Part shown: positions 1-64,000 of the stretch, one piece after another
Numbering within the stretch: the first letter of the stretch is position 1
How the letters are laid out: each line of letters starts with the position of its first letter
Source of the DNA: Octopus sinensis
Lineage: Eukaryota
Assembly: GCF_006345805.1 (NCBI RefSeq)
Contig: NC_043010.1
Coordinates: forward strand, 36,332,001-36,396,000
Reading direction: 5' to 3'
DNA: 64,000 bases
Program-made: the position numbers and the translations under genes
The notes under the pieces: model-generated
Database searches by the model: none
Told to the model about the DNA's origin: nothing
Seen by the model: the letters and a program-made list of their open reading frames with translations, nothing else

Positions 1-858
1 AACTCTTTTCTATCTACACACACACACACACAGTCTCTCTCTTCCCCCTCTCTCTCACATAGACATCTAGTGATTTGGTGACATGAAGTGTGTACATGCA
101 TTTGTATTGTCTGTGATTTTGTTAATCTGCAGTGTAGTTTCTGAAAAATAGAAGTAGAGAGAAAGGCAGCAGGTATTGTTTTGTGTAATAGCAATGAAAC
201 TTGTCTTCTCACACATATGCATACGTACTGTTATACACTGAACGGCTCAAACACACTTTCTCCACCTCACACACACTCTCTCTCTCTTTCCTTCTCCTTC
301 TCTGTCTCCTTCTTCTCCCCTCTCTCTCTCTCTCTCTCTCAGACGAAGCAGTCCTTGTAAAATCTGAGCAATGCAAAGGCAGTCACTGAGGTGAGGGTGA
401 GGATGGAGTGGTTAACTTATTCAGAACTTGTCATACTTTGTGATGATTGTGTTGACAGAATAATAATAATGATGATGATGATGATGATAGATGGTAATGG
501 TGATGGTAGTGATGGGGGACGATTTGTTTTTGCTGAGCAGTTTAGAATGAATAGTTGCAGCTGCTGAGGTGTGTCTGTGGAGGTGGTCATTAAGGAACGA
601 ATGCTGCTATTCTTCGCAAAGATATATATGCATTATTACCATAGCCTATAATTTCTTTTCTCAACTGGCCCTTAACTTTAAGCCCCCTAATTATTGTTGC
701 TGCTAGCCACAGGGCTGGTCTTGACCAAGCCTGCTTTATGGTCAAAGGTGTTCCAGCTATGACCCTCCGTCTTATTTTTAGAGATAGTATGGTGTGATTT
801 GTGAGAGAATTGGCTGCTATTTCTAACAGCTTGAGCAGCCACACAATGGTTCCTCCCT

Positions 859-900
<42 letters not shown>

Positions 901-911
<11 letters not shown>

Positions 912-2396
912 ATGGATTCTTCTCAACATCTGTGTTTAGCATCAGGGTTCTACATCAGTAGGCAGGTATAGGGAGTAGTAGGGTGCTTGTATATTTGGTC
1001 AGTTTAGTGCCCCTGTTCATTCACATGTGATGTGAGTGTGAAGGTTAGTGTACTTGTAGATTGTAAGAAGCTAGCAGTGGCCTCAATTAGAAAAGTGCTT
1101 GTAGCTTCCTGTTGTCATGGACATCATCATAACCATCAGCAAAAATCGTCATTATCGTTCTTATCAACAACACTCTCTTGTACCACTGTGTTTCCTTTTG
1201 TGCCTGTATTTTTGCCTCTTAAGCTGCCCCTTATTTTCTTTTGTTTCTGAATGTTTCACTAACTTTCCTTCTACCTTCTACTCTCCATATTTTCCTTACT
1301 TTTATTCCCTTTCTTCTACTCTACTCTCTTTGCATATATCTCTTCTCCAAGTCTTTCTCTCTTCTACTTCTCTCTTTCTCTCTTCTACTTCTCTCTTTCT
1401 CTTTCCCCTCTCTTCTCTGCCTGCCTATTCACCTGCGTCTCTCTACTCTTGTCTATCCTCCTGTTTTTCTCTACTACTGTATCGCTGTTACTCTACTCCT
1501 GTGTCTCTCTAAGCTTTCCACTCACGTCTGTCTGTTTTTCTCTCTTGCCTTATTCTCACTCAGCTCTCATTCTGCTCATCAACATTTCATCTGGCAGTCT
1601 TGAAGAATGATGTCAGAATAGATGAGAGATAGATAGATAGATAGAGAGAGATAGATGAGAGATAGAGAGAGATGGGTTCTTCTCAACATCTGTGTTTAGC
1701 ATCAGGGTTCTACATCAGTAGGCAGGTATAGGGAGTAGTAGGGTGCTTGTATATTTGGTCAGTTTAGTGCCCCTGTTCATTCACATGTGATGTGAGTGTG
1801 AAGGTTAGTGTACTTGTAGATTGTAAGAAGCTAGCAGTGGCCTCAATTAGAAAAGTGCTTGTAGCTTCCTGTTGTCATGGACATCATCATAACCATCAGC
1901 AAAAATCGTCATTATCGTTCTTATCAACAACACTCTCTTGTACCACTGTGTTTCCTTTTGTGCCTGTATTTTTGCCTCTTAAGCTGCCCCTTATTTTCTT
2001 TTGTTTCTGAATGTTTCACTAACTTTCCTTCTACCTTCTACTCTCCATCTTTTCCTTACTTTTATTCCCTTTCTTCTACTCTACTCTCTTTGCATATATC
2101 TCTTCTCCAAGTCTTTCTCTCTTCTACTTCTCTCTTTCTCTTTCCCCTCTCTTCTCTGCCTGCCTATTCACCTGCGTCTCTCTACTCTTGTCTATCCTCC
2201 TGTTTTTCTCTACTACTGTATCGCTGTTACTCTACTCCTGTGTCTCTCTAAGCTTTCCACTCACGTCTGTCTGTTTTTCTCTCTTGCCTTATTCTCACTC
2301 AGCTCTCATTTCTGCTCATCAACATTTCATCTGGCAGTCTTGAAGAATGATGTCAGAATAGATGAGAGATAGATAGATAGATAGAGAGAGATAGAT
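901..2396. repeat. Direct tandem duplication, about 760/740-bp unit, bounded by (GA)n/(GATA)n
   Basis: 911 aligns to 1671 (offset 760). The copies differ by a few substitutions and by a 21-nt unit present twice in copy 1 and once in copy 2. The same ORFs appear at 1032 and 1792. Confidence 0.95.
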
Positions 2397-3037
2397 TGAG
2401 AGATAGATAGATAGATAGAGAGAGATGGTGAATGTGACAGCAGGTGGTACAGTAGAGAGTAATGGAGAGTTTGATATAGAGAAAAAGGAGAGTGCTTGTG
2501 TGAAGGGCATGGTAAGAGCAGCTGAGTAGAGAGAATGAAAGAGAGAGAGAGAGTGTGTGAAATGGGAGAAGGGAAGAATTGAGCAGCATGTATGACAAAC
2601 ATACCCTCTATCATTCTGTCCCCCACCCACATAGTGCCATCAAATTCCTTCCTCCCCTTCAGTTGGTGCCATCAAGTTCCTGACAACCATCGCTGCAACC
2701 GCCACCACCACCATCTCTTCTTTCCTGACTTTCCTGCAGCTGCTGCTACTGCTATTACTTGATGCTGCTACTGTTGTTGTTAGCTGGCTGGCAATGACAT
2801 CATCATCATTGTTCTGTGGATGGGGATGAGACATGAAATGAGATTCTGGAAGAGGAGATGATGAAAGGCATCGTCATCATCATCATCATCATCATCGTCG
2901 TCGTCATCGTCACCAGCATCACCGCCAACCATCATCATCATCATCGACACCACCACCATGACTGTTTTATGTCTGCTTTTTTCATGCTTGCATGGATTGG
3001 ATGGGTGAGAGAATAAATTAAGAGGCGGGGGGACGGA

Positions 3038-3082
<45 letters not shown>

Positions 3083-3345
3083 ACACACAAAAAAAGTACC
3101 ACACATACAAAATACCCCACCCCCACCTATTGCATCCTTACCCTCCATATAAACAAAACAAGTCTGAAATATTGGAAGGAAAGAAAGGATATTACAAAAG
3201 TAAAAAAAAAAAAAAAAAAAAAAGCGAAAAAAAAAAAATTGCAATAAAACACCCAGTGCTAGAAATCTGACTGTTAGATGAAGGTGAGCTTATTCTGGCT
3301 TGCCACACCATGGCACTGGGATATATAGCTAGGTGATGTCAGTGA

Positions 3346-3386
<41 letters not shown>

Positions 3387-3510
3387 TGATGTTATAGTGG
3401 TATGTTACAATTTAGCCCTAGGTCAATTCTGATTGAGCATATGTGTGTGTGTGTGCGCATGTGCATATATATGTGCATGTATATTTGTATTGGTGTATGT
3501 ATATATGTGT

Positions 3511-3562
<52 letters not shown>

Positions 3563-5329
3563 CTTAGGCATTCCAGCTATGACAATCCCATCATTTCTTT
3601 CTTCAAGCACTTGTACTACCCGACACTATCCAATGTGTCTTTCCCTATTTTATTAATTCTTTTTTTTTTTTTAAGATGATAGAGTGGAATTTGAAGAAAA
3701 TTTGACTGCTGTTACTAGCAGACTGAGTGCCCATATAGAGGTTCTTTCATTTTGGTGTGATGATGGTGGTGATAGCGGTAGCGATGGTTGTGCAGTTGGT
3801 GGGGTGTCTGATGCATGGCAGCAATGTTTATGTATAACAGTAGTGGTTTTGTTTTTTTAACCCCCCCCCTCATTTATGATTTAAATAAAGCTTTGATCAA
3901 AGACGTTCCAACCATGACCATCTCGTTTTTTTTGCTGTTGTAAATTTAGTACTTTCTCAAATCATACCCTGCTGTCTTAATGATGATGGCTGTGTTTAAT
4001 AGTGATTGTGGTTGTGTCTAATGGTAGTCATGGTCAGTTGCAGCTGTAGTAGTAGTAGTAGTAGTAGTAGTAGTTCTTCTTTTTGCCCCCAGGTCAGCCC
4101 TAATCAGTCAACTTAAGATCAAAGACATTCCAATCATGAACAGTGTCTTTTTGTACACCAAATAACTACATTATACACGATCGAATTTGTGGGTGACTTG
4201 GGTGCTGTTTCTAGCAGGCTGAGTCAACACTTAGGTGGTGTATGTGTGTGTTTGTATGTAGCAGTGTAGAGGTAGTGGTTTGTAGGTGTTTAAGTAGTAG
4301 TAGTAGTAGTAGTAATGGTAGAGTTGGTGTTGTGTGCTTCTCGGTGATGATTCTGGTGGTAGTCGCTACTGTTGGTGTTGTTCTATTGGTGAAAGCGTGC
4401 TGTTGTTGTTGATGATGATGATGGTTGTCACAGTGAGGGTAATGAATTGTGGCTGCAATAACTTTGTTGTTAGGTGTACTGGCATTAGCGTGTAGCAGTG
4501 AGTTTGTGCTTTGGTGTTGGTGTAGGTGAATGCATAGAAGTCATAGTTTCATGTTGTGTTTGATGTTGTTGTTGTTGTTGTTTCTTCTCCTGTTAAGCTT
4601 TGTTCCAAGCAGACTCATGTAATCTAAAGCAGTCTTTTTATACTTCAAACATAGGTGTATCTAAGACTACGTTTATCTAATGTGTCCTTTCTTTTGAAAG
4701 TTAAGCTGAGATTTGAGGGAGATTTTGGTTGCCATTTCTAGCATATTAAACAACTACTTAAGAGTTTGTGGTAGTGGGTAGTTGTTCTTTTGGTGAGAAT
4801 GACTACAGTGTTGCTGTTGTTGTTGTTGTTGTTGATGGTGGTGGTGGTGGTGGTGGCGGCTACTGAAGTGGTGTTTGGAAAGCGAAAGCAGATCTAAGCA
4901 GCAGTTAATAATAAGTGTTTGGTTAGTTAAGTGTAAATGTGTGTATGCGTGTGCATATGCATGCATTTGAATTTTGTTCGGCACCTTTCACTTTTGTGCC
5001 AGTTTTGTGCAGGTTAACATCACCCCCACCCCCCATTCCCCACATTATCTTCACTGCCGTTGACCATCATCCACCCCAAACATTTAGTCATTAATTGAAT
5101 ATATTTATTTCCACAGTAATGTCCTTGAGCAGGGGAGGGCATATATATCACAGCTTCCCACTTCATCCATCTCCAAATTTTGTGATTACACAGAGCACAA
5201 CATCATCATCGTCATCGTCATCACCATCATCATCATCATCATCATCATCATTTTGATGATGATGTGGGAGATAATTGAGAGAGTGAAGCGCTAGGCTGCG
5301 GTATTTAGTTTTATTTGAGTCTTGAGTTA

Positions 5330-7855
5330 ATATTCTATTAGCTAATATTCTGTTTAGTATTTATTAACTAGAGAATTCTACAGTTTGGCTTCCTCTGCTG
5401 TTCTGGGTTCAACTCCAGCTGGGAGTGGGGTGCAGTAAGTGTTTACGTTTTATCCTGTTGGTAAAATATGAGTTGATAAAATATGTGCTAGTTGCCTCCT
5501 TAGGGGGTCAAGTCAGTTGACTATGCTCTTCTGAAATGTTTAACCACTTATTATTATTGTTATTTTTTTCTTCTCTCGTTTGATTGCTATTTCATTTCAT
5601 CTTCCAGCCAGGTCTCAACCAGAGACTTTAGACATGTATATATTAAGATAGAGAGAAACTTCCTGAGGAGGTGAGCAGTTGGTGTCAGCACAGTTGTTTG
5701 AACATCATAAATTGTTGGTTTCCCTGGGATTTGGTCATCATCATAATCATCATCATCATTATGGCAAGCTGGCAGAATTGTTCACATGCTGGGCAAAATG
5801 CTTAGTGGCATTTCGCCCATCTTTACATTCTGGGTTCAAATTCTGCCAAGGTTGTCTTTCATCCTTTCAGGGTTGATGAAATAAGTACCAGTTGAGTAGT
5901 GGGGTCAATGTAATCGATTAGCCCCCTCTCCCAAAATTTCAAGTCTTCTGCCAATAATAGAAAGGATTATTATTATTATTATTATTATTGGTGTAGTGGT
6001 TTGATTGAATTAAGAGCATTGGACAAAATACCTTGTGGTAATTGTTCTAGTTCTTTAAGTCTTAAGTTTGGACTCAACAAACAACCATATTGTTATTAAT
6101 AGTTATCTTATTATAATGTTATATTTATTAATAATAATGGTTTCAAATTTTGGCACAAGGCCAAAAATTTTTAGTGGTAGTGGTGGTGGTGGTGGTGGAA
6201 GTCCATTATATTCACCTTAGTGTTCAACTCGTACCTATTTTATTGACCTTGGCAGAATTTGAACTCAGAACATAAGATAGACAAAATGCTGTGTAACATT
6301 TTATCCGGTGTGCTAACAATTCTGTCAGCTTGCTACCTTATATTATTAACAATAATGATAACATAATATTATTATGGTAAAGGCGCTGAGCTGGCAGAAT
6401 CATTAGCACACCGGGCAAAATGCTTAGTGGTATTTTGCCTGTTGTTAGGTTCTGAGTTCAAATGCTGCTGTGGTCGACTTTGCCTTTCATCTTTTGGGGG
6501 TTGATGAATTAAATACCAGTCGAGCACTGGGGTCGATGTAATCGACTAGCCCTCTCCCTCAAATTTCAGGCTTTTGTGTCTATAGTAGAAAGGATTATTA
6601 TTATGGTAGAAATGGTAACCTACTATATTGTATATGTGTGTACAATATTTAATTTCACTATTCAACATTTGTCTTGGTAAACATCAAATTCTGCCAAGAT
6701 TGATTTTGCTTTTTATCCTGCCAGATTTAATCAAACGAAATACCTAACAGGTTGGTGGGGCAATGCTATCTTTGCACCCTTTCCTTAAAAATATTGGCCT
6801 TGTGCCATATTGAAAGAAACTGGTGTTGCAGATACAGTAAGTGCTAGATCAAAAGCTTTACTCATCCTCTTGCATTCTAACTTTAAACTCTGCTTTGACC
6901 ACCTCTGTCTGTTATCTCTCTAGAGTTGGCAACATAAGTTCTTGTAATATGCTGAGGAGGAAGTTGATCAACGTATATATTCCGCTTCACGTCGGGACCG
7001 TCTACTAAAATAAGAGAGAATTATTACTCTACTTGTGTGTTATTGTATGATGGGTAACTTTAGAAGTATACTCTGTCACCATGGGTGATATCAAGAAATA
7101 TGGCATACATACAGTAATTATTATTCCACTTTTATCAAATTTCTTGGTGCTTATACAAAACAATAAAATAATCTGGATACTAATTTTCAAAAGAAAAATA
7201 CTTATTACCCCCAAAATATACTTAAACAAAGCAAATTTCTCATTTGTATATTTGCAATAAATATATATTGTTATTTAAGCTGTTGATTTCAAATTTTTTT
7301 TTCTTTGTACAAGGCCAGAATTTTTAGTAGACGGAGTAAGTTGATTATATTGACTCCAGTACTCAACTGGTTATTGTTTTATAAACCCTAAAATGGTCAA
7401 AGGCAAAATTGACTTTGGTGGCATTTGAACTCAGAGCGTAGAGACAGATGAAATGCCGGTGAACATATCACTGGGTGTACTAATGATCACAATCTACACC
7501 ACTGGAAACTTATCTCTACAAAATTGTTTTTAAAAATGTGTATTTGTTTTTCCTAAGAGTTACATGACACTCATCCTCTACCTAATGTTAACTCTGTATC
7601 TCTCTCTTACTCTCTTTCCCTCTCTTTATGTGACGTAAAATGTAACTGGAGATCAACCAACCAACGTTACACCTGGTAAAATGCTTAGTGGAATTTCATC
7701 TATCTTTACATTCTGAGTTCAAATTCCACTGAGGTTGACTTTGCCTTTCATCCTTTTGAGGTCAATAAAATAAAGTACCAGTTATGGGGTTGATGTAATC
7801 AATTTTCTACTTTCCCTGAAATTGCTGACCTTGTGCCTAATTTCAAAACCATTAT
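5330..7855. mobile_element. Cluster of about 7 copies of a tRNA-derived SINE (family B; central GCCTTTCATCCTTT...GGTCGAT...AAGTACCAG motif, Meta/MESC-like from memory)
   Basis: Best copies are 5763-5988 (+), 6131-6339 (-), 6382-6602 (+), 7283-7487 (-) and 7676-7855 (+). They share a GAGCTGGCAGAAT head, a GAGTTCAAAT B-box-like motif and an (ATT)n tail. Confidence 0.8.
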
Positions 7856-10500
7856 CAAACAGAGATTAAGGAAGTGAATAAAGTATTTAGTAGATTTCCC
7901 AGTAAGACTGAAAAGTAATCGAGAAAGTATAATGATGGACTTATTTATACATGGGATGGGTGGCAATCTTTGCAAAGGTTGTGGTTGTGTTAGTGAGAGT
8001 AATGGTAGAGGTGATATTGGTGTTCATGGGGATGGGGGGTATGGTGGTGATGGTGTTTGTGGGGTAACTATGACAATCATGGTGTTTGTGGAGTAATTGA
8101 TTTTGTTAATTTGGTAATGATGCTAGTGTAGTGGAAATATATAGTCAGTACAAGGTGTTGATGTGGCTGCATGTATGTTATTACAATAGTCCATAAAGAG
8201 CTGAAGAATAAATTAAAAATCTATATATTTCCTACATAAGGATATATTTTATTTACTGGTCAATGATGATACATAGAATCAAAATGTAGAATCTAGTTGA
8301 ATGAAGTAATCTATGCAAGAAAGTTCAGAGATAGAAAATGTAGAAATAACAGCGATGTCGTAGTTTTCAGTCATGTGGTGTAGAGAAATGATGTGAATGG
8401 CTCTAAGTCTAATCGACTAAGAAGTGAAGAGCTGGGTTAGCAAGCTGTTTTTATTAATGGAATACTAGACATTCTAGAAACTTCCAAGAGAAATGCTAAG
8501 ATTCTTGAATGATTAAGAATCACATCTCATGATACAGATGCTTTGAGAAACTTAGAAAAGAGAGGTTACTCTATGATCTTTCTTGCAAGGGAGATCATTC
8601 AACTATCTAGCTTCCGCTACACTAGTTATGATGATTCTGTGCCTTACTTCACTTCCTTGTGGTTTATGCAGTTTGTGTGGAGATGTGAGGCTGCTTCAGC
8701 TTCTTACATCTGTTTCGCTGTCAAGTTTGTTATCTTTGTATAACTTGATGGTTCTATTGATTTCAGTGTTTGCTAATTTCAATGACGGTAAAGGTAATAG
8801 TGCTTCTTTTGTTGCATTGAAAGGCTGGATTATATCCTCACAGCTTGTACCTAGCTCTAGTTTCATAGCATGAGGAAAGTGAGTGATAAATCTCCTTTTC
8901 AAGAGGAAATCAGACTGTGCGATATACCTCTTTGCTGCACCTCTCTGAATTAAAGTTATGCAAAATAAAGTGTTCTACTGATAAACAACAAATACCTTCA
9001 ATGATGTTTAACTCACTGAGCTGATAATCCAGTACCTCATTCATTCAACCATTTCACATCTACAGACTGCATATTGTATTAGTGCCAACAGTACCTGTGG
9101 TATGAATTTTAAATACTGTTTTTTGGTGTTGGTGAATAAACTTTTGTCAAGTCTGTTGCAGTTAAACATAACATGGAGTTGTTAAATAAAAGAAACGCCT
9201 AGAAGTGTATTTTTCATCTTTGTTGTTGGTCATGCTACTATTTTCATTCATCTTAAAATATGCTTGCATTCTTATTTGAAGTGTGGCTATGGGTATGTGG
9301 TGAGAGATTTGACTACTATATTGAGAAAGCAGACCTATGGTTAAAGCTGTTCTAGACTTGTGATTTTTTTTTTATAGAATATAACGTAGGTCTTTGATTA
9401 TATTAATGCAATAATTCCTTTCTTAAATCAGTAGGGTGTAATTTGAGAGAAATTTGGTTGATATTTCTAGAAAACTGAGCAACTATAGAGAGGTTATTTT
9501 TGATGTTGTTTGGTCCCAATGAAGCAAACCTATGATCAAAGGTGTTCTGACTGTGATGGCAGTATTTTACCCTACCAACCTTAGTGTATCTTGGCCACTT
9601 TATGAAATATGTTTTCACTTATTTATAATAGGATGCAGTTTGTATGATATTTAGCTGCTATTTCTAACTGTGCAAACGACCATATAAAAGCTCTCTTATT
9701 GGGTTATTGTTCAGCTTCTGGTCAAAGCTAATGGGACAGACCTATGCTTAAAGCCATTCATTTAGGATCCTTCCTTCCTTTTTGTATCCTAGCAACACTC
9801 CACTTCATTCTTCTATATTTAAAACAGTGGGGTATTATTTGATGGAGATTTAGCTGCTATTTCTAGCACTTGTATAACTGCATAAAACTTCCCTCATTGG
9901 TTTGTTGGTGTCTGAGTTGTAGGAGTTAGTGGTGATATGTTACTGCTAGGATATTCAGATAGATCAGTTATACTGTTATTAATGGGATAATATCTTAAGG
10001 CATAAAGAACAGTTGGGATAAGTAGATTAAAAGTGATAGCCTCCAGTACATGGCAAAAATCCTTTCTCAAGGTTTTCTTTTCTTCTCTGATAAGCTAACA
10101 AAAGGGCATTTCTAGTCTGAAAATTATTTTTCTGAATCTCATGTCCGCTTCTCTGCCAACCTACCTGCTTACCTGTCTGCTTGATTAATCTCTCTCTCCA
10201 TCATCCCCATACATTGGCTAATTCACACTCTCTTCCTCCTCTCTCTCTATATATCTCCTTGACACACGCATTTGTTCTTTCCACTCTCTACAATCTCACT
10301 TTGTAGCAAATGGTGCCCCTTACCCTCATTATTTTCCAGATGTAGAAGACAGTTGACCCTACCAGGATTTGAATTTAGTATGGAGAGAGACAGCAGTAAA
10401 TACAGTAAAGCACTGAATGTGGCATTCTGTTGTCTCTGCTACCAATACCACCCCTTCATTAGTCACAATAATTTCCACTCTAATATATTACTATTTCTCT

Positions 10501-10546
10501 GTTAGTCTTTGGTTAATTTCTCAGTTAGTCTTTGGTTAATTTCTCA
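10501..10546. repeat. Perfect 23-bp tandem duplication
   Basis: GTTAGTCTTTGGTTAATTTCTCA x2. Confidence 0.9.
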
Positions 10547-10997
10547 TTTCTATTATCAGTATTTTCTATGGTAAGGATAATATTCACTGCATGCATCAAC
10601 CATTTTATACTAGAAATGGCACTACAAGTGTGTGTGTGTGTGTGCGTGCGCGCCTACAAGGACTGGGCAGTACACAACATAGTGAACCTGCTATGTATGA
10701 CAGAACAGAAACCAATGGTGATGGATGACGACGATGATGATGATAATGGTGTGTGGGTGTGTTTATGTACCAAAGCTGGTGGTTCTGCTAGTACTCTCCA
10801 TTCCCTGAGAGGACTGCATAGAAGTGGCAAAGGACAAGAAGAGAATGAAATATACTGAACTGGTGGAGTTATTTTGGAAGCAGTAGGTAACCAGCTAAAT
10901 AGATGTGTGTGTATGCATGTGTATATGTATGTACATATGTATGCATGTATGTGTATACACGTGCGTGTGTGTTTATATATACATACATACATACATA

Positions 10998-11030
10998 TTG
11001 TGGTGCACCTGAGCACTGTATACAATAATT
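10998..11030 (+). mobile_element. 33-nt 3'-terminal fragment of the CR1-like LINE
   Basis: Exact reverse complement of 60981-61013, the 3' end of the CR1-like element. Confidence 0.8.
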
Positions 11031-11032
11031 AC

Positions 11033-11078
<46 letters not shown>

Positions 11079-11275
11079 AAAATTGACCTCACATTGCATA
11101 CAAACATTGCAACATAACTTTTTTGCACTTCAACTGGTCCCTCCCTATTCAACATTATCCCTAAATAAATGAAAGAAACTATAAAAAAAAAGATGATCCA
11201 TAACATGTACATAATGTATGGACAAATTCCTCCAGGAAATACCATACAAACGAGTGGCACCATAATACATTCAGA

Positions 11276-11306
<31 letters not shown>

Positions 11307-11485
11307 GCATCTGTATACATATTTTGTAAACAAGTGTTGTACAGAGGTCTTCATTTTCAGTCTTTTGCAGGCTGTGGAATAATATTTAACTTTGCTTGGA
11401 AACAGGAAGAGCATCCAGCTGTAGAAAATCTTGCTCAATGAATTCCATCTAACCTATGCACACACAAACATGTATATAAATATAT

Positions 11486-11493
11486 ATCATACT

Positions 11494-11541
<48 letters not shown>

Positions 11542-11551
11542 GATTCATACT

Positions 11552-11606
<55 letters not shown>

Positions 11607-11607
11607 T

Positions 11608-11638
<31 letters not shown>

Positions 11639-11760
11639 CTCATACTCACATATATATATATATATATATATATCATACTCACATATATATATATATATAT
11701 ATATTATCTCATACTCACATATATATATATATATATATATATCATACTCACATATATATA
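11486..11760. repeat. Compound minisatellite: TCATACTCACA seed plus variable (TA)n
   Basis: About six seeds separated by TA tracts of different lengths. Confidence 0.85.
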
Positions 11761-11931
11761 TATTATTATATATATATATGCATGTATATATACATGTAGA
11801 TGTAGGTACGTACATATATGTATGTATGTATGCATATATTTTATTTATTAAATTATTGTATGACTGAGCGCCCTCGCGTCGTTTCGTTTCTTTTCTCCAA
11901 GTAAGTTTTTATAGTATATATATATATATAT

Positions 11932-12918
11932 AACATGGGCTGTGACTGCTGAGGATATGCGTAAGCTCGCAAGAAATGAAGCCAGTATGCTCTGTTGGAT
12001 GTGTAATGTCAGTGTTCATACCCGACAGAGTGTGAGAGAAAAGTTGGTCCTAAAAAGCATCAGATGTGGTGTGCAAGAGAGGCGTCTACGCTGGTATGGA
12101 CACGTAGTAAGAATGAATGAAGATAGTTGTGTGAAAAAGTGCCACACCCTAGCGGTTGAGGGAACCTGTGGAAGAGGTAGACCCAGGAAAACCTGGGACG
12201 AGGTGGTGAAGAACGACCTTCGCGCTTTAGGTCTCACCGAGGAAATGACCAGAGACCGAGACCTTTGGAAGTATGCTGTGCGCAAGAAGACCCGGCAGGA
12301 CACGTGAGGCCATAACCCATGGCCCCCACCTGGGACGTAGTCAGTCCACTTGTGCATACCTTCCTTCTTGGGACACATAACTCTACTTGTGAAGACCTGT
12401 TGAGGCAAGTGAAAATCAAATCAAATCAAAATCGATGAACATCAATGGAATTTGTAGTTTTGTGGTACCAGTGCTGGTGGCACATAAGAAAACCATCCGA
12501 ACGTGGCCGTAGCTAGTACCGCATCGACTGGCCGACGTGCTGTGGGCACGTAACAAACACCATCCGATCGTGGCCGTGCCAGCCTCGCCTGGCCTCCGTG
12601 CTGGTGGCACGTAAAAAACACCATCCGAGCGTGGCCGTTCGCCAGCCTCGTCTGGCACCTGTGTCGGTGGCACATAGAAAAACACCATCCGAGCGTGGCT
12701 GTTTGCCAGCCTCGTCTGGCACCTGTGTCGGTGGCACATAAAAAGCACCCACTACACTCACGGAGTGGTTGGCATTAGGAAGGGCATCCAGCTGTAGAAA
12801 CACTGCCAGATCTGACTGGCCTGGTGCAGCCTTCGGGCTTCCCAGACCCCAGTTGAACCGTCCAACCCATGCTAGCATGGAAAGCGGACATTAAACGATG
12901 ATGATGATGATGATGATG
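11932..12918 (+). mobile_element. 5'-truncated RTE-clade LINE: ORF2 C-terminus, long 3'UTR with a 61-66-bp tandem array, (GAT)n tail
   Basis: ORF 11942-12307 has RRLRWYGHVVRM and GRGRPRKTWDEVV..DL motifs typical of the RTE ORF2 C-terminus. Array units start at 12479, 12545, 12606, 12669 and 12733. The tail reads CCCATGCTAGCATGGAAAGCGGACATTAAAC(GAT)n. Confidence 0.9.
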
Positions 12919-13670
12919 ATATATCTCATACATTGTGTATGTATTGCATATATATTTAGTATATATATTTATATCTATATAATGTAGGAAAAGCAATTTC
13001 ATTCATAACTATGAATTGAGTGAAGAAATTACTTATTTTATGAATGAATATTGTGTATTTCAGATTATGACAATGATATGAAACTTTTGTTCTTTACTTG
13101 CTAACACATTCATTAGTGTGTGTGTGTGTTTTCATGTGCTTGTGTGTTTTGTTATGACTTCACTTTGTCTAATTGATGTATGTATGTTGTGTTTGCATGT
13201 TCTTTTAATTTTCTTTGTTGTGAGAAATGGCATCAAATTTTTGTAAACCTAGTGGTATGGTAATCAACAAAATTCTTATTTTGAAGCTTCTAGGTTTCTC
13301 TCAGAATGTTTTAGACACAAGGGCTTATATTAAAGGTACATTAGTCAAAAACATTTTATAACAATGTAGTCTAAAACTGAGGAACACACACACAAACACA
13401 ATTTGATTTTAGTCGTCATCATCACCATCATTTTAATGTCCACTTAAATTGATGAGATATCCAAACCAGTGTTGTTGCCTCTTTTGCAGATATAGATGTT
13501 GTCCATTCTTCTTCACCTTATGTCAAGCTGTTCCCCCGTCCCTCTCTCTCTCACAGCCTTTTTTGTAGTTAAACATGCAAATGTGAAAATAGTATGTTAG
13601 AGTGGATATGATATTGGACTACCAGCTTGTAGATTTTGTGTTAAGTTTCTCTCAGGTGCTCATTAAATAA

Positions 13671-13748
13671 AATGCAATTCATTTCTCCTAACTGTTGGGT
13701 ATGGAATGCAATTCATTTCTCCTAACTATTGGGTATGGAATGCAATTC
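13671..13748. repeat. 34-bp tandem repeat, 2.3 copies
   Basis: AATGCAATTCATTTCTCCTAACTRTTGGGTATGG x2 plus a partial copy. Confidence 0.9.
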
Positions 13749-14142
13749 TGGAAATGTTGCATGAGATGACCCGGCATTTTATCCAGAAGATGTGTCAATT
13801 TGAAATTGATATTGTTTATATCATCTTGCTAGGAGTTTACCTTTTGCTGTAAATTTGCTCTTCACCACATCCTGTTGAATAACTAAGGATTGTGTGTGTT
13901 GGTTGGCTGGCACAATACCAAATTTGTAGGGGAGAAAGTGTAGCTGATTGAATCAAATTCCACATATCTACTTATTTCTATTTATTTCATCAGCCAACAC
14001 TGGAAGGATGAAAGGCAAAATTGATGTTTGTGGAATTTGAACTCTGAATTGTAGAAAAAAAAAAGCACAAAAAGTACCTCAAGACTGTGTTCTCAAGGTC
14101 CATGTTTGGTCATTTCTGATACCCCTCCTCTTATTCAAAGGT

Positions 14143-14173
<31 letters not shown>

Positions 14174-15473
14174 TATTCATTTACAGAAAGAAAAAATATA
14201 GATTTAACATTAGTGGTAGGTTTCAAATTTTGTGGGATGGGTGCAGTCGATTTCATCAATCTCAGTATTTGACTGCTGCTTATTTCATCGACCCTGGAAG
14301 GGTAAATAGCAAATTAAACTTAGTCGGGGTTTGTCAGGTAAACCTGCAGTCTTGCTTATAAATACATTTATGCACTATGTATCTTCATTATAGCCACATG
14401 GCTGTTTAGTTAACAAGTTTGCTTCATAACCATGAGGATCTGAGTTTGATCCAACTCCACATCACTTTAGGCAAGTTGGTTCTGTCATAGCCTTGGAATT
14501 ACCAATGCGTTGTGAGTGAAATTTACTAAGCAGAGACTGCAAAAGCCTGTTTGGTGTGTGTAATGTATACAATTAAAATTTCTGACACTCCTGTGTCACT
14601 TCAAAGGCAAGACTCAACAATTGTATTGTTGTTAGGCATTGCCTGGTTCATAAAAGAAATATTGACTTTATATTTATAATGTTGTGAATATGTTCTTGAG
14701 TTATATAGCCTACTTTGATACCAGGTCGAGGTCTATAGTAAGTATGTGTGCGTGCGTGTGAATATCTGATGGTATGTAAGTCTGTAAGCGTGACCTAATT
14801 CTTTTAAAGGAAATATTACTGCTCAACTTAGCTATCTGATAAAATGAGATTAATAAAACAAGTATCATTCTAACTATTCATGAAAGTGGTGTTTTGCAGT
14901 AGCTCCAATGTAATGACAAGAACCAATAAAAACAAAGTTATGTCCAGCTAGACATACATACACAGTTAAAAGTACATGCTTTACTACTAATTTTTTTTTT
15001 TCAACTTCTTCAGATATCAAATCTAAATTCCAACAAAGGAGCCTTGTTCCTCAACAGTGATTTTAGAAACTTAGAGCAATATAAAGGCGCAGGTGTGGTT
15101 CCAGGTTCAATCCCAGGGTGAAGAAGTGTCTTCTACTACAGCCTTGGGCTGACCAAAGCCTTGCGAGTGGATTTGGTTGATGGAAACTGAAGCCTGTCAT
15201 ATATATATGTATATATACATCTATGTGTGTGTCTTTGCATCTGCATTTGCACCCCCCCCACCACCACCATTTGACAACTGGTGTTGGTGTGTTTATGTCC
15301 CTGTAACTTAGCGATTTGGCAAAAGAGTTTGATAGAGTATTAGGCTTAAAAAAAGTACTGGGGTCAACTCATTCAACCAAAAACTTCAAGGTGGTGCCCC
15401 AGCATGACCACAGCCTAATAATTGAAACAAGTAAAAGTGGAAAAACATAGTTATATACCTAAGATCATACACA

Positions 15474-15513
<40 letters not shown>

Positions 15514-16520
15514 CTCTCACATACACACACACGTTTCCACCCTCACCTACCCCCGTTAAATATTATTGTTGGTTTCTCTTTGGTCTCTTTGTGGTTTGAA
15601 ATTCTGAATAGATAATGGTATTTTTATAAATCAAAAATTGTGGAAGGGGAGGGAATGCAAGTTTTGGCTTTTGAGAATGGAATTGAAATTGAAACTCTTA
15701 ATCAGAATTCAACCAAAATTATAATTACTAAAATTATTGGGGACTGGATGGGGGAGAGGGAGGAAGTACCAGTTTTTATTATGATTGACATTTCAATCTT
15801 AATTTTTGAGACTTATTATGAAACTCACCATCCCTACTGCCTGGTGCTGTTTTTTGAAATATTTTAGCAATTCAAATTGTTACACACACATATTCCCATA
15901 TTCACGTATGTGCACATACACACACCTCTGTGTGTGTCTGTGTATGTATAATACAACTAATAAAGTGTTAGAGAAAATACCTTGTGGTACTTTAGTTATG
16001 GTATTTACTCTTAAGTCACACTCTCTTGTACTTGATTCTAACTGAAAAAAACTGGGGTACATACATCCTATATATGGGGCAAAACTAAGACTATATATAA
16101 AAAAGTTATGCCAAAATTTAACACTAAAGTAGGGGTCCGACATATATGCAAGTAAATAGGGGATATCTTCTATGTACTGAGCTCAAATCCAGTTGCGGGT
16201 GGTGGTCAGTGAAGTTAGTATTATTCAAGTCCTGGGTTTAATCAAGTCGCTTACTTCTTCCAAACATATTTGTGGCTTTGTACCAATATTAACTATTGCT
16301 ATTAATACTGAGGTTGACTTGCCTTTCATCCTTTCAGGGTTCACGAAGATAATCAACTTAACCCCCCCCCGAAATTGCTGGCGTTGTGCTAACATTTGAA
16401 ACCATTATTGTTGTGATGTTTAGGTTGTGTACAACAAAAACAAGTGTGTGGTGTTAGTCGGCCTTTTTATAGTATTTGAAATCTTATCACATTTGATAAA
16501 TATAGGGACCAGGTAATAAA

Positions 16521-16568
<48 letters not shown>

Positions 16569-16586
16569 TATATATATATACATACA

Positions 16587-16712
16587 CAGGGTGTCCAAAA
16601 AATGTATACACACCTTAAATAATTGTAAATTTATTATTCTTTGTAAGCCTAGTACTTATTCTATTGTTCTCTTTTGCCGAACCACTATGTGTATACATTT
16701 TTTTGGGACACC

Positions 16713-16715
<3 letters not shown>
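16587..16715. mobile_element. Tc1/mariner-like MITE, about 129 bp, with an internal SINE fragment
   Basis: TIRs of about 26-28 bp, CAGGGTGTCC(C)AAAAAA(A)TGTATACACA, lie in a TA tract. Internal 16634-16686 matches the family-A SINE in antisense. Confidence 0.75.
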
Positions 16716-16752
<37 letters not shown>

Positions 16753-17474
16753 ACACACACACATGCATATATGGGTACAGGATGTCACCAACAGTGCAAA
16801 TAACATGAAATATGTAAACAATGAGAAAAAATGAAAACGGGACAAGCAAACACAGAGAAAGGACCCTTCATCAGTTGTCGGCTGTCTATCTACTCATTTC
16901 GAGCATTCAACGACAATATGTGTCTTCAAAGACAGTTGCTCCCATAAATTCTAAAATAAAATTTAGGATTTATGGAGGGTCAAAGTTGGGAACAAAAAAG
17001 TGACAGTGGAGACCTGCAAGGAAACCGAATGAAAACATAAATGAAGGGTCGTTAGACCAGAACTAGAGGAAAATTTGTTTTTGAAAGAAAGTTGTATTAT
17101 AAGAATAGCCAATTCTATATAATGAGCTTGATTGCCAAAGTTATAAATTATTATTGTTAACTAGGAGCAGAGATTGGCGGGATCATTAGAGTATTGGACA
17201 AAATTCTGTGGTATTTAGTGATAATTGATTATGATCCAAGTTCAAATTCACCTTTTATCTTGCCAAGGTCAATAAAATAAAATACCAGTTAAGTACTGGT
17301 GTGTGGTGGGCTGGGTATATAATTGACTATCCCCTCTCTCCCCCTTGTGCTTATGTCAGAATAATAATTATTATTGGTTGTTATTTCTAGCAGATTGAGT
17401 GACTCTGTGTGAGTGTGTGTAAAATGTCAAGATAAAGCATATGACAAAATGGATTGATTAGTTAGAGAGCTAGT

Positions 17475-17700
17475 CCACATTACTCTGTAAAGAGCACAGG
17501 GCTGTGGCCATTTCGTGCCAGTGGATGTGATCTTGGGCTACTTCTTTGATTTCAGACCAAGAAAGACCGACTTCTTTCACTTCATCCTTTGCACATCCTT
17601 TCCAGATCTTCTTAGATTGTTCTACTTTCTTCTTTCCTTCTGGTTGCCATCTAACACTTGTCTTGCAATGCTGCTCAGAAGTCTTCTTAGAGTGTGATTG
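17475..17700 (-). mobile_element. Decayed RTE-like LINE ORF2 C-terminal fragment
   Basis: WQPEGKKK...W.....EVGLSWSEIKEVAQDHIHWH resembles the RTE W.PeG.R.rGRP..tW...AqDR..W motif. Confidence 0.6.
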
Positions 17701-18994
17701 GTCCAGCCCCATTTACTTTGGGGCTGGGAAACAAAAACAGAAAAAGAAAATGGGACAAAATGCTTTGCATTATTTCTCCTAGCTTCTTATGTATTGAGTT
17801 CAAATTCCATCATGGATAACTTTGCCTTTCATTCTTTTGGAGTTGATAAAATAAAATATCAGTCAAGTACTGGGCTTGATGGTATCAGCTAAACACCACC
17901 ACCCTTCCTCAAAATTGCTGGCTTTGTATTTCTAAACCAGAGAATTATTTTTAATGTTATTATTACCATGTAGCTGAAGAATGAATGGATCTTTGGGATT
18001 GTGTGTGCCACATTCCTGATAATTACATTGATTAAATTCCTTCAGTTTATTGATAGTCTCCGATGAATTAAAGCTGCTTGGGCAATTGGCTTAGAGATTC
18101 CTTCCATAACTGGAGGACAGTATTGCTAGTGAGAGATGTGAACCATTATCAGTTGGTGAACCAAACAGTCTATCTATCTATTTATTCATCCATCCATCCA
18201 CCCCCCCACACACAAAAGCAAGCATGTATGTATGTGTGTGTGTGTGCATGCACACACAGTTACTTGATCTGCTGGAAACCACTGCCTAATAACCTCTCTT
18301 TTTCATTCATTCCAAATGTATTAAAAATATCAAGGACATATTGGAGAGTGTAGTCTCAGGCATAATGAAAAGGCAACTGGCTGGTCATGTTTGGAATGCT
18401 ATTGATCATTGATCTGTTTAATCAGCTCTGTCCTGGGTGCTAAGCAGCGACTACAGCGCCAACACCACTGCCACATATTGCTATATTTCTTTAATGTGTC
18501 ACTGGTGCTGCATAAATAAATGAATAACCAAATAAGACAAACCCATGTGCACACAGCAACTATTCTTCGCCAAAAGAGTTTGAAATTCGTGCAGTGCAAA
18601 TGACATCAGTGTGTGTGTGTGTATGTGTGTCTGTGTGTATGCATTGCACACTGCATGCCCTGGGTAGCTGATACAGTATTTTAGGCAATGGTGAATGCAT
18701 TTGATTGGAATTTTGCTCTCCCTCTCTCTCGCTCTTTCTTTCTCTCTCTCTCCCTCCCCCCTTCTGTGTATGTGTGTCTTTTTCAAGCCATCTCAGAGCC
18801 ATTCCTTTTGGCTTCATGCATCTCTCTCTCTCTCTCTTTCACACAAACACACGCACACATGTGCTTATTTTCTTTCTGTACATCACAACTTCTATCAACT
18901 TATATTTTTTTACCCCATAGGAAAGTACAGATATATGTGAATTGAGTTGTTTGTGTGCTGCTGTTGTTGTTACTCAGCCTCAGGCAAATTCTGA

Positions 18995-19250
18995 TTGACC
19001 AATGATCAAAGCATTCCACCTATGACCATCTCATTTAATCTTCAGGCAATTTATCATAACCAGAACTACGTTAACCATCGCATCCATTTTTCTTCTTCTT
19101 CTTTTAATTTAACAAAGTATGCTTTAAGTGGAATTGCGCTGTTATTTCTAGCTGATCAAGGAACTGCATAGATGTTATTGATAGTAACGTTTTCAGTTAC
19201 AGTTACAAAATGCATGCGTATGCACCTACATGCATTCTTTTGTTCATACA

Positions 19251-19295
<45 letters not shown>

Positions 19296-19570
19296 ATGTG
19301 TGTGTGTGTGTGTGTTGACCAACGATCAAAGCATTCCACCTATGACCATCTCATTTAATCTTCAGGCAATTTATCATAACCAGAACTATGTTAACCATCG
19401 CATCCATTTTTCTTCTTCTTCTTTTAATTTAACAAAGTATGCTTTAAGTGGAATTGCGCTGTTATTTCTAGCTGATCAAGGAACTGCATAGATGTTATTG
19501 ATAGTAACGTTTTCAGTTACAGTTACAAAATGCATGCGTATGCACATACATGCATTCTTTTGTTCATGCA

Positions 19571-19611
<41 letters not shown>

Positions 19612-19890
19612 ATGTGTGTGTGTGTGTGTGTTGACCAACGATCAAAGCATTCCACCTATGACCATCTCATTTAATCTTCAGGCAATTTATCATAACCAGA
19701 ACTATGTTAACCATCGCATCCATTTTTCTTCTTCTTCTTTTAATTTAACAAAGTATGCTTTAAGTGGAATTGCGCTGTTATTTCTAGCTGATCAAGGAAC
19801 TGCATAGATGTTATTGATAGTAACGTTTTCAGTTACAGTTACAAAATGCATGCGTATGCACATACATGCATTCTTTTGTTCATGCATGTG
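18995..19890. repeat. Three-copy tandem repeat, 316-320-bp unit ending in (TG)n
   Basis: Units start TTGACCAAYGATCAAAGC at 18995, 19315 and 19631 and are near-identical. Confidence 0.95.
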
Positions 19891-20809
19891 CATACATGCA
19901 TGTGTGTGTACTTAGTGCATGCAGTCATGTTCATACGCTATCTACATGTATGCATGCAGTGTTTCTAAGCATGTTATCTTGTATATGTCGGGCATCTGTT
20001 CAATACATGTGTGTTTTGTGCAGCACATGTGCATGCATGCTTGGCTTATCAATGAAATGACTGAATAAATTGCGAAGACATCCATGGTATTTGTTTTGTG
20101 GGGTGGGTTGGGTTGGGGGGTGCGATGGTAGATGCAGTAACGTGTGTGTGTGCGTGGTGGTAATGTGAACAAAAACAGATTTCACATATGCTAGAGCCTC
20201 TTATGCTGCTGCTGCTGCTGCTACTACTACTACTACTACCTATGGTATTCCTCTGTTGTTACTTCTATCTTTAACCCTTCCTCCAACACTACCTCCTCCT
20301 CCACCTCCACCCCTCTCACTCCTGCTACTACTGTTACTACTCCATCTCTGTTACTATTATTACTATTTCACTGTATTCCCTATCGCTGCTACTATTACTA
20401 CATTGCTGCTGCTGCTGCTACTACTACTGCTGCTACTACTACTGCTGCTGCTACCACCACCACCACCATCATCACTACCACCACCACTACCCCCACCCCA
20501 TGCTCTTTGCTTTTTAGTGATGTTTTCACCATCTCCTCATGCTACTGGTTTCCACTAGTAAAGACAGAGCCTCTGTTATAGTCTCTCAACCTGTTAGTAA
20601 ATAGCAGCTAAATGCCCTCAAATTACATCCTTAAAATAATAAAATAATAAGAGTCCTAGTTAATAAGTCCTACGTAGTGGGTTAATCTTGGCTGGGATGT
20701 CTTTGATCAAAGATAGAAACCTGCTCAGGTAATCCTACAACTGCTGCTACTTATTAATTAATGATGCTGTTAATTAAAAATAAACACAAAATAAATAATA
20801 AAAAAACCC

Positions 20810-20841
<32 letters not shown>

Positions 20842-21083
20842 CAGTCATCCAGTTGTAGCCATGCTGAGACACTGGTACCTCTGTGAGGTTTTGCTTTTCT
20901 GTATTTAGTGAATGTGTGTGTCTTGTTGCCATGTAGGTTCATCGCAGTGTAAGTGGGGGATGTCCAAGTGCTTGCTGTATGCAAATGTTATCAACCACAC
21001 ACAATGATTCCTCTATGGCTTGAGGAAGGACATTGAATAGTTGTGTTACCTTGAAACTAAAAAGGAGTGTTCTGCTGCTGCTG

Positions 21084-21115
<32 letters not shown>

Positions 21116-21232
21116 GCTACTGCACCACCACCCTTACCACCATCACCACATTGTATTCATAATTAAGTTTAGACAAGATAATCATGTAATGAAGGAAATG
21201 AAAATTGCTCTCTAGTAGGTGTGGTGTGTAAG

Positions 21233-21303
<71 letters not shown>

Positions 21304-21566
21304 TGTGATGCTAATAAGCTATATGTATGCCTCTGAATAAAACTTTACTCGAGTACAGAGCTGTAATTAGAAAAAGAGATGACAAAGGAATAAGTGGTTA
21401 TCTTATGAAACTATAAGGTGTTACTCAGGTACTCGACTATGAATGCGCCACAGCTATAAGCTAAAGCTTATATGATAATTGTCTATTATTTTGGCATCTC
21501 TTTTTCACATACATATTTATATCTATATCTCTATCTATCTATCCATTCATCCATCCATCTATATAT

Positions 21567-21919
21567 GTGGCTGTGTGGTAAAAAGCTTGCGTCCCAACCA
21601 CATGGTTTTGGGTTCAGTCCCACTGCGTGGCACCTTGGGCAAGTGTCTTCTATTATAGTCTTTGGCCAACCAAAACCTTGTGACTGTATTTGGATAACGG
21701 AAACTGAAAGAAGCCCTGTGTATGTGTATGTATATATTTGTGTTTGCCCCCAACCCATCCATGCTGGTTTGTTTATGTCCCCATAATTTAGCAGTTCAAC
21801 AAAGGAGTCTGATAGAATAAGTACTAGGTATACAAAGAATAAGTCCTAGGGACGATTTGTTCGAGTAAAGGCGGTGCTCCAGCATGGCCACAGTCAAATG
21901 ACCGAAACAAGTAAAAGTA

Positions 21920-21920
<1 letters not shown>
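21567..21920 (+). mobile_element. Family-A tRNA-derived SINE (major octopus-type SINE, CORE-like CACCTTGGGCAAGTG)
   Basis: A-box TGGCTGTGTGG, B-box GGGTTCAGTCCC, internal TA/TG tract, GAAACAAGTAAAAG tail. Confidence 0.85.
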
Positions 21921-21969
<49 letters not shown>

Positions 21970-21971
<2 letters not shown>

Positions 21972-22392
21972 CGCAGGAGTGGCTGTGTGGTAAGTAGCTT
22001 GCTAACCAACCACATGGTTCCGGGTTCAGTCCCACTGCGTGGCATCTTGGGCAAGTGTCTTCTGCTATAGCCCCGGCCGACCAATGCCTTGTGAGTGGAT
22101 TTGGTAGACGGAAACTGAAAGAAGCCTGTCGTATATATGTATATATATATATATATAAGTGTGTGTGTATGTGTTTGTGTGTCTGTGTTTGTCCCCCTAG
22201 CATTGCTTGACAACCGATGCTGGTGTGTTTACGTCCCTGTCACTTAGCGGTTCGGCAAAATGGACCAATAGAATAAGTACTGGGCTTACAAAGAGTAAGT
22301 CCCGGGGTCGATTTGCTCGACTAAAGGCGGTGCTCCAGCATGGCCGCAGTCAAATGACTGAAACAAGTAAGAGTTAAAAGAGAGTTAAAGAG
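21970..22392 (+). mobile_element. Full-length family-A SINE
   Basis: Runs from GGCGCAGGAGTGGCTGTGTGG to the GAGTTAAAAGAG tail, with CpGs largely intact. Confidence 0.95.
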
Positions 22393-22650
22393 TATATATA
22401 TAGTGAAGATGAAGGGACTTAGCAATATATTTTATTCGACTCACAGTCAGCTTTGTCGACATTGTGACTTTTCTCTGGGTAAAGTCACATCATCAGTAAC
22501 TGTTTCAATGTTATGTTTTGAAATAATTATCTTATTTTAACGCGTGCGTGCACGCACACAATGGTGAGAGGCTGATTTAGGTTAACCATCTGCGCAAAAG
22601 ACAACAGTGAAGATAGGGCCAGCATATTTACTGTAGTAGGGAAAAGAAAA

Positions 22651-22863
22651 CTCTTTCTTTTACATTCACTTGTTTCAGTCATTTGACGGCGGCCATGCTG
22701 GGGCACTGCCATTAGTCAAGCAAATCGACCCCAGAGCTTATTCTGTGTAAGCATAGTACTTATTCTATCGGTCTCTTTTGCCGAACTGCTAAGATACGGG
22801 GATGTAAACACACCAGCATCGGTTGTGAAGTGATGTTGGGTGGACAAACACGGACACACACAA

Positions 22864-22906
<43 letters not shown>

Positions 22907-23087
22907 ATTATATATATATATATACGACGTGCTTCTTCCAGTTTCAGTCTACCAAATCCACTCACAAGGCTTTGGTCGGCCTGAGGCTATAGTAGAAGAC
23001 ACTTGCGCAAGGTGCCACACAGTGGGACTGAACCCATGACCATGTGGTTGGTAAGGAAGCTACTTACCACACAGCCACTCCTGTGCC
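22651..23087 (-). mobile_element. Full-length family-A SINE, antisense
   Basis: Reverse complement of the 21970 copy. Confidence 0.9.
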
Positions 23088-23179
23088 TAGTTAGTTAATA
23101 ATACTTGTACTGTGCAAGGCAGGCATAAACTCAATATTAACTTTTAATCTGCTTTTGGCAAATATTGGCAACAAATCCT

Positions 23180-23210
23180 GACATGTTTCAGTTTTATTAG
23201 TCCTCATCAG
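23180..23210 (-). ncRNA. Degenerate minimal type I hammerhead ribozyme motif (Penelope-like pLTR relic)
   Basis: The minus strand reads CTGATGA-GGACTAATAAAACT-GAAACATGTC, with palindromic ACATGT, a GUC triplet and ATTAAA about 31 nt downstream. Stems I and II pair poorly. Confidence 0.45.
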
Positions 23211-23982
23211 TGACGTATAACCTTCTGTCTTTGATTAGTGAAGAGATTTTTTTAAAAAAGATAACTAACTTTATGGTTATGTTTTCCTATGGATAGCATT
23301 CATGAGTAATTTCCTTCAATCGTAATGTAATTTTTGATGCCTACTCATTTGCACTGTTGTACATCAATATAGTTGACTGTTTGGAAAAAAAAAAAAACTA
23401 AAAATATAAAGTTGAACTGAAGAGGTGTAACAAGAGCGAAACATACCTGCTATGGTCACCAATACTTAATGAGGTCATAACACTTTAGATAAATATTAAT
23501 TATTGAGCTAATATTTTTATTTCTTATTGCTTAGGTGTTATTGATTCTTTAGACTGTTCTCCCTTGGCCTAAATATGTGTGTGTGTGTGTGTGTGTGTGT
23601 TCGCGCGTACATGTGCGTGCGTACTCACTCGCTCCTAATTTGTATATTCGTTGTTCTCCTGACTTTTGATAATCTCTGGTTTAATGTTATCTGCTTTTCG
23701 CTGTTGTCTCGCAAAAATTATATTTGTGATATCAGTCAACACTTTCAGTCTGCTCTGATTTATGCCTCTTCCCATGATTATTTTCCTGAGATAATCTCTC
23801 AGTATCAGGATTTCTTTGAAAGCTTCTACAAGACAGGAGCTTATGGGTTTTAATATCAGCGGAGTAGATTTTCTTTGTAATTCAATAATTTGTTCCAAAT
23901 ATTGGTTCCAGTACTGCCTTGTTGGTCACTGTACCGTTGTTTGCCGCACATTTTATAAGACATTTTCATCAAAACTTAACTA

Positions 23983-24381
23983 AGGACCTTTTCGGTTTGA
24001 ACGGCAGTTTTTTCTAGCGGTCTCATATGAAATTGTCACCCATAATTATGACCCTAGTATCGATCTATTTGCATTTCAATCTGTTTTAGGGTTAGGGGAA
24101 GGGTATCTTTTTTTCTTCAGAAATGTAAATAAACCCAATCTGTTTCTTAAACGAGGGACATATTCATACAGCACAGAATGTTTTCACCTCAATAGACGTC
24201 ATTGATTGGTTGAAATTGAAGAAAAACAACAACAAATATCTTACAAACAATAGAATTTTCTCAATGACGCCAAGAGAAAAAAATGTTTTATAAACACATT
24301 CTACCCGTATACGAAGTTTAAAAGTGTTTAGTTACGTGGAAATTATTTTTTAAAAACTGCCGGTCAAACCGAAAAGATCCG
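23983..24381. mobile_element. Non-autonomous TIR DNA element (MITE), about 400 bp
   Basis: 29-bp TIRs, GGA(C/T)CTTTTCGGTTTGA(A/C)CGGCAGTTTTT, with 2 mismatches. Internal TTAGGGTTAGGG. No clean TSD. Confidence 0.8.
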
Positions 24382-26324
24382 GTAGCAGGAATGTTAGTTT
24401 GCGTTTTTCCCTAGTTTTACTACCAAGAAGGAGGATTTCTTAAGTTACAAATTTACCTCTGCGTGTGTGCGTGCGCGCACGACCACTAAAAAAGGATGTT
24501 ATTGAAGGGGCGTAATTCTGTAGCAATAAGCAAATTTGTAGAACTGCAGAATCTTACTGATATTTAGTTTATCGACTCTAGACGGATGAAAGTCTACGCC
24601 GATAAGCCTTGAATAATGATAATTATAAAAATAAGTAATTTCAAGGAAAATGGATTGCATAATTAGTAAGAGTGTTGGATAAAGTTACTTCTTGTATTGA
24701 AGTTATATCTCTTTATGTTCCTAGTTTAAATTCTCCTGCGGTCGATTTCACCATTCGACATTTGTGCCTCTGTTGCTATGTTACTCGTCATGTAGAAAAA
24801 CGTGTGGATTGTAATTGACATTGTTATTAGATCACTGATTAGGCAAAATCGGTTTGTACGTCAGTTAAAACCGCTTAGCAGCATATTTCTTCCGGCTTCT
24901 GAGTTCAAATTCCCCGGAGATTGACTTTTTTGTCTTTCATCCTTTCGGGGTCAATGAAAAGAAAAGTACGAGTTGCTCACAGGGGTTAAATGTAATCGAC
25001 AAGACCCCCTCCCCACAAATTTCAGGTCTTGTGTCTGTAATAGAAAGAATTGGAACATAGATAAACAGTAAAACGATGCGACCATAAAACCATTGCGGCA
25101 TTTATCCGCAGTAGTCGGTCTTGTCTTTGAAGTGTCCGAAATTGATAAAATAAATACCGCTCAGGGAGTGAGATCGATCTATTCTTTCACCAAAGGAAAA
25201 TTATTGGAATCGGTAAAACAGTGCTTCTGTAGTTACGTCCCTTGATATTCTTCGTTCAATTCCTGCCAAGGTCGACCTAAACCTTTGTATTCTATCGGAG
25301 TGAATAAAATTAGCACCAGACAAGTACTTGGGTCGGTTAAATGGCCTACACCCCTTCCTCAGATTTATGAAATTATGCCTATGTTGGAAATCATTACTGT
25401 TTGTTTAGGTTATTAATTACATTGTTTTCCGTATAAATTGGTTGGTTCACTTATCACAAATAGTTGTCTCCCTTCTGCAACCGTTAACCTCTTGATTTTC
25501 TAGGAAGCTGTGTGTCGGGTATGTGTGAATGATCTAGTAGTTTGGTTTAAAATAAAATGGGTATATTGTTCTGTCAAGGAGAAGAAACTGAGGCTAACCT
25601 TTCGAGGTGGAGTAAGAGAAAGCATAACATCTAAATCAAGAGTTTTTATTGACAATTTTTGGATTAATGGGGAGGGGGGATGCAATTTTTTTTTAAAAAG
25701 CATATTTAAGCTTTTTTTCCAAAAATTGTTATTTATATGTTGTAATAATGTAATGTGATGAAAATGAGTTATTTTCATATATTTTCTCAATTTTTGTGAA
25801 CCCTGTAACTGTTTCAACTGCAACAAAAAGTAAACAACAAAAATGAGCTGTAGGAAGGAAAGTAAAATATCATTGAAATAAAGATTTAAAAATATATATA
25901 TTTTTTTAATCGTATTCTTTTAATTAAATAAAAAGAATATTGTGGCCATTAATGTTAATTTTGGTACTAGGTCGTGTAAAAGTACCATCAAGCCCATCAA
26001 AGTTGTCCCCCTTGTGTATTTAAAAAAAAAAAATTCTCCACGTGGTGGAAAATATGTACTTAATAAATGATTACAAAGCTAATATAAGCCTTTCCTTCTC
26101 TTGACATTTGTAAATGAAACATGTATTACACCTCCGTTCGACATAACCTTTGTTGGGTGACTTATTGGGTAAAAATAGGTTTGGGGGAATAGGCATACCC
26201 ACTTCACAGAATTAGTGAGAGGAAAAGGTGAAAATGATACATGCCTTAATAGTTTAGTCTTTGCTGTCATCATCATCATCATCATCATATATAGTAGTGG
26301 TTATAATCAACGATTCTTCTATGG

Positions 26325-26520
26325 CTTTTACTCTTATACTTGTTTCAGTCATGTGACTGTGGCCATGCTGGAGCACAGCCTTTAGTCGAGCAAATCGATC
26401 CCCAGGACTTATTCTCTGTAAGCCTAGTACTTATTCTATCGGTCTCTTTTTGCCGAACCGCTAAGTTACGGTGGACGTAAACACACCAGCATCGGTTGAT
26501 AAGCGATGTTGGGGGGGGAC

Positions 26521-26563
<43 letters not shown>

Positions 26564-26723
26564 TGGGCTTCTTTCAGTATCCGTCTGCCAAATCCACTCA
26601 CAAGGCTTTGGGTGGCCCGAGGCTATAGTAGAAGACACTTGCCCAAGTTGCCATGCAGTGAGACTGAACCCAGAACCATGTGGCTTGTAAGCAAGCTACT
26701 TACCACACAGCCACTCCTATGCC
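26325..26723 (-). mobile_element. Family-A SINE
   Basis: Full-length antisense copy with an internal (CA)n tract. Confidence 0.9.
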
Positions 26724-27674
26724 TATAATTCTGTAACGTTTAAGTGTTTAGTATATATCAAATTAGAATAGTTTGGGTTAGCTTACACAAATCATTTTGT
26801 ATTGCAGATATTACTCATTAAACCTCACCGTGCACTTATGGCATGGAGATCAGTGCACGTCAAACGCAGCTTATATTAAAGTGTAGATTGTTACTCACTA
26901 ATCTCAGGTAAAATAATTTACACGTCACATTCTCAGCAGGTAACCTTTACTTCAAAGGTTGTTACACATCAGCATTTAATTTTTTTGTTTCCCATGTTGG
27001 TATGAATTGCATGGATTTTGGGGGATTTAAAAACGAATATTAGATAAAGCTTATTCTCAGATCCTATACTTTGAAAGATTTATTTAAGAATATGGATCAG
27101 AATTTGAAATATTAATATTGTCTGATATTTATGACTAATTATTAATGCTACTGTCTGGGAGTAGATTTAAGGTTGGAGTTAGTTTCCATTAGGTTTTATT
27201 TATATATCTTTTTAAAAATTTTCTGTAAATCAGCTACATTTACATATTTAAGAATATTTTATCAACACACTAAAACTTAGGTTTTGTGGGACTGGAATGT
27301 TTATTTTCAATAATACACACATGGAAGCCAGCAAAAGTAGATACTTGAAGAATTTGTATCGATACCATTAAAACTTGAATGTAGAGGTCTTCTTGTGTAG
27401 TTGTGCTACAGAGGAAGGAATTTCGTAGTTTCTTCAGTATTGAAAGGAATTTGAGTGTGTGTATACTTCATTCTGGATAAGTTAACAATATCATGTAAAC
27501 TCTGGTATGTGTATGCAAGTGTATTTATACAGATGTTACACACTGACATGATGTATTACCTTGTATTGTAATGTTGATCTTTGTTGCTTTTGTAGCAAAA
27601 GAAATTATTATTATTATTATTATTCATTTCAGATATGGATGTATATTACTGATTGATTTGGGTTTTTTTTTACA

Positions 27675-27691
27675 ATGGCTGATTCCACATG
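27675..27691 (+). CDS. Candidate start-codon exon (exon 27633-27691) encoding MADST+TG; may instead begin a uORF
   Basis: TTCATTTCAG acceptor at 27632, ACAATGG start context and a perfect TG|GTGAGT donor. Phase 2 matches the only frame open at the 35469 acceptor. Confidence 0.35.
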
Positions 27692-30279
27692 GTGAGTATG
27701 AATAGCGGTTCTTTTGCTTTGTTTGTGTTAGAAAGATTCTTTTCTATAGCTTTGTGTAACCTGTTCGCATTTTAAACCAGCTATATCCTACCCAAATATT
27801 CTACCCTTTTTATGTTCAGACCAGACAGATCTAGCTTCTCGTATCTGCCCTACAATGTCATTCTAAAAATATACAACTGCGTCATCAAAATGTTGAAGCT
27901 ACAAGATAAGACATGATTACTTTAAAACAAATGTGAATAAATAAGCATTACATTTGACAGAATAATCTAAATTCAAAAGAGTTAAAGACCTTTGTATTAT
28001 GCATTTTAGGCACATCACTGATCACATAATTTTCTTAGATAAAGAATAGGCATGTGCACCCTGTCTTCTCTGAATTAGTTGACTGAGACAGGCAGAAATG
28101 ATAAATGCCCCTACGATTCAGAATCACATACTTAATTTTGCTGCACCAGCTTCCTCCTTCTCTGTCTCTGTTTGCTTGACTGACATAGAGGACTGTTGGA
28201 CTACAAATCTAGCCTCATCTCTTCATATAACTTTCCTGGGTTCTGTTTCCCCTTGACTTGGCTTTGTGGGGTCAGTGGAATAAAATATATACTAGGCATG
28301 GGTTTGGCTGTGTAGTTGTAGTGTCAATACAGTTGCTAGTTCCTTATCCAGAGTCTGACAGCTGCCTCCAAAATCTGAAATTCTTTTGAGTGAGAGAAGC
28401 ATCACAAATAGAAAACTTTCTGAAAGTGATTGGGACTTTTTTTTGTTTGTTTTTTTGAAATGAAGTGTTGTGAGCAAGCAAAAAGTGTGACTCTATTAAA
28501 AATCATTATTTTGTGTGTGTTTGTGTAGCAAAGTTGGAATCAGTACTACGGCTGTCATAATTATTTTCTTTGTAAAGTAGGTGACTTCATGCATTAAAAA
28601 AACCCCAAACCGAAATATCTTTTTCTTAAGATTTGAAATCTTTTTAAAGGAATGTATACTATGCCCCCTACAATTTATAGCTAAAGTACTTCGCTTCTTA
28701 GAATGACACATTTACAGCTATGTTTTGGATATATTTTCGAAATTAAATGTGTTTTCATTTTATTACAATTTTATTTCATGTCAGGAATATTGTACATTGT
28801 GTGTGTGTGTGTTGCTGCTGCTGCTGTTGTTGTTGTTGTTGTTGTTCTTTCGAAAAATGAATGTAGATCATACATTAAAATAATGATAATGATTTATTGC
28901 TTTTGAGGTTAGGTATTCAGATTTAGTATCTTGTAATCATAATTGATTATAACCAATCCTAACCAGTACAAGCATTTGACTGTCAGACTCTTCAACGATG
29001 CAGTTAATTGATTGTAGGCATTGGCAACAAAGAAAGGTTGGTGGTGGTAGTGGTGGTTTGGGATGAGGAGCTGTTGCTTCTGGTGTGGAATTATCAAGCC
29101 AGCAGCTAAACAAAGGGATCCTTGTGCACTCGTGGAAGTGGATTTCTTCTGGGTACATATGTCACAGAAGAGAAATAGTAGTTAGGTGTCCTGTTTCCAT
29201 TGTGAGTGAAGTTTTATGTAGGCTTTCTTGATTGCACTAGCCTCTACAGGTCTAATGGCTTTTAACATTCATACATATATGCATACATACATTACAAATG
29301 TGCATTCATACATTACACATATGCATACAAATGTGCTTACATTACACATAGATATTATCATGCAGATGCATACGCACACACACACACACACACACAAGCA
29401 TACATCTATGCATTCACACACACAACACTATCATCATCACCATTATCAATTTCTTAATTTTACATTGACTTCTTCCTTACTGACTTTAGAAGAATCTTCT
29501 TGAAGCAGTGCTCTATGGGTGTTTGCCCTTCCTGACTCTAATCTTACTTTTTTCAAGTAAAGTACTTTATTTCCACGTTTGCACTTGTTGGATCTGTGAG
29601 CTGTTGGACATGTTGTTTCTGGAATATATAAACCAGTGCTCTGCAACTTTTTTTTTTACTTGCAGTACACTTATATTCTTTTCAAAATTCGGCAGCACAC
29701 CTGAGCTAAAAATATAACTAAAAGTGTGTGTGTGGGGGGATTATTTTCAGGTTACACTGTGGCACACCTAGCATCATCTCATGACACACCAGTGTGCTGC
29801 AGTATACAGATTGCAGGGAACACTGATGAGGACAAATGCTACCACTGCCCAAGCACTGCTGATGCAAAGACACATGAAGACATACATATAAACTGGCTTC
29901 CATACATTTCTGTCATATTTCACTCACAAAAGCATTGGGCAACACAAGTCTATAATTGAAGATACTTGCCCAAGGTACCATACAATGCAATTGATCCCAA
30001 AACCACATGGTTGAAATGTGCAGTTATATCCTGTGTCTAGCCTAAATATATGAATGGAAACTATGCAGAAGCATATATACATAGGCATGCATGTGTGTTT
30101 ATGTTTGTAAACAGCAGTATAAATCAACGAATGTGTCACTAAAAGGAAGTAACTATCTTTAAAAAATATGCTGTAATGGAATGGGATGAACTTGACCAGC
30201 TGGTAAAGAGAGGTTGACATTGATAAAATGAGAACCAAATTAAATACCTGTGTATGTGTGATGGGTGGGGCATGATTTA

Positions 30280-30665
30280 ACTCTTTTACTTCAGTCATTG
30301 GATTGCAGCCATGCTGGGGCAATACCTTGAAGGGTTCAGTCAGACAGATCAACTCCAGTACCTATCTTTTAAGTGTGGTACTTCTTCTGTTGGTCTCTGT
30401 TTGGCTGAACCGCTGAGCTGCAGAGAATGTAAACAAACCAACATTGGTTGCCAAGCAGTGATGGGGGAACAAACACAAAGAAATGTGCATGCACACGCGT
30501 GCGCGCACACCCACCCACACACGTGCGCGATGGTCTTCTTTCAGTTTCCATCTACCAAATCCACCCACAAGGCTTTGGTTGACCCAAGGCTATAGTAGAA
30601 GACATTAGCCCATGATGTCACACAGAGGGATTGAACCCAGAACCATGTGGTTGGGATGCCAGTTT
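30280..30665 (-). mobile_element. Degraded family-A SINE
   Basis: Antisense copy with CpG decay. Confidence 0.75.
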
Positions 30666-31415
30666 TTTTTACCACACCTAGGAAAGATTATCTGTCAGAC
30701 ATTTTTAATAAAGTAAGAACAAAAGAAAAGAGCATTTCTATTTTCTGTCCTGACATTCTGATAATCCCTGTTTCCAGATATTTATATGTGGATAATTTCT
30801 CAATTTCATTTAAAGATACATTATTATTTTTTGGAATCAGTGCTTCAGTGAAGTTGTGTTCCCTTCATCGTGGTCCTTCATGACAATATTTGGTTGATTA
30901 AACCTTGAGCTTATTGTCTCTGTACTAGCATATTCCAGACTATGATCATTTCATCAATCTATTTTCCTTACTTTAATGTATCATATACTTTTTGCTTGTG
31001 AATGTATCACATGTTCTGCATATGACAATTCAGTTGATAAAAATCTAATGCATTTTCTACTTGTTGTTTTGAAACCAATCGAATCTCGATGACTTGGCAT
31101 TTTTGCTTATATCTTGTCATGTTAGCCTCTTTAATTATTTTAATAATCAGCTATGTGAAACTCAGAGTAATAATTCAAGATCCTACCTAATAAGATATAC
31201 TAACTCTATGTATTGAGTACTTTTGCGTTTGTAAACACAGACATTCACCATTCCACACATATACATGCACTTAAGCATAGACAAGCATAAAAGAAGAAAT
31301 GATGTGTATATGTATCCATGCATGCACGTGCAATAGTCAGGCTGTTCAGTAGAAACACAACAAGCAGCTGAATAAATGGTTGCAGCGGAAAATTGATCTT
31401 TTCCCGCTATTGATG

Positions 31416-31455
<40 letters not shown>

Positions 31456-32419
31456 TGTGTGTGTGGAATTTTTGTGCTATTATTTATTTACCCCATTTTA
31501 CCCCCACCCCCACCCCACAGCTTCCCATTTCAGTAATTATCTACACATATCATCTGCGTTATAAATATTGTTTGCACTCACTTCAGAAATTAGTTAGACG
31601 AACAACTTAGTCATACTCATAAAACTGAGCAGTGAAGGGAAGTAATTTCAGTTTTATTCCATCCACCCATCCATTAACCTCATTTTGAAAACCATATGAA
31701 AGGCTGGAGAGATATAACTGCTGTCAGTTTCAAACTTTCACAGGATGTCTTTCGATAGGTCATAACCTCATGCTGAGTTATGGATTGAAAAGTCAAGAAG
31801 TGCAATTCTGACTCGACACTGTCCTGACTTTACGACCAAAATCTCCACTGTCTAGTAATGGTTTGAAATTGACAGAAACATTTGTGCTTTGAATTTTTAA
31901 TATGTTTTTTTTTGAAATTATATAATTTAGCTCTACATTGTGTGTGTGGATTGGATTGGATTAGATTCCCTATATTCAGTCCGGTGCAGGACTAAGACTT
32001 CAGTATGTTCTTTCCACCAACCATGGTCTGATAAGGAGTCCTTGAATTTGAGCTTGAGATCACACTGGTTTGATGAGCCTACTCTGTCACACTGGCTCAA
32101 CGTATCTTGGCAGAGGGGGAGCAACTTTTTTACTCTTGCCCAGGAGTAGTTAAGTTGATTACATTCAACCCCAGTGCTTAATTGGTACTTATTTTAATTA
32201 CCCCTGAAGCAATGAAAGGCAAAGTTGACCTCAGTGGAATTCGAATTCAGAATGTAAAGACGGATGAAATACTGCTGAGCATTTTGCCCAGAATTCTAAT
32301 GATTCTGCCCACTCGCCGTGTGTGTGTGTGTGTGCGTGTGTGTGTGTGTACGTGTGTACATATAAGGTGAGTGAACAGAATCATTAGCATGCTGGGCAAA
32401 ATGCTTAGCAGTATTTTGT

Positions 32420-32455
<36 letters not shown>

Positions 32456-33732
32456 ACACACACACACACATTACTGGTGATGTTATGGAAGGAGTTAGTT
32501 GTAGTATTGAACATGGTAGTAGGTATTTCTGTTTCATATTTTGTGCAAAACGAAAGGTGTGTGTGTATGAGGGTGTGTGTGGAGAAAGTGACGTATATTG
32601 CTGATGTTTGATCAAATGCATCCCAATCATGACAATCCAGCTTGTTATTAATGTCATATATCTAGAACTGCATTATCCAGTGTGTTGTTTTTTTTTTGGG
32701 TGATATTAGGGTATAATTTGAAGGGGATTTGGTTGGTATTTCTAGCAGCTGTATCACAGTTCCCTAGTTGGTTTGTGTACTCGGATGATGGATCAAGGGA
32801 TGGGAGAGGAAAAGATGAAGGGGGAAGTAAACCCTTTTAGTTGTAAATAATTATAGGGTAAGCCTGCTTAGGGAACAGTTTTGAGTTGAAAGTGATAAAA
32901 AGAAAGAGTCAACAGTGAGAGAGAGGGATGTTACATGAGATCATTTCATATCCCCTCCTCCACCCCCATCAAATTATTTCTCATTTCTATGAGTCCCCAC
33001 ACCCACTTTTTTTAAAGTCTATCCCCATCTCAATTCAGACTTCCCTCTTTTCTTTCTTCTCCAGTGATTACTGCTAAAAGCTTAAAAAATAAACGGAAAT
33101 CAGTTCCACAACCATTGATATTTTCCTCCTCTTGCTTTGTTAATCTCCTTTCAGTTGTTGTTTCCTTTAACTAGGCAGAGAGATAGACAGACAGACAGAT
33201 AGATAAAGGGGGAAATAGGGAGAAAGATGCAAAAATGAGAGAAAGAGACAATGTGAGTTGGTCAGGAAGATGGGTAGGAGAAGATATGTTGTCAAATAAA
33301 GTACTGAGACTGAAAAGGTAAGAAGTCGGTGAAAAGAAGCATAAAAAGATGGTGAGAGGTTGGAGAGAGGGAGAGAGAAAACAAGAGATTGTGAAGTGCG
33401 ATAGAGGCAGAAACGAAGACAGGAATGAGAAGAAAATGAGAGATTGGTTGTAAGAGAGACAGGAAAAAAGAAAATGATGTGAAGAGATAAGCTAGCTATA
33501 AAGGGGGGAGAGTAGAGATTTTGATAGAGAAAAGGCTGACATGAAAATTAAGTGCTTTGTTATTTCAATTGAGTGGTAGTTTAATCATGTTGTCAGGAAA
33601 CCAGTAAATTGCTTCTCCTTTAACTAAACCAGTGAGTTAGTTAACTTGCTTACTCATTTGTGCTCGCTGATCTGTTTGTCACTCTGACAGTATTTTTTAA
33701 ATCTTTTGTCATTTCACTATCCCTAACAAGTG

Positions 33733-33766
<34 letters not shown>

Positions 33767-34199
33767 GTAAGAGGGAGAGAGAGAGAGAGTGTCAGCTATC
33801 AGATATGTTTGTTTATATATAGTCCTTAACTATATGAAGTGAGTTAGCAAGGGTCTCTTTGATTGTACAATGCAGTGTCACACAGAATTATAGCACTATC
33901 TTCTCTACAACTTTTATTGAATTTACATTGGTACAATTTTTTTCTGTGGCATCCATTTTAAAACTTGCATGAGTTTGGCTGTAGAGCTGCCCAACTTCAA
34001 GCACCTATTCTGTCTTAACTTGGTACTTTACAAGTTTATTTTGCAACAGTTGCAAGAAACTATGTGATCAACTGGTTCAAGCAAGAGACCAAACCCAGAT
34101 ATAAATTAATAGCCTCACTAAATTGAAACAGTTCTCACCTAAAGATTGCAACAGCATGAAACTTGTTTCCTAAGATAAACATTCAGTTTAAATAAATTA

Positions 34200-34950
34200 T
34201 TGGGTTGGCTAAAAAGAAGTCTGCTTTTTTTAAGTGAAAATGCAACACAAGTTTGAAACACAGCGAATTCTTCAATCAATGATATAATTATTATTTTGTT
34301 CAAGTATCTTATGCTATCTTGTAGGCAAATTCATTATTCTTGGCTCAAAGAATTTCCAGTCTTTACTGGCAGAAAACTCTTCCAGGTGGATATTTACATC
34401 CTCACAGAGTTGGTCTGTCCATTCAATGAATTTTGAAGAGACCAAAGCCTGTGGAAATCTGAAGGTGCAAAGTCAAGCAAATATGGAGGGTGCAGCAAAA
34501 CTTCATAGACCCCCCCCCAGTAACTTCTGCATTTGCAAAGAATTCTGTGGTCTGGCACTGTTGTGATGAAAGACAATGACCTTACGAATAATCAGTACTG
34601 GACACTTCTGGTGGACCACTGCATTTAATTTGTCCAGGTGGTTACAGTACACATCTGAATTTATAGTTCTATTCAGGGGAAGAACCTCTTAAAAGACAAT
34701 ATCTTTTCAGTCTCATTAAATTGAAAGCATAACCTTCAATGGGTGAAGTCTGCCTTGGAGAGTGGGTGTGGTGGTTCACTGCACTTCTTTCAACACACAC
34801 TATGATGCTCCCATATCATCAGCCACTAAGGGACATGCTCAACTGGTTAAGTTCAAACAACTGACAAGAAAATCTGTGGTATTGAGCAGAATATTTGCTG
34901 TAGCCCATCTTTTATACCAAGACAAAACAATGTACATGATAACACTTCCA
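34200..34950 (-). mobile_element. Decayed mariner transposon (transposase C-terminal relic plus one TIR)
   Basis: HPPYLLDFAPSDFHRLWSLQNSLNG matches the mariner HPPYSPDLAPSDY.LF.sL motif. TA-TTGGGTTGGCTAAAAAG TIR-like end at 34198-34217. Confidence 0.75.
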
Positions 34951-35098
34951 ATCAGTTAAGATTAGCAGCCATGAGAGCCACTGTCTGGTACTGCATAAGG
35001 GCATATAAAAGGACAAAATCCTTTGTAACTTTCATCCTGTGTTTAGTCCCTTTATGTTTTAATTGACTTTTGTTAGCCCTTGTGGCCATTAAACAAAC

Positions 35099-35100
35099 GA

Positions 35101-35154
<54 letters not shown>

Positions 35155-35168
35155 CATTATTATTATTA

Positions 35169-35210
<42 letters not shown>
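35099..35210. repeat. Long (TAT)n microsatellite with CAT variants; source of the poly-Tyr ORF
   Basis: Directly visible. A second tract lies at about 35361-35412. Confidence 0.95.
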
Positions 35211-35211
<1 letters not shown>

Positions 35212-35363
35212 TTTATTTTTTCTTTTAAATTTGCTTCCATTTCTTGCCGAGTGTCTTCCCGACTCCTAGGGCAAAGAAACTCATAGTATACATTGGTAGG
35301 CCATTAAACCAAACTCAATAGTTCATTAATTTTTTTTTTTTTAAAGTTAAATTATTATCATTA

Positions 35364-35412
<49 letters not shown>

Positions 35413-35567
35413 GTTGCTGTTGTTGTTACTATTATTGTTTATTAATGTTGTTTTCCTTCTCTCTTCAGGTTGCTGCTGATGTCTCAGCTTACCAGTGTTG
35501 AATGGACATACTCTACACAGAATGTTGGTAATTTCTCCCAGCTTCTCTGTACTTCATTTCCCGTCAA

Positions 35568-36020
35568 ATGCTGCAGTTTGGAAATGTCTCAGTAAACTAG
35601 AAACTACTTGGCTGGAGTCTTGGCAACAACTACATCAACGCTACTACTGCCACCACCACTACCACCACCACCATTACAGCCACCCATAGTAACAGGATCA
35701 TTAACAAGACTAACAGCACAAACATCATCATCATCAACAACAACAACAAAAATATCACAACTGCTATCAAAGACCACAACAGAAGTAACAGCACTTCTCC
35801 TCCTCTTACTACAACTACTACTACTACCCCTGTCAGAATCACCAACACCGGGACTGCCGCCGCCACTGACACCAACAACAAGAACAGTTGTTTCAGAGGT
35901 GATGACAACAATTACAGCAACAAAAACAACAGCATCAGTACCAATATCAACAGCAGCGGCAGCAGCAGCAGCAACAACAACAACAGCAGCAGCAGCAACC
36001 AGAAGCACAAGTGTGAACAG
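35568..36020 (+). CDS. Possible N-terminal extension of the Ski/Dach-like protein, interrupted by one TAG (35598-35600)
   Basis: ATG 35568 is in frame with ATG 36021. The frame is open from 35601 onward with the same Thr/Asn/Ser-rich composition. Confidence 0.35.
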
Positions 36021-37985
36021 ATGAGTCAAGCTGTTAGCGACAGAACCGGTGACACCAAATGCAAAGTGTCTGTGACCACTAATGCGACTACCACTACTAC
36101 CGCTACCACCACCACTATTGCTACTGCCATCACTACCATTACTACCACCTCACCAAATCTAGATACCAATAATAATAATAACAATAATAGTCTTGCTAAC
36201 ACTGCTGTCAACAGCAACAACAACATAAGCACCCTTCTTACCTCCACTAGCGCCACCACTATTCCTAGTACTCCAACTACCACCTCTGCTTACATCATCG
36301 ACGACAGCACCAACATCATCAAGAGCAGTACTATTAGTGCTTGTAGCAGTGGTAGTATCACCAGTGGCAATAATAATAGTGGCAGCAGCAGCAGTAGTAG
36401 TGCCAGTGACTGTGGTGGCACTGGTTTCGGTGGTAGTGGTGGCAGTGGTAGATATCGGTTCAGTGAGCCATCGTTAGTTACGGCCTTGACAAAAGCTGAA
36501 CCAGTTAACCCGTTGCTGGCAACGCTTGGTGTGAAACCACCGCCACCGACCCGACAGGCAAGGAACGGGGTGGTTCGGTCACCAAACTCTTGTGCCATAA
36601 TCACTGCCACCACCACCACCACTAATAACAACAACAGCAACAACAATAATACTTGTAGCACTGCCAACACCAGCACAAACAGCAACTGTAATAAAAGCAA
36701 GTGCAGCAGTTTTGTTGACATTTACAAAAAGCAGCTTGCATTTTTGGTGCAGCAGTCTGGTGACAGCAAGAGCAGCGCCGGTGGAAGCAGCAAGAAACCA
36801 ACGGAACTGTTGGATAAAAAGAAAAGGGTAACAGACACCATTCCGCCAACTTCCACCCCAGGTTCACCTCCAACTCCAGCATCTCTACAGCCACTGCAGC
36901 CTTCGTCTTTACCATCTCCACTGCAGGCGGCACCGCTTCCAGCAGCTGTTGCAGAGTGTCACCAGGTCGTGACGAAGTCAAGCAGCAGCAGCAGCAGCGG
37001 CACCGAGAGCCACAGTGGCAGTGGTCGCAACAATTGCAATAACAGCAGAAAGACTAGTGATCCTCAGTGTCAGGAAGTGACTTCATCCCGGTTGCTCTCT
37101 GACCGTTTGCCCTCAATTTCTTCAATCACCACAGCCCTTTCACCTTCACCTTCACCTTCCCCTGCCGTCCTGCCCTCGCCCCTGACATCCCCTCTGCCCA
37201 GCCTAACTGATGAGAAGGACAGCTGTTGCACTACACGCAATCAGAGTCATTACAAAAACACTGGCAACGGTGGCTACTGCAACAAAAACAACAGCACTGA
37301 CGCCACTGGTACCACTCTGAACCACAACCACAACCATCATCACCACCACAACAGCACCAACACAGACACTGCTGCATGCTTTGATCATGTTAGTACAACA
37401 TTTGTAGATAATAAATTTAGCACAGAAAACAACAATAACCACAGTACTAAGTTGGGTCCATCCCTTCTCAGCAAGAATACTCAACACAACAACAACAACA
37501 ACAGTAGGGAGTCTTTCTTTGAAGATCAGCAAAGACCTGTCGTCACACCATTGCACGTCATCGACAGCAAGTGTGATGGCAGTAAGACTAAGACATTGCA
37601 GCAACAGCAGCAGAAACAACATCAGTCATTACAACCACCACCACTACAACAACAACAACAACAACAAAAACTGCAACTACAAACAGAACAACTGCAAGAA
37701 AAGCAAATGCCACCTACAGCCAAGCATCTTGTAGCAACAACAAGAACAACTGCCATAGCAGCTGCAGCAGTCAACAGAAGCAGTGGAGCAACAAGTGATG
37801 AAGAGTTTCATCCATCACTCTCTTTGATATCTTCAGCAGCCTCAGCATCAGCTTCTTGCCAGCAGCAAGATGACAGAAGACAAAGAAATGTCTTGTATAC
37901 GACAACAACAACAACAGCAACGTCTCTGTCATCACCACCACCACCACTATCAACAAAAGCAGTAGAAGCAACAACAACAACAACA
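36021..37985 (+). CDS. Giant exon, segment 1: low-complexity T/S/N/Q/P N-terminal region of a Ski/Sno/Dach-like protein
   Basis: 696-aa ORF free of SINEs. It joins the next frame if one A is added to the (ACA)n run at 37986. Confidence 0.7.
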
Positions 37986-40900
37986 CAACAACAACAACAA
38001 CAACAACAATACCAGCATCATCAGCTTTGTCGTCGTCGTCGTTGTCGTCGTCATCATCATTATCATCCTCCTCCTTGTCATCAACATTGTCATCAACAGC
38101 TGCAAAAATAACTGCAACAGAAGCATCAAAAGTGTCTGCAGTAACAACAGGTTCAGTTTCAGCAATAACAGTTTCAACACCAGCAGTAACTGCAACAGCA
38201 ACATCAATAACAACAACAACAGCGTCATTACCATCACCACCATCATCTTCATCATCATCATTTTCATCAACTGTGCAAAAACAGCTGAAGATTATTTCTG
38301 CTATCAACAACAATAGTACTACCAACAACAACAACAACAACAACACACCCCCTTCCAACAGTATTGTGACTATCAGTAGCAGCAGGACTAATACTAACAT
38401 TAGCACTACTGCCCTTAAGACTCAGGCTGCGGGAGATGTACATTCGGCTGTAGCGTCAGTCGAAGGTGGAATGAGCAGGAAGCGCACTGCTGCTGGGACT
38501 ACTGTTGTGTCCAGTGGAGCCAGTGGTGTGAAGCGAATGATGTGCAAAGTGAGCAGCAGCACTGGAGGCGGTGATAGCGGTGGTGGTGGCAGCAGTGCTG
38601 GTAGTGGTAGCACTAACAGAGATACAGGAATATTAGTAGTGACACCTGAATTCACTGCTTCGGGCGAAACGGCATTTGAAGAGATTGCAAGGAGCTACAG
38701 TACCCCAACAGATAATAGCGGTCCAGGAAATTCCCTTGCTGCTGCCGCCCCTGAGGCCATCTCCAACACTGCAACCACCCCTGATTTTCCTGTTGTCGTC
38801 CTACCCCATGCTACTTCACCTCAAAATGCTGTCGACTCTGTCACAAGCCTTGCAGGTATAAGCAGCATCGGTGATGCTAGTGGTAACAGCAGCAGCAATA
38901 TTGGTAACCCCAACCACCACAGTAACATTCATAGTAACCAGGACATTGATAAAACTCAAACAGCTATCGGTTTGAATCCTACCACTGGCCTTACAACCAA
39001 CACTGCAACTGAAATCGTTACATTCACCACTTATACCACTACTGCCATCGCCCCTACCACTAACAATGACTCTAACGTCCTTGCTACTAACACAAGTACT
39101 TTGTGTTCACTTTCTAGTTGCATTGACACTGGTTCAAATAGCTGTTTAGGCAATGAGGTTGGCTCTGAAGCACAACAGTCACAACCACCACCAACACCAC
39201 AACAACAGAAACAACTATCACCACCACTTCCTCTACAGCAAAATCAACTGTCATCACCACTACCACTAAGACAAAATCAATTGTCACAACTAACACTACA
39301 ACAACAAAAACTATCACTACAACCACCACTACAACAAAACCAGTTGACACCATCACCACTACAACAAAAGCTACCAACAGCAACAACACCACTGAAACAG
39401 CAAACACAACCATCACTACAACCACAGGAACCATTGGCATCCCTATCATTACAACAACAACAACAACAACCACGACTGCATCAAATACCATCACCTGAAC
39501 AACTTGAGCAACTACCACAACAAGAGGACAGAGAAAATAACATTGTGTTGGTGCCTGTTTCAAATGATGAAATTGTGACACAACAGCAACAGCAGTCACA
39601 GTTACTGATGATGATGCACCAAAAATGTGACACAGACATTAACAACAGAGACAGCCTCCCCAGCAGTAACACATACAGTGCAGCGAGACTGGCTGCAGCC
39701 ACCAACACCTCCACCACCAATGTCAGCAGCACTTGCACCTTCACCACTGCCACCACTATCACTATGAATAACACCAATATCAACACTTCTCAAATCATAT
39801 CACCACCATTACTACAGTGTTCACAGCCATTACCACCACCACCACTGTCTGCACCATTGTTAACAACTACCACACCAGCCACTTTCAGCAACCATGCATT
39901 GGACACTTTCCTCAGTCCACTTCACACAGACAGTACAATTGTTCCTGTCACAAATAGCACCTGTATTTTTCCAACATCACTGTCAACGTCATCCTCCTCT
40001 TCATCATCCTCATCCCCCTCTTCCTCAACTCCTTCTCTGTCATCTCCAGCCTTGTTTTCTCTGCTTCCTCCATCATCTATAGTCTCCTCTTCACAAACTG
40101 TCAGCGTACCACTACAGAATACCTCGACAAAACAAACCAACTCCATTTTGACATCGCAAGATGCTTCTTTGTTTCTCAGCAGAAGCAACGCAGAACCTTC
40201 AGTTCAATCGGCAATGGTAATGCCACCATCTACTCCAATTCAGTGTCAAGTAATGCCAACAACAGAAGCAGCTTCTTCTGACTGCAGTAGCGATGAAAAC
40301 TCCTATGATGGCTGTGCAAGCAGTGAGCCTTCTTCAAAACCGGATATAGATTCTCCAGAGTCGTTTGTTGCCTCAACTCAAACTGGGTTCGATAACAGTG
40401 AGCATGACGAAAGCACAGAAGACAGCATTGGCAACAGTGCCAGTTATACTGGGATATCGTCATCGGTATATGCTAAAGACAACATTTCAAAAGTTTTAGA
40501 CAGCCATTACAAAAGGATAAAAGACCCAGCCTTGAAGAGTACTTATGATATGGAGTATGGCATGAAACTCTGTCAGGACTTCTGCATCAAAGATGGCAGC
40601 AATTTTGCTCGAGATGTGCTTTTGCACTCAAGTGTTGACCACATGTGCAAGTCCTACAATGTTGATGATGATGATGGTGAAGATGATGACAATGTATATA
40701 AATATTCTTTCTCCTTGCCGAGCAAGAAAAACATAGATGCTCTTGACTGTAAGAAAACATCACCAACTTCTGGTCTTGTCAGTGATTTGCTGAGGTGTAC
40801 CACTGCCATTGCTGATGATCACTCTTATTGTTGGTCAGTGTCGAAGACACAAGAACCAGAATCGCTCTTGCGAGACGCGTATCCGTGTGATGATGAAGTG

Positions 40901-43608
40901 TCTGACTCGAGTTCGTTGGATGACATTCCTGATAAGCAGGAACATTTAACTTTCTTAACTCAAAATGCATTTCTTAAAAACAACAACCCCAAAAGTGTTG
41001 AGACGAAGACTTCGTTTTTCTCACCTGCTTCCCAATCTATCCGGAAGCAAATTGTTGGGAAAGACAAGAAAATGCAGCTGAACTTAAACAATGGGTGTGT
41101 TTCTTTAGATTCCAGTGGTTTTAATATTTGCAGTAACAGCAGTAATTTTAAAATGGCAACAAATTCAACAAATATGTTATGTAAGACTATTCCAAATAAC
41201 CTAATTAATAATAATGATAATAATATTATTAATAATAGTAGTTGTAGTGGTAGTTTCAATAACAACAGTAATAATAATGTTGTTGACAGCATTACGCCAA
41301 ATGGGGACAAGTTTGTCACTGACTTTTCCTCCTCTGGACTTGAAGAGAAAACACATTTAAGTTTCAATAGCTATTACCCTTTTGAATCAAAGTTTGCTGA
41401 TGAAAGGAAAGTCAATGGCTTATCTAGTCCAGTGCAACTCTCTGAGTTGTCACCAAATTCTCGATCACCCAAAATCACTCCTTTAAAGAATGTCAACAAC
41501 AGAATGAACACACAGAGCTCTCCCAAAATCGGAAGCTTTCGAATTGGCACATACGGATCAATATCCAACAAAGAGTGGGAGGAAAACGTCGATTCTGATA
41601 CCCCATTGACTGTTGGTAGCATCTCTATGTCAGATAAGAAGCGAGAGACATTCACATTTTGCCACAAGAAAGATTTATCTGACAGATTATCTGCAAATGA
41701 TGATCAGAAAAATACAGGTCTACTTTATGAGAATTCCATGGATGTTGATGACGCTGTTAAAGCACTGAGCAGTGATGGTATGAATGGTTTCAAGTTTCAG
41801 GAAGAATCAGTTAGTAGTATTAACTACGCTCATATTCTTCATGACCATGACTACTGTATACGAACAGCAATTTCTCCAACCAAGTCTGAACTTGCAAAAG
41901 AACTCTTTAGCTCTAAACTACTGCCATCATCAACCTCCTCAAAGATATCTAATCTTTCTTCAACAAAGACAGCAGTTGTCTCAAATGAGTGTTCTAGTTC
42001 TCCTACAAACACCCCTGTTACCACAGAAGCAAAGAACTGGCGTAAACCCCGCAACAGTAACAGCAAGTCAGTTGACACATCTGAAGATGTGTCTGTTTCT
42101 AATTTACCTCTTAAAATTGAGGAACCTGACCAAGAAAGTGCAGAAACCAGCTGTGAGACCTCTCGTACCAACGAGAGTAAACTAAAAATAACTGGTAGCT
42201 TTCAAAATGATTATGTATATTTTCTTAATAAAACTGCTCGCAGTAGAAGGCGATTCAGCCATGAGATCTTGCCAGACAAAAACCTTCAATCAAAGCACTA
42301 CTCTGACATTGTTATTCCTCACTTGACTGATGCAGACCTTGAGGCTCTGAAGCGTCGGCAAAATAAATGCAGCCCAATGTTAGATGCATCAGCTGCCTCC
42401 AAGAACCTTTGTGATGGAAGTAATGACATGGAGATTGACAGTAAACTGATCCGCTCAGTTATGAACATGGATAATCCCAGTATGGACCCTGACATGGAGT
42501 ATACTCTTCCTGTACTCGATAATGGATTCGTCTCCGAAAGCATGTCAACAAACTCGGAAGTCTGTTTTACGCCAGAAGATATGGATATTCTGTACAGTGC
42601 ATTTAAAATGGTAGAGAATGCAAACGGCTTTCGAAGTTTGGATGAAATCCGAAAGACTGCTGACAGCTTTGATGGCATGCAGAAACAGATGAACTCTTCT
42701 GTGTCTATGCTTCAAGAGGACCAAATTAACCCCTGCATGACAGCTGTCAATGAGAGTAAAGAGCCATTTGTAAACTCCGATTGTATGAGCTCTGAGGAAG
42801 CTATCAATGAGTCAGCACAAGTCCATGCTCATGGCTTGCCTCCGGATAATACTTTACTAGATTTTGAAAATATGCCTATAAATGATATGCATAATATGAT
42901 AAGTAATGAGAGAGACAAATTTAAGGCACCAACTCTTGCTTGTTCTCAAGAAAGTGATCTAAACCAATCTGATTTGAACAATTTATGCTCCAGCAACCCT
43001 AGTGCAAACTTGACTGATTTGCAAATACCATCTTTGGAGAAATTTGACTTGTTAAGTGGTGATTTGCCATTAAAACTGGACAAACCAGACTTATTTCTTG
43101 AGCCTACTGTCGAAGATATATCTACAGTTCCTGACTGTAACCCGCCTTGGATTGTAACTGTTACTATGTTTTGGAATGATTTGCCTGCCATTATGATGGA
43201 CCACCATCCATACATACGTCTTGTAGACATCCATAAACAAATTCTTCCTGCAAAAGATACAGGAATACTTAAAAAACGTTGTCAGCTTCTTGGCCTTCCT
43301 GTACAGAACTGCACAGAATTTCAACGTTACTTTTTAGTGCAGTATGGACGTGCATACAATTCTAAGAGTACATTGGTTATTTCAAAGGATGATGCCAAAT
43401 CTTTAATTGGCTACTATGTGAACCCACCACCCCGGGCACCAAAGGGTGAAGGTAGTGAAGATGAGCACGGCAGTCCAGAGAAACGAATTCTGAAAACAAA
43501 TGGTTCTTTGGAAGGAAGAATGAAAAAACAAGCCAAGACCATCGGATCAAAGAGGCAGTCTTTGCATAAGAAAAATCTGTCTTTGGAAAACCAGCTAAAT
43601 CGAGAAAG
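37986..43608 (+). CDS. Giant exon, segment 2: low-complexity region, two DHxY motifs and a divergent Ski/Sno/Dach (DHD) domain (43142-43420)
   Basis: 1868-aa ORF. IRLVDIHKQIL...CQLLGLPVQNCTEFQRYFLVQYG...ISKDDAKSL aligns almost ungapped with SKI LCLPQILNSVL...[23 protein letters not shown]...ITKTDAERL. Donor AG|GTATGA at 43608/43609. Confidence 0.85.
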
Positions 43609-43799
43609 GTATGATATGTACATATATAGGTAATGTATTCTATTGTTCTGTAAATGTTGCGTTGTTTGTATTAGAAGAGGTAGGAGTGGTTAGCATTGAA
43701 GAAAATCAAAATATGTGTAACTTAATACTTTTAGAAATCTTTTTAGGTAAAGGCATGGCTTTTGTGTGTGGGCCATGTGTTGTATGTGTGCATGTATCT

Positions 43800-44180
43800 T
43801 TTACCCATTGCTTGTTGCAGTCATTAGACTGCAGCCATACTGGAGCACTGCCTTGAAGAGCTTTTAGTTTAAAGAATCGACCCCAGTACTTTATTTTTAA
43901 GTTTAAGCCTCATACTTTTACTATCAGTCTCTTTTGGCAAACAGCTAAGCTATGGGGATGGAAACACACCAACACCGGTTGTCAAGTGGTGGTAGACACA
44001 AAGGTACACACACACACACACACATTGGGCACCTTTCAGTTTCTATTTACCAATCTTTCTCACAGGGTTTTGGTTGACCTGAAGCTATAGTAGAAGACAC
44101 TTGCTTAAGGGGCCACACAGTGGGACTGAACCTGAAACCATTTGGTTGGGAAGTAAACTTCTTACCACCCAGTCACAGCT
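43800..44180 (-). mobile_element. Degraded family-A SINE in the intron
   Basis: Antisense copy. Confidence 0.75.
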
Positions 44181-44529
44181 GTTCATGTGTGCATAGTTAA
44201 AATACTTATTTATTGATCAAATGGTTCATAAGTTCCAATTTTACAATTATCATTGTATTTTTCCCTTGAGTAATTACCAAGCTCTAGGCATTGAAGAATG
44301 GCAAACTGGATGGCTTTCCTAATTGCTTAAGTCTTAGTTATAAAGTTTTTAGCGTTATGTAGCCTCAGGTTCATTCAGGCAAACTGAAGAAATTAAAGAT
44401 GTATGTCTGCTTCCAATGACAACGCAATGATTATAAGATCTGAAAACATTAGCTTATCGATAGTGTTCCCACACATTTACTGCAACTAAGCCCATCAGCT
44501 CTACTTATCACACTTGTATATACAAGACA

Positions 44530-44569
<40 letters not shown>

Positions 44570-45262
44570 ATTATTATTATTATTATTCATGTCATTGTGT
44601 TGTTAGTCCTGGAAATGTTCTTTAGTTTCAAAGTGTGGTATTTGAATAAAGCATTTTGAACCACCCATCAGTTGGTATGAGAGACGAGGAGTGGCTATTT
44701 AAAAAAACTTGTTTTTCTAAATTGCCTTTTGATGTTTGTTGTTATTATATTTTTCAGAATTCATTTTTATATAGAAATTCTTATAGGATTACAAGACTTG
44801 AAATCATGTCACTGCTGCTGCTGCAGTAGTGTGTGTATGTGGACTTGGATGTGTGGGTATCTGTGTCACATAGATATGTATTCTTATGTACACAACATGT
44901 AAAGGTTAATTAACCCTTTAGCATTCAGATAACTCTGTCAAATGTAATGCTTATTAATTCACACTGTTTTGAATTAATCATGTGTTATCTTGTAGTTTCG
45001 CGATTTCAACAACGTGATTATTTATGATTAAAATAATACTGTAAGGTGAGTGTGAGAGGTTAGATCTGGCCAGTTTGAAGATAAAACAGGTAGATTATTT
45101 TGGATGGATATGGCTGGTTTAAATACTAAAGGGTTAATAGTCTAATCTTTCTCCCCCCCCACACACACACGTGTGTGTGTGATACATGTACATTATAGTG
45201 AAACTATTTATAGGATTACTATACTACTGAAGTTCTTTATATTTTAAATGTAGTTTTTCTTC

Positions 45263-45700
45263 CATCATCATCATCATCGTTTAAAATTTGCTTTCCATGC
45301 TAGCATGGGTTGGAAATTTGACTGAGATCTGGCGAACCAGATGGCTGTACTAGACACCAATCTGATCTGGCAGTTTCTACGGCTCGATGCCCTTCCTGAC
45401 GCCAACCACTCCGAGAGTGTAGTGGGTGCTTTTATGTGCCACCGACACAAGGGCCAGTCAGTTGGTACTGGCAACGGTCACACTCAAATGGTGCTTTTTA
45501 TGTGCCACCTGCACAGGAGCCAGTCCAGCGGTACTGGCAACAACCTCGCTTGAATGATTTTTTACGTGCCACCAGCACAAGTGCCAGTAAGTCAATGCAA
45601 GTAACAATCACCCTCGAATGGTGCTTTTTACCCACCAGCACAGAGGCCAGTTTGTTGCTCTGCTCTGACAATGATCATGCTCATATGGTACTCTTAGCGC
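45263..45700 (-). mobile_element. 3' end of the RTE element (tandem units plus (GAT)n tail) in the intron
   Basis: Reverse complement of the 12480-12918 type sequence. Confidence 0.8.
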
Positions 45701-45793
45701 TCCTACTTATTTCTATTTACATATGTGTATGAATGTGTGTGTGTGTGTGTAAATATATATATATGTATACATATCTGTCTTTGTCTTTTGCAG

Positions 45794-47955
45794 GACATTA
45801 AGTGAGAAATCAGATGACCAGCCTGTTGAGAAACAGTCGGCCAGCCCATCTAGATTTGATAGCACAACAGTGTCCGAGGCAGTAACTTCAACAACATCAG
45901 CGGCATCGAAAGTTCGTGTCACTTCCTCATCGCCTCCCTTGACAAGCACCAGGTCACGCTTGCGTCACAAGAAGATAAATTTTCTAGACTTGATCCGCGG
46001 TGAAAGCGGGTCATCGTCTGCTTCATTGTTGCCGTCACACTCGTCATCATCTTCGATTGCACCCACCTCTTCTGGCTCAGTAGACATTTCCCCATTGGCT
46101 GGCACCATGCCGGCCCATTCCCTAAGATCCTCTTCTGCATCCTCCCCTTCCTCCTCCTCATCATCTTCATCGTCATCCACCCTGTCTGCCCTTTTCCCGC
46201 CTCTCTCATCTTCACTGTCACCCCCGCCATCCCCGTCATCTAACAGTGCCCTCTCCTCCAACAAAATGCACAGTGCTGTGGCCCTTGCAGGAGAGGAGGC
46301 TTCGTGCACCCGGAAGCAAGGGCTAGCTGTGGGTGCAAACCGATTGAAGGGTGAAAAATCATTTGCTGGCTCTCGTCAGCAGAAGAACGGTAATAAGGGA
46401 CAAGTGATGCCATCACTGATGTTGCTACAGCAACAGCAACAGATGAACAGCTTGTTAACGAGTGAGTGCAATAGCTCGTTAAGTTCATCTCCTGATGCAA
46501 TCAACAGCAGCAGCAACGGTGGTGGCAACATCAAAGTCAACAAGACCAAAAAGCCACCAAATGACTGCAAATTGGTCGGTGGAGGTGGCGGCGGAGGAGG
46601 AGCAGGGCGACGTTGCTACAACCAAAAGAATGGTCTGAACGGTAGGCGGCAGAAGAATGGCGATGAGAAAGAGGCAGCTGGTAGTCACTGTGTCGGCAAG
46701 TTGCCAGCGAAAATCTCCAAGTGGGCAAAGCCGAATCGAGGCATCGGTCGGCGAATTAAGAAGAACAATAGCCGGCTGAAGGTGAAGCTAAAACTGCAAA
46801 CCCCAAACCATAGTCTACCGGGCAGCACAAATGATTTCAGATTTATTAATTCCACCATCAACACCACCAACTACGACAGCAACTATAACAATACTAACAT
46901 TAATAATATTATTAATAATAATAATAATAATGGTAATATTAACAACAACAATAGTCACATTAACAAGAATATTAGCAAAAACAGAAACATCACTAATAAT
47001 AATAACAATAATAATTATAGCAGTAGTGGCAGAAGCAACACAGCCATTAACCCTTCCAAGTCCATCACAGCAACAAAAACACTAACAACAACAACAACAA
47101 TGCCAGTATCATCAACTACAACAACAACCACAACAACAGTAACAACAAACAATAGTAGTAAGCCTCCCAGTCATAAAAAACGTTTAAGAGTCAACAAAAT
47201 GCAAAGCATTTTTGACGTTATTCATGTTCTCCGTGAGGATGTAGTAGCAGACAGATGCATAGGTGTGCAGGCAGGAGAGCTTCTGACAAACTTGTACATA
47301 GATAGAGACTCCAAGTGCATCAAGTGCACTACTTGTACAGAACTGTTTTCTATCGTACACTTTATGCAGCATCATCAGCATTCAAACTCCGGTGTCAGTT
47401 GCCATAGTGACTTACCTGTGTCAGCTTCACCGTTATCGCAACAACAACAAAAACACCAACACCAGCAACAACAACAACAGCAGCAGCAGTTGTCATCGCC
47501 ATTCTTGTCATCATCGTCATCATTGTCAACACCACCAACATCTTTACCACCTTCACTTCCAACACCAGATACAGTACGGGAGCTGTCGTCAACCCCGTGC
47601 ATGTGGCGTTTGAAACTCAACAGCAATACTTCTGAGAGTCAACAGAAGTTGTGGAAACACTTCTTGAAGAAGCAACATCAACTGCAGAGCAGGCAGCAGT
47701 CTCCTCCGAAATCTGGCAATGGCATTAGATTTTATACGTCGGCTAACATGTTGCTCTTGGAAAGCCAGCCATCCAACCTGAAGCAAGGTGGAACTAGTGC
47801 AAATTCTTCAACCTCTCGAGTGAGTTCCCGTAAACGCAAACAGAAACAGTTCTATCCAATTGAAAACTATGAATTCAAAACTGCTCTTAGCTCTGCGGCA
47901 CACAGCAGGAATTCAGCCGGCACATCAGTAGTGAGCAAAGTAGCAGACACTATGG
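45794..47955 (+). CDS. Terminal exon, segment 1: basic NLS-like tracts and a Ski-type SMAD-binding SAND-like Zn domain (47211-47381; W-helix about 47598-47675)
   Basis: CIGVQAGELLTNLYIDRDSKCIKCTTCTELFSIVHFMQHHQH has the same spacing as SKI [41 protein letters not shown]. The end coordinate is approximate. Confidence 0.85.
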
Positions 47956-48445
47956 TGGCGCGGTTGTCAAAAGTCCTGTTGGTGCTGCTTCTGGCCGAGC
48001 AATGAGCTGTAGTATGGGGTTGAGTCCCTCCAAGAAAACCATGAAACTTTCGCATCAGCCATGCGAAGGTGCAGCTATGTCTGTGTCGTCGGCACCAGGC
48101 TCAGCCAAAGCTGTGATCCTCCCTGGCGTTAGTGGTTCATCTGCCTTCTCCACGCCACAACAAACTCTCAATCCCACGGCAACCACAGCCCATAAAAAGA
48201 ACAGGAACAACAAAAGCAACCACACAACCACCAACAAAAGCAACAACACAACTACCAACAGAAACAACAACAACACAGCCACCAACAAAAACAATACAAC
48301 TACCAGCAAAAACAACTCAACCACCACCACCACTAACAACAACAATAGCAGTAGCAGTAGTTTATCAGAAAATGTTGTAACTTTAAAAAATGAACCAGAA
48401 CTGCTGAACTTTACTGCATTGCAAACCGATGATTATGATATGTGA
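47956..48445 (+). CDS. Terminal exon, segment 2: probable true C-terminus (..LKNEPELLNFTALQTDDYDM*) after a 1-nt frame break
   Basis: This frame is open from 47891 to 48445, and composition changes abruptly to A/T-rich UTR-like sequence after its stop. The uncorrected frame stops at 48005. Confidence 0.55.
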
Positions 48446-48771
48446 GGTTAAAAAAAAAATAAAAAAAAGAAAGAGAAAAAGGTAAAAAAAAGGGGAGAGG
48501 GGGAGAAAACACACGCACGCACGCAGAATAAAAAAAAAACACAAAAAAACTGAAGATGATAAGTAGAGGGAATTAGGTTTCTTTTTCTTGTTTTTATTTT
48601 TTTTTTCTATTCTGTTCTCCATGTTTTTTTTTTAATTTTGTCGGGTGGGAAGGACATTTCTAAAAAGAAGGAAACATTTTCATTTTTTTCTTTTATTTTT
48701 TAAACTCAGTTTTAAAATATATTTAAAAAAAAAAGAAATAGAACATATATATATATGTATGTATATGTATG

Positions 48772-48805
<34 letters not shown>

Positions 48806-49256
48806 ATATTAAGAAGTAATGTATGTTTTCGTTAAATACATGCCTACACTTATTGACAAGTTTTGATGTTCAACTTTTGTGTTATGATTCCAGAGCTTTT
48901 GTATGCAAATACATGCATAGATGTGTTTGTGTGTATGCTTATATATGTATGTGTATATAGCTGAAGTATATATGTATATCCAGACATAATTTTCTTTTTA
49001 TTCTTGCTGTGGATCTCTAAGTAGATGATGAAGCTATAAATAATAAGTAAATACTGGGTTTAGAAAAAACCCCCTTTGGATTCAGAAAGTTGGAAACTAC
49101 CAAAGTTTTAGGTCCACTGTTGTTCACAAAAAAAAAAAATCATGCTCTTTCAAAAGCTTCTTATAATGTCATGAGATTTTATATATATAGTCTACTGTTC
49201 TGTTTTGTGATGGTAAGAGCAACAAAAAAAGTACTAATGAGAGATTAACATTATTT

Positions 49257-49262
49257 AATAAA
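49257..49262 (+). terminator. Candidate polyadenylation signal
   Basis: AATAAA followed by U/GU-rich sequence about 800 nt after the stop. Confidence 0.3.
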
Positions 49263-49476
49263 CACAATATTTTTTATGTGCTACTATTAGTTTCATGTGC
49301 CGAGAGCATGCCAGACAGTATTTTATAACACATCTGGTGTCCTTGATTGTGCAAGGATGCCAGATGTGATATAAAATACTGTCTGGTATGCTTTAAGCAC
49401 ATGAAACTAATAGTAACACATAAACACATATTGTGTTTATTATATATATATATATTATATATATATATATATATAT

Positions 49477-49918
49477 TATTAATTGTCTGTAGACAAAATT
49501 ATATAACATCTTCATGCCATAATTTTTCTCTGTGTAAAATATTATCAGCTGGTTGCAAATCCTTGCTGAATGTTTTTTATTTCAGAGATTTCTTTCTTTT
49601 TAATGGATTGTTGTTTTCACTATGACTGCTGAGCACTATCTACTCTTGACTGTGAGAGATGGCTGTTGCCTTCCTTGAATTCCTCCACCGTTTGGTGGGT
49701 TTTGTTTTTCATCCTGCATTGTGTCCAAATATCACACTCCACACCAGTCAAGCTTGGTGAAGTTTCTGGATTAGATGTCAACAACCCATCCATGCAACAA
49801 GTTATACTGGGTTACATGTTACCAGTAGTTCAAGATCCATTATGTATATATATATATATATATATAAAATGTCCCACCCATGCTAGCATGGTAAGCAGAC
49901 GTTACATGATGATGATCA

Positions 49919-49954
<36 letters not shown>

Positions 49955-50400
49955 AATTGTCTGTAGACAAAATTATATAACATCTTCATGCCATAATTTT
50001 TCTCTGTGTAAAATATTATCAGCTGGTTGCAAATCCTTGCTGAATGTTTTTTATTTCAGAGATTTCTTTCTTTTTAATGGATTGTTGTTTTCACTATGAC
50101 TGCTGAGCACTATCTACTCTTGACTGTGAGGGATGGCTGTTGCCTTTCCTTGAATTCCTCCACCGTTTGGTGGGTTTTGTTTTTCATCCTGCATTGTGTC
50201 CAAATATCACACTCCACACCAGTCAAGCTTGGTGAAGTTTCTGGATTAGATGTCAACAACCCATCCATGCAACAAGTTATACTGGGTTACATGTTACCAG
50301 TAGTTCAAGATCCATTATGTATATATATATATATATATATAAAATGTCCCACCCATGCTAGCATGGTAAGCAGACGTTACATGATGATGATCATGATATA
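49477..50400. repeat. Direct tandem duplication, about 474-bp unit bounded by (TA)n
   Basis: 49622 aligns to 50096. The copies differ by one A/G, one T indel and TA-tract lengths. Confidence 0.95.
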
Positions 50401-50593
50401 TATATATATATGTATATATATACACATATACATACCCATATATATATATACATATATACGATATATTCAGGTGATAAATTGCTGTCCCCATTAATTACAA
50501 AATCTTAGACTTCAATTCTAACCTCAATTTATATATATTTATATATATATATTAAGATTAAACTTACTTAGAAATGGATGCGTGCATTCCATC

Positions 50594-50944
50594 ATATAAT
50601 AACAAAATAATAAATAAAACATATGCATATATACATACATATATGTACGTACCTACATCTATATGTATATATACATGCATATATAGGTACAGGACACCAA
50701 AAAAATGTTGAACACAATGAGAAACGAAAACATAAACACAAAACCAAGGAAATGGACATTTTTCTTAAACAACGAAAAAATGTTCATTTCCTTGGTTTTG
50801 TGTTTATGTTTTTTTTCTCATTGTGTTCGACGTTTTTTGGGTGTCCTGTACCCATATATGCATGTATATATACATATAGATGTAGGTACGTACATATATG
50901 TATGTATATATGCATATGTTTTATTTATTATTTTGTTATTATAT
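50594..50944. repeat. 351-bp foldback palindrome (171-bp arms, 9-nt loop)
   Basis: The outer 90 bp or so are perfect, with about 7 mismatches or bulges overall. Arm fragments recur at 11775-11850 and 16755-16790. Confidence 0.95.
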
Positions 50945-50974
50945 ATATATATTCTTGTTTTGGATTACTGCCTT

Positions 50975-51291
50975 CAGGACTTATTTTTTGTAATCCTAGT
51001 ACTTATTCTATCGGTCACTTTTGGCGAATTGCTAAGCTATAAGGACGTAAACATATCAGCATTGTGTTTACATCAGCAATGTTGGAGGGGCAAACACAGA
51101 CACACAAGCATATACATGTATATATATGCGATGGGCGTCTTCCACTTTCCTTCTACCGAATCCACTCACAAGGCTTTGGTTGGCCCGTGGCTATAGTAGA
51201 AAACACTTGCCCAAGGTGCCATGCAGTGGGACTGAACCCGGAACCATATGGTTGGTAAGCAAGCTACTTACCACACAGCCACTCCTGCGCC
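50975..51291 (-). mobile_element. Family-A SINE, 3'-truncated
   Basis: Antisense copy ending CCACTCCTGCGCC. Confidence 0.85.
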
Positions 51292-51314
51292 TATATAAAT
51301 ATATTATATAATAT

Positions 51315-51467
51315 TATAATAAAAGCCACAAGTCTTGTTAAATACAGCTACCCAGGGTTTCCTGATTGAAACAATTTATTTCAGCATTTTTCAAATGAAA
51401 TGAATCAATGTTTTGACCAGGAAACCCTGGGTTGCTGTAATTAATAAGACTTGTGGTCTTTCTTATA
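51315..51467. repeat. 153-bp foldback (59-bp arms, 35-nt spacer)
   Basis: CCACAAGTCTT..CAGC.ACCCAGGGTTTCCTG and its reverse complement. Confidence 0.9.
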
Positions 51468-51544
51468 ACATATATACTCTCTTAGCTGCTTCAGTGCTCT
51501 TCTGTTTGTTGAAGCCTTACCAGACAATTAGATATATATTTATA

Positions 51545-51860
51545 TATCGTCATCATTTAACATCTGTCTTCCATCCTGGCATGGTTTGGATGGTTTGACA
51601 GGAGCTGAGCAGGTAGAAGAGTACACTGGGCTACTGTTTCTTTTTTGGCATGGCTTTTATGGCAGGATGTCCTTCCTAACACCAATCACCCTGCAGAGTG
51701 GACTGAGTGCTTTTTACGTAGCACCAGCACAGGCGAGACCGGTTTTGGCATGGTTTATACAGCTGGATGCCCTTCCAAATGCCAACCACTTCACAGTGTG
51801 GACTGGATTTCTTTTACATGGCACCAGCACTGGCAGGGTCACCAAGTAACTTGCAAGACA
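51545..51860 (-). mobile_element. Degraded RTE 3'-end fragment
   Basis: CATCATTTAAC..TTCCAT..GGCATGG and GGATGCCCTTCC motifs. Confidence 0.65.
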
Positions 51861-51921
51861 ATGAATTTTGAGAGCGGAGGGGGCATTAGCTATGATCTTG
51901 TGTCATATATATATATATATG

Positions 51922-52161
51922 TGAAAGAAAAAAAGGTGTTCAGAATGCTGGATGGTTGTAAAAATATATATTTATTTATTTATCACATATTATTACTTCA
52001 TATTAGTGCTTTCAACTACTCCTGTAGTTTCATCAGAAAATGATTTTCTGATGAAACTACAGGAGTAGTTGAAAGTGCTAATATGAAGTAATAATATATG
52101 ATATGTAAATAAATATATATTTTTACAATCATCTAGCATTCTGAACATCTTTTTTCTTTCA
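51922..52161. repeat. 240-bp foldback palindrome with a 3-nt loop
   Basis: Centre CATCAGAAAA-TGA-TTTTCTGATG. The arms are about 92% complementary. Confidence 0.95.
52048..52080 (+). ncRNA. Hammerhead-ribozyme-like core (mirror copy on the - strand at 52004-52036)
   Basis: CTGATGA-AACTAC-AGGA-GTAGTT-GAAA-GTGC-TA: intact CUGANGA and GAAA, a perfect 6-bp stem II and a short stem III. AATAAA at 52108. Stem I is weak. Confidence 0.55.
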
Positions 52162-52189
52162 TATATATTAAATCTGTACACCACCCCCA

Positions 52190-52242
<53 letters not shown>

Positions 52243-52294
52243 TTTATCGATGGAATAACTAAATAGCGGTGTGCCTCTAAACTCTCTCTCTCAC

Positions 52295-52338
<44 letters not shown>

Positions 52339-52418
52339 GAATTTTGATTTAGTGTACTAAATTGAAATTTCTTTCCCTGTTGGCTTGGAATTATTATATT
52401 CTGTAACTATTATTAATA

Positions 52419-52456
<38 letters not shown>

Positions 52457-52735
52457 GATTTCACATCCGCTTTGATTAAATGATGGCTCCAGGTGTTTAA
52501 TTAAGTAATTATACAACTTCATGTATAAATTATGTAAGTGGCTGAGCAATACACAGACACTTGTGACATTAACCTAATCTTCAAGTAGAATAAGAGTGTG
52601 TCACTATCTACCAAATTTCTCTAAGAATATTTGGCAGAAACCCAAAGCTATAATAAATGAGATTAGTGTAAAGTGCAGGTCAATAGGATCTTACCGTGAT
52701 TGAGAAGTGAAGTCTTTGACCCCTTGGTTATGTGT

Positions 52736-52781
<46 letters not shown>

Positions 52782-53220
52782 CACACATACAAACAAATCT
52801 ATGGTGTACTTTGCACGGCAAAATCTAATATGACTATGTCTATATATTTTTTTTATGGAATGCCTTTCTCTCTTTTAAACCTTTATATTTAAACTTGTCA
52901 CATCCAGCCTAAATATAATACTTGTTTTGTGTTGAAACCAGCTAGATCAGCATCTGGCAGCTTCTATACAATGTCATTCTAAAAATACTCACCTATTTAG
53001 AGTCTCGAATTTGAAGATTAATACTGGATTAATTCAGAACAATGCGAATGAATAAGCATTTGACTGAGTAATCGGAATGCTAAAGAATTGAAGGTTCTAT
53101 TGCTCTTTCTCTCCTCTCTCTCTCTCTGAAAAAAATTTGTTTTAATAATGTAACAGTAATATAACATGGTTTACATATATGCACACTCATACACACAAAA
53201 TGGAAATGTATGTATATATG

Positions 53221-53597
53221 GCATAGGAGTGGCTGTGTGGTAAGTAGCTTGCTTATGAACCACATGGTTCTGGGTTCAGTCCCACTGCGTGGCACCTTGG
53301 GCAAGTGTCTTCTACTATAGCCTCGGGCCGACCAAAGCCTTGTGAGTGGATTTGGTAGACGGACACTGAAAGAAGCCCGTCGTATGTGTATATGTTTGTG
53401 TATCTGTGTTTGTCTCCCCAACATCTCATGACAACCGATGCTGGTGTGTTTACGTCCCCGTAACTTAGCGGTTCGGCAAAAGAGACCAATAGAATAAGTA
53501 CTAGGCTTACAAAGAATAAGTCCTGGTGTCGATTTGCTCGACTAAAAGATGGTGCTCCAGCATGGCCACAGCCAAATGACTGAAACAAGTAAAAGAC
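53221..53597 (+). mobile_element. Family-A SINE
   Basis: Near full-length copy. Confidence 0.9.
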
Positions 53598-55692
53598 TAT
53601 ATGTATACACAAATTTCATTGACATACGTACATCACAGTATCAACTGGACTATCGCTGGTCACAATGCACTTCACACTGTTTTAGCTTTTGAATGACATC
53701 ACCCTGCTGGCTAGGTGAGCAGGCCAACCTTCTCTCTGACTAGAAGAATACTATGCCACAGGTTTACCTGTTAACAGCTGAGTGGACTGGAACAGTGTGG
53801 AATACATGTTTTGCTCAAGAACACAACATACTGCTGGGTCTGGGAATCGAACCTGTAATCTCACAATCGTGAGCGCAATACCTAACCATTAGACCTCATG
53901 CCTTCACTAATACAAATACATATCCATTATATATATGGATATGTGTGTGTTTACACATGTGTCCTCTTATATCATCAAATTAGCAGAGCTGTTAGTGTCG
54001 GAGAGAAGGCTATGCAATATGCTATACATGCAGATGTATATAAGGACATGCTTTCTTTTATTTTTAAATGAAAAAAAAAAAATTGCTGATGGAATATTGA
54101 GGGTATAATGAGACACATGAGATTTGTTTTCTCTTTGAAAAAAAATTGGGAAAAAAAGGTAAGGGTATGTCTTATACACTGACAAATACAGTATGTTCTG
54201 GTTCTCAACACTCAGTTCAAATTTTACCAAAGCCAGTTTTCCAGTTATCTTTCTGGGTCCTGCAAATAATGTGCCATTCTAGTACTAGAGTCGATTCTCC
54301 TCTCTCGCTCTTCCCCCTCTCTCTCTTGGCTGTGTCAAGCTGTTCGAGTGTCATAAAAGACCAATCACAGCATTCCCTCTTGTTGTGCTTGCATATTTTT
54401 ACTTTTGACCTGGTTTCTATGGCTGGATGCCCTTCCTAATAGCAACCCCTTTACAAAATGTTATAGATTCATGTTATCGTGGCACCAGCACTAAAGTTGT
54501 TGTCATATCTTTGGTAAGCCTCATTGGTTCTCTCAACCCTACATTTGCCTCGATTCCTTATAGTCTACTGGTTGCATTTTATTACGGCACCAACAATAAC
54601 AATGCCTTTGTATCTTGTAAGACTCGAGAGACCTTACTACTCTGTCGTCTCTGCTCCTTCAATGTTACTGATGGTGAATAAGGAAGGAGAGAGGGTATGA
54701 ACCAAGTTGAAAGGAACAGAGCAATCGGGATGAGAGGGTAATGGAAGAGAGACAGTAAGGGCTAGGAGAATGGAAAAGGAAAGCAAACGACGGGTAAGCA
54801 ATACAGGCGGGTGATGTTAAGACAAACTGATGGATATCAGTAATGAATGATGTGGAGGAGAGAGAAGAGTGTGTGTGATGGTTTGCTGTAGTGAATAGTG
54901 ATGGGGAAGTGTATCAGTCACGAGTAGATCTAATGCAATCTCTTGTTATACGGGCAACATGATTGGAGAGAGTGAGGTGGGGAGATTAAGGGTAGTGGTT
55001 GGGAGTGATAGATCGAAGGTGGAGAGGTCCCGTATCACATGTTACATGAGTGGTTTGATACAGTGACAAATTTAGAGCACATGGCATTGTAGCCCCACAA
55101 ACCATGAGAAAAGTGTTGAAGACCTAGTCCTTATAGCTGAATCTGTGGTAGATTTGGAGAAGAAATTCCAAGCATTACAGCAAAAGCCAAGAAACAGTGA
55201 ATAGGGAAGAGGGTGAGTAACAGATGAAGTGAGGTTAGTGGAAGAAGACTTAAAAAAGAACGTAATGGGCGAGAGACCCAAATGTAGATACACGATTCAA
55301 CTACCATCATCACCACAGTTTTGACATTCGTTTCATCACTCTCGTATCTGGTTAGATTTCCACTAATGCTGAATATCACCAAAAGTGTCCCTTTATTATC
55401 GTCTTTGTGAAATCAGTGTTCACCACTTTGTCCTATGTTTTTTCTAAGTGTCCCACTTCCTTCCAGAGGTTCCTTTCATTTGGTATGCTCAGCACTTTTG
55501 TTATCTTTAATATACGTTACTTACCCGAACCAGCAGAGTTTTTTTTTCTCAGTTCGTTTGTGCTCTTTTTTTTATGTACACTAACATTAAGCATACATCA
55601 GAATCTACTTGCTTCATTTCTTGTTAGTCTTTGCAGTTGCTCTGTATTTAAGGCCCACATCTTTTCTACTATATATATAAATATATGCATAT

Positions 55693-56030
55693 AGGTGTAG
55701 GAGCGGCTGTGGTAAGTAGCTTGCTTACCAACCGGGTTCAGTCCCACTGCGTGACACCTTGGGCACTACTATAGCCACGGGCCGACCAAAGCCTTGTGAG
55801 TGGATTTGGTTGACGGAAACTGAAAGAAGCCCGTCGCATATATGTACTTGTGTGTCTATGTCCCCCCCCCCAACATCGCTTGACAACCGATGCTGGTGTG
55901 TTTACGTCCCCATAACTTAACGGTTCGGCAAAAAGAGACCGATAGAATAAGTACTAGGCTTACAAAGAATAAATCTTGGGTCAATTTGCTCGGTCACAGT
56001 CAAATGACTGAAACAAGTAAAAGAGTAAAA
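55693..56030 (+). mobile_element. Family-A SINE with internal deletions
   Basis: Head, CORE-like region and tail are recognisable. Confidence 0.85.
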
Positions 56031-56031
56031 G

Positions 56032-56063
<32 letters not shown>

Positions 56064-56099
56064 TATTGTATTTTGTATGCATCAAATATGCTCTTCACT

Positions 56100-56700
56100 C
56101 AGAAAGAGGGATACCTTTTGTTACTTGGGGTAATAGTTCTCTGAACTTTTTCCAACCTTGTTTCATTCTAGTGCCATGCTTTTGGAACATCTAATTGGTT
56201 CAACCAAATAATCATAAAGCTCTTAGCTATTCCAGGGAATTGCCTCTATTTTGTGTGTGTTCGTCCTACAACCAAAGTCTACTTCCTCCCTTAGCCTGTT
56301 TGTGACCCCATTATACCTCTTTTGCATCCATTGTTTACCCTGGATACACCGTATGGAATTTCTAGTTATTCCTTTTTCTGCACATTTAACATACTCCTTT
56401 CTCTGATAGTATCAGAGCCCGCTCTTCTTTCCTTTGAGGTTTCTTGGCTTTTGCTGTAATGCCTGGAATTTCTCCTCCAAATTAACCACAGATTCAGCTA
56501 TAAGGATTAGGTCTTCAACACTTTTCTCATGGACAGACAGTTAAATCGCATCGGCTATGGCTTGTGGGGCTACAATAAGCAGAAAGGGGCTGGAGACTGA
56601 GCCATGTGCTTTAAATTTGTCACTAGTCGTTGCTAACCCTTGCTTTGCTTACTGTAACCATGTACATGGTTTGCACAAACCTCACAACTCGTTCATTTTA
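56100..56700 (-). mobile_element. Decayed RTE reverse-transcriptase fragment
   Basis: Relics of GSVLSPLL, DLvLIAES..L..KFQ and RMKQGWKKFRELLP. Confidence 0.6.
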
Positions 56701-56718
56701 AACTGGTTTCCTTAAACG

Positions 56719-56830
56719 TCTTTTCTAGGTCCGCGAATGCTATGTACTATATAACAGCTTACTCCCAACTATAGTCTTTTCTAGGTCCGCGAATGCTATG
56801 TACTATATAACAGCTTACTCCCAACTATAG
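56719..56830. repeat. Perfect 56-bp tandem duplication
   Basis: TCTTTTCTAGGTCCGCGAATG...CCCAACTATAG x2. Confidence 0.95.
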
Positions 56831-56902
56831 TTGTCCCTCTTTTTGGCACAAAACCAAACATCTCATCTCATCTTAGGATTATCCTGTTTGTAATCAGTTG
56901 CA

Positions 56903-57153
56903 GTGGAGGCACGTGGCTTAGTGGTTAGGGTGTCAGCATCATGATCGTAAGATTGTGGTTTCGATTCCTGGACCGGGCGACATGTTGTGTTCTTGAGCAA
57001 AACACTTCATTTCACGTTGCTCTAGTTCACTCAGCTGGCAAAAATGAGTAACGCTGCGATGGACTGGCGTCCCGTCCAGCTGGGGAACACATACACCTTT
57101 GAAACCGGACCCATGAGCCTGGCTAGGCTTTAAAGGGGCGCACTTATTTTTTT
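56903..57153 (+). mobile_element. Family-C tRNA-derived SINE with a 12-bp target-site duplication
   Basis: A-box TGGCTTAGTGG, B-box-like GTTTCGATTCC and CORE-like GTGTTCTTGAGCAAAACACTT. TSD TAATCAGTTGCA at 56891-56902 and 57154-57165. Confidence 0.9.
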
Positions 57154-57237
57154 TAATCAGTTGCACTCTAATTCTCCGTAACTTACGCAACCTGATCCTT
57201 CAGTTTGATACCTCAGCAGTGCATCTTTGCTCTTGGT

Positions 57238-57545
57238 GAAGGCACGTGGTTTAATGATTAAGGTATTTGGCTCCCGTCGTGAGTTTGATTCCCACCGGCG
57301 TATTGTATCCTTGAGCAAGACACTATTTCTTGTTGCCCCAGTCCACTCAGCTGGCAAAAATTAGTTGTACCTTTAATTCAAAGTTGCCAGCCTTGTCACA
57401 TTTTGTGTCACACGGAATCTCCCTGCAAACTATGTTAAATGTTAGGCGTGTCTGCAGAGTGCTCAGTCACTCTGCATGTAAATTTCATGAGCAGGTTGTT
57501 CAGTTGATTGAATCAGCTGGAACCCTCATCTTCATAACCGATGGA
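57238..57545 (+). mobile_element. Older CORE-like SINE related to family C
   Basis: GGCACGTGGTTTAATG head and TCCTTGAGCAAGACACT..CCAGTCCACTCAGCTGGCAAAAA. Confidence 0.7.
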
Positions 57546-57586
57546 GATCCAGGCATTTGCTCTTGTAGCAGTTGCCAATGATACTG

Positions 57587-58290
57587 CTGTGGCAGTCAGT
57601 GGGTAAGGCGCCTACCTTTACATCCTGGTTGACTATACACAGGACATATCTTGCCAGTTATTTTCAACATCTCAGCAGCTATATCTGGTGGTCCAGCTGT
57701 CTTCATATCCTTGAACACCCTTTTCATCACACTAGTCTTGACTTGAATGGCTGGTCCCTCCATGTCATCTACTTTGGATAGGCCCTCTTTTTTCCATACG
57801 TTCTTTTCAATCAACAGCCTCTCATGATAGTACTTGTGTGTGTGTGTTTACACACATATTCAAATAAATGTTTTAAGCATTTCAGTGATTGCTAGTCCAT
57901 CAAAGATAATCATAGATATGCTGAAAATATCTGATGAAGTAAGATATGTGCTAGTCTCCCAAATAACCAATCAGGTAATGCAGGATGTCGTATCCAATGA
58001 TTTCATAGCAATATCATTGTAAACTGCTACAAGGGCAAAGGCGATGTTTTCGAAGGAAATTGCAGGAAGTATCAAATTGTTGGGTCAGATTATGAAGGTT
58101 ACAGAAAGAGTTATTGTACAATTGATCACTAACAGAAACTCTCTGTAAATGGTTGGCATTAATAAGTAGTGAGATGTGGGCCTTGAATGCAGAAGTCCTT
58201 TGAAGGCTAGAAAGAAATGAACTAAACAAGCATGCATCAGTGAATGTGTGATGCCAGTGTTGAAGAGTGCCGTGGCACAAATGAGTTGAG
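57587..58290. mobile_element. Two decayed RTE RT fragments head-to-head (57587-57815 on -, 57885-58290 on +)
   Basis: EGPAIQ..DMKTAGPPDIAAEMLK on the minus strand. IIVNCYKGKGD..IKLLGQIMKVTERVI and then SEMWALNAE on the plus strand. Confidence 0.65.
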
Positions 58291-58389
58291 TTGGAATTTG
58301 GATCTTATGTGCCACAAACGAAAATACAATGGAGAAGTAACCCTGAGAAATCTTTTGTCAATAGTAGTGATATAAACCGTATTACTGTG

Positions 58390-58790
58390 GAACGAGGATC
58401 ATTTTATTCAGATCGTTTTTTAAGAAGACATGAACGAACACACATGGGCAGGAAACTTTTTAATGAAGAAACAAAATAATCCTCGTAACATAAGTAGTAG
58501 TAGTAGTAGTTAAAATTTAAAAGTGGAATATGTCAGGAATAATTTTCATTGAATACTTACTAAATGTTTTTTTTTTTTTTGTACAAGTGTTCTTCAGAAA
58601 CACTTATTTCGAAATATTTGAAAAATCCGTCAGAATTATGAATTTGTTGTTGACAAATGAATAGACACAGAACAAGACTAAAGTAAATGTGGAATATGCG
58701 GGTTGTCTTTCAGTGTGAAGTAAGACTACACTGGCAATCCGCATATGAATACAGACTAGAAATACAGTGGAATTTATTCTTGTAAAACCA
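58390..58790 (+). pseudogene. Possible decayed C2H2 zinc-finger remnants
   Basis: FLRRHERTHMGRKLF and KCGICGLSFSVK* occur in different frames. Confidence 0.3.
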
Positions 58791-60378
58791 CAAATGAATA
58801 ATGTACTTTGAAGGCTATTATTAAGTCATTAATCATCAATACTCATTAAACATAACAACACTGGAATAAAACTTAGAGGTTAGGGAAGTTAGTGGAAAAG
58901 TATTCTCATTCAAATGTCTGATCGGCACTCAGCTGTATAAGTTGAAAGACATAATGTCAAAGACGGTAATAGCTCTCAGCTTTTCCATCCTATTCTTATT
59001 CTAGCAAATACTTTTCAGAACATCCTTCTCCACTGCTGATTTGGTCACGTAGGTAACAGAAACTATCTACAACTTTTAAGGAGTCTGCTGGGCATTTGAG
59101 GAATTCTAATTCCAGTAGTAACAGTGACAACAATATGGCTGAAAGAAGGTATCACGATGAAAAATCTACGTAATACACACACATACACATGTTGTAGCAT
59201 CTGACATGTAATATAGTGAGTAATGAAACTTCATCTATCTAATATCCACGCAATAGGTAGACAAAACTCCATTCAAGGATACTGTTTTTTTCCAGCATTC
59301 AAGTCAAATTTTTCGGACCAAAATTTACGACTAGAAAAGGTAAGTCAACTTATACACGAAGACGACTCTGGAGGATCAAAAATTTCATATGCAATGCAGC
59401 AGAGTTTGGAGAGATAGTGACATTGTTTCAATGTCTACAGTATACACTACGTTAGCTTGTATGCTGGAAAATACGATATTTGAAACGAAAATTCAAGAGA
59501 GATAACTGCAGTGAAATCAGCAAAGTGAAATTTTTTTGAAATTAAAGGTGAAGCAAATAGGAACCGATCTTAATTAAAAAAAAACCCAGTTGATTAAAGC
59601 AGTGGACATGTTTCAGTCATTGTCATTTTGTACTCATTTCATTTTCTAGACATTTTCTTTAGTTGCAACTCTGCTAGTTGTTGTCTTTAGCAGCTTTGGA
59701 GGGAGTTTAAGTCAATTGGTTGCTAGGATTTCAACAGCGATCCACTTGCTTTATATAATTCTTCTGCTCTTTTGAATGATGTGACTGACTGCTTCTTGCC
59801 AGTTTTTAGGATTTCATTACTAAATTTATTCACACATGGTTGTGTGGTTAAGTTGGTTTCCAAATCACATGGTTTCGGTTTCAGTCCCACTGCATAGTAC
59901 ATTGGGCAAATGACTCCTACTGAAGGCGTGGGTCGACTAAAGCCTTGTGGATGAAATTGCTTGATGGAAACAGAAAGAAGTGAGTGTGTTGCTGAGCCTC
60001 TTTGTCTTGATATCACGTGGTTGCTGTAAATAAGCGCCACTATCATCCAAGCGGTGATCTTCATTTCCAACCTTCTACGGAAACATGTCCAGCCATTGGA
60101 GAAATATTACCCTACTTAGAATCAGGTGATTGTTGGCGACAGGAAGGTCATCTGACTATGGAAAATCTACTTTGATAAATTCCATCTGACCAATGTAAGC
60201 ATGTAAAAGTGGATTTTAAATGATGATGATGATGAGGAGGAGTACGAAGATAAATCTGAATTTTTGAATACCTATGCACAATGTGTGTGTGTGTGATGGT
60301 CACCAGCTGATTTCTGCATGAAACGATCAGTATTATTTAATGATTAATAACAAAGAAATAATTGAATATAGTGTAACA

Positions 60379-60765
60379 TATTGTGGTAAGTAGCTTGTTT
60401 ACCAACCACATGGTTCCGGGTTCAGTCCCACTGCGTGACACCTTGGGCAAGTGTCTTCTACTATAGCCTCGGGCCGACCAAAGCCCTGTGAGTGGATTTG
60501 GTAGACGGAAACTGAAAGAAGCCCGTCGTATATATGTATATATATATGTGTGTCTGTGTTTGTCCCCCTAGCATTGCTTGACAACCGATGCTGGTGTGTT
60601 TATGTCCCCGTTACTTAGCGGTTCGGCAAAAGAGACCGATAGAATAAGTACTGGGCTTACAAAGAATAAGTCCCGGGATCGAATTGCTCGATTAAAGGCG
60701 GTGCTCCAGCATGGCCACAGTCAAATGACTGAAACAAGTAAAAGAGTAAAGAGTAAAAGAGATAT
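60379..60765 (+). mobile_element. Family-A SINE, young, slightly 5'-truncated
   Basis: Close to the 21970 copy, with CpGs intact. Confidence 0.9.
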
Positions 60766-60960
60766 ATTCCCAGTATTTGAGATTTGTTGATGTTAAAAGT
60801 AACAAGAAATCTTATAAATTAGAACTTCGTAGCATTATGAAGCAAAACAAGGGAATTAATTCAGTATCGCACTGTCTAGTCACCAGGGGAGACAACACCG
60901 TCTTGGTTTCATTTTCCGTAGCAAACAAGGCACCCGTTCGATGCGTATTTAGGATTACTG

Positions 60961-62615
60961 AATAATAATAATAATAATGAAATTATTGTATACAGTGCTC
61001 AGGTGCACCACAACTTGTCAGAAAGTGCATATAAAGTACATGCAGTAATGTAGAAATGTCTGGAAAGCGAACAATGTATGAGTCAGATACATGCTTGTGT
61101 GTGTATGGAGGGGAGAAAATCAAGTGTAGTGTTGGCGAATCTCAGGAAGCATGGAAGTTTTGAAGGATGCAGTGCTCCGACAACTAACAACCGATGCCGG
61201 CAGTTTGTTCCATGCTTCAGCAACTCTCAGCGTAAAAAAATGTTTCCTGAAGTCATGGGAGCTGTGCTGTTTTCTTACTTTGTAAATATGTCCACGGGTG
61301 TTAGATGGGTGGAGTTTGAAAAGGTGCTCAGAGTTATTGTTTGTACGATGGTTGATAATTTTATGGGTGTCTGCCAGACGTCGGAGTTTCAATGTGTCCA
61401 TGCCCAGGGAAGTAAGGCGTTCAGGATATGGCAAATGCCTGATGGAGGGTATTCTTTTGGTTGCACGTCGCTGAACAGCTTCCAGACGATTGATATCCTG
61501 GGCAAGATAGGGGTTCCAGACCGGTGATGCAAATTCCAAGTGAGGTCTTACCATAGCTATATAAAGCCGCAGATAGATAGCCGGAGAGCGGCTCACAAAG
61601 GATTTGGTGAGTGATGCCAAGACACCCTCAGCCTTCTTGACAATTTTAGCGATGTGTTTTGTCCAACGCAAATCACTGTCGACAATAACACCCAGATCAC
61701 GTTCACATGAAGACTTTTTGAGACTAGTGTTGTGGAGGGAGTAGGTGGACGCTGGGTTTCTCCTCCCAAAATGCATGGTGGTACATTTGTCCACAGCCAG
61801 CTTGAGTTGCCAGTCCATGATCCACTGCTGCATTGTGTCCAGGTCTGCTTGCAATAGAGATCTATAGTGTACAGGATTTGACCTCTTTATTTCGAGGTAC
61901 AGCTTGATGTCATCTGCATATTTCAGCACTGTGGCATTCTTTAAGTTGGCATCTAAGTTATTAACATATGCAACAAATAAAAGGGGGCCAAGAACAGATC
62001 CCTGTGGTACACCAGATGTCATCTCAGAGGGCGAAGAGTGCTGCCCTAGAACTGTGACAACCTCTTTTCGGCTGAAAATAAAGGACTTTAACCAGTTATA
62101 GAGTTCGTCTCTTACACCCAACGCAGAAAGCTTCACCATAAGTCTTTTGTGTGGCACAGAGTTAAAAGCCTTAGCAAAGTCCAGGTAAACAACATCCACC
62201 CAGGATCCGCGATCAGTGATTTGGGTAACGTCCTCAAGAAACTCGATGAGTTGATTACAGCAGCTGGAGTTATGAATGAATCCGAATTGTGACGGCTGGA
62301 TGAGGCTGTGAGACTTCCAGAAGGTTTCTCTGATACAGGATTCCATCAGTTTGGCGATGCAGCTAGTAAGACTGATAGTTGACAGGCGATGTGCGGTCGC
62401 CTTTTTTGAACAGAGGGATGACACTGGCAGTTTTCCACTGTTCTGGAGTAACACCATTGTCAAGACAGAATTGGAAGAATAGACAAAGTTGGCTTAGAAG
62501 AAAGTACCCACCGCGTTTGAGAAGTAGGTATGTAACACCATCGAGACCAGGAGAGGCATAATTGCGTTTATTCTTTAGGTGGCGTTGCAGCATTGCTGGT
62601 GTAAATTGCATAGTG
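60961..62615 (-). mobile_element. 5'-truncated CR1-clade LINE: RT domain, 3'UTR and (ATT)n tail; frameshift at about 62375
   Basis: YLDFAKAFNSVPH, SGVPQGSVLGPLLF, YADD, RDLGV, VRPHLEFASPVWNPY and LEAVQRRATK. The upstream frame has SPGLDGV..W..A.VIPLFKKGDR. Confidence 0.95.
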
Positions 62616-64000
62616 AATAGTGAAGCGCTATTCAGTATTTTGTAGAGTTTTGATTTCAGTGGGTTTATCGTGTTGTTTATATATTAGTTTTACAGCTCTA
62701 CATGCATCCAGATTGTGTATGTATATAGACAGTTACATGGTGGTCGTAGCTTTAGTTCTAATACATCACTGTATCGACAAGACTATCGGATCTTATACGC
62801 GATTAATCCCAGTGCCCTTCGCTACATGTAGCTCCCGAATGATGCCAATCCGCTCGCTAAGCAGGCAGGCGGGCCAACATTCCTCTGAACAAAACGTCTG
62901 TTCGTTGCAGGATTGCTAATTTACCTCTCAGCGGACTGGAGCTACGTGGTATGAAGTGTTTTGTTCAAGAATACGTCGCACCACAGGTTTGGCAATTATC
63001 ACACACATTAATCGAAGTGTACAGAATTGTAATCATTACAGTCGACCTTACCAATCGGTTTCGCGCTGGGTGTTATATCAGATGTTAGATACCAGTCCAA
63101 CTATGTAACCCTACGCTCTTGAAAGCTAGCAGTTATGGAAGAAATAAGTTGACTGACTGCGTGATGTTATTGTGGGTAAAAAAAAACAAAAAAACTTCCG
63201 ATCTGTGGTTGCTGTAAAAAAGGACGAAACGAACTGAGCAAGGGTTAAATCTTGAATTATGTCCCTTGGAACCAAAACAGCCTCTGGAAAATAAGTCTAG
63301 AAGAGTTTTCTGGAAATGTGTGTCGTGTTTAGGGGTTGGTATTCGTGTTGTTTTTGAATGTGTGTTATTGTACTACACATGTAGCGGGGGTTTGTGGGGG
63401 TGAGGATGGGGTTGCTGGGTGGATGTCCGAAGACCTAAGCACTTGTTAGATTGCTTAAGTGCCTATGCATTCGTTTGTGTATGTTTTGGTGCAAGTCTTT
63501 GTGGTATTCTTGTAGTTTTGGAATACATAGATAAGGTCATTTAGGCAGTCAGAGTATGTGACAGAATATATTTATGTTTAGGTTAATCATCAAGATCCAC
63601 TTGTGTAATCGCATCAGAATGTTTAAAAAACAAAAAAAAAACTGCAAAAAATATCATTAAAACATTGACTATGTTATACAAAATTTCTTGAGGAGAATCC
63701 GGAGAATTTCATGCCATGATCAAATCAGAGAAAAAGAAGTTTTCAGAAGAACATCAACTTGAAGGTTCCAAGGTATCAAATTGATTGACCACATCATGGA
63801 AGTGGCAGTGAATTATAGTGAAGCTAATCAACAAAAGAAACCGAGAAATATCTTAAATAAGATATAGTTTGAGTTTGTGCCAAAACCTCTGATTCTATTT
63901 TTATTAGTGAGACAAATGCAAAAGTTCTAAACACAGCACTCATTGAACTGGAGAAATCCCTTGACAGGGTACCATGTTTAGCCCACCCTAGTTTTGAGGT

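Follow-up and report, generated by a model that had tools for sequence, protein, structure and literature searches.

The locus analysed here raises the question of whether a very long octopus gene with two Ski-type domains encodes a stretched SKI-like protein, a member of a separate family, or, as the initial annotation had proposed, a regulator of the TGF-beta/BMP pathway. The window (the whole 64,000-nucleotide stretch of Octopus sinensis DNA) contains a two-coding-exon gene on the + strand, at about 36021-48005 (Table 1). It encodes a giant, divergent protein of the Ski/Sno/Dach superfamily, which combines a Dachshund-homology domain (DHD) with a SAND-like zinc domain of the Ski type.

Gene Structure and Size

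The gene structure is supported by open frames of 836, 1,919 and 750 codons and by a GT-AG junction with a donor AAG/GTATGA at 43608/43609 and an acceptor TTTTGCAG/G at 45793/45794, the joined exons reading in frame through an arginine codon (AG+G). The two domains are thus located in different exons, as had been initially annotated. The intron also holds a (TTA)18.7 microsatellite and an interspersed repeat. In a relative, the locus L004 likewise has its DHD and SAND exons split by an intron, of ~4.2 kb, at the same position. Both domains are found in one annotated protein in Mercenaria (XP_053407292), Lineus (XP_064631056) and Lingula (XP_013389843), and in a single 1,887-codon ORF of a metatranscriptome contig (P0072/L007), and we therefore consider that the locus is one gene rather than two.

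Counted from the ATG at 36021, the conceptual protein is ~3,266 aa long. The protein is giant, as first described, but not of the ~3,400-3,560 aa then given, since a length of 3,400 aa is obtained only if the open frame from 35601, which has no ATG, is included. Low-complexity sequence rich in N, T, S and Q, including a 61-aa insert in the SAND-like domain, inflates the octopus protein to this size. The 5' part of the large exon has this composition and, apart from a degenerate N-terminal motif, no detectable similarity to relatives; the last exon is largely of low complexity, with ~205 such residues downstream of the zinc core.

The frame break at 37874-38108 may be due to one base missing from the assembly, to a genuine indel or to a tiny intron; together with the degenerate N-terminal motif, it makes the gene model uncertain in its 5' half. 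The same two features, and the lack of an identical product in the sequence collection searched, might also indicate a decaying pseudogene, or that the 5' low-complexity frame 35601-38108 lies outside the gene. However, the 1,919- and 750-codon frames are uninterrupted in a genome of ~38% GC, no damage is seen in the family motifs, in either domain or at the splice sites, and the break lies in a trinucleotide-repeat run, a common site of assembly indels. This explanation is thus very improbable.

Table 1. Features of the octopus gene. Positions are those of the window.
Feature	Position	Strand	Remarks
5' part of large coding exon	36021..37984	+	Frame of 35601-38108, from first in-frame ATG
Overlap of two open frames	37874..38108	+	Frame shift must fall within (CAA)n/(ACA)n run
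Remainder of large coding exon	37985..43608	+	Frame of 37874-43630; ends at the donor
Motif DDHSYC	40817	+	Conserved in PF25867 family; motif search
Motif HILHDHDYC	about 41831-41857	+	Conserved in PF25867 family; motif search
Motif KITGSFQNDYVYFLNK..RSRRR	about 42182-42250	+	Conserved in PF25867 family; motif search
Motif DIVIPHLTDADLEALK	within exon 37985..43608	+	Conserved in PF25867 family; motif search
DHD, PF25867 type	43142..43420	+	Core RLVDIHKQILPAKDTGILKKRC, nearly invariant across PF25867 family
Intron	43609..45793	+	GT...AG, phase 2
Last coding exon	45794..48005	+	Stop codon 48003-48005 included
Linker motif HKKINFLDLIRGE	45966..46004	+	77-79% identity to L004 and Mercenaria P0051
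Basic cluster HKKRLRV	47172..47192	+	Putative nuclear localisation signal (inferred)
SAND-like zinc module, Ski type	47211..47411	+	Q.GE...LY, C-x2-C-x2-C, F, H-H-Q-H
PolyQ/S/P insert within SAND-like domain	47412..47594	+	61 aa; model confidence low/unreliable
Strand PCMWRLKL and conserved Trp helix (..QQKLWKHFLKK) closing SAND-like domain	47595..47675	+	
C-terminal motif SSRKRKQKQFYPIENYEF	47823..47876	+	Basic cluster, then aromatic residues

A Dachshund-Homology Domain outside the Classical Profile

The Pfam Ski_Sno profile had been put forward as a check on the DHD-like domain, but Ski_Sno_DHD (PF02437) gave no match even at E ≤ 10 when 43112-43450 and 43040-43620 were scanned. The DHD exon retrieved 46 homologs (E 3e-51 to 3e-22), 47-80% identical over the DHD in the best BLASTP alignment; all were pre-annotated as PF25867 'DHD', and it is through this pre-annotation of its homologs that the domain is placed in PF25867. 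Among the 47 DHD sequences, 20 columns are invariant, and the window carries all 20 residues. The octopus DHD is of the RLVDIHKQ.LPAKDTGILKKRC type typical of the family and includes the mollusc-specific signature RYFLVQYG.

Despite the negative profile scan, the AF2 model of the domain (pLDDT 81) matched known DHDs far beyond chance. Its 12 best PDB matches were the DHDs of SnoN, SKI and DACH1 only (E 6e-6 to 9e-3, target TM 0.72-0.85, rmsd 2.1-2.7 A, 91-96 aligned columns), and the first match beyond these had an E-value of 0.2. The model superposes on SnoN 3eq5 (E 6e-6, target TM 0.75-0.85, rmsd 2.1-2.7 A) and SKI 1sbx (E 6.8e-6), with TM values of 0.72-0.85 for the two, and the match to DACH1 1l8r (E 2e-3, TM 0.74-0.76) is poorer. 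As judged from this model, 43142-43420 encodes a DHD fold (mixed alpha/beta, winged-helix-like), in agreement with the initial annotation. Its sequence, only 16-17% identical to the SKI/SnoN DHDs, has diverged beyond the reach of the classical Pfam model and falls in PF25867.

The SAND-Like Zinc Domain and Its Insert

The SAND-like zinc domain described at 47211-47381 was recovered by both profile and structural comparisons. Pfam c-SKI_SMAD_bind (PF08782) scored 33.9 bits on this segment (E 3.6e-8, cut-off 25) and 20-33 bits on relatives. The octopus zinc core aligns with SnoN 5c4v_B and SKI 1mr1_C (phmmer against the PDB, E 0.0014 and 0.054), and a SAND-like profile of the PF25867 family finds SKI (3.8e-5) and SnoN (6e-5), the homology ending just past HxH and covering the zinc core only. 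Family members share the zinc ligands, and the octopus HxH motif is an HHQH variant. The moderately confident AF2 model (pLDDT 69) predicts a SAND fold: its five best PDB matches were all SnoN or SKI SAND domains, with 5c4v and 1mr1 among the structures matched, followed by those of GMEB1 and SP140. The insert weakens the Foldseek E-values, which lie between 6e-3 and 6e-2. In this model, the strand at residues 140-143 and the helix at 149-168 reach pLDDT 83-89, and the residues W155 and F158 show no or almost no variation.

The distance between HxH and the conserved Trp is 90 residues, compared with 29-38 (median 31) in 34 relatives, which gives an insert of 61 aa that was absent from all relatives examined. 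A polyQ/S insert before the Trp helix had thus been correctly recognised, but its length had been overestimated at ~70 aa.

Conservation and Distribution of the PF25867 Family

An exhaustive profile search of 1.84 billion proteins found 125 cluster representatives at E ≤ 0.001. All 16 named relatives belong to Mollusca, Annelida, Nemertea or Brachiopoda, and a restriction of the family to spiralians, based on these, is provisional. All 16 are labelled 'uncharacterized' or 'hypothetical', and UniProt auto-names for relatives include 'Putative Dachshund-homology domain-containing protein' and 'c-SKI SMAD4-binding domain-containing protein'. Literature searches on the PF25867 'DHD' family found nothing; the family is catalogued in databases, yet apparently undescribed in the literature. 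The "uncharacterised subfamily" suspected at first is therefore real in that its named members are all uncharacterized, although their DHD had already been catalogued as PF25867.

The octopus protein is an ortholog in this conserved family, whose members include Lottia V4AE08, Lingula LOC106158434, Mercenaria LOC123546155, Lineus LOC135489583 and Dimorphilus DgyrCDS8517. It has the same internal motifs, order of domains, C-terminal motif and, as in L004, intron position. It differs in being the longest seen (~3,270 aa versus 602-2,523 aa), in being alone in its SAND-like insert, and in its degenerate N-terminal motif.

A conserved core of ~600 aa comprises FNPLD, DH[SD]Y[AC], GS[FY]Q[DN][DE][FY]VYF with a basic run, the DHD, HKKINFLELLRG, the SAND-like domain and a C-terminal RKRK..Y; the accessory motifs DH[SD]Y[AC], GS[FY]Q..VYF, HKKINFLELLRG and RKRK..Y and the downstream SAND-like module are common to the octopus protein and the family. 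The N-terminal motif [EDG]FNPLD[VIL]LA.AA.L occurs at residues 3-33 in ~40 relatives. The octopus gene has a degenerate copy of FNPLD[VIL]LA.AA.L, EPVNPLLATLGV (36498-36533), ~160 codons past the first ATG, and tblastn of the window detected no better one. Blocks of the large exon found by tblastn/blastp are common to the proteins P0060, P0051, P0106 and P0072 and the loci L003 and L005. The C-terminal motif has counterparts in L004 (SSRKRKVSQLYSSDEYTFF), Mercenaria P0051 and Dimorphilus P0167, and the relatives' proteins end 20-35 residues past it.

In the conceptual protein, ~537 aa separate the end of the DHD (~residue 2485) from the start of the SAND-like domain (~residue 3022). A SAND-like module downstream of the DHD is carried by ~30 of the 125 cluster representatives, and across bivalves, gastropods, nemerteans, brachiopods and annelids the linkers range from 42 to 556 aa (median near 300). 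In the compact annelid Dimorphilus, the domains are 42 aa apart in a protein of 602 aa. Widely spaced domains are therefore characteristic of the family, and we rejected the idea that the spacing is an octopus oddity: the ~530-aa separation initially noted was accurate as a distance, but not as a peculiarity of this protein. The linker is disordered and variable in length, and the octopus-specific features are the extreme length and the 61-aa insert.

Comparison with SKI, SKOR and DACH Proteins

The order of DHD then SAND-like Cys/His zinc module is common to the octopus protein and the SKI/SnoN (SKIL) co-repressors. However, the octopus protein is 4-5 times longer, and the DHD (residues 91-192) and SAND domain (219-312) of SKI are adjacent (PMC5992185), in contrast to the linker found here. 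SKOR1/2 (Fussel-15/18, CORL) and Drosophila Fuss, as described in PMC6382215 and PMC3413677, are nuclear co-repressors with HDAC partners that contain a DHD and a SMAD4-binding SAND-like domain. The PF25867 family matches PF25867 only, plus a weak-to-moderate PF08782. SKOR and Fuss, by comparison, have adjacent domains that strongly match the classical Pfam models. DACH1/2 (Dachshund) and SKIDA1 share the DHD fold and are large nuclear regulators, but are not known to carry a SAND-like zinc module, and the second conserved C-terminal domain of DACH was not seen in the octopus protein.

The shared domain order, the SKI-like 42-aa linker of Dimorphilus and a DHD model closer to SnoN/SKI than to DACH1 could suggest that the octopus protein is simply an ortholog of SKI, SnoN or SKOR/Fussel that low-complexity expansion has lengthened. 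Nevertheless, the octopus DHD fails PF02437 and belongs to a family with its own Pfam model, and the protein is thus not a SKI/SKOR/DACH ortholog, in line with the initial suggestion of an uncharacterised subfamily. Scanned relatives reached at most 13.5 bits (Littorina; cut-off 24.5), the three weakest profile matches of at least 160 aa that were scanned gave no above-threshold PF02437 match, and the family profile reached no PF02437-positive protein among those scanned. None of the RTCHW strand, R-SMAD motif or CHWGF signature is present. FNPLD, DHDYC, GSFQNDYVYF and HKKINFLELLRG have no Pfam match, and we know of no SKI counterpart for them; molluscs, moreover, have separate conventional ski and dachshund genes. 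Simple SKI/SKOR orthology is accordingly hardly tenable. Instead, the PF25867 family is a separate, divergent Ski/Sno/Dach branch that has kept the Ski-type domain order.

Is SMAD4 Binding Conserved?

The SnoN-SMAD4 contact runs through Arg314-Trp318, with Arg314 and Trp318 as consensus contacts, and an R314A/T315A/H317A/W318E mutant is unable to bind SMAD4 (PMC5387736, PMC7834018). In octopus, SNSGVSCHSD, which follows the zinc module, aligns with the contact strand KRTCHW of SnoN; R-T-C-H-W is replaced by V-S-C-H-S, the equivalents of Arg314 and Trp318 being Val and Ser. Orthologs have unrelated residues at this strand (e.g., GGLIS, GKLIS, LLAAE). The N-terminal R-SMAD-binding motif of SKI, T-L-x2-F-x3-S-x2-S-L-x-G-P (PMC7834018), had been reported missing, and indeed no strict or relaxed regex match was found in the conceptual protein, the + frames of 30001-48500 or family members >600 aa.

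A SMAD4-binding TGF-beta/BMP regulator that acts through its SAND-like domain like SKI, SnoN and Fussel, despite its unusual architecture, would be in line with the above-threshold c-SKI_SMAD_bind score, the modelled resemblance to SKI and SnoN SAND domains, the zinc ligands kept family-wide and the C-H of RTCHW retained in octopus. Moreover, all characterised proteins with this domain bind SMAD4 (PMC5992185, PMC6382215). Against it stand the loss of the Arg314/Trp318 contacts in octopus and orthologs, the limitation of the SKI/SnoN profile match to the zinc core, the 61-aa insert after the presumed contact strand in octopus, and the absence of the R-SMAD motif from every member. We consider this reading unlikely, and the earlier TGF-beta/BMP proposal found no support in the sequence. 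Given that neither a conserved contact strand nor an R-SMAD motif is present, classical Ski-type SMAD4 capture appears unlikely; a non-canonical SMAD4 contact is possible in octopus, as the C-H is kept and a lineage-specific C-M-W lies just before the Trp helix.

Proposed Role of the Family

Taken together, we favour the interpretation that this PF25867-family ortholog probably acts as a nuclear transcription or chromatin co-regulator scaffold, the most likely role that we infer. Docking of a conserved partner would fall to the nearly invariant DHD; this partner could be a protein of the co-repressor type (the case in SKI) or DNA (the proposal for DACH). A further docking surface would be offered by the zinc module, and short linear motifs may reside in the long disordered regions. 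Known DHD and SAND proteins are all nuclear regulators (PMC5992185). A nuclear role is also suggested by basic clusters in the octopus protein (HKKRLRV and SRKRKQKQ) and by AT hooks (KRGRPRK) in the non-mollusc clade of the family, which the octopus protein lacks. Nuclear localisation, partners and DNA binding are all predicted.

A bolder, rather doubtful possibility is that the family is a spiralian-specific extra branch of Ski/Sno/Dach proteins that has kept the ancestral DHD and SAND domains while its interaction loop was rewired, and that would take part in BMP/TGF-beta patterning through a new interface or serve as a SMAD-independent chromatin scaffold. If true, either version would represent an unstudied, lineage-specific regulator of spiralian development.

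Structure of the Gene

The eukaryotic DNA of the window is AT-rich (GC 0.32–0.47), and three very long open frames lie on its + strand between ~35.6 and 48.0 kb. The second and third are joined by a splice donor and acceptor, and the split codon AG+G across the 43608/45794 junction keeps the frame (...NRE-R-TLSEKSDD...). Frames 1 and 2 overlap by 235 nt (37874-38108), inside a stretch of (CAA)n/(ACA)n repeats in the large coding exon, and the break in the reading frame there must be bridged either by a single-base indel, arising from the assembly or from a real polymorphism, or by a tiny intron. The break also speaks for a pseudogene or a mis-joined 5′ part, a reading that we consider quite improbable. 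For the gene read across the break, the conceptual product from the first in-frame ATG (36021) is ~3,266 aa long, and S+T+N+Q account for 41% of it. Exact look-ups of the protein products of the window's own ORFs returned no matching record.

A second open frame of 184 codons (47891-48442, + strand), N/T-rich and ending in ...LQTDDYDM and a stop, runs in another frame across the 3′ end of the gene and terminates shortly before an A-rich tract. Since the relatives end near the 48003 stop, it is probably 3′UTR low complexity; alternatively, it may encode a longer, frameshifted C-terminus. Downstream of the gene, a reverse-transcriptase open frame is probably a retrotransposon fragment. No Pfam match was obtained for the remaining long ORFs of the window, and no tRNA gene was found in it.

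Table. Features of the locus and its surroundings, in window positions.
Feature	Position	Strand	Remarks
Open frame 1	35601-38108	+	836 codons
Open frame 2	37874-43630	+	1,919 codons
Open frame 3	45753-48002	+	750 codons
Splice donor	43608/43609	+	consensus AAG/GTATGA, at end of frame 2
Splice acceptor	45793/45794	+	polypyrimidine TTTTGCAG/G, at start of frame 3
DHD	43142-43420	+	
SAND-like domain	47211-47675	+	
PolyQ/S/P insert in SAND-like domain	47412-47594	+	61 aa
Basic NLS-like cluster	47172-47192	+	HKKRLRV
Basic NLS-like cluster	47826-47849	+	SRKRKQKQ
Stop codon	48003-48005	+	fits relatives, whose ends fall 20-35 residues past the same C-terminal motif
Microsatellite, long (ATT)n	35355-35415		just upstream of coding region
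Microsatellite (TTA)18.7	44532-44587		in intron
Interspersed repeat, intron copy	45270-45700		internal tandem units ~65 bp (GTGCTTTTTATGTGCCACC...GGCCAGT...)
Interspersed repeat, second copy	12471-12905	-	~80% identical to intron copy, 32 kb upstream, other strand
Interspersed repeat, short fragments	49867-49916; 50342-50391		
Reverse-transcriptase open frame	61123-62493	-	457 codons; Pfam RVT_1, 116 bits, E 1.8e-33

The Two Folded Domains

The Pfam Ski_Sno_DHD model (PF02437) did not match the DHD region even at E ≤ 10, and neither phmmer nor hmmsearch matched this region to PDB sequences. The DHD exon had 46 homologs (E 3e-51 to 3e-22), all of them pre-annotated as PF25867 "DHD", a newer Pfam family. 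This assignment was read from precomputed annotations; the PF25867 model was absent from the Pfam copy scanned, so that a negative hmmscan for it is uninformative. In an AlphaFold2 model of the domain built on the 46 homologs (pLDDT 81), the 12 best PDB matches were only the DHDs of SnoN (3eq5), SKI (1sbx), and DACH1 (1l8r), with E 6e-6 to 9e-3, target-normalised TM 0.72–0.85, rmsd 2.1–2.7 Å, and 14–17% identity, and the next match fell to E 0.2. The "DHD-like" domain of the initial annotation thus holds at the level of the predicted fold, by which alone the classical DHDs are tied to it, but its sequence lies outside the classical family.

The SAND-like domain scored 33.9 bits against the Pfam c-SKI_SMAD_bind model (cut-off 25), and phmmer matched it to SnoN (5c4v_B) and SKI (1mr1_C). 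A family profile of 21 sequences recovered SKI at 3.8e-5 and SnoN at 6.1e-5, the match being confined to a zinc core of ~39 residues. In the AlphaFold2 model (pLDDT 69 overall, >90 in the zinc core and <50 in the insert), the top five PDB matches were the SAND domains of SnoN and SKI, followed by those of GMEB1 and SP140; the core superposed on SnoN/SKI over 54–56 columns with an rmsd of 2.4–2.6 Å and 28% identity. A word-indexed search of 5.8 billion protein sequences with the region 47190-47900 gave no match at E ≤ 0.01, which reflects the shortness and divergence of the domain relative to so large a database.

Invariant in the family are C-x2-C-x2-C, a Phe, H(x)H, and a downstream Trp, the window having HHQH in place of the HxH of its relatives. 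The conserved Trp follows the His pair at a distance of 90 residues in the window versus 29–38 in 34 relatives. The polyQ/S insert described before this Trp is indeed present, although shorter than the ~70 aa first claimed.

Residues Involved in SMAD Binding

SnoN contacts SMAD4 through strand β5, Arg314–Trp318 (R-T-C-H-W), with Trp318 lodged in a hydrophobic cleft and Arg314 paired with Asp424 (PMC5387736), and SMAD4 binding is abolished in the SKIL mutant R314A/T315A/H317A/W318E (PMC7834018). At these positions the phmmer alignment places V-S-C-H-S in the window protein, and the relatives have GGLIS, GKLIS, LLAAE, and similar residues; the profile homology to SKI/SnoN stops just past the His pair. 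A C-M-W found immediately N-terminal to the Trp helix in octopus is lineage-specific and was not read as a retained SMAD4 contact, since it is not conserved in the family. The R-SMAD motif of SKI comprises eight substitution-intolerant residues, T20, L21, F24, S28, S31, L32, G34, and P35 (PMC7834018). Neither strict nor relaxed searches for it gave a match in the window protein or in any family member, in line with the initial annotation, which had reported no such N-terminal motif.

With the contact residues replaced, the homology ending after the His pair, and the R-SMAD motif absent, the "SMAD4-binding" label, judging from the sequences, reflects how the Pfam model was named and not a supported function. 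The same observations run against the proposal that the protein regulates the TGF-β/BMP pathway, and an SMAD4-binding regulator of this kind appears unlikely. Overall, what had been observed at this locus was confirmed, and its interpretation was borne out only in part.

A Conserved Family of Ski-like Proteins

A profile search with the DHD alignment among 1.84 billion representative proteins gave 125 hits at E ≤ 0.001. Named members were found in bivalves (Mercenaria, Mactra, Sinanodonta, Dreissena), gastropods (Littorina, two species of Patella, Lottia, Bulinus, Candidula), nemerteans (Lineus, Tubulanus), a brachiopod (Lingula), and annelids (Owenia, Dimorphilus). Full-length members measure 602–2,523 aa, and all those bearing a name are "uncharacterized" or "hypothetical". 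The DHD core hardly varies between phyla: 20 alignment columns are invariant in the 47 sequences compared. The window carries the mollusc-type signature RYFLVQYG, for which non-mollusc members, the AT-hook clade described below among them, have RDFLIRY.

A SAND-like module lies C-terminal to the DHD in ~30 members. When six related loci were searched downstream of the DHD exon, a SAND exon was found only in L004, in the same exon–intron–exon layout as in the window, and in the transcript L007, a metatranscriptome contig with both domains within one 1,887-codon ORF; none was found within the retrieved flanks of L001, L002, L003, L005, and L006. The wide spacing first pointed out, ~530 aa, is real (537 aa), but it is shared by relatives, in which the linker ranges from 42 to 556 aa (median ~300), and the window thus stands at the upper end of the range without being unique.

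Orthology is marked, at the sequence level, by shared short motifs: an N-terminal FNPLD[VIL]LA.AA.L, of which the window has only a degenerate copy, DH[SD]Y[AC], KI.GS[FY]Q..[FY]VYF followed by a basic run, DIV[IV]PHLTDAD, HKKINFLELLRG, and a C-terminal SRKRK..Y..Y.F. The DH[SD]Y[AC] motif, which may bind a metal or a partner, occurs in 2–3 copies per protein across the family, including the relatives P0060, P0066, P0080, and P0167; the window copies are DDHSYC (40817) and HDHDYC (41843). In a non-mollusc clade (loci or contigs L001, L006, and L007; proteins P0066, P0072, and P0080), represented solely by assemblies without annotation and by metatranscriptomes (GCA_022702875.1, JGI 3300021313, ENA ERZ28675667), canonical AT hooks (KRGRPRK) follow GS[FY]Q..VYF. 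The Dimorphilus gyrociliatus protein P0167 (DgyrCDS8517, 602 aa) keeps every conserved motif, with its DHD 42 aa from the SAND-like module, and is the minimal ortholog that defines the family core.

The window gene is a mollusc member of this conserved Ski-like family, in keeping with a cephalopod. That it is simply a SKI/SKOR ortholog is contradicted by the profile search, the family-specific motifs, and the failure of PF02437, and we give this explanation almost no credence. Among possible vertebrate counterparts, SETBP1 has a "SKI homology region"; to our knowledge, none of SETBP1, AHDC1, SKIDA1, and DNTTIP1 has the family motifs, and DNTTIP1 (2mwi) was a marginal structural match to the DHD model (E 3.1). 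Automatic annotation by Pfam and UniProt ("Putative Dachshund-homology domain-containing protein", "c-SKI SMAD4-binding domain-containing protein") has already flagged this conserved but unstudied family, and our literature searches found no description of it.

Proposed Role and Significance

Characterised DHD and SAND proteins are all nuclear transcriptional regulators (PMC5992185). Outside its two domains, the window protein is disordered sequence with a handful of conserved short motifs. Together with the NLS-like clusters, the AT hooks of the non-mollusc relatives, and the near invariance of the DHD, these features lead us to infer that the protein serves in the nucleus as a co-regulator scaffold, with two folded modules for docking. 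The DHD would dock a partner that has stayed the same, be it a protein of the co-repressor type or DNA, since its core is almost invariant across phyla, and the SAND-like module would be the second docking site, while the length of the protein would be free to drift, being hugely inflated in octopus.

Ski/Sno/Dach proteins are central co-repressors in TGF-β/BMP signalling and organ determination, and the group as now recognised comprises SKI, SnoN, SKOR/Fussel, DACH, DAF-5, and SKIDA1. The window gene represents one more conserved branch, so far visible only through automatic database labels, in which both hallmark domains are kept and the residues defining SMAD binding are, by alignment, absent. 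A "c-SKI SMAD4-binding domain" label on PF25867 proteins is accordingly not evidence of SMAD4 binding. The 602-aa Dimorphilus ortholog offers a tractable minimal version and the best experimental construct. The family is of interest chiefly for two reasons: it keeps both Ski-type domains but lacks the residues that bind SMADs, providing a natural experiment on the function of the DHD and SAND pair after uncoupling from SMADs, and it is a candidate lineage-specific regulator in spiralian development.
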